Shown: positions 1 through 64,000 of the stretch, piece after piece
Position numbering within the stretch: position 1 is the stretch's first letter
Layout: each line of letters starts with the position of its first letter
Assembly: GCA_036172245.1 (NCBI GenBank)
Contig: JAYWIR010000004.1
Coordinates: forward strand, 5,580,001 to 5,644,000
DNA length: 64,000 nt
Source: Raillietiella orientalis
Lineage: Eukaryota
Direction of reading: 5' to 3'
Notes under the pieces: model-generated
The model's input: the letters and a program-made list of their open reading frames with translations, nothing else
Told to the model about the DNA's origin: nothing
Database searches by the model: none
Made by a program: the position numbers and the translations under genes

Positions 1-1612
1 TACTGCAATGCCATTGGTTGAAGTAATCAAAACAGCCAACATGTTCACTTTGGCAGCCACTCTATGGAATATTCTCGAAAATCTACTTTTAATAGCTAAA
101 TATCGCCAGTATCCAAAAGCTTCCATTAAACAATTACATAGAAGCATTTAGCTAATCCAGGTTTATCCATGAATTGACAGGTATTATTCGCCATTCGCAG
201 CATATGTAAAGGTATGAAAGACAATGCAAGCTTCTCATAACGAATACTTTCCAGAGCCCAAGGCAACTTTGTCTTCCCTTCCGTATCCAAAGCCAGATAA
301 GAAAGTTTCATTAATCGTTTAACTCACCTCGCTGAATCAAGATATTACCACCGCACGTTTTCGAAGTAGGCCTGCTTTTTGTTCACATCATCATTGGAAA
401 AATTGCTTTCTTTAGGAACACCATGTTCCATAGAGGGAACAGCTATAGTTTAAGCATAGGCCAAGCATAACTGTACTCTCCCCTCTAAGTCGCGAAACGA
501 AGCATCTCGAAGCATCTGTTTTCAGGAAAGCTGATTACTAAGACATGAATTTAAAAAAAAAAAAAAAAAATGCCTGATTTTGAGATTATTTGATCCGAAT
601 AGCGAAAATTTCAATATCGTAATTTTTCTTCTGTTGAAACTTCTGCATGTTGTGAACTTAAGACACTTTTTTGTTGAGTCTCATTTTAGTTGCGAAACGA
701 TTAATGGTTAATAAATAATCATTGAGTAACAAGCCACAAAAATGCTTCAGATGGATCTCATACTCGATGATTTCACTTTATTCAAGACCGTATTCATCAA
801 ACAAATTCATATCTTTAATGGGGAAATACGAGCCTTGATTATCGGGATATGAATTCACAATGCATGGAACTATGGTTTGCGATCAAAAAAAAAAATAATA
901 TTTGAGACTATTTCGATATTTATCTCAAGGAGTTTTGTTTGTTTGAAAAAAAAAAAAAAGGCAGTTCTTAAAAAAAAGATATTTCCTTGTTATCGTTGTT
1001 CTAATTTACATCCCAAGATCTTAAACTAAAATGAACGAACTAACATTTCGTTAGAAAGGTTTAAGAATAATAAAATTCACAGTGATAATAAATAAAATAT
1101 AAATTGAAAAATCACACAGAAATTTGTCATTGAAGTTTCGATTGATTTCCCATTTAATTTGCTCCTATAATACGAAAACTATTTTTGTAAAAAAAAAAAA
1201 AAAAAAAAAAAATAGTGATCATTGTAATCAGAAAGATTTGCGTAATTCTTGTAAAATCATTCCAATGCTCAATAACCTTTCCAATTATTTGTTGAATCCA
1301 AGCAATCAAAATACGTGTATGAAAAATGAAATATTTTTCAGCATGATTTCATGGGTGTAGAAAATTCAGCCTGTAGAAAATCCAACGAGTTCCCTGTCCA
1401 TCGCGTTATCCTTCACAGTTGCAAAAACATTTAATAATTTTTATAGCAAAGGTATAAATTAACCAAAGTGTAGTTGTAGCTCTGTATAGTAAGAAAGGCC
1501 GTCGTAGTAAGGCGGAAAGGCTTTTAACGTTCCTGCAATTTGGTCTAGGTACAACTGAAGACCTAAACTCGTAGCCACGGAATTCAAGACATTTTATTAA
1601 TCTCGTGTAGGC

Positions 1613-1613
<1 letters not shown>

Positions 1614-1643
<30 letters not shown>
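1614..1643 (+). repeat. (CAA)10 microsatellite
   Basis: Direct reading. Confidence 0.95.
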
Positions 1644-1644
<1 letters not shown>

Positions 1645-2635
1645 CAAAGCGATTAAGTAATTGTGCTTTAGGATACTGTGAGTCCTCCATTTTTGAGTGA
1701 TTGTAAAATGTAGTAGTTAAACTGGAAGTATGTCTCCGTCTGCGTTGTAAGTTTGTAAGAAAATGCGAAAAAACAAATGCTACTATGTGAAGCGGAACTG
1801 TATGTGTGGGTATTCAGTAGAAGTTGGTATTCATTTAATGGTAATGGAGATGTATAAAATTTCATGAACAATACAAGTAACACGATTGCGTATCTGTAGA
1901 CGGTAATTGGCAGCTGTCAGACAGTAGTGTTTGGCATTCCATAAATTTGGGCCATTAGAGTTTCATGGAAGAATTACTGTGATTTAATTACTAGTGGTCG
2001 AAGTTGAACACTTGAGCGCCCTTATACTGACTTTTCGTGTATTTACATGCTTGCATTACGGATTTCCGTGTGTATTAAAGTTTGTAAATGCAAATGTTGA
2101 ATCTGAAGTGATGTACAAATATTGAAAATGATTAGTTGAAGTAATCCAATATTGATCCTCCCAAATTTAATTGTGAATTGTAAATCACAGTGCCTTTACT
2201 ATTCTTAGCAGTATGTTTGCAGTTCATCCTGTGCCTTCCTCCAAGAATGCATGTTATGCAATAATTTAGGAATAGATTTGAAGGATACATATTGTTTTAG
2301 TAACCACCAAAACGGTCGAATTGAGAGTTGAGATTTGATGTTCATGAATGCAAGAAGTGAAAGTAATTTGTTCGATATGTCATTTCATTAAGAGATTCAG
2401 TGTACTACTGATGGAATGTTACTAATTATTGTTGTAACATAGATTTACGAAGTAATTATTGTTTAGAAATTGCCTTGTTGAGAAATTATTCATTATACAA
2501 ATCAAGCTGAGTTTTTGTGTCCATGTTTCATAATTCAGATCTCCCTTGGAATTCTATGGTAGTACATGTACATTCATATCTAGTGCATTCCCATGTGTGA
2601 TCTGCAAACCCCTAACTGGACGTGTCAAGGAAGAA

Positions 2636-5030
2636 ATGGCCTGTTTCAATAGTTTAAAACAAGAGATTAGAGTGCTAGAGAATGTGTTTCCCAAAACCCA
2701 CGATACTTTCCAGGTTGTGTGTGCCAGCGTGGATGAACTCACTTGTTGCTTTATTGGCAAAGGTGGTAAATGCTACGATATACATGCCAACATCACAGTA
2801 AGTCCCAACAAAGAATTTTAATTGTGCAAAGGAATAATTTTCGATTACTAATAATGGCTAATTTTCAATTACTCTTCTTGGAGTGAAATAGCATGTTCAT
2901 GCATGCTGAAAAAAGAAAAAGGTTCATTTAACATTTTTCTTTGTTTTTGTTTGCTTCCTTAACATCTTTATTATCCTTGTAGTTTGCAATGTGCTTAGAA
3001 ACTCATTCCAATTAGAATAATCAATTTACTTGTTTTATTGTATACTCTTGCATGTTATCAGGTTCGTGCATTTTCAAAAGGTGGATCCTTAATGCATTCT
3101 TGCGTTTGCCTCTTCATTCAATGCTGCATTCCTGTTAAAAATGAGTTTGATACCAAGGAATTTATTTGGTTTTCTTTCATTGCAATTTACGCATTTGATT
3201 TGCTTAATGTTTTTTTAGGAAGCAGCGTTTTTCTTAAAGATTCTCTCATGAAAATGATTGGACTGCGTTTTTTTTTTTGTTTTTTTTTATTTCATTGCAC
3301 TTAAATCAGTTTTGCACATGGTCTACCTTGTGGAATGCTAGAAAAAATAAAGAAAAAGCATTTACTTTGTCTGCATTTGTTTTCACTGCAATTTTTTTTT
3401 TTGAAAAGAGTAAAGATTCATTCAGTATTCGTTTTGAAAATTGTAATAGCTGGTTATGTCTGATTTAGTTTGATTGGTTCACCTGTAACCATTCATAATT
3501 GCACTCAGGATTCTGAATCAAATTTCCCATCCTATGTCTCCAGTTTTTTTATCTTATGATTATGAATGATGAAATGGACAAGATGTTGTGTTGCCAAATT
3601 GCCTGAATACTTTCATACAGGAATTGTCCAGTGTTCCCACTTCTTGTTTTCAGGAAACATACCCAACTATGCCTCCTGTATGGTTTGCAGATTGTGACGA
3701 CACAACAATCTCTAATGTCCTGCAGCTGTTGAGTTGTACATCTGGTCAGGAAAATCATGTAAATAGCATGTTGGTTAGTGTTGTTAATCCTCAACATTGT
3801 TTTGCAGGTGGCCCATCAGGTATATATTTTAGTACGAGAACTCTGTAAGGTGCACAATGTTAATGAGCCTCCTGATCTGGAGTCATTGCTTCAGTCTCCA
3901 AGGTTCGATCCTCATGTAGCTGGCAATCCTCTATCAACAATGGAAGGATCCAGTCTAGAGTCAGAAGAGGAAGAGGAAACTGATGATGCAGAATTGACTT
4001 TAGACCTGGATGAAGATACTCCTTCAGTCAGTAGCAGAAATAATGTGAGTGAGGAGAGTTCTCAAATCAATAGAATAATTTAGCTGGATGATATGGCATT
4101 TGAGAATTTTGTGACTTTGGAGAGGTTACGCCAGCATCAGCATCAGAATTATCTTCAAGGATCCATGTCAGGTTCAATCCAAGCCACTGATCGCCTTATG
4201 AAGGAGTTGAGAGACATCTATCGCTCAGAGAGCTTCAAGAAAGGTCAGCTGATGTCATGATTCCTGTGGTGCTGATTCTCTGGATGGGAGCATAGGATTT
4301 TATTTGGTGGATCCTGTTGGTGACTGTATTTATGAATGGAATGTACGCTTGAAGGCTGTGGACTCGGATTCTCCTCTACATGGAGATCTGCTGCTCCTCC
4401 AAGAAAGGGAAGGCAAAGATTTCATTTTACTTAATATGATTTTCAAGGTAAGTTAAGTGATCTTTGGGAGGAAAGAAGTCAACCATTAATTATATGGTTG
4501 TTGATACATCCTCCCAATATTGATTCTTCCCAGTGAACATTCAGCATTGGCTAAGCTTGACTTGCTGGCTACTACTGGGCATACAGTTTCATTTATCATG
4601 AAATAATTACTGATATAAGAGCATTGCTTTTTTGTAGGAAACGTATCCATTTGATCCTCCCTTTGTTCGTGTTGTACATCCACTAATCTCAGGAGGTTAT
4701 GTGCTAAGTGGTGGTGCAATTTGTATGGAGCTTCTTACAAAACAGGGATGGAGTTCTGCTTATACAATTGAAGCCATCATCATGCAGATTGCTGCTACAT
4801 TGGTTAAGGGGAAAGCACGTATTCAGTTTGGTCCTTCAAAAGTAAGGTGTTTCCTGGTTGCTATTTGATCCCATGTAGTTGCCTAGGGACAATATAGTCT
4901 GGTACGGGCACAGCAAACTTACAAGTCTCTGGTGCAAGTACATGAAAAAAACGGTCAGTATTATTGTAGGTTTTATTTTTATCAATCTTCGATGATAGGC
5001 TGGTATACACCACCCAAAGAGGATGGTTGA
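2636..5030 (+). CDS. UBE2Q: Ubiquitin-conjugating enzyme E2 Q family (RWD domain + acidic linker + UBC domain), 8 coding exons, 372 aa
   Basis: Exons 2636-2797, 3654-3758, 3808-4044, 4084-4243, 4296-4447, 4638-4841, 4887-4953, 4999-5030 join through GT-AG introns into one open frame (1119 nt). Motifs: [15 protein letters not shown]...[46 protein letters not shown]...[18 protein letters not shown] (catalytic Cys), C-terminus [20 protein letters not shown] at 5091-5096. Confidence 0.96.
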
Positions 5031-8000
5031 CAATTTATTGACTCCACAGCAACCTTACTTCAGGAAGTGGCAATTATTTTCTTGAGACGAAATAAATTAA
5101 ATGTTTATGCAAATCCCTCACTCAAGTTTTCTGTTTTCCCAGTTAGCTGTTTCTTGCTCATTAATTGTATGTGGAAGAGCATGATAAGTGTTTTTCACTT
5201 TTAACAACTGTACTTATTATTAAATCTGAAGATTGTAAAAGTTAGCAACATGGCAGTCAAAAACATCAAGACAAGAGTGGTGCCCGGCTGCGTACTTCTA
5301 AGTGCACTGTTCAAAAAAACATCAAAGATGCACATCCTGACTGCTTAGGTTTTCAAATTGGTCAATAACCTTTAAAGAAATTGGAGTTGGACAGCATATA
5401 TCCCTTAACAATATAATATACCCTGCAAAAGAATTCCAAGTAAAAATGAATTGTTTGCATTTAGTAAACAAGCTTCTGGTGCTCTAGGTGTAGAAGCAAA
5501 AGTTTGCATTCTTGTCGAGAATTGACAAAGCCTACAAGTTATGCTTGACTGCATTCCCTGTTCCGCAAAACTGGAAAAGCTTTAATGTTGTCGTGTACTT
5601 TATCTAAACAGCCTTCCATTTGGTTTACTCCAAGCACATGGTATTCATTGGCGTAGTTTTCATCTATATTTATTTTGAGGAAAAGTTATAATGGCACTTT
5701 TTATTGACACGTACAATTTCATTTGATGTGAGATCAAACACTTTGTGTATGCCTTTGTATCTTGAATTTATTTACCAAGTCATCTGAAAAGTGATAAAAT
5801 GCTGAAGATTTAAGAAGAGATCTTTTTAAGTGTTCGATTCTGAATGTGTTTCTGCGCGAATCAGATTTCTGCAAATCTTTTGACTTTGGGTAAGAATGTT
5901 GTGAAGGAGGAGTATGTCGTAACGGAACACTTAAATTCAATGCAAATCGATATCTGCAAAGAAGTGTGCTGACATTTTAACAGATATGCCATATTTTGAA
6001 TCAGTTTCGACTTCCGTTTAGTACAGGCTAATCTATTTCGATAAAATGTTTGTGCTTCTTTGAGTGTGTTTTATTAACTCTCAGCGTCCAGCGTTATATC
6101 AGTTGGCCAATTTTTGACCCAAATGGCATTTAACATACTTTCCCTTATTATGGAAGAATCCACTTTTCAATAGCGCATAATTCCGAACCCTTTTTTTTTT
6201 TGTTTAATGTAACCGACCTACATGTCGACGCCAAAGAAAGGCATGCGTAAGTCCGACATTGCAAAAAATGGAATTGCGGCTATCGTGAATTTCACTCCTG
6301 TGGTGGATAGCCTGACTGAGGAAACGCGTAGAACGAAACTGAGGCATTTGGAAAGCCGCTATCAAATGTCCAATCAATTACACAAGTGAAAAATAACTGC
6401 CAGCTTCCCAAGCAAAGGAAAATTCTCTGATGAAATTATTTTTGAATGCCCGGGGATCAAAAAAAAAAAAAACTCTTATTTTTGTTTTATTAAATCGTAA
6501 GCTTTATTAGGCTCACCAAACGAGAAATATTTTCGTAAGGAGACTACCTGCAGTTCACCAGGTCAGTTTGTGCAAATAAGACAAAGGCAGCAGTGTTAAA
6601 GTGAGAGCAAGCAGCCCGTTCTCAGTATATTTGTAGGCATAACGAAGTTCAGTAATGCAAGTGATTTCCAATATTTTCAAATTCAGGTATGGGAGTTGAT
6701 AACGCTGCCGTTATCATAAAGCCTCAGCCTCAGCTCAATGCTCCCCCCTTCGTCCCCCCCACCCACCCAAAAGATAAAAACGGAACGGCACTTCCAAGCG
6801 GACCACGTTGGTCTAAAGAGCCCCTAACCAAAGCTGAACCACGGACTTCGTGGGCGCTGCAATACGGGCCATGCGTTGCATTGCATTCAGCATGGCCGAA
6901 ATAAATGCATGCGTGGTGGTCTGGGAGTTGTGGCCATCCTTACTTTCGGAAAAGCACGACTGCTTGCTTATGCAATTGGCTGTGTCCTCGGAAGAGAAGT
7001 CTTCTTGCTTCGTCTCGGGGGGGCATCAGCAGACTGAAATGAAAGGAGTCTCGCATTATGCATCGCGGATGCGTCAAAGATGAAAGGCAGCACGTTGATC
7101 AACAACTGCATCTTAAGCTTGTGAAGAAACAACGAAATGCTGTAAGGTAATTTCTGAAACCAGTGGACGAACGAACTTTTTTTACGTGATAAGACTATCT
7201 TTAATTTAAGGTAATTTAATTTAAGGGAAGCACATCATTTCAAATACGCTGCAATGAAGGAAAGTAAGTGCTCCTACTAAAAACTACCGGAATTCACTTA
7301 CAGGATTAACATTACAAAATTAAAATACGACAAATTGGTGTGGATAAAGCCTGCAGGATCTGATTCGATTCAAGAGTTCGACATGTGTGCAATTTGGGTG
7401 TTAAAGAATGCACGCACGTATGCATGTAAGTGAATCAACGAGATGGTTAAAAGAGAATGAGACAGAAGCCAAATTCAACACTGCGTATGGAACGAGGAAA
7501 AGAGAAAGATCAGAAACACCAGAAGACAAGTCACGAAAGATAGTGTGTCAGCTTTGCCATGATCTGATGGATGCTACGGGACCAACGAAACTATGCAACA
7601 GTCAGAATCACTATTCTGGAGGAAAATAACAGCCGTTCGTCATTATGTGAGTGAAGATTCAGGAATTTACCTTTTTCCCCCTCTCTCTTGGTATTAGGAC
7701 TAATGAAATCGAAAACTTCCTATCCCCATCTCTATAATCCACTGGTCTAATTGATAGACGAACCATATGACTTTTGGGTAAGGACAGAAGAACAGAGGAT
7801 TCCTCACGATTCTTCTATCCTTTGAGATTCGTTCCTCCAGGTAGCAAAAGGAGTATTTCTCCATTATTTCAGCAACAAAAAGAAAAACAAAAAAAAAACA
7901 TCAAGCATGTTGCATCCCCGAGTTTTTAAATCTCAAGATGCAGTTTTCCAAACTTTTTGCACCGACTCTTATGCGAACTGATTTCCTCATCAGAGTCTTT

Positions 8001-8559
8001 CATGCAAGATTAATTCCTAGATATATTTTCTTGGTTCCTAGGCACCTCCAGGAAGTTTGGATCATCTTGAGAGAAAATATCTTCGATCCCCTAAGGAAAT
8101 TTTTTCGGCTATTCGAATTCAAATCAGAATTCAACTTTAATTCAAATTCAGCTTTATCTACTGCAAACGAGATAATTAATTAGGTGTAATCGAGAGAATT
8201 GAATAACGAAAAGTCGTTTTTTCAATCATATTTTTTCTATCTGTTTTTGTCAGAAAAAGGGTGGTGGAGACGGATATATATTTTTGATAATCCTATCCAT
8301 CCATTTTAATAATCACTTCTCTTCCCTTTTACTCTACGGAGAAACTCACTATTCAAAGAAACTGCCAGCAAATAACCCTGAAATCTGATTTATCTCTACA
8401 AAGATTGTCCGCGGAAACTGAAGAATGGCAAAAACTGTACCGAACAAAATTTAAAAGTATTGTATTTTTCCTTTTCTTCTTTTAATCCAGATACTGAGCT
8501 CACAATATGGAAATCAAGAAGCTCGTGCCCATCAAAGTTTGACCGGGAACAAGCTGATT

Positions 8560-9760
8560 TCGTATTTCTACTTCCGAAGGCTTCGTCTTCTACATCGCAA
8601 CGGATTCCGGAATGTTAATCGGGTCTGTTTCGGCAAATCCACACATTCATCTTCGCTGCTCAGGATCGTTTCTTTCAAGCTGGCCCAAAGTTCTCGAATC
8701 CGGGAAATTATGCATGCATTTCACATTTGCACACACCCATACATTCTTTGGCAGTCTCGTACGTATCTCACGCTGCAATTCGAATCTCATCCTCTTACAG
8801 AGCTTCAATGAGGCCAACTTATCTGAGCCCTGTTTCCATGTTCATCCTTCTGTAAGTGTATTTGGTAGTTCCTAGTAAGACGTTGTGGGACACTACGTTC
8901 CCTCACACCGGCCTGTCTGAAGCATTGGAACGTGAGCACTTTAAAATTTTCCCATCAGAAATACACTTGATAGCTGCTAGCGGACTACCACTTCTATGAG
9001 TTCTGAATTCAAAGCCGTTTGTCTTTCTCGAGTTGCCGTTGAATTTTGAATTAGTTGAACGACCTTCAGTACTACTGAAAATTGCACAGATCTCGATGCT
9101 GCGAATATTATGTTCACAATTTTCTAGATATCCGTTCTTTTTTCTTTCTTCCCTGCTAATTCATTGCGGGAGCAACTACGACGACCGCAAAGCCTTCAGG
9201 CACCAGCATCTGTGGATCGAGCTCCCATGTTATGCCTTAAAACTCAAATTACTCCCTAGAGCTGAAACCTGTTTTGGAGAAGTTTCGAATATATCAACCT
9301 TATCCAAAGAATCCCGCAAAGCAGTCATCAGGAACACACTTCAGCTCATGAAGTCATTAATTCCCAGCCAATGGTACGAAAGTCGTTGGTTAACCAAAGC
9401 TCATTCCCAGGAAACATTTGAGTTTGAGGAAAATGAAACTGAGAATCAGTGAACTTGATAAAAGTTTTGCTTTGTTTTTTTAAAAAAGGCAACCTCACAA
9501 TGAGTAAATTTGATGTGATTTTATTGAGTTCCTTTTTAAGCAGTGCCATCTTAAACAAACATTCATTTTGTTCGAGCTCCAACTTCGCAATACTTTGGAA
9601 TGTTCATCCCTTAAAAGCGCCGCGAAACTGACTCTCCCAAAGCCTGAAGATAAGTACGTCTGCCATAATCAAAATCATAGTCCTTCACAGTGGTCAGATG
9701 ATGGCCAAGTCTGAAGTACTTTCAATGTTGAGGATGCCCATTCTCGAGATCAGCTTATCC
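8560..9760 (-). mobile_element. Highly decayed RTE-like LINE fragment (endonuclease/linker region)
   Basis: Minus-strand ELWASLKETILSSEDECV resembles the post-endonuclease W..LK..I linker of RTE/CR1-type ORF2. Boundaries are approximate. Confidence 0.35.
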
Positions 9761-9949
9761 ATGAATTCCACCAGCTTTGAGATGATTTACCTATCATCTC
9801 GCTTTCCCTGCTAATGTGTCTCCAGAATTTCATCCGATGGATTTCATTGCCTCCGACAAACCTCAGATCAAAGTGATAAGCGGAAAGGATGTATCCGAGA
9901 AATTGTCATTATTTAACTTTCGAATGCTGCTTCGGTCCGAAATCCTTTG

Positions 9950-10900
9950 AACTGATGCAAGGAAACGCAATTTTTTGAAGAAAGAAGGCATCCAAAGTGC
10001 AGATAAGAAGTAGCTACTCTTTTGCAACGAACCCAAAAGCATTGAAAGAAGGCTGTGAGCGTAAAATTCATAAAATCAGCTTTTACAAGAATTGATGAAC
10101 GGAAAAACCAGAGCACAAGAAAACGAAACACATTCCGAAGGAAAAAGTCACAGGGACAGTAAAATAGGAAACAAACCAAATCCGAAGCCAACAACCCAAA
10201 AAAAAGGGAACACCAATACCCGGGAATACCCGCCAAATAATGGGAACTTGCCTCCACGAAGCACTGTAAGCTACCAAACTACCCACAGGAGAGCGGAACG
10301 GAGAGCTCCAGCTGAGGGAGGAAGGTACCAAATATGAATCTTCTCCACTTTGTTTTGCAAAGACAGTCCTCAGGGTATCCATAAGTAGCGTCCGGAGAAT
10401 GCGAAAGGAAGAATTCAAGGTCCTGAAAGAAAGAAGCAAGGCACAGGATGAGCTGGGATCCAGACATATCAACCAGCCAGTCGAGTTCAGCATCGTAAAA
10501 TCAGTTGAGAATTTGAATTACAGCTAGTCGAGTAAGTACTTTAACAGATTCGGAAGCTGGAATCTTCTCCATGGAGTAATAAATAATGACTTGGGTACTG
10601 ATCGCACGGTGCAGTTCCCGAAAAAATTTGCACTTCATCTTATAATTAAGAAAAATACTCCTGAAAAAAGCAAGAATCCTACACCTTGTGATTTCGAGCA
10701 TAACATATATATTACTCGCTATGGAACGAGAGTAGATATGCGCATAAACAGAGGAATAGTAACTACAAATGCAGATACATCTGGTAAACATAAAATAATC
10801 TTAAGCACCAAGCAGTGTAAACTTGCAAAATGTAAATCCCCGCCTCAAAAGAGGAAAGAAGGAAGATTTCGGAAATGTACGCCGGCAAACTTGCAAGAAA
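9950..10900 (+). mobile_element. Highly decayed RTE-like LINE reverse-transcriptase fragment
   Basis: Ordered broken motifs TFRRKKSQ (GFR..RS), GIPAK, SPLCF (LSP.LF), VKSVENLNY (E.V..F.YLG), RYGT (LYG.E). Boundaries are approximate. Confidence 0.35.
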
Positions 10901-13900
10901 CGATAATCTGCCGCGATTTCTTTAATATAAAATTATCGAAACATGCTGTGAGTCCATTCAGAATCCTATCAAACGCCATCATGGCTCAGGACATTCGCGC
11001 TCACAACTTTCCATTCTCCTAGAATTATGTGGAATGAAACGAGAATGTTCCAGGGAACTTTAGGCGCTGGCTTGGAGCACTCCAAGTTTCGAAATCACAA
11101 ATATATTATCGTTCCAGGCTGACGAATCGACTTGGGAACATGTACAAATTTCGTATACGGGGTGCTGTACGGTTCACGTTGACGAGCTTCCTGCTGAAGT
11201 CCGCAGCATAGCGAACAAATGGCACCTTCCAGTGCGTAATACAACACCTCCTGAGGACTCCATCAAAGCAAAAGAAAAATGCCACTGATTGCGGGGGGGG
11301 GGGGGCACCACACGCCCTAATATAAATTATAGGAAGTCCCTGGGAAGCACGGAAATTCTGACTTCTCACGACTGCCCATGAAACCAGCATAAAATATTTT
11401 CGGCGTCCAGATTGGCTCAGAAGGGAATGTATTACTGGTCATAACACACTGTCCGGATTAAGGTGGAGAGAGAGAGAGAAAAAATCATTCCTGATTTGCT
11501 GATTGCAATGAATTGCTAAGATATCAACCCAGAAATCGTTACACCAAAAAAATACACTCCTGAGAGACAGAAAGCACCACAATGTCATTGCATCTGGTGG
11601 CTTTTGGAGTGCTCGGCTTTAGGTTGTCCGGTGAAAACTTTGAAAGCAAGATGTGACAACAAAAAATTTATCCAAATCGAAATTCCACTCTTATTACTTG
11701 GACTCATTTAGTTGAGGCTCATAAAGTGAAGCATCATCTAAGTAGCTGACCAACACAGAATAAGCAATGCAACGTTCCTTGGATTCGAATGCACATTCAA
11801 ATGATCAAATAAAACTTTGCTCTGAGTACTGAAGCTGCAATGTAGATCAGGAGAGCGGCAGATACTTCTCGATTGGTATTACCTAATGTTTCCGTGTTGC
11901 CTGCACGTCAGCTTTCCTCGAATTGCAGTCAGATCCAAGACGACCACGAAATCATTTTGTCACGTGGCAATCCAACTTTCCTTTATTGCTCCTTCTGAAG
12001 TGATCTCCCCTAATATCCGTGAAATTTCTTAGCTGCCGACCTTAGGTCAGTCCTAGCACACCATAAGGAGAGAAAAAGTTTTTTTCCAGTCAACATACCA
12101 TTCCTTTTTTTTTTTCTTCCCCACCTGACCTATGAGAAAAGGACATCTGAAGCGCAAAGTGCTGAATGCAATAAGGGCCATTCTGCGGCTGTTTCTCTCC
12201 CGGGACGAGCCAAACCAACGACGCGGAAACTGCCTGTTCGGCTATTTGCGATGACACTGTGAAATTCCACATTTCACATGGAAAGTTGATGACGATGCCC
12301 CCGGCATCGTGCAGCAAGGCCTTGTTTGCACGAGTCGGGGTCTCCCAACGTACCGCAAACAGCGCAATGCCGTCCTGACTTGCAGGCGTGTCACTTGCGT
12401 GCTGGGTAGGCACGCAATTGGGCTCAAAACAAGTAATTTGACAAGTACGGGCCGAAGACAAGCTACAGGATACCCACATTGGAATGATGCAGAAATGGTA
12501 TTTGAAAAAAATCAGAAATAAATTTCTGGACAAGAAATGCTGTATAGTGAACCATCAAAAAAAAAAGCACTATGAAACTTTTAAAACGATACCATGCTTC
12601 CGGTTAGTACAATAACACACGCCATGTGTTCACAGGAACATAAAAAAACTTCTGGAAATTCGGAGAAAATCGGAAAAGTGCTACATGAAGAAACAACGAA
12701 CAATCTCACAGGAAAACTCACATCGACAAATTCATACCTGAAAAATAAATCAAGTGGTTTACTTATTGTTCATAAATTTTTTCCAATATATTCCGACCAG
12801 AAATGAGCAATAACCGCGTATGCTGAGAATGTGAAAAAACATCATGAAGCGTCAAAAGTTTCAACTACAGGTTATCCAAAAATCAGCAATACACCAGAGC
12901 AGTAAACATCAAAAGCTGATATACTAATGTTGATAATCTTTACGATCTTGTACATGATTGATATGTACTTATACTTTTAAGCATACTTTATAATCGGAAC
13001 AAACGTTTCAATACGCTGTACAAAAAAAAATACGTTTCACTCCCTAACAGTCCAAAGTCTAGCATGTAATGTAGTTCAAAACAATAACACAGAAACTCAA
13101 TAGCTTCAATTTGAGCAGTATGGTGCGATTTCTATGTATGTATGTACACATAGAATTCAGACAGCTTTCCTGCATTTCAGAATGTTCCAACCATTATTTA
13201 CCTTTAACTGAAAGCCAGTTGATTATTTACGATTATTTCAGTAAGTCTTGCCTTCAGTCTATGCTTTTAAGGATACATATGGAAAAACATGTTCAAATGT
13301 AATGTCGCTCATGCTTATTTTGGATAGGACGTCATGGTACCAAGGTAGCCTTAAACATATCTCTAATTTATATTACTTTAACTGTTTACATCAGTTTTTC
13401 TCAGGAAGATCACAAGGTATTTCACTACCACTGGAACTTTAAAATTTCCTATTGAATAACAGATTCAAATTTAAGTTTGATAATCTTTTCAAAAATGAAC
13501 TTTCCAAAAAAAGAAAAATCAAGTGTACCAAATAATTTTTATTAACTTACTTGTTACAACAGCAATTCATACTACTTATAATCAATTCCAGGCGTAGTAA
13601 GCAAATTATCATTATATTTGGTGTGTTCTAAACCCAAAAAACTTACTACAACAAATCTCATTAAAAAAATTGCTTATTGCGGAATTCAGCAACTTCAGAA
13701 AAATACAAGTCATTAGCTTACTGTATACATTATCAAAAAGTATAATGAATAAATATAAATAATCTTTGTGCTAACCCATTCCGACCCACCTGCAAAAACA
13801 AAAATGCACACACACAAAAAAACAGAATCTCCAAAGAAATGCATATTTATCAGGGCTTTTTAATAGGTTTTTGGAAAATTGCGCATACAGACAAAAGGAA

Positions 13901-14044
13901 TCACTAGTGTTGGGTGCTGAATGCAGAAACCACTATGTTGTACGCCTTTCATTTTTTTATTACTGTTGGTCATTTCCACAAGATGCTGAGAAATCACACA
14001 CATGATGGAACTGCATGCAACATTGTGTCGTGCCCTTTCTTTCC

Positions 14045-17000
14045 TCAATCACAGTTATAGTCCATAAGTTGGCTAGCAACTGAGCTTGATCCTAGCATGA
14101 TCCTGCAAAAAAAAGAAGCAATGTGGTCCAAGCAGAGGAGGGCAGATGGCAGAGGCCGGGGCCACACTGACTTACATGCACCTGCTGGGCATGTCACATG
14201 ATTACACACCTGCAGTAGAGAAAGTGATCAGAAATAAAGGGATGGTAGGTGCAGGTAAGAGAAAGCCCCGGACCAAATAAGAATATGCAAACCTTTCTTG
14301 AGACTGTAATCCTGAAGATTCATTAGCTGTGCCATCCTGTATATCTGCATCTTCCTCGGCATCCAAAGTGAGGCGACACACTGGACATGTGGCATGCTGA
14401 CATCATACATAAGCAATTCACTGTTAGTTACTACCCACCATTTCCAACCATGGAACAATACAGTGGCCATGATACTGATGTTCACACTGCAGCTGACGTA
14501 CTTCCTCATCATAGTGAAATTCTTCAATACAAATAGGACACATTACACCTCGATCAACTTGTTCTTTAGTTATCTGTAAGCGGGGAATCTGTTCAATTTT
14601 TTGCTGCGTCATAGGCAGTGGTCCTGCTACATCCACTTGATTAATCAGCTGCATCGTGACATTATCTAAAGTGCCTTCAAGCACATAATTTCCCAGGATC
14701 CGACGAACAATGCTACAAAAAATAAATATGGAATGATCAGAATAGAATTTGACCTTACACTGGGAACACATCCACCCGCTGAGTGCCAGCTCGACCTGAT
14801 GCCAACTGTTGAGTAAACTGTTGTAACAATGGCTGCAGTTGCTCTAACAAGGTGGTGTCTAAAGAAGCAGGCCAATTATGGATCAATACTGAATGCCTTC
14901 GGGACCTCTGGCTACCTGGCACCTGACCAGCATCTTCAGATCCATCATTCCCTTGTCTCAGAGCTGTTTCCTGTAAACACAACAGAAATAAAACTCTAAA
15001 AAATGTAATTTCAAAACAAATCATACTTTATTCTAGTGACAAAATAAATAACAGACAAAATCTTTGAGCTTCATTTCAAGAAAAAAAAAAAAAAAAAAAG
15101 TAATGAAAAAAATTACAGGGAAATGTTTTTTTCTTTAAATGAGCATCTCTAGCATTCTGCATTCTAAGTAACAACAACACTTGAACTTTAAACGAATTCC
15201 ATAGAAATCAAACTGAAAATCCTATGCACATGTAATTGACTTCTGACCTCTGCTGTAAAAAAGCAAAATGCATAAGCGTTAAAAAAAATCCTTAAAAAAC
15301 TGCAGCAAACAAGACAGACGAATTTTTTACATCAGTAATCACGGTGTAAATTAAGCAAAGCAAACACACTACTAATGGTCTACAGCTTGTAGTAACTTTA
15401 CATCCAGTTTTCAATGTCAGTGATGACTATATTTCGAGAATATTGTGTTTGTAAACAAATTGAAAAAAAAAGAAAAAGAAAACCAAAGAAAACGACCTTC
15501 AGAAAACTTAGTCAATTGTTTCAGATGCATCATTCTCAAGTCATTCCTAGTAACATAGCAAAAGCATACATGAAGATGATTTGAGACACTTACATCAAAG
15601 TACAATGACAAAACAACATTCTTCATGAATCATTGAAAAACCTGGCACAAATACTACACTCTGGAAGGTTAACTCAATTTGGCGAAATCATAAAATATGG
15701 ATAGTGTTACAGATTAATGGAAAATTAGCTAAACCTGATGAAGCAAACGATTAAAAACACTCAGTGAAACAATAAAAGAATGGTAGAATCAATAACACGG
15801 AGCTTGTAAGTAAAATGCAATCGGAAGATAGAAAAATATTTACTGGCAAAGCTAAGCCCATAATAATACACAATTATTGTGAAATTTCAGAAGCATAAAA
15901 CATCATTGCAGATTGCTAACATTTCAACACGAATGATTTATAGCACCAAGTTTAAATGTTTTCCTATAACTCTGAATGATTAAGTATGAAACAAATAATG
16001 GAAAACTTCACTGATGTGAATTAGCAAACTTTCAGTGGGAAACCATAATCATATTTTATACATGATATACACAAAATTTGAACTTGTGCTTCAGCTTTGC
16101 AATAAAAATTGATTCTTTTAGTGCAGTTTCAGTTATTTTTCTATGAAGGAGCACAAATGAACTGAGTTATCAATATGACTGAAAATCTAATGAAAATTAT
16201 CGTCCTAAAATTGATGTCTCCCAGGCTTGATATTTGTCAAAAAATATGAGCAACTTCAAGCTTGCATTGGCACCTTTTTATTTGTCAATACAAAAAACAT
16301 GATAGAATTAACATACCTCAGAATGAGAACTCCGGTTGGAATATTGGCTACCACGATTGGAAAGTTCCTCGATAAAGCCTAAACTGCATACTGGACATAT
16401 AAAATCCTGAAATTATAAACACCATTAATACATTCACATGAAAGGCATTTTCATTACTTGTATTTCAGACTTTACTAACCTTAGTTACATGCAAGAATTC
16501 CAAAATATTTTTAACTGATCTAAGTTAATTAATACAATACTAGAAAGAGGTGCTGCAAAGTATTTTTATAAAACTAAAGGAAGCTTGGTTCTTGAAGAAC
16601 AGTGAAATCCTTAATTTTCATAAAAATGAACACAGTTTATTTAAGCATTCAAACACATGCAGTTATCTACATGATAAAACACTTAAACTAAACCATAATC
16701 AAGCCATGAAAAAAGTCATCATTGTTTAAAACCTTTAACCACCCAACTTAAACAGGAACTTCAAAAGATAAACCAGCAAAATTTGGACAAGAAAGTAATA
16801 AAGAAAAGGTGACCCAAATTTTTAGGCAATGAGATTTTTATACATCTTCAGTCTATACACATACATTTGTAATTTATAAAAATAAAATCCCATATGGAGC
16901 AAATAATACCGTGTGCATTCGATATAGTCAGCTTTGCTGGAATTAAAATTTTAAAACTGTTGCCTTTATAAAATGTTGATTGTATTGAAATGAATAGTTG

Positions 17001-20000
17001 AAAAAAAAAAAAAATTTTGGATAATTAAATAAAAGGAACCAAATTGTTGAACAGTAACAGGAATTTTTATAATCAAATGAACAAATTAAGTGACATTACA
17101 AAAGTAAAAATAATGATACTGTATGGTAAACGATGGTGATACGATATAAAATTTTATTTCAACTTCTTCATGATTGCTTTTTCCCATACTGTTCTCAGGA
17201 GAACAGTGTCAGGAACAGGAAGGCAGGCATTTTCTGACCACTCAATAGCTAAATTGAATGTATCAATAACTTTGCTGACATCGAATTTTTGAATGTAGTA
17301 ACTCTCATCTAAATTTTCTTCCACATGCTCCATAGGAGCATTCATAATGGTATCCAGATCATGAACATGCTTTAATTCATTTTCTCCTTCCGCCCATTCC
17401 ATAATCTCAGTCATTTGCTACATTTTCTCTTATTATGTAATTGAATCGTGTTGCAATGGATATATAATCTTCATCAGTAAAATAGCCAATTGGTAAATTC
17501 AACTCAATTTCTTCAGCTGATGAATACAAATGCCTAAAAGCATTTACAATAACGCTCTTTGGAATGAATGTTGATTGATTAATTAATGAGTTTCTCTTAT
17601 TTTTTCCCATCTTTAACGTGGTAGAAAAAGTTTTTTATTGAATGACAGAAAACTTGAAATGTTAATTATATCAATGGTGTCTTATATCAAAAGTTTCTTT
17701 TATCAAAAGTGACTAAATTGAGTGTACACTGTACCATGCTTCAATCATACCTACAAATTATTAAGAATGTCATTTCCTTATTGGCAATCATCTTAAATTA
17801 CTCTTTCAGCTACAGGTAATGTTGAGATACTTCTCCAATATGAATTTCAAAACAAAATTTAGTTTGTTGAGCTTTGCCATAAGGAACTCTTAAAATCAAT
17901 AGACCTGACAAGCTTATCATAATGAAATGTCATTCTACTGAATAACCATTATGGTAATTAAAGGCTATTTTGCGATATCTTTTAAAGAAAATTACCTTAA
18001 AATTGAGTAGAATCTTATTTGCTGAGAAGTACAAATAAATGAATCACATGATAAAACACAACGTGGTTCTCAAATGAAAAACCAGAAACCAGGAATTATG
18101 ATTAATAAATTACGATATTATAGATCTATAAAACAAAAAACTTGAAGGGATTTTCTCAACTTAAAATGTGCAAGCAACTTAAAAGGCATTATAATTATAT
18201 AAGGCACAAACCAATCTATTTTAACACAGTCAGTAAGAGTGCACACATGTATCTCAACAGCCAACCAGGTGGAAAACAAAATGCAACAAAAAGAGATATG
18301 GTAAAAGATATGGTGACCTGTAAACTGTATCATTAGAACAGCAAAAGATAAAAACTTACCATAAGCATTATTCAGTTTACAAAATTCCAAAAGAAAAGAA
18401 AAAACACACATACACACGGTACACAGAAACATGAAAAGCATAATTCAGAAAACCTTTAAAGAGTTCAATAATTTATTTGATACAAACAATATAAGACAAA
18501 CTACTTCTTATTCCAGCACAAAAGATGCTAAACCATAACTCTCCGAAAGTTAACAATAAGACACATAATTACTTAAGAACTAATCTTTGACTTTCATTAT
18601 TGCATAAACTAACTTCAGCATTAAAATTCACGCCTGATGACAGAAGCAAAGTAATGCAATTTAACATATTCAATGTTTAACAGTGATTGCTTTAAATTTA
18701 GGACGAATCTATTTATTGTTTATTAATCCATTATTATCAGCTTCTATAAGTTATCCATTACAAAGTAATGGCAATTAAATTACTCTGCTGTTCAATACCT
18801 GATAAATTCTTGACCAGAAAATTACAATTATTAAACATAATTAACACTGGAAAAACAAAACTTATTTGTTCCACCTGTGAAGAAAACGGGTTAAACAAAT
18901 TGTAAAACAGGTTAAACTCGTTAAACAAATTTGCAAATGATTCTCTAATGCGGATTTGGACATTTACTTTTTGGTTACTTTAAGATTGCAACTGAAAGTG
19001 GTTCCACCAAAACCATTAGTATTTTATTGCTTATTGCAAAATTTTTAGCTACATAACAATACTGTTTGAAAACAGTACGCATGATACACAATTTGATGCC
19101 AAATATATTCAAATGCTTTAATGATTTCATTGATTCTTATCTCTGCAAAATAAAGACCACGATGTTTTAAATACATTGAATGACGAAGCTTGCAGAAAAA
19201 ATGGGCAGTGGATTAAAATGGAAACCAAATCAAGACCATGACAACTGAAAACCTAAAGTTTGGCTCAAGATCTGTCAGATAAATTTATCTGAGGAAACTA
19301 GGTGAACACAAATGGTTCGAGTTTCAGTTATTCAAGGCAAGAAAAATAAATGAAATGGCTTTGAAAAGCATAGTTTGCACAATAATGAAGAATCAGTATA
19401 GCTTCAGCCACTTAACATTAATCTGACCTTTTTTAAATTCCCTGGTTCTTCACAACTATTACTATTTTGATTTGCATTACTCAAAATTTTAACAGAAAGT
19501 TACCAAATTTACACATACTTAACAACACTCAGCATTTGTTTTCCTTTATAAAAATTTAAGCACTCTTATTACTTATACTGAATTAATGAATTACTTCTGA
19601 AACAGAACTAACTGATTTCCTGGTCACACTTTACTGTTTTCACACCCATGAACCTTTGTTATTTTCTAATTGAATCCATCAGATTTTTTTGCTCATTCTT
19701 TATACCCCATTATGCCATGTTTAAATATACCCAGTTACATGCAAAAAGGATTTTATACATTTTGAACCTCATTCCACCTTCTGGGTTCTCTACGAATTCT
19801 ATACGTCCATTTTCTGTTTACATTGCTTCCTAAACAATGCATACAGAATTTCTTTGTTTTAAGTTTTAAAACAATGACACACAAACTAAATTGTAGTTCT
19901 TAACACATATTCATGAAAAACTTAGCCTTTATAGTTCTTAAAACTGACACTATTTATAATTTTCAATAAACTGTTATTAACAGATTCTGTGTGCAGAAGA

Positions 20001-21110
20001 TGAATTAATAATTGGATATCATAACCATTTTCAGAACACTTATGACTTTTTTCAGTTTGATTTTTGCAACTGATTCAGAATCTTTGTCTTACTAATACAA
20101 ATCTGCCACAAAAGAAATCCTGCAAATAAAACAAATAAATTTTTTTTGTAAACAGAGTATGTAGCAACAGGCATAATGGTAAAGAAAAAATAGATAGATA
20201 AAGTGGCATGTGTAGATGACAAAAAAAATCATTCTACACTGAAACCCACTCCTGCCTCAAACCATGGCAGTGCATTTCCAATACTGTGATAATTTGCTCA
20301 TTTACTAAATCATACATAAATGATACAACTTTACTTTAATAACTAAGAACACATACATAACTTGCTTGTAAATTAACAATCATTTTGAGAAACAATTAAC
20401 CAATCAAAGATCATCACCAGAAAAACAAACATTCATAAAATAGGAAAGCAATATACCTCCTGATATAAAAATTAATCCAATTATGAGTACTAAATGCATC
20501 ATAAATGTACCATCAGTCATTAGTGAATTTCATTTTTCTAAACAAGATGTAATGAAAAGTATTAACATAAAACTACAATTGATGATAACAGTTCATTAAA
20601 ATTCTCTGATTGATTATTATTGAAAACTCCTTTTCAAAAAACAAACTACGATTTGAAATTCTGAAAGAACAAAGCAAATACACAGCACTACCACTAGCTA
20701 GTACATTCCCTCTGTATTTCGCCACTTTTAAATTAGCATGTGAATATCTGATATTATATTTATTTTCAATGCTGTTATGGTTTAAAACAAACATTCCACA
20801 TGCTGTTTTCAACCATGACAGCGCTGAAAATAACTGTGATAAACTAATTCAAGGATTATACCTTCTTACATGACACGATGACAGAAAACTGATCACAGCA
20901 ATCGTAAAATTCAGTAACTGTCACAAGAATTATAAAGCAGGAACAAACACGTACTCAAGAAAACCATGATACTACACATACTTAAACGTGAAAATGTACA
21001 ATAACACGGATAAACAAAATACTTACAGGTAAGACTGGAGAAATTTCTCTGCTGCACTTGTGGCAATAATACCTAGATAAAGATATGGTTTCTACTGCTG
21101 CTTCAGCCAT
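14045..21110 (-). CDS. RNF126: E3 ubiquitin ligase of the RNF126/RNF115 family (N-terminal C2C2 zinc finger, C-terminal RING-H2); alternative last exons
   Basis: Exons 21110-21027 (MAEAAVETISLSRYYCHKCSREISPVLP), 16406-16317 (DFICPVCSLGFIEEL...), 14970-14759, 14712-14439 and 14396-14293, then one of 14209-14194, 14102-14045 or 13789-13771. RING-H2 CPICIEEF...[26 protein letters not shown]. All junctions GT-AG and in phase. Which last exon dominates cannot be told from DNA; RNF126 vs RNF115 orthology is unresolved. Confidence 0.92.
16909..17731 (-). mobile_element. Internally deleted pogo/Tigger-like (Tc1-mariner superfamily) DNA transposon in intron 1 of the RING gene
   Basis: Degenerate terminal inverted repeats (CCGTGTGCATTCGATATAGTCA vs CAGTGTACACTCAATTTAGTCA, 17/22 match), each flanked by TA. 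Inside, minus ORFs 17610-17407 (MGKNKRNSL...VIVNAFRHL) and 17414-17154 (...IMEWAEGE...FNLAIEWSE...LLRTVWEKAIMKK) resemble the N- and C-terminal ends of jerky/Tigger transposases without the DDE core. Confidence 0.7.
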
Positions 21111-21451
21111 ACTAAGAATTTTGAAGAGAAAACATATAAACTGCTTTACAAAGGAAAATCAGTGCTACTTAGCAATTCGTGGCAGCCATAATAAAAGTGA
21201 ATCGTAATTTCAAGATTGCGTCGGAATTGCTAAACGAGCGAACAGTATATACTTCGGATTTCTTGCATTAATATTAACATCAAAATCTGGGTCATAAAAC
21301 AAACTTCGAAACCTTCAAAATCTTAGTTTCGTATTAACAATCTGTCAACTGAAATTTCTAATTGTCACGGAGTTTGTGAACAATAAGCAATATCCGATAT
21401 AATATATAAAAAGCAATATCGATTCAATGCAACGATAGTGCTAATTTGAAA

Positions 21452-21482
21452 ACACACACACACACACACATACACACACACA
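21452..21482 (+). repeat. (CA)n microsatellite upstream of the RING gene
   Basis: Direct reading; one TA interruption. Confidence 0.9.
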
Positions 21483-24400
21483 AATTGTTAAAAAAAATAA
21501 TTATAAAATTTCAGTAAATTACGTTGAACTAATACAGCTTTGTTCAAAGTAAACCAAGATACGTGGGCTTCAATAATATCTAAACGCATTTCAAAACTAC
21601 AAGTAACTTTATGTAAATAAAATTAACATTTACCGTTGACTTGTTTAATTCGTGGAAGCAATCTTTTAGCAAAGTGTTAATGAAACATCATGTGACTCTG
21701 AAAACTGAACTGAAATAATGTGTTGCCCAAAAATGCTTTTGAGAAAATATATTTACAAAATTGCATCCGTTACAGGATGAAAACAATCATTCGATGGAGG
21801 AAAACTACTGTTATTGAACTGCATATTTATAGTATCCAGAAGAATTCTTTATTTGTGAGCTGAGATGGAAAACTTTTACTTGTCTAATTACATGATTTTT
21901 ACGATTACAAGACTTTTCCTTATCCAAAGTTCTGCACGTGATCATGATCCTACATCAAAAGTCCTTCAGTTTCCAACGTTTGTTTTTTTAACTTACAGTT
22001 TGTGTGTTATGCAGAGCAGAAAACTCATGAAGAATCCTGGATTTTAAATTCAGAAATTCAAAATATTAAAATTAGGATACAAACACGGGAACATAGGTAC
22101 ATGTCTACAAAAGCAATTGGTGCAAAAATGTAATTATCACGTCTGGGATGCATTCTGTTTCAAAAACCAAATCAGATATAAATATGAGCAATGAAACAAA
22201 ATATTCTTAAGACAAAATATATGAGTTAATGATATATGCAAAGCAAATTTGGCACACAATTGGAATTTTCTTCAGATTCCTTCTAGATAAGCATGGTCAA
22301 GCTTTTGATATTATCTTTTTCTTGTTTTTCATTCATGACATAAACTTAATGTTCTATTTGAAAAGAGGCATAATTGATAACTTTGAATGCTGATTTGTGT
22401 TCATGTCTATTATGGCAACGTATTAAATTCTAGTGTCCAAACTATATCGATCCAATGTCACGATAGTGCGTAATTATTGCAAACTATAAACACCAAAAAC
22501 GAAATAGTTACAAGAGTATTTGATCACACACACTAATGATAAAAATATTCACTCAAGAGAATTTTAAGTCATCCGAATGTACTGTGCTCATTTTGAGTTG
22601 AACATATATAACATTTGAATAATATGTTTCTCTCTGATCTGCAATAAAAGTTATGTGAACATTTGCAATGGATATGAAATTGACGTGATACTAATACGAG
22701 ATTAACATAAATGTTAATTTCAAAAGCAGTAAAATCCGAAGTATGTAAATTGAACTTTTATTTGTAAAATCTCTTTTAAGGCATTTGATCTTATCAATGG
22801 AAAAACCTTTAAATGAAAATAGTTTCTGAAAAAAAAGCAAAAGAAAATTGTTTTTTTGAATCAAAGGCGGAGTCGTTTCATATAATTACAGAAATCGTTT
22901 CAAAGAATTATGAAGAGTTCTCAAAATGCGGATATCCTCTATATTACAGTATCCGAAAAATATTCTTCTTCTCTACTGGAATACTTTCGTATGTTTACTC
23001 AGTATTCGAAATTTATTAAAAAAATTTTGATTTCTGATTTACAAATCTTAAACATGAATATACTGGTAAGAGTCACATATACTAAATCACATGCCACTTC
23101 TATATTGCTTATAATTTATCCTGACTTATAACGACAAAAAAATAATAAAAAAAAACTTCATTATATTTATGTACCAGTTTTGATATCTTCACTTTCAATT
23201 GATTTTATCATCTCTCGAAAGCATTTAATAATAAGAATAATTAAAGAATTGATACCAATTATAGAAATGTATTCCATAGTTGCTCCTAAGTCAATAGTCG
23301 TAGAATTTGACTATGAATAAACTGCATTAAACTATGTAATCCTCAGTTTCCCATTCTCCATTCTGTTTGCATTAAACTTTTCAATGTAAAGTTTTTTCTT
23401 ATTTAGCCAGCCGACTCCTACTAATGGTTCTGTTGATTCTAAAGATTTTTTTTTTTTAATTTTAAATCCTAGTTTTCATTTCCTACAAATTCATTTTGAG
23501 AGTTTACACCATAAATGAATGAATGAAACAATAAAATCAGTTCTCAAAAGAAAAATGAACGGAGAATGGGCTGGGATGAAAATTGCAGAAACGTCCCATT
23601 AGCTTCCTCAGTTTTTCAAATCCATGCACACGAATGAATTTTTTTGCTCATAATGGATTTTGTTTATGGGTCTCGCATTGTTTCTGAGTTGAGTTGTCTC
23701 ATTCTTGCAACGCTTTGAGAAGTGTACCGCTCTACAGTAGTACTAGAGAATTTATTCGTACCGTATATGCTGTTTTGTTCTATTTGAAATACATTCCCAA
23801 AGGAGCAGATGAAACCATTGAAATAGTATTCTCAGTGTTTTTGCGATTGTTTTGTACAGATACAGATCGCTATCCGAAATAAAGTTCTATAAGTTCCAAA
23901 CCATAGGCATAAATGGATAAATTTTGTCTAGTAGTAATGTCTATATACCTTAGATAATCCTAAAAGGTTAGTTTCCTTAAAACAATGGCTTACGTGCATA
24001 CACTTCTCTATAACTCCATAACTTTTAGGATCATGGAATACTAGTGTGCAGTGGCTGCTTTCCATCATTACGATTCCTTTTACGATTTCTATAAACTAAT
24101 CTATTCAACTTTAAAGATTACATCAATTTACATTTGAATGCCCCCCCCCTCCTCCCCCCCGAAAATTATAGTGCTCCGTTTCGCAACGCCTATAGCTCCT
24201 GCATGCAAGCGGACATAACTTTTCCTCCTTTGAAGTGCAACTGCTATTCGTTCAAAGGTATTTTAAAGTGTACCTTTACTCATTATTACCAGAACCGCTG
24301 TCTTCAAAAGAGTTCTTCGTTTGCAGTCACGTTTGGTGACATCAGTTATCAATGTTAGGCATTTTATTTCTGAACTATAGAATTTATTTTCCATCTAGCA

Positions 24401-25670
24401 AGTCAGAATGCAGAAATATATTCATATTTTCTGGACTTTGCACACTGCACATGTCCTATTTGCTCCTGAATTTTGCATGTTCACGTGAAACTACAAAGTG
24501 CAAGACACAGTACAAAATTCAAACATTTACAAGTTTATACTATTTTTGATTGAAGCTTATTTAACTACTTTTATTAGTCTTACTGCATCTTGGTATACTT
24601 TGCCATTCAGCAATGCTTCATTAGTTTATCATTTCTGTCCGAACTCCCGGATACATCTTTAAAATCATTACCAATCCTCCTATGTTTATTTCATGAATAC
24701 GACAATAAGCATTTTCACAAACTTTTCAATCTTTTGCACAAATATGGAAAAAGTGGCTGATGGTAAAACGAAACAGATAAACTAAGGATTTGAAAAGTGA
24801 ACAGCAAGAATTAATTGCAAGTGCATTAGAGGTCAGAAAGGTTATAAACATGAAATTAAAGAAAGAAAAAAAAAAGCATCTCATTCCAACTCCACAGTTC
24901 CTGGAATTGTTTTCAAATATGCAGAACGCAGAGAACCATAAATGATGAGGATAGAAAGTTAAAAACTTTTTACGGTGAGGATAAGAAGTTTTTAATTTTC
25001 GAGCACAAAGTTCCGTAGGCAACCATCAACATTCTGTTCCACCGATTTGAAATATTCTTTGCAGTCAGTTTCAATGTGTTTCACATGCTGCAGAAGTAAA
25101 CCTTCGTGGCTATCAACCTTGCGTTTTTTTTTGTTTTGCATACAAGTGACGACGTATTTGTTTTGGACTTCTAAAAACCTCGTTTCCGGTCCTTAGGTGG
25201 TTTCAGTGTAATGTCAAAATGTGTATTGAAAATAGGATCCATTTCCACATGAACATTCCCCTATGCGATTTCCGAAGAGATGGGGGCCCTTCGAGCCAAG
25301 CGGTGGCTCTGCCTTTCGTGAAAATCATCCCTTGAATAGATGAGCAGAAATACAAATAAGATGAAATAGTAGTTGTTTCAAACCATTTATTTGTAAAACT
25401 AATGCAATCCCGGGAAGTTCCTAAATAATGATAATTTGAGAATGACTAACGATAATTTGAGAATGCTCGCAATCAAATTTTTTTTTTTTGACTTAATTTA
25501 TGTACAATTATGCACATAATTTGATGACTATTTACTTCTAATAATTTTTCAAGTATTCAGAGTATTCATAGAAACGCGATATTGCATACTGGAAATCTTA
25601 ATATATAATGTTAAAAGGGAATCCAAAAATTTTGACTTTTAGCATAAAAGTAACCCCATAAAGTCAGTAA

Positions 25671-28505
25671 TTAGGTTTCATTAAGTTTTGTGATTTCAGT
25701 AGGAACACCGTAACGTCTGCGCAATTTCTCTTGTATTAGAAGTCCACGAATCAATCGTTTCCACCGGCCATATATAATTTTTTCCTGCTTTTCTTTTTCC
25801 CTATTCATTTTCTCGTTCTGCTCTTCATTATAGGCATCAAGCAGCACTTCCCGGAACTGCTCACACACAATCCATCCTCCAATAATGGGATGAGTACTGC
25901 CACCGTGGATATCAAAACCTGTAACTGCTGGAGCACAGTCAATATTTAGTTTCTTGGCCACACGACATAAGCCAGGTTTATCAATGAATGTTGTTCCAAC
26001 AGGCAGCATGCATGGTTTGAAAAAATCCACATTTCCATACTGATTACGAGGTACAATACCTCCTTTTGCAACAGGAGGTTTGTAAGGTTCAGTCTGCCAT
26101 AATCCAAACAAATCTAGGGGCAAATTCTTCTCAACTTGCCCAGTCAGCTTAGAAGAAGGAAGTCAAGAGAAGTATATGGCTTTCTACATACTCTGATATA
26201 GCGTGGACGAGAACAAACTGTCTTATATGCTTGTTCTCCAATTTTAACTACACGAGCTTCACGCAACCATGTTTCTCTTGAATGAAGTTTATGAACAGTA
26301 TCCCGAGAATACACTGCTTCTCCCTTTATGTACCCAATAGGTGGTGCAGTTGGTGGATAAATTGCCTCAAACTTCAAAAGATGTCTTGGCAACACATATA
26401 GTGGGTGGCCTTTATACCTTGACAGCAAATAATTGTCCACTTTAGCTATCCACTTACTGAGACACTGCTGTTGGTAATGGTCGCTGGCCTAATTCCAACT
26501 CCAACTGCTTGTCTTCTGTTTGAGTATGCTTGGTGTGGGGTTCCTGGATACTGTAAAGGGCATGTTTAAGCCAGTGATGATCCACAGACTCCACACGAAG
26601 TTTTCTTGTGGTTGTAAGCCATTGTGTTGCATATCGATGAGTTACATCTTTAACTTTATTATTATTATTAAAAGCCATGACATACAATAATGGATGTGTT
26701 GCTCCAGACTAAATGAAAATAGAACCAAGTCCAGTTAGGTCCTACCTCAAGCTCTGAGACACAGTGAATCTTTCCTGTGGTCACGTCTACAGACAGCCAC
26801 TGCTCCTCCTCTTCCACATATACCTCAGCCCAGATGTCCAACCTTTCTTTGGAATGTTTAGATTTAGAATTCTTTTTTGCAAGAGTTGCATTATCTGAAG
26901 ATTGCAGATTACTACTGAATTAGCAATAGATGTATCACCAGTGCGTGGATAATGCGTTTTCTCTGGACTGGCATCTGGACTAATCACTAGCCTCTGGCGT
27001 TTGGTTCTGGTATTACTTCTCGTACAAATAGCCACAATCTTGGGCTCAAAGTCATCTGAACTAGATGAATTCCTCCTTTCTGTCAACTTAGATGAATCTA
27101 CATTCTTTCCAGCATTTGAATTTCTGAGCCTATCAGTTGCTGACATTTTTGGAACATTTAGTGGAACTTCTAGTTTATTGGAGATGTTACTCTTTGAATC
27201 CTTTCTTAATGATATGGATTTATCCTTTTTAGAAGTGGATGTAGCACATTTCTGTTGGCTAGGAGTATCTTTGGCTTTTGAAGCACCAGCAGTATCTTTT
27301 CTAAGGGGTTCTGGCTTGAGTGGCAACACTTGTAGAGATACAACAAGGCGTACTGAAATACCAAGGGCACGAGCAATCAATACAAACAGTAGTACTTTTT
27401 CTTCAAGTGTCTGCACTTTACTATTGACCAGAGCACTCATTAATACTTTTTTTATGGAATAATCCTCTGACACTGCTGCATAGTTACAGGTGCTGCATCT
27501 CAGATGATTCCCAGATTGTAAAATGGATTTTACACAACAAGTTTTACCACTGACTGCCAAAGGATAATGTGGTTTGTCCAACTGAGACTCCACACGATAT
27601 TTCTTGTGAAGGAACGTGCACAGATTACTCACATACTCTGTTTTTACTCTTTTGTGGGGATAGCAGTGTTCAGAGGGTAATGTAGATAATCCCATGGCAA
27701 GGAGATCAGGGTCATTTAATTGTTTGTTGAGGTATAAGTTGTGGGTCAGAAGAACTAGCAAGCTTACTTTGTGAAGGTGCTCCTGCTGTATTTTGCGAAA
27801 ACTTCTCATCTTACGCAACAGAAAAGCTTCTAAAATTTCCTGATCAGTCTTGTGTTTCTTTTTCTTCCTACCTAGTTCTTCAGGTAATGCATTGAGTACT
27901 ATTTCAACATTTGTAGTTGTTGTAAGATTCTGCTGATTAGATACTTCCTCCCACTCATCTTCATCTGTTGAATTTTCATGCATGTTTTGAGATTTGGTTA
28001 CTGTGGGTAGACGATCTAGGTAAGCTTCTCCCAACAATAATAATTGATCAACATTCATTTGTTCAATATCCCCTGCATCATTATTTGTTTTCAAGTTTGC
28101 TGATTTATCTCCTAATTTGCACAGTTCAGCATGCTGTTTATTCTCATATGTTTTAGACTGGGGAATTCTGATGTTTGCATTTGTGTTCTGTTTTGGCAGT
28201 TCACTATGAATTAGAGTTTTTGACTTTTTGTAATCTTGAGATCCAGCAAAATTCGATTTGTTCATGGCTGTTTGTTGGCAAGCTGCACTGTTTTTGCCTG
28301 CTTGTTGTTTAAATGTTTCACGAGACAATACTTTGCTCATTCGTTTGTTGCTTGGGCTCTTCGTCTTCTCATCATTTCTTTGCTGTCTCACCGATTTTCT
28401 GGTTTTTACTGAGGCAGTCTTCTTAACGATTTTGCTTGCAGATGAGCTGGAAACTGAAATTTTACCTTTCTCTTTCTTACGTTCCCTTTTTTTATTTTTT
28501 GCCAT
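25671..28505 (-). CDS. XPC: DNA repair protein XPC / Rad4 homologue, 5 coding exons, 889 aa
   Basis: Exons 28505-26939, 26894-26746, 26708-26458, 26417-26192, 26147-25671 (2670 nt, in frame; upstream in-frame TAA supports this ATG). Motifs: [126 protein letters not shown]. Minus-strand AATAAA at 25391-25386. Confidence 0.97.
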
Positions 28506-29499
28506 TATTTTCGAGTGTTTAAATTATTTTTCCCGCACTGGCTGTACCTACACAACTGTTTCAATGCTTCTGCAGTCAGCGAAAAGCATTTTACACATAA
28601 CATACTCCAAAACCTTTTGTTCGAACATTACGAATGGTGACCGTTTAGCGATCCTCAAAATTCCTGACATTTCAGATTTCACCTTTTCTTTCCAAAGGCT
28701 GCACTCTTGCTTGGGTCACCAGCAAATACGCCTCAGAACGCACTGGCACGCGTTGCGGCGATCTTTCCAAGGTCCAAGAGCTCCTGTGACCGCACAGCAC
28801 GAGGATTCTGGAAAATGAAATGACTCTCCTCGTTAGCAAGGAGCAGAACGGAAGAAAGAGAGACTCTGGGAGCACATCTAATTCAGTGGAATCCTAGTGC
28901 TTTTGCTTAGCATCACATGGCCTGGTTATCGATTCAAATAAGCTTAACTGTCAACAATCTACATGGACATAAAAGATAGATGCATTCCAACTTCACGGTA
29001 ATTCCTGGGCAAATGCAGGTGGTTTAAGCCACATTTGTGTTTCAACATGGTACGTGCACGCATGGAAACATGTACACTATCAGTAAAACAGAGCTCAACT
29101 CGCATTCAATGAAACCTAGCAGTGGGCGTACATGTACACCATATGTACGAACTATTAGGAAATGTGGAGCAGACATGAACTGCTAACTCTACTACAGATA
29201 ATCGCTGATTTGTCACATTTTGATATGCAGACTTTCGTATGCGTGCAAAAGTCTTAGGTATAGTCTCTAAGCAAAAGATGCAATTTCGTGCGGATGAGTA
29301 GTGTACGATAACCACCATAATGCTCTCATCTTGGAGCTGTTGTATGGAATCGATTTAAGATGAGATGCTGCCTCTAGCGTCCCTTCTGTTTGATCACTTT
29401 GGAGCTCTTAGCCTCCTTTTGTTCTGATTCTCCTCTGACTTTTAAGCCATTCTTTTGTTTGATTACCAGGTTTATGCGTGCTACACAAATGAAGTATTA

Positions 29500-30900
29500 A
29501 CACCAATATAGAAAAAGGATTTCCTTAGAAGTGAAACTTGTTAGCCTTAGATCACTCCAGGTACTGAAAACACCGGGATTGCTTTCGTTCCAAGTGGATT
29601 GAACTTTCGAACAATACGTGCTTGTGCAAAACAGAAGGGAGTTCTGAGGGCTTCTGGAGTTCACACTGCGATTGGAGTGAGACGGTAGATTACAAAGTTA
29701 GAAGGGAGGTATGAAACTTGAAATGAGAGTCAGAACCAGCAGTGGCTCTCCCTTGGCTTTCCCTCTACTCAAAAGAATGCTGGATCACTTCTGTTTGTAA
29801 GAAAGTCCTTGAAACTTCAAAACAAATCCTTTTCATGTAAAGTTATGAGTGATTAGTCATTCAAAAGGAGAAATGGCCTGCATGATTGCGCAGTTGCAGG
29901 TGAGGAGACCACACTGGTTTCAAGGCAGCCATTATCTGAAGCAAGTTTGCAGTAGGATAAATCGAGTGCTTTTATTTCTGCTACTTCCAGAAACTACTTT
30001 TTTGGCAGAAGTTTGATACTGACTTAAATCCAAGGATCTGTATATCCTCCTTCTGAAGATTACGGACTATCTATAAGGGGAGACTTCAGTAGGCATCTCC
30101 ACATGGAACCGAGTGAATGTTGTCTAAGCGAGGTTCTCCTCCTAGTTGATGGCCCTCCAGGTAAATTTCACAGATCCTTGATGATGACATCGAGGTACAG
30201 GCTCATCATGCAACTTCCTTGATCCAGCGACTGAATTCGAACGTTATCACGATTAAAGCATGCTAATTGCGAAAAACTTGCCAAACCGACTTATGAAGCT
30301 GAATCAGAAGGGAATTTTGGAGGAACCTCAGTATCGACTACTTAATCTACACATTTGGAAAATCTTACGCGGAAATTTCACAATCTTGTGTGAATAAAGT
30401 TCGACGAAGGTGTGATTTGAAGTTGGAGCTACTCGGAAGGATTTTTTGATGGGATCGGTCACGAGCTCTCTGACTCATTTTGCACCGAGCTCGACTCCGA
30501 CAGCATCTAAGAAGTTGATGCGAAGGTGCGTAGGAATCGCTTCAATTGCAAAGTTCTCGAAACAAGAAGGAACTTCAGGCGGTAAAGAAGGAGGCCAGGA
30601 GGCTTACGGAGGCTTCTGAATTGCTGTCAGCTCATCACGATGTCGTTCACGAGAATAACTGACAAAGAAAGGAGTTCCAAATGCGCGAATAAGGTGACAA
30701 TTTGTTTCCAAGGGGTTTCCAAGGGAAGGATGCCCGCAGTTATCGAAGCAACCCTGAAAAATCCTGATAAAACCTCAGGAACTGCTGTATCTTCAACTTC
30801 TGAGAAAGCACTGATTTGCTAGAGAAAATGCATTGAAGTAAGTTCATGCCAAATAACTGTATGTACTACTACAGTGGTATTACAGTAAAGAAGATCAGTT
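29500..30900 (+). mobile_element. Highly decayed RTE-like LINE fragment (endonuclease C-terminal half and linker)
   Basis: Broken motifs STW..., DG...LMMTSRYR (NQIDYIL..RW-like) and KALIC*RKCIE (RW.EYF-like) in the expected order. Boundaries are approximate. Confidence 0.3.
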
Positions 30901-31874
30901 TGATGCAGAATGTAACCTGCAACCATGCTATTACTTCTTAAGAAACAACTCCCTCCCGTATTCGTGATATCTCTATGTAAGACGAATTTCAAAAGAGCAT
31001 TAGCCTCGGAAATCAAGCGATACCTGCATTGTTTTTTTTTTTTTTGGAAAGATTCATGCCATCTAGAAAATCTTTCTAACAGTACGATTTTATATCTCAT
31101 TTGAAGAGCAGTTTCAGCAGATCATGGATCATTGCTGTGGTATTAGAATTTTATAGACTGCTTTTTGCATAGATGCATGCGTTTTCGATCCGTGGTATTT
31201 TCCAGTATGGTTATTGAAACAACTCTTAAGATGCTTACATTTGTATTCAAGGATTAGTTCAGAGTAATACCAGGTAAACATCTGGCGCAACCTGCTTGTA
31301 TATGTTAACTTATAATGTCCATCTTAACCAGAAGCTAATTCGATCTCCTAACTACATGCGCGTAGTGAGGGAAAATTGCAATTTCTTTTGTATAAGCCTA
31401 CCCTATGTGCCTCTTCAAATGAGTTTTTTTTTCTTTTCCTATTATCGATGTTTCCGACCATCATGGAAGAATGGTATTACGCCAATCAAGAGATAAGAAG
31501 CTAGGACCGATTTCCAGGTACACACAAAGGATAAATCCACTAAGTTTACCGTAAAAAAACGTCCGCCGTGCATTGTGTTCTTAAGAATGTTGCGGTAACT
31601 GCAAGTATGAATTCGAATACACCAAAATATTTAGGAACAAATAATCAAGGAGAGATAGGAAAGCGCGAGATCCTTCTTTAAAGAGATTGGAAAGTTTCAT
31701 GTTCCAGAACAAAGTTTTGCAACATTCATTTGCCTACGAACGTACTGTCTGCGTTTTAAAAATTGGTACATAAGCAAGACTCAATCATCCAAAATCCAAT
31801 GTTTGCCGAGGTCATTTGTATAAGAGAAAAACATCATGTGTTTACATTTAGTTATCTAACTTATGATATCTAAC

Positions 31875-32615
31875 TTACTCCAGTTACTAGTACAAACTTT
31901 AGTTCGATGCCTTCGAGTCGACGCTCGTTTATGGATGACCATGCCTAGGGCCGTTTTTGTCCTCACCATTCTTCGCGATTGATATTCTTCATCATATCGG
32001 TCCACTATTAGACACATGCACTGTGCATCCGAACAAACTGGAGCGATGAAACTGTGTGTTGGCTGCTATGCCGACGCAGCTTCATCGTTTTCGTTTAGAC
32101 AATTCCGTGGAACCACTGACCTTACATTAGTTAACATGTTCTCTAACTTATGATACATAATTCCTAGGTGCTTCTGTTCTAACAGTACAAACTGCCCGGG
32201 AACCCCGGGTGCCGTGAACTCTTGATGTACACGGAGTGGAATCCCAACAGTAAATCATAGCAAAGCTTTTAAGGTGTTTTTTTTTTTTAAAAAAAATCGC
32301 CAAAGCGACGGATCTCTCTGAATCATTAAGTGGGACAAGATAAAGGAAACTCCCGAATTTATGGAACACGTCAGTGGTTCCACGGAATTGTCTAAACGAA
32401 AACGATGAAGCTGCGTCGGCATAGCAGCCAACACACAGTTTCATCGCTCCAGTTTGTTCGGATGCACAGTGCATGTGTCTAATAGTGGACCGATATGATG
32501 AAGAATATCAATCGCGAAGAATGTTGAGGACAAAAACGGCCCTAGGCATGGTCATCCATAAACGAGCGTCGACTCGAAGGCATCGAACTAAAGTTTGTAC
32601 TAGTAACTGGAGTAA
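31875..32615. repeat. Long near-perfect inverted repeat: 246-bp arms (31875-32120 and 32370-32615), 249-bp spacer
   Basis: Right arm is the reverse complement of the left arm with one mismatch found by eye (cctcaccatt vs cctcaacatt). Confidence 0.97.
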
Positions 32616-33549
32616 ATATTATGGATCGGAAAAAAAAAAAAAAAAAATTAAGACTTCCAAATTACGGATTATACTTGTAATAAAATGAACGGAGAGAATG
32701 ACGCTTTATTGCTTTTTTGCTATCTTCGTCTCTATCTAGCAAGAAAGTACTAATCTATATGCCTACATTGACGGAAGAAATCTCTATGCAATAAAAGCGA
32801 ACAAATAAGGAAAATCTTGAATGCAGAGTTCGGGAGGAAGGAACTCACCATTGCACATATTCACTCAATGGAGGGATATTTCCAATAATCCAAATGGTTT
32901 GAATGCTCATATAGAGGAACCAAAGCAAACGTTCGGAATTTGGGCACGAGGACCACGAACTCACTCGTTCGAAAATCCCAAACTTTGATCTTAGCCAGAA
33001 GGCAGAGAAGCGATAAACGTGGGAAGTGGAGTAGGTGGACGGCAGAGCTGCCAAGTGAATAAGCTTTAAAATTTGCTCGCTTATCGCACTAGAAAATCAC
33101 TCGGAGTTAGCAGTCAGCCATGTAAACGGCATACCTACCTGCAAATCGCTTTTCCACACTGTCGGATAAACTGATGTGTCTTTGAAAATATTACCATGGT
33201 GATGAATTAGGTATAAACCCCAGAATGGTGGGCGGATAAGAAAAGTTTTTGATACAGTTCTTTCTAAAGCAGAAAATTAGCAAAGAAACAGAGAATCGCA
33301 CGGAACACGGGCTCAAAAACGCTTCGGCTGCACACATAATAAAAAACAGTTCTTCCTTTCTTCGATTTGGTGCATCGCTATCACTTCTTTAAAGACTTAA
33401 ATTCACTATCAATAGAAATTGTGGGTGATGATATCAGCTGTTTTACAGAAAATACGGTGAAATGCGTGGGACTAAAGACGCCCACCAGACGTCGTTACTT
33501 ATTTATATGTAATGTTAACGAAGAAATTTCTTTGATATGAGACCATATT

Positions 33550-34900
33550 TAATAACCACTACTCCTCACACTGCTCTGCTAACTTTCATAAATCTCTCGC
33601 AACCCTCATGGCAGCAGAACATTGACATCTCACTGTAAGAGGAGGCTCATCTTTTAAGAAAATGTTTGTTAGCCTAAGATTTTCCTCAATCCTGAAGTTT
33701 TGGAAAACTTTGCAAATTGTGCAGACGGATAGACCAGATGAAGAGGCTTAGTTTCTTTATTAGAACTTTGTATTTTGGCTGCCTGTAAATTGTAATTTAA
33801 CACTTCAGCCTAAACATAAATCTTATCAGTGTCGCACCTTTTCGCTCATGGGGAATAATTCCGGTGGAGCATTCAAAATTGTTCGACAGCCACAAGGAGG
33901 CTTTCATAAGCTTGGCCACCCACGCCACTGTCAAGATCATCCTTATCCGTGCTATAGTGTCCCTCAATTAAGGAAGGCTTTTTAGAAAGCTAACATAGCA
34001 CAGACCTTTCAGGAGTTTTGGAGCAGTGGCAAATAAACACTTAGGAAGTCTAGAACCAGGAGGATTTCTCGGTCACAATCACTTACATTGCAATCGTCAG
34101 CTCAGAGTGTCTGGATATTTGTTTGCTTCCAGACCTGCATAAAAGTATTATCCTCTAAAATAACTGTCACGTTCATTATGCGAAACAGAATACTAAATCA
34201 GGCCTTTTCGTGTCTAAACGAGAACTCTGCAAATAAGGAACTAACTGGTGTTGTTAACATTAATGGCGACTATTTCACTTAATGGCGACTCAGAGAAGAC
34301 CTTGCGATGAAGCAGGAACTAATTTTGCTAGGCTTTTATTCGCTCTCCCCAGAACAGGATCTTCAAAAGCCTTCTTAGTTTCAATCACAGCGGTCTGTTC
34401 GGTCTGAGGACAGCATACACGCTGAACTACTCCTTTGTCAGTGGGTTGGAAATCCTTACATTTGGATTCCAGATCTCGCCGAATTGCGGCATGTACTTCA
34501 TCCTACTGTAATGCAAATAATGCATCCATTAAATCTTGACTGTAAAGAATTCTGAGAAAGGGAAGGACTTGACGAATGTGGATAGTGGCACTAGTGAAAA
34601 GGTCGACAACTGCGTCCTGAGAAGCAGCTTGCACACTCCATTTAACCCTTAGCTTATTATTATTTAGATTTTGAGGTCGTTAATGAAGCTGTGGTGCACG
34701 CGCTTAAAGTCGTTAAGAAGCATTGGAATTTGGTTCTTCTGTATGTGAATAAGCATACAGTAGTCACATGATTTCATCTAAAGACTCCCGGAACAGGTCT
34801 AGCACCATTAGTAGATATACAGCACACGAGAGACGTATTATAAGAGTTCAGCAGTTACTAACATTTTCTGCTACTCATCAGTATATTAAAAAATTTGTTT
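33550..34900 (-). mobile_element. Highly decayed LINE reverse-transcriptase fragment
   Basis: Minus-strand STGIIPHERKGATLIRF (G.IP.EWK.A.IIP) followed by a TSGLRK (Q.GFR) remnant. Boundaries are approximate. Confidence 0.4.
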
Positions 34901-36549
34901 AGAGATCCTGAAAAAAGGGACATTAGAGGGACACTGTAGGGGAGCAGAAAACATGCCAGTGAATTTCCGGAGTCCTTATTTCCAGGAGACATCCGAAGAA
35001 TTTTGATTCATTAAAAAATATATTAATCAACAAATACATGAATTATTTCCATGTTTCGAAAATTGAGTGCAAAAACGACCTGATAATGTAAATTTTGCTC
35101 AGGGTTCGGCCATGCTCATTCTTAGAAGTTGGGTATGCATTTCTGACTTTAGTTTATGTGATTATGTGACATAACTGGATTCACCAGTCTAAACTGATAG
35201 GTTATAATTAATGTTGAATGTGTAGAGGGGCTGCTCTTTGGAAACGAAATTTGCAGTTTAGAGTGAAAAATAGTTCCATTTCTTCGTCAGATTACACTTT
35301 TATAATGAACGGAATATCTGTTACAAAGTGTAACATGATGGAATACATGACACATACATAGAAAAAAAATCAACGTTAGCGGTCAAACTACACATACTGT
35401 GGTAACTTGTAACATTTGGAATAATTCTACTTAACCGGTGAGTCATTTTTCTCAATGGGTGACCATCGTTTCCTTTGGAATGAAGCTTTTTTAGCAGTCA
35501 CTGTAATAGAGAAGACTGGTTTTTAAAGTATGAACACATTGACGGCCGTTGATGGCCTAAATCATGTCTCACTGACAACTTTGCGCTGGTGTGTTTTTTA
35601 ATTTGTGAAACAATTATTTAAAAGGAAAGAACGAAATTAAGTCATTTTCATACTGCCTAAATTATAAGGAATATGAGCTGTCTGATAACGAAGCTGAAAA
35701 AGTTTAATGAAAGATTAATCGATTCGTGTCTTGCATCTCGACTTCATCTCGTATTCTTCAGCGAGTGGAAGTTTAATTTCGCTCCTGTTTCCATGCCATA
35801 TCAATGTAAGTGTTAGATTTTCTACAGGAACCAAATTATCAGGGAAGCGTTAGCGACTGTTCTCACTCCATCACCATGACTTTGGAACGCCATGTCGAAA
35901 GCAGAAATTTAAAATTTTGCTATAGGAGCGGAGATTATGACGATGACCTTCGATCCATCTGGAAATTAATAGAGTTCCAAGTTTGTATGAATAACGCTAG
36001 GGCGCTTCTTATCCATGTGCAGTATAAAGCAAAATATTAAATACTGGGATTAGGGAAAGGCCAAACGAGTGAAGTTAATAGGGAAACAACAAAAATGGTA
36101 GATCCGATTCCATCTGATTTACTTTGCCGAATGGCGTATATTACATAAAAATATGAATTACTGATTGCATAGGGAAAATGTCTATGTGACAAGTAGTGAC
36201 TCACCATCCTGAGAAGATGTATGCTCCATCAATGGTCAAACGTTTCAGTCTCAATATTTCGGCCAAGCTGACCTTATACCTTCGAAAGGATTCTACACTC
36301 ATTTTCATTTCGTGATACTGGGTGTAGACTATTGCTCAGCGATTCAGGATATGCTGGGGAATGACTTTTCCTTCTTAAAAACTAAATCCCCAATTTTGTT
36401 GCCTGCAGGTGAACCCCTATGCACAATACATAAATCTCGCCAGCGTTTTCTTCGTGTTCAGGTTCTCTGGTTCCTATTTCTTTGTGTTCTGTAGATGAAT
36501 TCATGTCGGTGTAGTGTACCTGTAACGTGGTCTGTAGTGATGCATTGTG

Positions 36550-37500
36550 TGTGCTTTGAATCGTGTCAACTTTAGCATCAACCGGTACGGGTAAAATTTA
36601 TAGCATGTACAGTATCACTGCATCATGCCGACACAAGTGAATTTCTCTTTCTCCGACTATCACAGACATTCACATTTCCAATGAGCTTAGCCAAGACCCT
36701 TCTATGGAAAATCCCATTAGAAACGGCACCACCGTTGCTTGTATCGATGAGATGCCCTAATTTATAATTTGTTCATAAATTTTCATGTCTCCTGAACTAA
36801 AAAGGATCCTTTGTAACCAACTCTGAGGTCTGTGAGCCGTTTTCCTCAATCCTGTGGTCCCTTCCTGCAGTTTGCGGTTCGAGTCCCACTGCAGCCTTTT
36901 AGCGTTTCTGTTCACAGTATAGTTCTTTCTCCCGTCAGTGGTTTCCTGCGGAATCGTGCTCTTCAAAATCGGTCTTTACGAGGCCCTCAAATCACCAACC
37001 ATGTCTCTCTGAACACTTGATTTGTTGTCAAAAGCGAACCCATGAACTTCCTGCATCTGCATGCAATCTGCCTTGTTTTTGACGAATTTACTTCAAAGCA
37101 CTTACGACGTAGCTGAAGATTGCTCATCGCTTGCATAGTTTCCAATATCAGAAAGTTCACGTCATGCTCATCAAGTGAAACATTTAGAGTTTGCGCTAGA
37201 AATTAAGATGCTGTGGATGCAATGATTCTTTCGCAAAATGTCACTCTTCCGCTGAGTCCTTTTCATTTTCCATTTCATCTCGACTCCTTTCGGAACAAGG
37301 CGTCACTTAATGTGAATGATCCCATGTTTTCTCTTCTCTTAGCGGATGTATGGAGTTCTCTATCCTTTCTGTTCCAACAGCACGCGACGATTATTCAACT
37401 CTGGTTTCTTTCTCCAGTCATGCTCCGACGTCGGCAAATTTATTTTTCTAGAATCTTCCTATCTTCTCGCAATACACGAAAGCTTTGAGCAACGAGCACC
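36550..37500 (-). mobile_element. Highly decayed LINE reverse-transcriptase fragment
   Basis: Minus ORF 36966-36757 contains RKLQEGTTGLRKT, matching L.EEQAGFRK of RTE RT. Boundaries are approximate. Confidence 0.35.
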
Positions 37501-40500
37501 AGGCTTTCTCACCTTTTCGTGGGAAGAAAAATAAGTGTCTGTTATCTCACGATTTTGGAACAGTTCCCTTACCAGAGAGTCTTCCCTAAGACCCTGGTGC
37601 CGTTCAAAGTTTTGTTACCTGGCGTGTCGTGCAAGCAGACGCTTCTCTTTATATCAGTCTTGCTCGTATTCCCTTGCTTCCTTTCAAAAAAAAGTCTTAG
37701 GTGATGGATGTTTGCTGTCTTCTGAAATCCTGTCTGTTCTCTTGATTCCAATTTTTCGATCTCTTCAAAAAGGGGTTTTTAATCTTTTTTTTTGTTTTTA
37801 CATTATAATCCATGTTTGACACCTTCACCTTCATCGAACCAAGGAAGGTGTAGAAATGCAAGTTTGCGAAGCCAAGAAATTTGAAAAAAAAAAAAAAAAA
37901 GAAAAGGAAAAGAAAAGGAGCAGGGATCGAAGACCGAGTGAGAGAGAGAAAGGGAGCAAGGTGAAACTGACGCTTTTCGCTACTAAAATCGTTTGTGTAT
38001 ACTTGGGGATTGTGTGTTACAGGTGACTTCTAGACATGCATGCTTTCGCCATAGGGTTGCTCATGAACACCAGTCATTAAGCGTGCCAAGAATCTGAAGC
38101 CCCCATGAGTTTTCCAGGAAGCTTCAACTACTTACTGCGTGTGGTGTCAAGATAGCTGCTCAGTCAAGAAAGTAACACTTCTGGGGTACTTTTTAAGTAA
38201 GGATCTCTGCTTTCAACACTTTCTTTGGTGCTGATTGTTTCCCAGTTTCCTTGTTATATAACTGCCAGTTGGAGTCTCTTTTATTTTTAAATGAATGACC
38301 TCGGAAAACTCAACACTGAATAACGTGAGCGGGCTACGGCACGAGAAAGAAAATGGAATCAATTGCTTACCTTCCAAAGATGTATTAAGAATCAAACAGG
38401 TAGAGAAATTCCATGATGACTGAAAGAAGCAAATATCTTTCCACGTAAGGGACCAAAAACATTTAGCCGAATGAGATAGTAGAGTCTAGATAAAGTATCC
38501 GCCACTCTACTGCAAACATGTCAAAAATTTCTGTGAGAAGCTCACTTCACTTCTTTTCAGAGTTAACAAGGAACCTGTGCCTGAGAACGAACTTGCGAAA
38601 TGTATGTCACAATCCCAATCCGTTCAATTACTGCTCTGATAGGAGACTCAAGCATGAGCAGTGAGTCCTCAGAAGGGCCCTGGAGCACCATGACATATTT
38701 TCAGGTATCTCCGATAGAGGATCGTCATTTCAACCGATTTTGAAAGCTTTAGGAGCCTTTCAGTCAGCCACGTTACATGTAAGAATAGCCCTAAGAGACA
38801 GATATTAAATATGAATGTATTAATTAATAATCTTAGGCAACGATGAAATCTTCCCTCAGCCTTCTGGCAAGAGGAAGGCTAAGAATCGGTCTACTAAATC
38901 ATCATTTTGGAAAAACTCATCGCAGTATCGGCAGTTCTACGTGCATGAAAGGTTCAAGTTCAGAGAGGGATGTCAAGTGCTGAAACTTCGTTGAGCAGGA
39001 GGAAGAGGGGTGTTTCCAACAAAAGCACTGACAATCATAGATTGACAAAAGCTCTAATCATCCGAATCAACCTGTGGACTCCATGTGGAGCAAGCAAACA
39101 CAGAATATGTTAATATGCTGACCGTAATGAAACACTGAAATTCGCCTACGAGGGAAGGGATCGGACAGTAAATCAGGCTCCGGAGCAGCATCCTGACGCA
39201 GAAATAAAGAAAAGACATCAGAATGCTCGGGGCAGTAAATCTGCATGTCATGGGCTTCGTTATGAAAGGAAAAAATAATAAACGACACGAACGAAATGGA
39301 GAACGAAATTAATTTCGTGTTTTCCTGCCCAGGAATTTAAGGACTCAGCGAATAAAAGAAAAGGAGACAAAACGAAAATCGATAAAAAGAGAAATTCCAG
39401 TGACTGTTCGCTGAGACATAGAAGCAAAAAGCCAGAAGACCAGCTTCCAAAATGTGGGCATGGATTTAGAATGAACGCAATCTGATAAGAGGAGCAGTTT
39501 CCGTAGAATTCTTCCGATTGGATTCGTTTCAGGATTGGAAAAATAAAAGCAACTAGGTCTTAAGCAGCGTCCAAGTTTCCACGGTAGCACCGACGCTTCT
39601 GTGACTTTTACTGGGTTCGGAGGGGAGTGACCCTAAAGCAAGAAAGAAAAATAAAGTGGAAATCTGGGAAAAATGCTTTCAGAGGACAGTGAACAAATGG
39701 AGGATTAGCTCTCTTGGATCGAGCAGTGACTCGTTAACCCGTTCTCTGCTCAATATTCGTGGGGACCATTTCTCTAAATGGTTAGACACAATCTTTTTTT
39801 ATTTGTTTCCCACCTATGAGCTCTTCCTGTTTGAAGAAGTCTGAAAAAAATCTTATGATTTTATTGTGGACACCAAATATGTATAACTTACCTAAATGCT
39901 TATACATCCATGGAAATCCAAAGGAGGACGATTAGTAGCTTTCTGAATTCCGTTCAGGAATTTATGGAGTTATTGCACTGCTCCCTTTTAATTCGATATT
40001 TCCACATTGCTGTGAGAATCTCCCCGGTTCCTTTACCTTTCAACCTTCGAGGGCTTGAACCTATTCATCGTTCCTATCCGTTCCGTTGCAATTCTCTCCT
40101 TGTTGAATCTTTTGCGAGTTTCCCGCCACGACGATATGAAAGCCTCGGTTTACTTATTCCCACCGTATTTCTGCGATTTTCCACCACCTGTTCTGGTGAA
40201 TTCCAAATCGGACTTGGGATCAACATGTGCACACAAGTCCACTACGTATCATCAAGAGATGAAGTTACACCGCTGCTGGACCCCTGCAGAATGCTCTTCC
40301 AAAAGCTTTGAATAACAGAGAATTGATTTTTAGGCAGAGAGGATCGGCATCGACTCTTTATGATTTCTCGCCTTACATCGCTAATGCAATGCATAATGAA
40401 GATTGCAGTATTAATACAAATGTCATTTTTCGATTATCCTGGGAAAGATAGATCTTTCGGAATGCTCGTTACATCTTCGGATTCCACTTCATTGAAGCGA

Positions 40501-40649
40501 CTAAATGACTTTTTCCTTTCTTCTAAGTTGCAGAAGGAAAGATTTTCAAAAATGCGCTCGAAACAGCTTTGGTTTTGGGCTCCACCTCCAAGTTGGGGGT
40601 GTAGTTTTGCAATCCGATCTAAGTTGCTTTTTCTAAATCCACCGAAGGT

Positions 40650-41298
40650 TTCGACATTCATTCTGTGTTCATGAAATTCCATGAAAGAGACCTCGTGGCT
40701 AAGTTTGTGTGCAGGAATTACTTACTGAGAAATACAATACGAAAATTCATTTCAAAAATAGGGCGGTCCTCATGGCTTGATGAAATGGCGACTCATTTGG
40801 CATCACTTGCCAATAAAGTATCTCTTCAAGATGTGGACTCAAAAACGATCGTAGATGTTGAAATTCAGTGTCCAAGATTGCCGTACATCTGAATACTTGT
40901 TGCTGCAATGAAACCGAAATGGCACAGTACATTCTCTTGGAAGCAAGGCGAAAAAGTGCTTTCAACTTCACACTAAGGGTTCAGAAATCAAAGGAAATGC
41001 ACCAACTGGAAGTCGACAGAGCAGCTCAAGAAACTGGAAGCAGCCGACTGTGGGCACCGTGAACTTAAGCAGATCCAAACTGATTGAAGAAACTGTACAG
41101 TACTTCTCGACTGCAGAAAGTCTTGAACTTGTACATTTCCACGACCACAAACGAAATCATGGTGAAGATTTTCAAGATGCACTTGTAGTAAACATCTCAC
41201 GTATCTTCTCGGACGTAATGGTATCTCGTGTCGTGAATAGGATTTAGTTGTGTTTACAGACACACACACACACACACACAATCATCATCATCATCATC
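40650..41298 (+). mobile_element. Decayed RTE-like LINE RT fragment followed by (CA)n(ATC)n
   Basis: LRVQKSKEM and IEETVQYF remnants (L.IN..KTK.M / IE.V..F.YLG); microsatellite tract at ~41260-41298. Confidence 0.35.
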
Positions 41299-44080
41299 CA
41301 TGTTACTTTTTCACAAAGCTATGAAGTAATTACGAACGACCATTTTCCATATTTTTTAATAAATTAAAATTACATAGGAAGGTAATATGTGCTGCACAAA
41401 CTAAATTCATTTCTCCGATGTCATACTGATTAAAAGGGTTGTTTTTGTGGATTGTGAGGGATATTCACTAATTTTTAGATCACATAAAGTTTTCTAAACG
41501 ATTCGTAGCAAAGGCGAGCTTGGTATAAAACTGCATCTTCCTATAAGCAATAAAAAACTCCTCGAAGCATAACCTGGAGCCTGACGTCTTGCCCTTATGA
41601 AGGAAATTAGGAAATGCATGCCAGCGGAAAGATGAAAGCGTTGCTTAGCGAAATTTTCTCGGAATTAGTCCACCGGACTGTACACAAAATTCCGTGATAT
41701 GTACCACTGAGTGCGAAGAATAAGATGGGAGCCACCACATCGAAGTCAAATGGAAAACTTTTCCCTCGGATCGATTCAGAATTTCTATCAGAGGCGATGA
41801 CGGGAGAACGGTTGTAAGAATTCGGGCAGCCATTCAATCCAGTCAAGCATCCACATCAGTGAATCAGATGGCTATATTACTGTTGATGATGCCAGGCTTA
41901 GTGGATGACTGCTAAATAAGTATATCCGACCAAAACGGGAAAGGCCGATGAAAACATTCGAATTTTGAGAAAAAGCTGGCGACTTGTGCATCCAAGGTTA
42001 AGAAGACCATCCGATTTGTGGGCGATAAGCTGCACCAAAGAAAGAGCTGTAAGAAAAGTTGGGAGCTCTTTCCGATTTGGATCATGTGGGATGCCATCCG
42101 TTATATGGAAGAGTGAATTGCATGCGTGAGTAAATCTATGAACCGGTTCCCGAAAAATCACGAATTTCATGGCTTCTGCCTCTTCCATTCTTGTTTCCGA
42201 AAATATTTCCGGGAATACAAGAATTTTCAGTGCACAAAACCTTTAAAAAAAAATATTGTAGAGAGAAGCGAGCAGAATACTCGGGGCCATGCTTGAAGTT
42301 GTGGATTTAGAATCCAAAATTACAAATAGATTCAGCAATAATATCCCAATTCATGGAACAGGAAAGAACACATCCAGACAAACTGTACATTTCAGTGGAC
42401 AATAATAGAAGAAGAAAAAAAAAAAACTTTTCAAATAAGCCGAGATTGAGGAAAATTCGAATACACGTATTTCCAGTGAATTCGTCTCAAGTCCCATTTC
42501 ATTTCGACAACGTATTCTGGCACCAGTCACTAAAAAGCACAATATCCCTCAGTGGTCCCACATCCCGTACAGCGCCTTTTTTGTACACTGGTGCAACGAG
42601 GTTCTTGCATTGCCCAGCCCCAGTGGACGAACCCAAAAATTTCTGGTAATAATTCGAATTTTACAATATTGATCGTGTGTTTTATCAGCTCCAAACATTA
42701 AAACCAAACGTCTAACTTTCTAATGGCATCATTCGAATTGCTTTAACATCAGCACACATAATCTAAGCAATTTCCTTTATAGTATGCCTCATTTCCCGAA
42801 AATGCCTTTCGATCACGGTCAAAATCAAATTAGATAGACTAACTCCTTTATACGTAATGTCATCCTTATTAGGATGATGTTTAGGAACCGGAAATGTTAT
42901 TCCGTTACTCGTGACACAGGAAGTAATTTTATTTATGGGAGGGCGTTTACTTTATTTTTACTTAAAAATCCGAGGAAAACCTCTTTCCAAGCGGTGAATG
43001 CATTGAAAGCAGAGGGCAAAACCATTCCGTGGATTTGCAGAATTTATGTTGCGTGTGTGTGTGTACAGTTGTGTTTATTGCCTCGTGCCCTGGCGGTGGA
43101 TTAATAGGAGAAAACAGTTGGGAATATTATAAAATCCGGACATCCGGACAGCGCGGGATCTAATTAAAAGTCACGAAATTCGAGGGATTCCAGATTCAAT
43201 CGCCTGTATCTGCATCGGGATGCTGATCAATAATCGAGATGTGAAATCCAGCGGCTGGAAACGAGTCAAACAAGCTGTTAAATGCTTTTTGGAAACAGCG
43301 TTCCAAAAGATGGGTACTGAACGCAGCAGCAAATGAGGACGCGGAAAGATTGGTCTGCGGACCTCTTTTACAGATGAAAGTTCGGCAACGGCCTTCCAAT
43401 GGACCGTGGGATGGAATCAAAACATGTGGAGTGGGGAAAAGGCAAGCGTGCCATAGGGCAAACCATCTCCATTCCAAAGTAATCCAAGATCTCTCCGTCC
43501 ACAAAGGAAACTGTAAATAGGATTATTCATTTCTGACTCGTCGCAGCCGGCAGAAGAGCACCTCAGTAGACCCAGCTTTCGAGATGGTAGGGTGAAGATC
43601 AGGTTCCCTAAAGCAATTTCTTCACGAAAACGTCGAAACAACGAGTAATGCAGCACAAAAATATCTTTACTCATTCTCTCTAAATGAATGCGAGGAACAG
43701 ATACTGTGAATTATTATACTGTGAATACTACATCACTTTATCAATCTTTGTCATATCCGTACCCCTTCATCGTGGGTGTTCTGAATTTTCAAAGTGTTCA
43801 TGGGTATTCTGAATATCCTTCAATGTGAACCGAGATTGTGATGGTTACTTCACTAGCAAACAGAAAAATCCCTGAGAATGCGAGACGGCTCACTGATTTG
43901 CATCCTTGTTTTGAAAGAACTATCAAAGTAGTGACCTCAGGATGCAATTTTGATGCTCCGCCACCATGGTCATTTACGCAGAGAGGAGGCATCAAACCAT
44001 CATTTCAGGAATTTACAACATTTACATCAATTTTATATTTTGTTCGAGATCATTCTCTCCCTTCCCCTTCCTCCGCCCAT

Positions 44081-44111
<31 letters not shown>

Positions 44112-46747
44112 GGAAGGTGCTTAACTCTTGGGGAAATTCATACCAAAAATATTTTCTCAAAAGACGAAAAGCATTCCCAAGCACTGAAAAATCTATAGAG
44201 TGTTTCTCCTAAACATAAAGATATAAAGTACACTTCTGTTTTTATCTGTTCGTCTACACGGAAAGAATGGATGTGATCCTCGGCCATCCTCCACATGAGG
44301 TAATTTATGCAGAGATGCAAAGCAGAAAATGAAATTTACTGTCGTTTGCAAATCGATGATCATTCGAACATGAAATCCAAAGCTGTGCAATATCCTCTTG
44401 TCACATGAATGTACAAACTGTTTTAATTATTTGGGTATTTCTGCTACAGGAATGAAAGAAAGAAGGCAGAGTAAGCATTGCAACTGCATCCGGAGGAGGA
44501 ACTTGATATCCATAACGAGGACTCTTTTAAAGAATGCTTGAAGACAAAGAGCAACATCCATTCAATGGAAATACATTGTGTGCGTGCGGATGGGTTTTGA
44601 AAGAGGTTTTGTCTTTTTTTTTTTTTTTACCTATAGTTTGATGCATTTTTTTCATAAATCAAAACGCTGATTCATAGGCGAATCAATTTAAAACAAAAAT
44701 TCCAAAGGGCAATTGCTGTACTTGAATTGAGCATGCCATCAGCATTGTGGTTCAACCGTTTCATAAAAACAGCAAAAAGTTTTGAAAAACATCCTAAATA
44801 AGCGATAGTTTGAAAAGATGTACAAACATATATATATGTATAAAAAAATGTTGCTTAAGTAAGCTTTGAAGATCCAGAACCAGCATCTTCTGATCTTTGG
44901 GTCAAGCGTCGAAGCGCCCAAGTTTGTTTGATCGTAGCAATCTCTGAATCCTGGCTCATGACTAGATCCCGTTTTTCTCAATTTAGTTGAGTATGCAGGG
45001 AACCGTTCATCACTTTGCTGGTTTAGAAATCTCACATTTAGCCTCTTTCCTTGTGTCCTGAATAATGCTCTTATCTGCAGTGTTCTTGTTTTTTTCGATC
45101 CGCTGCAGTTTCCAACTTTGCATCTGTAGAGTGATTTGCTATTATGCTTGAACGGAAATTCTGAACTTTTTCTACACTCGCATGCTAGAAAACCATCTAC
45201 GGGTGCACTTTCCATGCAATTCTTACCATGAAAGCGACACAGGAGTGAGATAAGCGATGCTGGAATGAAAATGATCTGGGACTTGCATATTAATGACCTA
45301 AAGCATATCAGCATGCAATCAAAGAGGCAACTATTCAAAGTCATTTGACCAATGCGGGATAAAGCTTATGGATAATCTCGCCGTTGCAACATAGGAAATT
45401 TAATTTGAATGAAATGTTAGGAATGTCTAGATACGAAGACATATCGATGTATGGAGAACTTCAAATCCCCTCTGCTTACTCTTCAGCTCTGAAAAGCTCC
45501 AGGACAGCATGCGAAATGGATTTGATAACTTTACATGTGACGAAAAAGATAGATCAACAGGTCGTTTTGGGGTGATGATTATGACGTAAATCAGTGTATT
45601 TCGTACTTAAGAAATGACTCTATGAAGGACTCTTAAGAAATGGATTCTCGATGCAACGAAACCGAAAAATCACGATTCACGTGAAACTGATCACTTTCTT
45701 CAGGATAACACTAAAACTGAATGTTTTTAACAAGGAATAAAGCTCACTAGTAGTGATGATTATATGATAGTCATGAGTTGACAGGAATTACGTCGACGGC
45801 GAATTCCATTCAGGGCTTTTTTGCCTTGGGCTTCAACTGCTTTCCATTCCTAAAGATATGCAAGATCCACATTTCTGTATAGTGTGTAAAAGAGATGGTT
45901 CTGTTTCTGCATTCGTTAATTCATTAATTTCATAGAATTCATCAAGTTTTGTAGATTCGTGGAAACGTATATGTGCTGAGCTTAATCAGGGATGGGGTAC
46001 TCAAACCTGGTTAGCTTTTGCGCCGAGGTCTCGGGAAGTTCCCAGATCATCCTAGAAAGATTAAGTGATGTGCCAAAAATGGGAAAGATATGGGTTCCTG
46101 GAGACGTTAGATCTACTCATTTGCTTTTTGGTTGCAGATTCAGCTCAAAATCAACAACATATTTTTTTTATGCACATAAATATATATATATATATTTATA
46201 GATGGCACTAACAGCCCGTCGACTAACGTTCGACGTAGTCTTCAGACAACTAAGTGAAGTTTCCTAAAGAAAAATGGAGGTTTCCTATGAGTAATGCTAG
46301 TTTCTTTGTAAGTAAGACAGAACAAAAAACGTTGCAAATGAAATCCAAATAAGGCAGGAGGCTGAAAAACAAGCATATTCAGAAAATCCTTTAATAAATT
46401 GTGGATTATTCTTTGCGAAAAGACCTACAAGAACAATAAAATATGAACAGGCTGAGTTCTCTTCATTCTTTATTCTTCGTTTTCATGCTTTTTTAAATGC
46501 GTATTGGGGACACAGAAAAATGCATCTAACGAGAAGATAACCTCAAATCTCTAAAAGGATTCCGTTTTGATTCCGTGTGCAAACATGGTCTTTGCACTTG
46601 AATAAAGCGTTCTTGGTACAGAGATCACCTGGAAGTAAGAACGGTCTCGAATACTTGTTGAAACTACTTAAAAGGAGTCCGACAAAGTGATCCAAATAAA
46701 GAAAACCGTGTTCTATAAGTGGGATGTCAAAATCAACAGAGAGAAAA

Positions 46748-46772
46748 TGAGAGAGAGAGAGAGAGAGAGAGA
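46748..46772 (+). repeat. (GA)n microsatellite
   Basis: Direct reading. Confidence 0.9.
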
Positions 46773-48859
46773 AATCTCAGTTATCACACGGATGTCTCAT
46801 CTCAAATTTATAATATTACAACTCCTCAGTTCGCTGTTTTTTCCCCAGTCTTGGAGCTGCAAATAGAAGAGCAGAAATTCCACGCGGTCATGTCAGTTCT
46901 TTGTGGGATCTTCACAGAGATATTAGTAGATTCTCTCTGTTGAACAAATTGTGCAAGTCAGAGTACACAGATCCCCAAAATGATTCTTTAGAGAAGAGAT
47001 GGGAATCTTCCGATCTCGATGCCTGGTGTTTTATTATACGCGATATTGGACTCTCACTCGATTCATCATGGCTGGAACATATTTACACCAGGAGGTGACA
47101 TCCCTGAATTTGTTCCGACCACAAATGCTTCCTCTGTTCATCCTGCATATTTTTTTCCTCCCTGTTAATGACATATCGACTCAAAGGGAGCCTTAACATA
47201 CTTGGCATTTCAAAAGTGGTTCTGCAGTATTGGAAACAGCATGGCACATTGCCTAGAAACAGTTCAAAGAAATGACATGCTACCCAAATTGACGAATCCT
47301 CATGTCCTTACATTTTGTTGGGCCTCTGTATAAATGCATTTCTAGCTTGATAGATCAAATTTATAAACATTGAATTTAAGAAACCGGGGCAATTCCCCTC
47401 AAGTAACAAGGAAAAAGGACGTTTTCTTCTCGAATGCGTCCTTTCTTTAATTTCCCAAAGTATTTTATGTGTTAACATGCCCCAAACTGAAAGCATGGCA
47501 CCACGTCCACCCTTGCCCCATTCGTACTGGAACTGCAAATCGTGGAGATGCTTCTTCTTGCGTCAAGATCTCCACTTGCTCGGAACTGTCTTTTCTGCAC
47601 TCCTTTCGAAATGCCTCTCATCTGCATTATCTTTGTACTGACCGAATTCACACACGAAAATAGTTTACACCCTATATTCAAATTACATTTCATATACTGA
47701 GAACGAAATCACGACCACAGATGACACGATGCAGGATGGTTGATTCGGATTCATTTTGAGGCGCACTTTCACTTTCTGGAACGGCGGCGCTTCATTATTT
47801 TCCGATGAGCACCTTTATGAGAAGGATCAGAAAAAGCCAAGTTTTCGATTTTCTGAAAAAAGTGGGTTGCCGCAGATTCAGCGACCACGAAAGGCCCTAT
47901 TAGCTGGGATTAGGCTTTTGCTTCGTTTCTATGAGTCATCTAAACGACCGAGGTGGGTCGACACTTTTCCAACAAACGAAATGGAACGACGGGCGATTCT
48001 ATTGACACCAGAACTTCTGTCGTCAACCCTCTATTCCGAACGGAACATACTTCCAGTAGAGAAAATATTCACGAGATCGCAAGTGCCGGCCTTCAGATAC
48101 TGCATTTTCACTTTCGGTTCGTTTTATCTACGGACACGCAGGCCTGCCATGCGACCTCAGCGGCATCGCCGCAGAGTTGACCGAAGAGCACGAGCTTCTG
48201 GTTACGGTTTACTCGGACAACGGAAACAAAATCGAATCCAAATGCGTGCATTCCGCACAGTTTAAAAAAATCGCCATCAACGAATGCAATGAAGAAGTTT
48301 GCGAAAGAGTGAAAAGGTTCCCCTCCCCTCCCCTCTCATTGAAACTTTTCATTTCTAAAAAATTCCAGCCATCTATTGAAAATCTTATTGGCAGCAACTG
48401 CTGATTCAGTATTTAAGATTCGTCCCAGATCGAAAAGATTTTGGATCGTCACCTACGAAAGGGCGAACCACCTGTCTACAAGTAGTGAGAAGCGCTTGCT
48501 GATTATGGGGCAGTGGGTTCGAGTCTCAGAACTCCCAGTAGCAGAGAGAGAACGAAACGGATTTGTGGCGCACGCGTTTCGACGTCGAACATGCATCGAA
48601 TGACGTGCAGGACAAAGCGAAACCACACAGAAGAGAGGCACAAGAAATGCAGGATGCAAAGGCAAGTATGCTGACTGCTTGAAGAGCGAAACAAAGCAGC
48701 GATCCACGAGGCGAAAATGACAAATTCAGCAACGGGAAGAAGCTGGCTGTTCTCGCGATCCTTTTCCATCTCCAGGAGGTAAGCAGCATTTCAGGAACAT
48801 TGGGAATTCATTCTCGCCAAACTGTAGGAACAAACGTGAACCACAAAGGACTAAAGCAA

Positions 48860-49760
48860 ACAAGGAATCTCCTTTGCATCCACGTACACGTTAAGTGCAC
48901 GGATGGAATGTCGTCAGGTACTTGGAGTTGTCTGGAGACTTCCAGAGGGTAGGCAGGAATCTTGTGGGACCATCGCGCGCAGGTCGGTTCCCGACCCGAA
49001 TGTGCAACGCAGCAAGCCCCTTTGAGCAAGGGGACCAGTCTCGGACACGGTCCAGTAGACATTAGGGGTTCGTGGCATCCTCCCCAGGAACATTCTCTTA
49101 AGGTGTTAACTTCACGAAAGTAAAGCAGAAAGATCGCGCTTCCTCTTCAGATCGCAACGGAATGCCAATTCTTTTTTCCGAGGTGGTGATTAAGGCTGCA
49201 GCGATCCCCAGGCACACCCGGTAGGGAGAACACAAAGTATCCATCCATCTGCCACTTTGCTTTCTTCATCGGTCTGAGGAACGCCGCATCCTACTTATCT
49301 GACTTCAGGGAGTTTTCAGGAACCCCTGCAATCCTTTAAACCATTCCGAATCTCTGAGGTGATTAGGCTATGACGAGAACACCAACCCTGCTGTGATGGG
49401 ACGTACTCAAGCAGGTCAACCGTGCTGCCGAGGATTTCATCACAGCCACCACGATCCCAGTGACCGGAAAGGGTCGGGTCTTCCAGAGATCTGGAAGATC
49501 CCAAAGTGATGATGCGCTTCAACGCAGGACCCAAGATGTGAGTTTCGACAAGAAGCGAGCCCCTGAGATGCTGGGAGATCTTGGAAACCTGCCGGGCATC
49601 CTTCATGAAACGCTGCACCCGTTTCCGGAAGAGTGTGTGGAACACGTCGTGCTGGGTAGTCTGCGTCCCAGTCTGACGGGAAGCCGTTCTTCTTCAGGCT
49701 GGCTTCCTGGAAGCGGGTACGTCTGCAGCAGTATCGCACGCACTGTGGCGCGAGCAGTCC
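48860..49760 (-). mobile_element. Decayed ORF1 (gag-like nucleic-acid-binding protein) of an I/Nimb/Jockey-group non-LTR retrotransposon
   Basis: Minus-strand translation VSKISQHLRGSLLVETH...LKRIITLG...DLLEYVPSQQG matches the recalled ORF1 pattern (K-LRSGDLLVET...LL.L...L..QGV). Downstream remnants PTCAR and VYVDAKEI fit a broken CCHC-knuckle region. Many stops and frameshifts. Confidence 0.55.
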
Positions 49761-50188
49761 CGTGAGAACTCACGCGGACTTCTGCAGAGCTGAGCGGCAC
49801 GGAAAAAAACCCTCAAGACCTCGGAATCGGGTTGCTCTCCGAAGAAGAAAGGTCTCCCGTTACGCGGCCACCGAAATCGACGAAAAAAAGGGCCCCCCCA
49901 TCCACCTGGGAACTTGTGGCTCAGGCCCCGTCTATCACCATGCAAGGCTGTGGCCCACATCCTTGCTGCGTTCACGAGCGACAGAGTGGTAGCCCACTCA
50001 CGTCCAGGTGAAGAAATCCACAGGAGGTTCGCCAAGCACGCAAGGACAGTTCGCTCGGCGGCTCACGAAGCTCTTCAATACCTGTCTGCTCCACTCGAGG
50101 GGGAGTGTCACTCTCCAAGTCATAGGGGATACCTCGGGAGTGGTCCATCCTATGAATCCAGGAAGGGCTCGGAGTTCGTTCCTCTCTC

Positions 50189-50570
50189 ACCTGGAAGAGA
50201 ACACCGAAGGGAACCGACCCTCCACCCTGGTTGTCTCCGAAGGGAATCTCCTTCCCTAATCTCTCCAGAGGGACCCCCTGGAGAAGGTCACTTCATTATT
50301 TCTTCTCCGGAGGGCACCCGCGAGGGAACCGCTCCGTTTGCTCCTCCTCCGAAGAGAACCCCGAAGGGAAGTTTTCAAATTTCTCTGAAGGGCGCTCTCC
50401 GAAGGGAGCAGCGCCCTTCTCTGGAGAGGTACCAATCCACCAGCTCCATGGTACGAGATGGAGTGTCCCCTTCCTAGGAAGGGGGAGGGCGGGAGGCTCC
50501 ATTTGCACAACCGGTGGGGAACCCCGAAGGGAGCCTTCTCTTCCTTGATTCCCGGAAGGAGCCCGGAGGA
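50189..50570 (-). repeat. Degenerate array of ~9 copies of a (CT)CCGAAGGGAACC motif, mostly as dimers, ~28-45 bp period with one longer gap
   Basis: Unit starts near 50189, 50234, 50262, 50304, 50346, 50382, 50418, 50509, 50549; intact CCGAAG at 50204, 50237, 50349, 50361, 50399, 50524. Confidence 0.75.
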
Positions 50571-50628
50571 TCGACTTCCGAATCCCAAACACTCAACGGG
50601 AGCTCCGTTTTGGGGAGGGGAGGGGGGG

Positions 50629-50695
50629 GGGGATTCGAAACCCTACGGCGCGCCCATTTCTCTGGCATCGATCCTCTACGTGGGGATTCGAACCC
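50629..50695 (-). promoter_or_regulatory. Two tRNA T-arm/B-box-like motifs (possible Pol III internal promoter or SINE-like head)
   Basis: Minus strand reads GTGGGTTCGAATCCCCAC (core 50695-50682) and GGGTTTCGAATCCCC (50643-50629). No complete cloverleaf is visible. Confidence 0.5.
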
Positions 50696-52464
50696 ACAAC
50701 GCTTGGTGCCAGGCGCGGAGACTGCAGCCGCACGCGGACAGGTTTGGTTCTTTCTGATGCAGCCGAGAAAAGAATTCGACGTCGGAGCTCAAAGGCACTC
50801 GCTTCGAGCTCTGCTGGACAGGATATCTAGATCTGTGAGTGAGATCTTGTAGGTAGCGAGGAAGGCCCGACGGGGAGTTCTATTTCGGGATCACTGGGCA
50901 CCTACTCGATTTTGTGTTTCCATCGAACCGGAAGTGTAAAAGAAGAGAAAGAGCTCGAGTGAACAGACCGAGTACAAGCAACGGGCACGACTGAGATGAG
51001 AGGGGGAGGGGGGGATGTGTTTCTCCCGCCTCCCTTCCCATCCCGGTGGACGACCCCAGAGACGTCTCGAAGCCTCTCTTCGAAGCGGGATGTCATGTCG
51101 CGCCCCCGATCGCAGCGCCGTGCTGCGTGCGCAGATTAGTCGCAGCGAGGTGCGAGGCCGAGGGCGGCAGAAACAACAGCCGAGCCCCCCCCCGCGCCCA
51201 TCCGGTTCCTGCGGATAGCCTCCAGGTGATCCCACTTGGGAAGCCATCAAGAGGAGCACGCCGGCATCTTGCAAAGGATGCAGAAGACCCATCTTCTTGA
51301 ACTGTGATCCCTTCTCCTGCGCTCCCCCCCCTTTTTTTTCTTTTTTTTCCAAAACAGCATTCCTCTCCCCCTCCCTCCTCGTTTCCCTTCATGGCTGCTG
51401 TGGACTTAGTCGGAGTCCTCTTGGGTTGAACTGACTCGTCCCACCGACTCTTTTCTGTTTATTTTTTTAACAAATAAACAGAAAAGAGTTAAACGTCCCG
51501 GAGCACCAGGGTGAGAAAGGAAACGAAAAAAAAAAAAAAAATAGTCAGTGAAAGCAGAAATGACGGGGGAGGGGGATCGGGAGGCGATTGCGGAAGTGTT
51601 CTCGTTGTCGGGAGAACTGAGCGAGCAGGACCGCTTCGCCTGGGGAAAGTCATCAGGATCGTCCAGGTGAGGCATCCCTCTCGTTTCAAAGCGATTAATC
51701 GCGTTGACGTCCTTCGGGAAGCTGGGTATACATGAATTTAACCAGCAGCTGGCCATCGGCTTTATGTCGGGAGAAATTCTTACGCTGCGAGCATTTGATC
51801 CGCCGGACGACGCAAATAGCGGTTGTAGGAGCACTGCCGGAGGGCAGTGTCGTTGCACCCTCTGGGATGTTCCTGACTCGGACGGTTCTGTGCGGTTCCG
51901 TTCCATTCTTGCTACTGTCTGAGAGAAATCCTGCACAATAGCGAGACAGAGAGAGGGAAGGGGAAAGGGAGGAGGAGGAAACTCTCCTACTTGTAAGGAA
52001 ATTATGGTACGAAAACGGCGGAACAAACCCCAAAGTCATGCAAACAAGAAAAGTGAATCGATAACTTTACAGTTGCTGCAGTGTCATGTAAATAGGGATG
52101 GCCTTTGTATCTGAGACAATAAATAGGCTGTATTTGCATTTTCATGGAAGGACGGATTATGGTCCTCAAAGGAGGAATCGGTGTGAATGATCACGAATCG
52201 ACTAAAGCAGTCGCAAATGAAAGCATCGTGAGGCGAATGAAAGCAGGATGTCCTTATCGAGCCAGCACGAAGCAATAGGGAAACTACAGGCTCATAGAAA
52301 AGTAGGGCAACCTGAAAGGGTTGGGATTTAAGTCTGCTGATTTCCACAATGGAGCGCTAGAATGCAGCTTATTGGGGCGATCAAATCGTGCTGATCAAAA
52401 TGGCTCGATAAAAAAAAAAAAGGAGAACATCGGGTTCGCTTCATCGCAGAAAGACAAAAAAACA

Positions 52465-52492
52465 ACACACACACACACACACACACACACAC
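52465..52492 (+). repeat. (CA)n microsatellite
   Basis: Direct reading. Confidence 0.9.
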
Positions 52493-53379
52493 GAAATGGC
52501 CAGGCCATTTCCTCTCGGGCGAGTCGTTGCTCGATCTGGCAAGAACAGAAGACGGAGAGCGGCAGAAACCAACGCGCTCACAGCGATGGCTGCCCTCTCT
52601 CGGGGAAATTTTGCTGGTGGTGGTACACGGCTTTTTTCTCTTCCGAGTCGGGACAATGCAGGCGTCCCCCCCTACGCGGGGGTGCGAGAACACGTACCTA
52701 CGAAATATGTCTCCATTGCTTCCCGCACGCAGGCGGACGACCTGCTCGCTCGCTCGTTAGGGCACGGGGACGCGCACCGGTGCGTGCATCACGCGCAACA
52801 AGCGCGCTGTGGAAGCACAGGTGCTCACCGAAAGCGTAACTTTTCGACGCTGTGCTCATTCTTGATTCTTCGGTTTGAGTTCTCTCCCGTTCTCGATCCA
52901 GAAAAGGGGAGCTTCCGGGAAAGCAAAGAGCTTTCCGTCCCGGTTCCTAGAAGACCAGTGCATCTCAGGCTGGATGGCCGTTCTTCACGATTAGAGCAAC
53001 CGGTTCGTAACTTAAAGCACTTCCGAAGGAGTACCTTTCTCTTCTCGATGCCTGGAAAGTGGTGCGCACCTGCGATGGAGATTGTGCTCTCGACAGTTCC
53101 ATAAAGAGTTCGTCGTCTCTTCCGGAGTGATGGTTACGTCAAGTTTCTCTATATTCAGGCTGCTTCTTACGTGCAAGTTTGCTTTACAAGGCATGCAGAG
53201 ATGCGGCACAAGCAAGCTACAGTCATGTCGGAAGGGAAGAGAACAGAGCTCCCTTCGAAAAGCTCAGAAATTTTCGCTCTCCAAATAGAAATTTTGTTGT
53301 TTGCTGATGCCTATCCAGTTCCGTGACTTTGGAAGCTGGCAAGGATCCTGGCCAGCTTCCAACGTCGCGAAACTGGACA

Positions 53380-53660
53380 GGCATCTAAGATGCGGTACCT
53401 TCCGAGGGGAAGGGGAAGCAAAACTTGATGCCAGATGACAACTCTCCTGTGGTCTTTCCATGAACGACGCGGAAGTCGTCTGGCTTCCGTCTTTTCCACA
53501 GAACCATTTTTCAGCTGTTTGGCCGCAACGTTCCGTTCCTGGGAACCTTCCAATGAGTTTTTATCGAATCCGAGCAAGGATAATTCACAGTACCACCGCT
53601 GACTGCTTCTGCGAGATGGGGAATTTGTGATAGACACGAGAGCAATGCACTGTACAATCA
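53380..53660 (-). mobile_element. Decayed C-terminal end of an RTE-clade LINE ORF
   Basis: Minus ORF reads LKNGSVEKTEARRLPRRSWKDH, matching the RTE terminal motif G.VEG.R.RGRPR..W.D. Confidence 0.55.
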
Positions 53661-56611
53661 TAGAGAGCTACAAAGAAAGAATTCAGACGTAACTGTTGGC
53701 ATTCTGTGCTCTTTCCGTTGGATCAACAAGAATGTGATGAACAGGACCACAATGGAAAATCAATGGAAACTTCGGTCACGTCGAGGCTTTTCCTCTTGAG
53801 GAATCATCGAAAACGCTTCGACACATGAGGTACGGATGGTTAGCACCTACTGTGTTAGATTTTTGTCTCTTTAGAGTTCAAATTGACAAGACAGTGCCGC
53901 GTGTCCAAGCGCCCGAAACAGGAGCAACGCGACCTCGTCCTGAACGTAATGCAGCCGGGGAAGATGACAGGTTTTCGGAATGGCAGGAAAGCAGTTCATG
54001 CCCCCAGAGATCGAATCCCGGAAAATACGGATTTTCAGATAACAGTGGAAGGTTATTGAAAAATGGAAGGGTGCTTGAGGAGCTATGGAAGAGGCAAGAA
54101 TGAGAACAACGAGAAGTGCTCGAGAATTTTCCCAGCGCCATGAGTTTCCATCGAAAGATGAGGCATCTCAATTTTCCCAGAGGATGATTTCGCGAGTGCC
54201 ATATCACAAGCCCATCATTTCTGCGAGGTGCAATGAAGATGCTGCTGAATTCAAGGATGCGATTATTGAGCTCTGGGAAAAGGAAAGCACGAATGGTAAC
54301 ATGGAAACGATAGTTTCAGTAAAGAAGGAAGGCCTTAATGGTGGATGGATTCAAATGAGGCTAACCTCGGGAGCAGAAGATAAGGAGGGAAGCTCATGAC
54401 ACCGTTTCCAAAAATTCGAACCTCAGAGTGCACAGTTAGCCAAGAGAGAGGATGCAAACGCGATGGAAAAGATGGGTTGCTGCGTGGTGAATTCTCTTTT
54501 ACTTTCGAAAGTCTAGTGATTCTTGACTGGTTCCAATGCGCACGAGCCGGATTATGATACCAAGGTTTTTTTTACCATTTCTCAATCGAATCCATTCATA
54601 CAAAAGAAGTCTTGAGGAACTCGGTGGCTGCTGCGAGCTGAGGTCACCCGAGATGTATGATCAGGTAAAATATTCTTGCAGAAGGAGAAAAAAGTAATGT
54701 CTTAAGTGGAATAGGATGTGTTTTCTTTGCTTCTGCTGCCGCCGCAGCAAAGCCGTGCCGAATCGAAAAATAGCACATTCATGTGAGTAGATCAGGTGTG
54801 TGTCGTGATTTCTCAATCTTGGATCCTATCGAAAGTTTTTCTGAAACCCTGCCCTTTTGTGTCAACAGCCATTCCAGCAGCAGAGGTCGTTCTTTGCACG
54901 TTTTCCTTAGTGGAAAGGCCTTGCTCAACTTGTCTTCGATGGTAGTGGAGGCATCAGCGCGAAATGCTCATTACTGAGACTTTTTCCCAAAGGTGTTTGG
55001 CCACACCATACTCTCATTTGCTAAATAAATATTCCCATTTCTCATCACATCAAGTATTCAGGAAAGAGGAAACCAAGATCTTCGGAAAGGCTCTCAGGAT
55101 GAAAAGAGGTCGATCTTCACAGGAAAGACTGGATTGGAACAGTATGGGATCCCCGTTCCTAACGCGCGTACTAGTGAATTGTGATTTCACCATTCTATCC
55201 TTTTCCGCGATATTCTTTCGCAGTTGCTGTTGTGATTTTGCTATTCAAAAGTCAGAAACACAAGAGGGGATGCACAGAGCAGTTTCATAGAATCTTTATA
55301 AATTGAGTGCGCTCGTGATCATTCCCGATCTACGCAGAGCAGTGGTGAGAACCATTCAAAATAGCTCCCTCAAAGTCTCTCCTTCCTGATTTCACAGTGC
55401 CTCAATGCCTAGGGATTATCCGCGCAACTTTTCCTCAAATGTACCGGTAGTTTTCCAGGGGACTGGTCATCGAGGTTCTCTTAAGATCCGCGCAAAAAAA
55501 TTCATCCAAGTGTACCGCAGATGCACAGGAAGCAGAACAATTATCGGGAAAGTCACCTCCATCGCTGTAAAAGCAAAAACATGGCTGCTCTATTTTACTG
55601 CAAGGGAAAAGCTTTAGCAGACTGTGCTCTGGATTTGGCTCGCTGTTGGCTCTGAGATGATTAAGGAATCATCTCAGAACACTGAGATCAGCATTTATTC
55701 TTCTATGAATCATCAGAGCCAAATTAAGACTGTCCAAGGTCTTTGCTCAGAGCAGCAAAATCTGAAAATACTTGATCGAATAATGATGTTTTGCCATCAG
55801 TTTGATCGCATCAGGTTTAGAGCAAAAAACAACGGCACCCCACAATTCATTCGGCGAGCTCTTTTATTTATTTATTGATGGATTTTTTTTTCTTGAAAAA
55901 ATTCAATTTTTATCAGTTTATGGTGCCCTCACTCAGGATCTTTCTCATGTCAGGGGAGTTGACTGAATAGTTGCCGGCCTCCACACGAACGGCAAACCCA
56001 AGTCCTGGATGCGAAGGTTATTCAAGCAGCCTCTTGTTTCTTCAAGGATTCATCAACCTTAGTCCGTGTTGAAGTCGGACAGGGACGCTCTTCTGGACTA
56101 GAAGACCAGTGTTCTAGTCCTGAAAATTACCGGCCATCAAACATCAGACAACAATCCATTCTTTGAAGTCAGGTGAGGTCAGGTGACTGAGCGAAGGAGG
56201 GGATGGCTAAGCTCAAGTCGCTCTGTTCGAAGCTGCGCAAGACAAGCTGTTTCGCATCCTTTGCCGGCATCCCTGAAAATTCTGACGCTCCAGGCAGATG
56301 GGGCAGTGTCCCATCCAGGATTCCACTTCTCCACAAGGAGAGCTTGCATTCCCGAATTGTGGGCCTCCGGGCTTGGAAGAAACGGATGAGGTCTCGTATC
56401 TCTTGAAGAGGAACAATTGACCCAGAGTAAGTACTGCTGCGTGAGGAACGCGGAAAAGCAGGGAGGGAGGGAAAAGAAAAAATGGAGCAGTGTACGGACA
56501 CCCTTCCCGAGTCCACAGTCTCCTTCCTGCCGTCAGCGGCTTGGTCTTCCGAGTTGCGCTCCTGAGCTCGTTTCGCTACCCTGGCATTTGGCTTCCGGTC
56601 TATGACCGTGG

Positions 56612-56656
56612 TCGAGGTTGATGACGTGAACATCGAGGTTGATGACGTGAACATCG
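56612..56656. repeat. Exact 21-bp tandem duplication
   Basis: tcgaggttgatgacgtgaaca twice (56612-56632, 56633-56653) plus tcg. Confidence 0.95.
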
Positions 56657-58659
56657 CTTGGGGGGATGCGTCTACAAGCTCGTGATGCCACGAGCTTGTA
56701 GACGGCGGCACCCTCGTGCCCACGTAGACGGCGCATCCTCATCCAGAGGAGCCGATCTCCTAGAGACGAGCTCCAGATCCTGGTATGCTCGTGCTAGGTA
56801 CGTCATGAACTAGGATTCACCTGACCCTGCGAAGTCCGGAGCGTTTCTTGGAACCTGTAAAGATGCTGGCGGTGCGTTCCGGTTCCCTCAAGTCTGAACC
56901 GGGCAAAGACAAAGGTCGAACATCTTTGCGTCTCAGCGGTTTCTGGAGGCAGAAGCATCCGGTTGGTGCTATGCCCCGCAGCATCTTTCTCCCAGCCGCG
57001 GAATGCGTGAACACCGCACGCTCGCTCTCCGTGAGTCGTCCGATCAGTGCGCGCCCCCATCACCATCTTCCTAGCTGGCTCCCTCGTGGCCATGTGCTTC
57101 AGGAGAGCTCCTCTGGCTGCTGCGTTCCTGCGGCTGACCGGAGCACCGCCCCTCCTCTGATCTTTTCTTGCTGGCTGTGCGTGGCTGCTTGTTCAGGTGC
57201 TGTGGAGTATCCCCCTGCAGGAGAGAGGAGAACCTGAAGAAGCAGCCAAGCACAGCCGGCGAGAAAAGGCCAGAGGAGGAGACGGGAGTCGCGCGTCCTG
57301 TGGAGGCTCTGTCATCCTTCGCGTTGCGCTGGTTCCAGGAGGTCGGCGGCTGCCCACAGTCCACCGTCTTTCTTTCCCCTCGCTCAAGTTCCGTCCAGGT
57401 CGTCATCGAGCTCAGGAATTCTCTGCTTGCCTGCTGCGTGCCGGAATCGGACTTTCTACATCCGCTGTGAGCGCTCTGCACTTGACCCTCTGGAATTCCT
57501 TCCCTCTCTTTAGAAGTGATCCCGTATCGGGTTTCCCCACAGAGGCATTGTTCTAGAAACGCCGCCGCCAATGAGTCACTCGGTGGTGCTAGCAAAGCGA
57601 CGTACACAGAAGCGGAGAGGAGGAGGGAGGGGGGACAAGGAGGAGGAGAGGAGCAAGTCGAGGAATGGAGCAGCACACGTGCGCGCGCACGTGTCCGAAG
57701 TGCGACTTTTGGGTGCTGCTCTACGGAGGGCGCAGCAGCAGCGTCTCGGCCATATCCGACGCTCTCGCAGCGGCACTCGCATTCGCGGGCAGGTCCGAAG
57801 AACGGAAGGGCTGGATTCCTGGAGCTCTTGGTTCTCTCTTCCTACTCCTCGCTCCCCCATGCCCTCGTGAGGAATTCCGCAGTTTCTTCCGATTCATGCC
57901 GAACGATGGCCCACTGTCATCAAGGTGGAGGCGGCGGGAACACGGAAAGGGGAGAATGTCCTGGTGGAGGTGCTGGAAGGAGAGAACATGCAGACCGAGC
58001 AAGGTCGGAGTTCGTAGTCGCCGTGCCTCTGGTCCCCCTCCTGTGGCTCTAGTTTTCTGTCACGCCACGGGCATGCTACTACAAGCACCTTCCCCTCGTT
58101 TATGGAAAGCCGTTGGAGAAATACTGCAACGTTGGAGTGCACAGGGCTTCGAGAGCTACCGGTATCCACGATGGCAGTGCACGTACCCTTACATTTCCAC
58201 ATGGATCTCATTCAGAACCATTTTCCAAGAGATATTTATCAATTCGAAATCGAAGGCCTTTATTCGGTGGTTCCTCGTGAATTCTAGGAATACATTTTAC
58301 CAAATCATATCTGTTATATGAGTAAAGATAATATGAATAAATCATGAGGTACTTCTATAACACATTAAAAGTGGCGCCGCTTTTACGTACATTATTAACT
58401 ACAGTATACCGTGACTCTCTTGATTCCATTTACACCGTATTCACTAATCCTCTTGACCCACCCAATATGATTGCTCAATTGCAATATCGTTAAACCTCTC
58501 ATTAGCGCGAACCTTATCAACACTACCATTACACTTCTACCTTTAACCATTATCCTCACTATCTTAATCACTATTCAACTAATAGTTCACTCACAACTCA
58601 TTGGGCTATTTACTCACAGACCAATAACATCCCGCGTTTTCACGTACACCGGTGGCCTT

Positions 58660-58840
58660 CATTGTCGTCGGATTTGTTCACACGCACGTGAGGCTTTCTC
58701 ATTGTTGCCTCGCCTCACTCACAAGCATCCGTGTCTTCGGCATTGTTGCCTCATCCTATTCACGTGCACCTGCGAATTCCTCCTCATTGTTGCCTCGCCT
58801 TGCACATGAGCCCCATGCCTTCGGCATTGTTGCCTGATCC
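58660..58840. repeat. ~41-bp minisatellite with alternating A/B units (core CATTGTTGCCT)
   Basis: Core at 58660 (degenerate), 58700, 58741, 58785, 58825. Units at 58700/58785 share cattgttgcctcgcct...cttcgg; units at 58741/58825 share cattgttgcct(c/g)atcc. Confidence 0.85.
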
Positions 58841-61800
58841 GCGCGCTCATGTGTACAGTGGCAAAGGAGTACATGAACGCATAGCCACGTAGAAGTGCGG
58901 TGCACTTCAATGGACGTAGCGCAAAAAAACAAAAACAAAGCAAGAAACAAGGAAGGAAGATGCGTAAAGGGATGGAAACAACACTTCTCACAATACCTCG
59001 GAAAGAGAACGATCTCCGGAGAAAGAAAGAAACCTGCATAAGCCGGATGAGAGAACCAGTGTTTGTCAACTGAAAGCTCGTGCACGACAGGGAAGCTCTC
59101 CGTAGCAGAAAAAAAAAGGAAGAAAAAGAAAAGGACTTTCCCCAGCGGGGTGGGGGCATGGGCGGGATCGAGGCACTACGCCGGTCGCGCTCGCGTCAGC
59201 ATGGTGTCCCGCACGTCGAACTTTGACGAAACGCAGACGTGTTGCTTGTTAGCGGAAAAAAGGTCCTCCGGAAGGGAGAGGGGGGGTACGCACGAAAACG
59301 CATCTTGGAGACCCAGGATGTCACCGGCCGATATCCCGTTTCTTCCCGTGCTGGAAAGCCGGCAGCCGAGCCGACTGAATTTTTCATCTTCGTCCCACTG
59401 ACAAGAGAAAGGCTTCCTCCCGGCCGCGGCGGCCGCTTTCTCTGAACCATCAAATCCATATGACAACGGGACATGCGCCCTGCATTATTTACGATCCTGC
59501 GGGAGCGTTCATTCATGTCTTTCCACGGGGATCAGTTGCACGCCGGACTCGCGCGTACAGGGCCGCGGAGGTCGCACATGCTGTGAGCTCTCCTCCTCCT
59601 CCCCCCCCCCCTTTTCGTCGGGGGTTCCTCGCAAGGGAGCCGCGCGGATCCGGCGCGAGGCGAGTTCGGTGCGGCGTCGGCGTCGGCGTCGGCGGCGTCG
59701 GCGGGAGATGCGCGGATGAAACCCACCTGAAGGTCTGCAGACGAAGAAGGTAGGAGGAAACTTCGCCGCCGGGGCGCGCGCTGGAGGGCACTGCACGCTG
59801 CGGTAGCAGTCGGTGCGAGTCGCGTGCCCGCTCTCGGGCTGCTACCCCGGTGGCGGTGGTCGTGGTGGAGGAGGGGTGATGGTTGTGATGTCGCTTTTTC
59901 CTTTTTTGTTGCTTTTTCTTTTTTGGTTATTCTCCCTTCCTTCCCCAGCTTCCCCCCTCCGAAAGCTCCTCACAGCCATCGCCGCCGCCTCTAGGGCTGG
60001 GGGGGGGGGGGGGCGACGGCTGCCTCGAGTGGACGGGGCGGTTTCGTCCAAGTTCGCGACGTGGCCGTTTCCCACCTCTGCTTTGTTGACCGAGGAGCAA
60101 AAAGCAATGGTTCGCGGTCCTTGAGACCCGAACGGTCCGGATCGCATCCTCTTCCTCATGAGAACGATACTACTCCCCATTGCATCTAGAAAGACGAAGG
60201 GAGAGAGGGGAGGGGTAAAAGGGGAGGGGTAAAAGGGGAGGGGAAGACGCGTCCCGGATGCGAAATTTCGTTTTTTACTTTTTTCCTCCCTCATCTCACT
60301 GCGCCGATTGCGAAGCGACAGAGGCGGAGGGAGGGAGGGAAGGGGAGGTGGTCGCTCTCTGCTCATGCGCCGAGAGAAGCGTCCAGAGCTCAGGATTCCT
60401 TTCCTTCCTGCGTTCCGGCAATTTCGCGTCGGCAGTACCCCCGAAAAAGTTTCGGCGATTGGATCCGGCGGATCCTTTCGCTTGTTTTGATGCGATTGAT
60501 GATCCGAGGAGATTTATTGTGTCATTAACTTTCGCGTGGACCAGAATTTCGCAGCCGAGACGAAAATCCCATCTCGTCCTGCTGAAGAAATTAATCGGGA
60601 TCGGAGGGGGGGGGGGAGAAGAGTCCGGGATTTTCCTTCACCGCCGGAGAGCCGCGAAGGGGAACCTCCCTCCTGCACGTCCGCTTTCCGAGCCGGTCCA
60701 CTCCCTCGTCCTCCCTTCGCTTTTGCTGCCTCTCCTTCTCCCCCTCAACCGTCGCTCGTATGCCTGAAGACGACGACAACAACGACGGTGGTGGTGAAGT
60801 GTTTGGCGTTGCCGGCGAAGTGTTGGCACTTCTCCCGCCGGGACCGCGGGGCAGCCCCGTGTGGCATGTCCAGCAAAAAGCGTGCGGCAGAATCGATCCT
60901 CGAGACGAGGGGAAGCTAAGATCGGAGTCCGCGCGCTCGAAAGGGAGGTGGCGGTGGTATCATCTGCTTCCGACCGCGTGGATGGTGGGGCCGTTCCAGT
61001 CCGGCGAGCGATGTTTCCACGCCCCAGCCCGCCGTTGACGGGGACCTGTGGCGGCTCGCATTCGTTCGGAAACTCGCCCCAGGGGTTCGTCCCGCAACGG
61101 TTCGAGTGACTCCTCCCCACACTCTCTTCTTCCTCCCTCCACCCCTTTCGTGCTTTCAATTCCCGAAGCAAGTGAGTCCTCTCTTAGAAGTTCCAGAACC
61201 CCACCGATACATCATATCGCACACATCTCTTTGCATCTTAATCTTCTGGATCCCCAACTCTTCGGTTCAACCTGACCGCTCTCTCATGACCTGGTCGCCG
61301 CTTCTCATTGTTCACGTCTATGGTAGGAGCGAAGGAGGGGGAGAGAGAGGGGGAGAAAGAAAGTAAGATCTAGAGAGACGCGCACAACAAAAATAGCATG
61401 TTGCTGTTTTCAGCCGTTGCTATGGACACCGCCAAGCCCTCGTGCTCTTGCAATCGTTTTTGTCGCTGACGCTGAATGAAAATTTCTCACAGCGCGTTCC
61501 TTACGTTTCGCCCGGACCGCTCTCTTGCGCACGTGTTGCTCCTTGACAGACTGGAACGAATTTCCCGAAACGCTTCTTCGAGCGCCTTTCCCTACCGTCC
61601 AGAGATGGCGCATCAAGGGGCGAAACCGGACATTCCACAGATTCCAGGCGCCGGTAAGAATCGGAGGAATCCTAGGACCAGTCCACGTGCCCCGCTTGTT
61701 CCCTATCCGTCTGTGCGTCTTGAAGAGTTTGCTGCGACACCCTTCCCGGAGCAACCTCTCCTTCCCATTTCCCATGGGGATGGTCAGCAGGATAGAGTCT

Positions 61801-64000
61801 GCCTGTTTACTGCGCTTCGGCATCCCTCGAGCGCTCGACCTCTTAGCAGGTCTTCTCCTCCTCCTCCCTCTCCCCGGTCATCACATGCACGATGATGCAA
61901 ACACCGCGTGTGCGGCCGGATGGTGTTGCGCCACGTTTAGGGCACCGGTGAAGGACCGGCGCTCTCTGGCGCGGTTTCCGGGAGTGCACCGCTTGGTAGG
62001 TCCGCCCTTAGGTCCCGTGGCATCGGGCAGAAGAGCACGGGGTCCCTGGGAACGCGGTCGAGTCAATGGACCGTCCAAGCGAGGATTCCAAACGGCTCCC
62101 CATGTGAAACGTGGTTTTGCGGTGCCTTCTGCTTCGCTCTTGAGCGAAGCAGAAGAGTCTGCAGCAGCAGCAGCAGCAGCGAGGGAGAGGCTGTTTTTTT
62201 TTTTTTCCTTGGGAGTGGATCACTTTTATTGGTCTCGTGACGGCGGCAGTTCAGCCCGTGAGGCGGATGGGTCTCGGAGCTCCCCTTCTGCCAGAACTCC
62301 TTCCGTGGGATGGTTCGTCGAGTGACGGTGCGGCGGCGGTGGTCGTACGAGCCTACCTGCGGACTCTATTGCTGCCCTCCTTGGCCTCCTCGATCTCTTC
62401 GTCGAGTTCGGACTTGATGTGCGCCGCCGCCGCTGCTGCTGCCGCTTGAGATGCGGTGCATATCCAACTTACGGAGCCCTCCGGCGCAGGGGCCTGCACC
62501 CTCCGGAGGCCGCTGTCCTGGTGACCGAGGGCTGGGGATCACGAGGGGAGGCTGTCGTCACGGGGATGCACGACTCAGCTTGCGTTCCTTCTGGAGCTCC
62601 CAGATGACGTAGGCAACGAGAAATGCCGAAGAACACGGAGAGCAAGCTGGACAGCGAGATGGCCGTCGGGATCAGTAGGGGAGGGCTGACTTGGAGCTCT
62701 TGCGCACCGAGTAGCCAAGAGACCAGCCGGAGTGCAGGAGAGGCTTCTGGGAGCCGGGCGACTGCGGCCGCTTCCTCTCGACATTCGGACCTGGCCGCGA
62801 GGAGCGCGAACAGGTCCGAATCACGTCCGTTTGTTTCGCAATCAGTTTCTATTCACTGGAAGAGTTCTAGCCCAACAGGTTCAATGGGGAGCAGGAGCTC
62901 ACAGAGTCCGGCGCGTCCTTGCACCGCACTTTTTTTTTCTTCCCCACCTTCGCGAGTAAGGGACCGTCTAGGAAGACGGGAAGATAATTCCACGGCCGCC
63001 GATGCAATCTGCGGATGCGATGCGTTCGAAGGGAGAACAACTCGATTATGGACATTTGAATGACGACTGTCCGTTCATTGCAAACGAGCTGCCGCACTCG
63101 TAAGTCACTTCGGCGCGGCAAACATTTCTTGGACGTCCACTCGTGGTTCTCCGAAGGGACAGACAGAATGGATTCCTGATAGCATTATGACGGCATTGTT
63201 TGGCGATCGCAAGCCCTGCAACGAGTCGGGATGCGGCTGCTGCTCGCGCTGACTGCAAGCAGGAGCGCGCAACTGCCATCTCGACGGCGCTGGTCAGTTG
63301 CAGCCACATCAATCGCTTCCCCCTCCCCTCTTGCCTTGCCAGTAGAGAGAGAGGCTCTCCCTTTGTTTTTTCTTGCCTTGTTTGGAAGACTTTCCTCGGA
63401 GGACGGGCCTCTCTGCCCGAGGACAGTACCAGTTGTTTTTACCGGACGCGAACGAACTCCGAGTCAGCGCCCTCCGCTTCCTAGGGATGCGACCCCTTCC
63501 CGCCAGCACTTCCTCCCCCCCCGACTTTCGTTTCGTTCGCAGTAGTGTTCCTTCCCTCCCCATCTCGGTACGCGGCGGGAGGAAAGACCCGCGAACGTCG
63601 TCGGATCAGCTTGCAATGATTCGCCTTTTTGCTCGCATCCCAGTTTGATAAAGAGGAATTTCCCGTAGACAACGCGCGCGGCTTTATTGAAAATCGAACC
63701 TGGATAAATCCGATGTTCGTGCAAGGAAAGCAGTGGCGGTCCTCGCAGATAGGTAGCAGGGGCACCGCTCTGGAGAGGGGGAGTTCTGTCACCGGGACCG
63801 GGATTCTCGGTCTGGGATCCATGAGAGGAGGAGGAACGTCCGACAGTCGCAAAGGCGTTCCGAGAGAGAGAGAAAAAAAGAGTTGACCTGTTGCCTGACG
63901 GTGCCGGCCCAACACGAGGAGGAGAGCTAGCCGAGGATCAGCAGAGACGGCGGCGGCGCTTCTCTCACGGTGCTCAGAGGCGTTTCCGGGGACGGTGGTG

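Follow-up and report, generated by a model that had tools for sequence, protein, structure and literature searches.

The ligase gene and its transcript

The window, by which is meant the whole 64,000-nt stretch of DNA analysed, carries on its minus strand a six-exon gene that runs from 21181 to about 13851 and encodes a 259-residue E3 ligase of the RNF115/RNF126/Iruka type. Exon 1 (21027..21181; contig piece 21026-21181, joined to exon 2) holds the 5' UTR, the ATG at 21110-21108 and the start of the zinc ribbon, and its translation begins MAEAAVE... The zinc ribbon is continued by its second half in exon 2 (16317..16406), whose flanking joints, both GT..AG on the minus strand, skip 4620 and 1346 nt. 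Exon 3 (14759..14970) encodes a linker region, and exon 4 (14439..14712), set between introns of 46 and 42 nt in the RNA contig, encodes the conserved middle motif and most of the RING-H2 domain; exons 2, 3 and 4 each correspond to a piece of that contig. Exon 5 (14293..14396) finishes the RING and adds an acidic linker, ...SGLQSQE, ending in phase 2 with the letters AG (...CAA GAA AG at 14293, then GTTTGC). The last intron (14210..14292, 83 nt, donor GTTTGC, acceptor ...ctctactgcag) is removed in the RNA contig. Next comes the terminal exon (13851..14209), known from the same contig and not less than 359 nt long, which completes an Arg codon and encodes CVIM, the stop and about 340 nt of 3' UTR. 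From 14209 the frame reads G TGT GTA ATC ATG TGA, with the CaaX codons TGT GTA ATC ATG at 14208-14197 and the stop TGA at 14196-14194.

The RNA evidence is one assembled contig of 1192 nt from a single run of a public metatranscriptome; the share of words for this run against the window was 0.23. The source organism of the contig is about 97% identical to the window. The abundance of the CVIM isoform lies outside the reach of the contig. The contig aligns to the window as six collinear pieces with five joints, all GT..AG on the minus strand, and with five canonical introns in this arrangement a chimeric or unspliced contig was rejected.

The spliced frame of the window is 259 residues long and has six differences from the 259-residue protein of the contig (P0001); the exon 4 translation is 99% identical to P0001. 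Because 16 of the 21 window/contig differences listed are synonymous and only three non-synonymous (the other two fall in the 5' UTR), the coding frame is under purifying selection.

Elsewhere in the window, a neighbouring XPC gene has its best matches in insects, myriapods and mites, at no more than 61% identity. Together with the chelicerate and shrimp matches of the ligase, this points to an arthropod-like animal of a poorly sampled lineage. Pfam gave no family for eight further ORFs (two in intron 1, five at the GC-rich right end and one at 12090-12554), and Rfam at the gathering threshold gave no RNA family anywhere in the window.

Family membership of the ligase

Zn_ribbon_19 (Pfam PF14369) was found at residues 12-43 with 32.6 bits against a cut-off of 30.8, and zf-RING_2 at residues 186-228 with an E value of 3.6e-13. 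When 52 sequences were aligned, C16, C19, C32 and C35 of the zinc ribbon were invariant or nearly so, and C205, H207, H210, C213, C224 and C227 of the RING were invariant. The predicted structure gives pLDDT values of 82-90 for the zinc ribbon and 92-98 for the RING. Atlas neighbours were RNF115/Iruka clusters at 0.96, and the named clusters among the best matches were RNF115-like or RNF126-B proteins of Tachypleus, Limulus, Nephila, Leptotrombidium and Penaeus, the best named relatives spanning horseshoe crabs, spiders, mites and shrimps. The initial annotation had called the gene RNF126/115-type. With both domains present and arthropod RNF115/RNF126-B proteins as its nearest named relatives this naming holds and, judged by sequence, the minus-strand gene is a RING-H2 ligase of the RNF115/RNF126/Iruka type.

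RNF115, RNF126 and Iruka are cytosolic, soluble RING-H2 E3 ligases with an N-terminal zinc ribbon. The roles of this family include the handling of mislocalised membrane proteins via BAG6, endosomal sorting and the handling of empty Argonaute, and its known partners are BAG6, Rab7 and empty Argonaute. The window protein shares with RNF115 (BCA2/Rabring7), RNF126 and Drosophila Iruka the order of Zn_ribbon_19, middle motif and RING-H2; near-invariant residues of the middle motif are Y138, D145, L151, G159, P161 and P162. It differs in being only 37-51% identical to any other RNF115/RNF126/Iruka representative, in being short (259 residues) and in the CVIM encoded at its mRNA end, where relatives have instead an acidic tail (invertebrates) or a Ser/Asn-rich tail. 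The literature searched held no report of prenylation in this family, the co-occurrences found being incidental and in reviews.

Closer relatives were sought in protein collections and metagenomes. A word-index protein search with exon 4 gave P0001 as the sole match among 41 candidates, and a short-fragment search with residues 170-259 gave no candidate, and no fragment bearing the distal tail described below was present in that collection. Of the 95 pattern matches from a scan of JGI metagenomes with exon 4, tblastn confirmed none, and an exact 30-nt pattern spanning the acceptor and CVIM had no match in metagenome contigs. Neither the protein-collection nor the metagenome searches produced an orthologue above about 50% identity.

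The CVIM terminus as a predicted prenylation signal

Between 14293 and 14209 exactly 83 nt are missing from the RNA contig, and the ends of this gap, read on the minus strand, are GT..AG. The splice join from 14293 to 14209, which had been proposed from the genomic sequence, is therefore real: it is transcribed, and the contig skips just the length foreseen. The predicted end of the protein, ...SQER-CVIM, was likewise borne out, being found in the window frame, in the contig and in P0001, whose C-terminus is QSQERCVIM. As junction and stop are both contained in the spliced RNA contig, CVIM is the true C-terminus of the predicted protein.

The Cys at -4, the aliphatic a1 and a2, an X of the kind that selects FTase or GGTase-I and the directly following stop are all present in C-V-I-M. 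The initial annotation regarded this tetrapeptide as a farnesyltransferase substrate, and published work agrees: on GFP-Ras2 and Ydj1 reporters CVIM led to full modification by human FTase or, alternatively, by GGTase-I, which makes it a portable prenylation signal (PMC11152559). CVIM is among the best substrates of FTase and GGTase-I and not a marginal match (PMC11152559).

In the predicted structure residues 231-259 have pLDDT values of 54-68 and are without secondary structure, so that the tail preceding CVIM is modelled as flexible and exposed. Of the 30 residues ahead of the box in P0001 about eight are acidic and one is basic, and Cys is absent, in keeping with the earlier description of an acidic tail without a second membrane signal. 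A flexible acidic tail closed by CVIM makes a textbook FTase substrate, so the protein would most likely be farnesylated on Cys256, then trimmed and methylated. With no polybasic or palmitoyl second signal, the farnesylated ligase would probably be held only weakly on endomembranes. The C-terminus of K-Ras4B is the identical tetrapeptide. K-Ras4B, however, carries a polybasic stretch ahead of its box, whereas the box of the window ligase is preceded by acidic residues.

A Cys at -4 was found in only two of 149 relatives (CVGF and CRLQ), neither of them canonical and all 149 being at most about 50% identical to the window protein; on these sequences, a CaaX box is no general trait of the RNF115/RNF126/Iruka family. 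Within the six frames of the window a loose canonical CaaX box precedes 8 of 6010 stops, or about 1 in 750. A chance CaaX box is thus rare for a single gene and is to be expected occasionally across a scan of many windows.

A proposed acceptor choice and the ancestral tail

A strong second acceptor (14103|14102; AG at 14103..14104 on the minus strand) follows a T-rich tract (cttcttttttttgcag) 107 nt downstream of the proximal one, inside the observed 3' UTR and in the same phase; it is unseen in RNA, and its use is accordingly treated as putative. Entered from exon 5 in phase, the segment beyond it (14045..14102, minus strand) would encode (R)IMLGSSSVASQLMDYNCD, with its stop at 14047-14045 and an ORF of 14045..14227. 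The end of this reading, MDYNCD, fits both tail patterns of the family and aligns with the termini of relatives (40 relatives). The strict tail motif, D-h-x-h-[DE], ends 29 of the 149 relatives, and hydrophobic plus acidic residues end 77 of them. In the six-frame control of the window the strict motif occurred at only 2 of 6010 stops, the distal site being one of the two. The distal segment thus matches the acidic/hydrophobic C-terminal motif typical of invertebrate family members, and the ancestral tail exon is intact in the DNA. This intact motif implies that the CaaX end replaces an ancestral tail. A precedent for tail-less isoforms, among predicted ones, is found in Penaeus chinensis, P. 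japonicus and P. indicus: isoform X2 (294 aa) stops at ...GPGPR, and the 341-aa form continues past GPGPR into the acidic tail.

The splicing switch of the initial annotation had been built on a 34-nt cassette exon (14209-14176) with a donor GTAAGT at 14170..14175 on the minus strand. Between 14209 and 13851 contig and genome run together, the GTAAGT at 14175 included; the last contig piece, 13851-14207(+2), has one other letter and two one-base gaps and no break. CVIM therefore stands at the start of a last exon that is 359 nt or longer, and the supposed micro-exon is the beginning of it: in this one contig the acceptor at 14210 is used and the donor at 14175 is not. The idea of a switch survives in altered form, as a choice between the acceptors at 14210 and 14103.

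In the reading that we favour as probable, the observed CVIM terminus is combined with a proposed switch between the proximal and distal acceptors in an RNF115/RNF126/Iruka-type ligase. Joining of exon 5 (14293, phase 2) to 14210|14209, as observed, closes the frame at once as Arg-Cys-Val-Ile-Met-stop; the CaaX end is put down to a lineage-specific 3' splice site upstream, by which the still-intact ancestral tail exon is displaced. Among isoforms, the CVIM form alone is observed in RNA (one contig); assembled contigs lose rare variants, and the distal join from 14293 to 14102 is neither shown nor excluded by the contig. If both acceptors are used, as we infer, their choice would fix how much of the ligase is soluble and bears the tail and how much is lipid-anchored and lacks it, and splice-site choice may then decide whether the ligase is soluble or membrane-bound. 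The distal isoform and its regulation would follow from the same proposal.

The most serious competitor, which we consider unlikely though deserving of weight, is that the CaaX box is accidental: a new or leaky lineage-specific acceptor at 14210 would truncate the protein, CVIM would be due to chance and the distal-tail isoform would be the functional one, the CVIM form being tolerated or mildly deleterious and having no selected membrane role even if prenylated. The 147 of 149 relatives without a CaaX box (the remaining two being non-canonical), the intact ancestral tail exon and a search that produced no orthologue in which conservation of the box could be seen all fit this view, as do the 8 of 6010 chance stops, given that the CVIM case was picked from a very large scan. 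It is opposed by the path of the assembler, which followed CVIM through the 3' end of the sole transcript contig, meaning that the CVIM form was not rare in that sample. The good pyrimidine tract of the proximal acceptor, the near invariance of the region between window and contig and the standing of CVIM as one of the best FTase/GGTase-I substrates (PMC11152559) also speak against an accident.

Two further alternatives involve splicing to 14102. Were the 34-nt exon joined through the donor at 14175 to an exon starting at 14102, the protein would be unchanged, with CVIM and the stop inside the 34 nt, and a 73-nt intron would leave the 3' UTR. In its favour are the perfect donor core of GTAAGT and the strength of the distal acceptor; moreover, under the 50-55-nt rule nonsense-mediated decay would not be expected, because the stop lies only 18 nt before the junction. 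This arrangement is nevertheless improbable, as the sole RNA contig follows the genome without a break across 14175-14103, and the fold predicted for the pre-mRNA has GTAAGT base-paired as part of a 13-nt inverted repeat. More improbable still is a two-step, recursive-like route, in which a donor, AG|GTGTGT, is formed anew by the 14293-14209 join and used for a second splice to 14102, the CVIM transcript being an intermediate and the final protein bearing the ancestral tail. The GTGTGT directly after the proximal acceptor is no weaker than the original donor GTTTGC, but recursive splicing is known from very long introns and the whole stretch here is only 190 nt. With all other introns gone and a plausible 3' end reached, the contig has the look of a mature mRNA.

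A more specific version of the acceptor-choice reading can be advanced only tentatively: a regulated choice between 3' splice sites 107 nt apart, evolved in this arthropod lineage by a quality-control ligase, would yield either a soluble, acidic-tailed form or a farnesylated endomembrane form, in a ratio set by a conserved hairpin. A hairpin is predicted in the pre-mRNA at 14150..14280 (minus strand); the proximal acceptor and the CVIM codons fall inside it, and it pairs GTAAGT, which lies within one arm of the 13-nt inverted repeat (14171-14183 with 14247-14259). Its MFE is -42.8 kcal/mol (z -3.0, one of 200 shuffles being as good) for a 131-nt region that was picked after the inverted repeats had been seen; the fold of the whole 261-nt region 14300-14040 was no better than shuffles (z 0.15). 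As the inner 131 nt alone stand out and were chosen afterwards, the hairpin counts as a lead rather than as a result. The last exon differs between window and contig at 1 of 357 letters, as against 29 of 837 in exons 1-5 (Fisher p 4e-4). This low divergence speaks for the favoured reading, as it would be expected around a regulated splice choice, and could alternatively come from a haplotype mosaic in the contig.

If this more specific version is true, the ligase would be the first of the RNF115/RNF126/Iruka family with a lipid anchor and a compact example of a cytosolic ligase gaining a membrane form. A natural farnesyl-anchored form would put ligase activity on the cytosolic face of endomembranes, and the case would show how an old enzyme can be sent to a new place through four codons gained at a newly arisen acceptor, with the ancestral terminus still in reserve. 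For the present the reach of the case is restricted, the RNA support being a single contig and the box not being conserved across the family.

The p46/p42 pair of OAS1 reportedly arises from acceptor choice. OAS1 p46/p42 and ZAP-L/ZAP-S are described as soluble and prenylated endomembrane forms that differ only at the extreme C-terminus (PMC9041830, PMC12582503). In each pair one isoform alone carries the CaaX box, as is proposed for the window ligase; OAS1 and ZAP, however, are vertebrate antiviral sensors for which both isoforms are documented, whereas only the CaaX form of the window ligase has been seen. For FBXL2 and FBXO10 the CaaX anchor is reported to put ubiquitin-ligase activity on particular membranes (PMC9988375, bioRxiv 10.1101/2024.04.16.589745). 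These two are F-box adaptors of multi-subunit SCF ligases, are geranylgeranylated and have a constitutive box, FBXL2 being palmitoylated as well. The window ligase, in contrast, is a single-chain RING protein with a farnesyl-type box and no second signal.

Splicing at the C-terminus of the ligase gene

The ligase gene is read on the minus strand, and its fifth exon ends in ...TCT CAA GAA AG at 14293, followed by GTTTGC. An acceptor, ...ctgatcactttctctactgcag, ends at 14210, 83 nt past exon 5, and the frame continues from 14209 as G TGT GTA ATC ATG TGA. The protein thus ends in R-C-V-I-M; CVIM is encoded at 14208-14197 and its stop codon lies at 14196-14194 (minus strand). On re-reading the sequence, all letters and coordinates that the initial annotation had given for this site were found to be correct. 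The motif GTGTGT (14209-14204) stands directly after this proximal acceptor, and splicing there recreates a donor-like AG/GTGTGT.

When the translation of exon 4 was used as a protein query, the only match among 41 candidates was P0001, a predicted 259-aa protein that is 99% identical and ends ...SGLQSQERCVIM. Its source is an assembled contig of 1192 nt from a public run, a single metatranscriptomic RNA-seq library holding a fraction of 0.23 of the sampled words. Alignment of the run's contigs to 12500-21400 placed one 1192-nt contig as six collinear pieces, whose five joints skip 4620, 1346, 46, 42 and 83 nt with GT..AG at each on the minus strand. The 83-nt skip is the junction from 14293 to 14209; it is real, and so is the CVIM end. 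The contig is unbroken from 14209 to 13851 and the GTAAGT at 14175-14170 (minus strand) is therefore unused. Thus the RNA contig and P0001 uphold the junction and the CVIM end of the initial annotation, and Pfam and the named relatives its assignment to RNF126/115-type ligases, but in place of the 34-nt micro-exon closed by the 14175 donor there is a terminal exon of 359 nt or more, of which these are the initial 34 nt. The RNA support is one contig from one run, and contigs drop rare variants and give no isoform proportions.

The introns at 14397-14438 (42 nt) and 14713-14758 (46 nt) share the gene with introns of 1346 and 4620 nt, and in the 42-nt intron the pyrimidine tract is almost absent. 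Within the 4.6 kb intron 1, at 17154-17634 (minus strand), lies a pair of neighbouring open frames (87 and 75 aa) whose composition is protein-like; these match no Pfam family and fall outside the coverage of the RNA contig.

The ligase, its relatives and its neighbours

Joining the window's exons at the contig coordinates gives a 259-aa protein with six replacements relative to P0001. With 30 letter differences and two single-base gaps from the window, the contig stems from a different haplotype or a very near relative and not from the same molecule. The 21 differences listed individually comprise 16 synonymous, three non-synonymous and two in the 5' UTR, which confirms the ligase frame and shows purifying selection.

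Pfam recognises Zn_ribbon_19 (residues 12-43; 32.6 bits against a cut-off of 30.8) and zf-RING_2 (residues 186-228; E 3.6e-13). In the ESM Atlas, the ligase lies next to clusters that bear the names RNF115 and Iruka (score 0.96). At E <= 0.001, an exhaustive HMMER search gave 30876 proteins, with identities of only 37-51% for the best full-length matches; named clusters among the best matches were RNF115-like or RNF126-B, from horseshoe crabs, a spider, a mite and penaeid shrimps. The protein collections and JGI metagenomes yielded no orthologue above about 50% identity.

Upstream of the ligase, an XPC/Rad4 DNA-repair gene occupies 25671-28523 (minus strand); its exons encode Rad4 transglutaminase-like, BHD_1, BHD_2 and BHD_3 domains (Pfam), and its best matches are in insects, a millipede and mites at no more than 61% identity. 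It also contains a long open exon of 578 aa without a Pfam match. The relatives of the two genes mark the animal as arthropod-type, and the collections searched contained no close sequenced relative. Further along, G+C jumps from 30-42% in 1-48 kb to 44-59% in 48-64 kb, a shift that could stem from another type of sequence, a region rich in repeats or an assembly join; 48001-64000 gave no Rfam match, and no Pfam family in the five open frames tested of many.

Family C-termini and a downstream tail segment

Among the 149 other family representatives listed, only two have Cys at -4, in the ends CVGF (from a 745-aa multi-RING plant gene model) and CRLQ, neither of them a canonical CaaX. Judged from these termini, a CaaX box is not a feature of the ligase family. 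Short acidic/hydrophobic ends such as ...MDFEFD, ...MDLDYD, ...DFDLE and ...NDECD are common: a hydrophobic residue (or Cys) followed by D/E closes 77 of the 149, and the strict pattern D-h-x-h-[DE]-end is found in 29.

A tail of this kind is encoded downstream. A distal acceptor, cttcttttttttgcag, with a long T tract and its AG at 14104-14103 (minus strand), lies 107 nt beyond the proximal one. In the phase of exon 5 it leads into IMLGSSSVASQLMDYNCD and a stop at 14047-14045; the same translation is contained in the ORF 14045..14227. The segment has a Ser-rich stretch, its end ...MDYNCD matches both C-terminal patterns, and it aligns with the termini of relatives (40 in the alignment). As a control, the strict motif was found immediately before two of the 6010 six-frame stops in the window, the distal tail included. 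We conclude that the distal segment is the gene's ancestral last coding exon, still intact. It falls within the 3' UTR of the observed CVIM mRNA; the single contig from one run shows no 14293 to 14102 junction, and no protein fragment with the distal tail was found in the protein collection.

In Penaeus (P. chinensis, P. japonicus and P. indicus among the names listed), isoform X2 of RNF126-B-like (294 aa) ends ...GPGPR, while a 341-aa form runs on past this end into an acidic tail (P0156 and P0157 compared with P0008 and P0158); both are predicted database gene models, not experiments. The X2 end lies 36 residues after CPVCR, compared with 32 in the window's ligase. The predicted penaeid X2 provides a precedent for tail-less ligase forms, which may be widespread in crustaceans.

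Predicted lipidation and a possible choice of acceptor

CVIM is a canonical CaaX box. According to PMC11152559, GFP-Ras2 and Ydj1 reporters carrying it are fully modified by human farnesyltransferase and, where that enzyme is absent, by GGTase-I instead; the tetrapeptide therefore works outside Ras. AlphaFold2 modelling from a 52-sequence alignment gives pLDDT 92-98 for the RING and 54-68, without secondary structure, for residues 231-259, so the tail that carries the CVIM box is predicted to be flexible. Acidic residues characterise the 30 positions before the box, which lack Cys. Under the two-signal rule, a farnesyl group alone gives weak endomembrane association and not plasma-membrane association. 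The same would be inferred for a farnesylated form of this ligase, as the initial annotation had also proposed.

Full-text literature searches turned up no report of prenylated RNF126, RNF115 or Iruka, the few co-mentions being in reviews. CaaX boxes do occur on ligase components, the F-box proteins FBXL2 and FBXO10, and distinguish the isoform pairs OAS1 p46/p42 (PMC9041830) and ZAP long/short (PMC12582503). The present case therefore follows known principles in a family not previously so described.

The likeliest picture, and one we regard as fairly probable, is that a lineage-specific proximal acceptor yields a tail-less ligase open to farnesylation, alongside an ancestral tail exon that probably remains in use. 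The main rival, in which a truncating acceptor gave rise to the CVIM box by accident, seems rather unlikely. Of the 6010 six-frame stops, eight are preceded by a loose canonical CaaX, or about 1 in 750 random frame ends, which is rare for a single gene but expected when many windows are scanned. Between window and contig, the terminal exon (13851-14209, largely 3' UTR) has one mismatch in 357 letters, besides the two single-base gaps, whereas exons 1-5 have 29 in 837 (Fisher p 4e-4, or 0.01 with gaps counted as differences). Constraint on the nucleotides near a regulated splice choice would fit this low divergence, but a contig that is a haplotype mosaic would also give it.

An inverted repeat pairs 14259-14247, within the 83-nt intron, with 14183-14171, which holds the GTAAG of the unused donor, and a second pairs 14271-14265 with 14162-14156. 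The 131 nt of 14280-14150, picked after the repeats were known, fold at -42.8 kcal/mol compared with -31.8 +/- 3.6 for shuffles (z -3.0; 1 of 200 shuffles equally good), and a wider 261-nt stretch gives z 0.15. If formed, the predicted hairpin would conceal the GTAAGT while looping out the proximal acceptor, a possible means of tuning acceptor choice.
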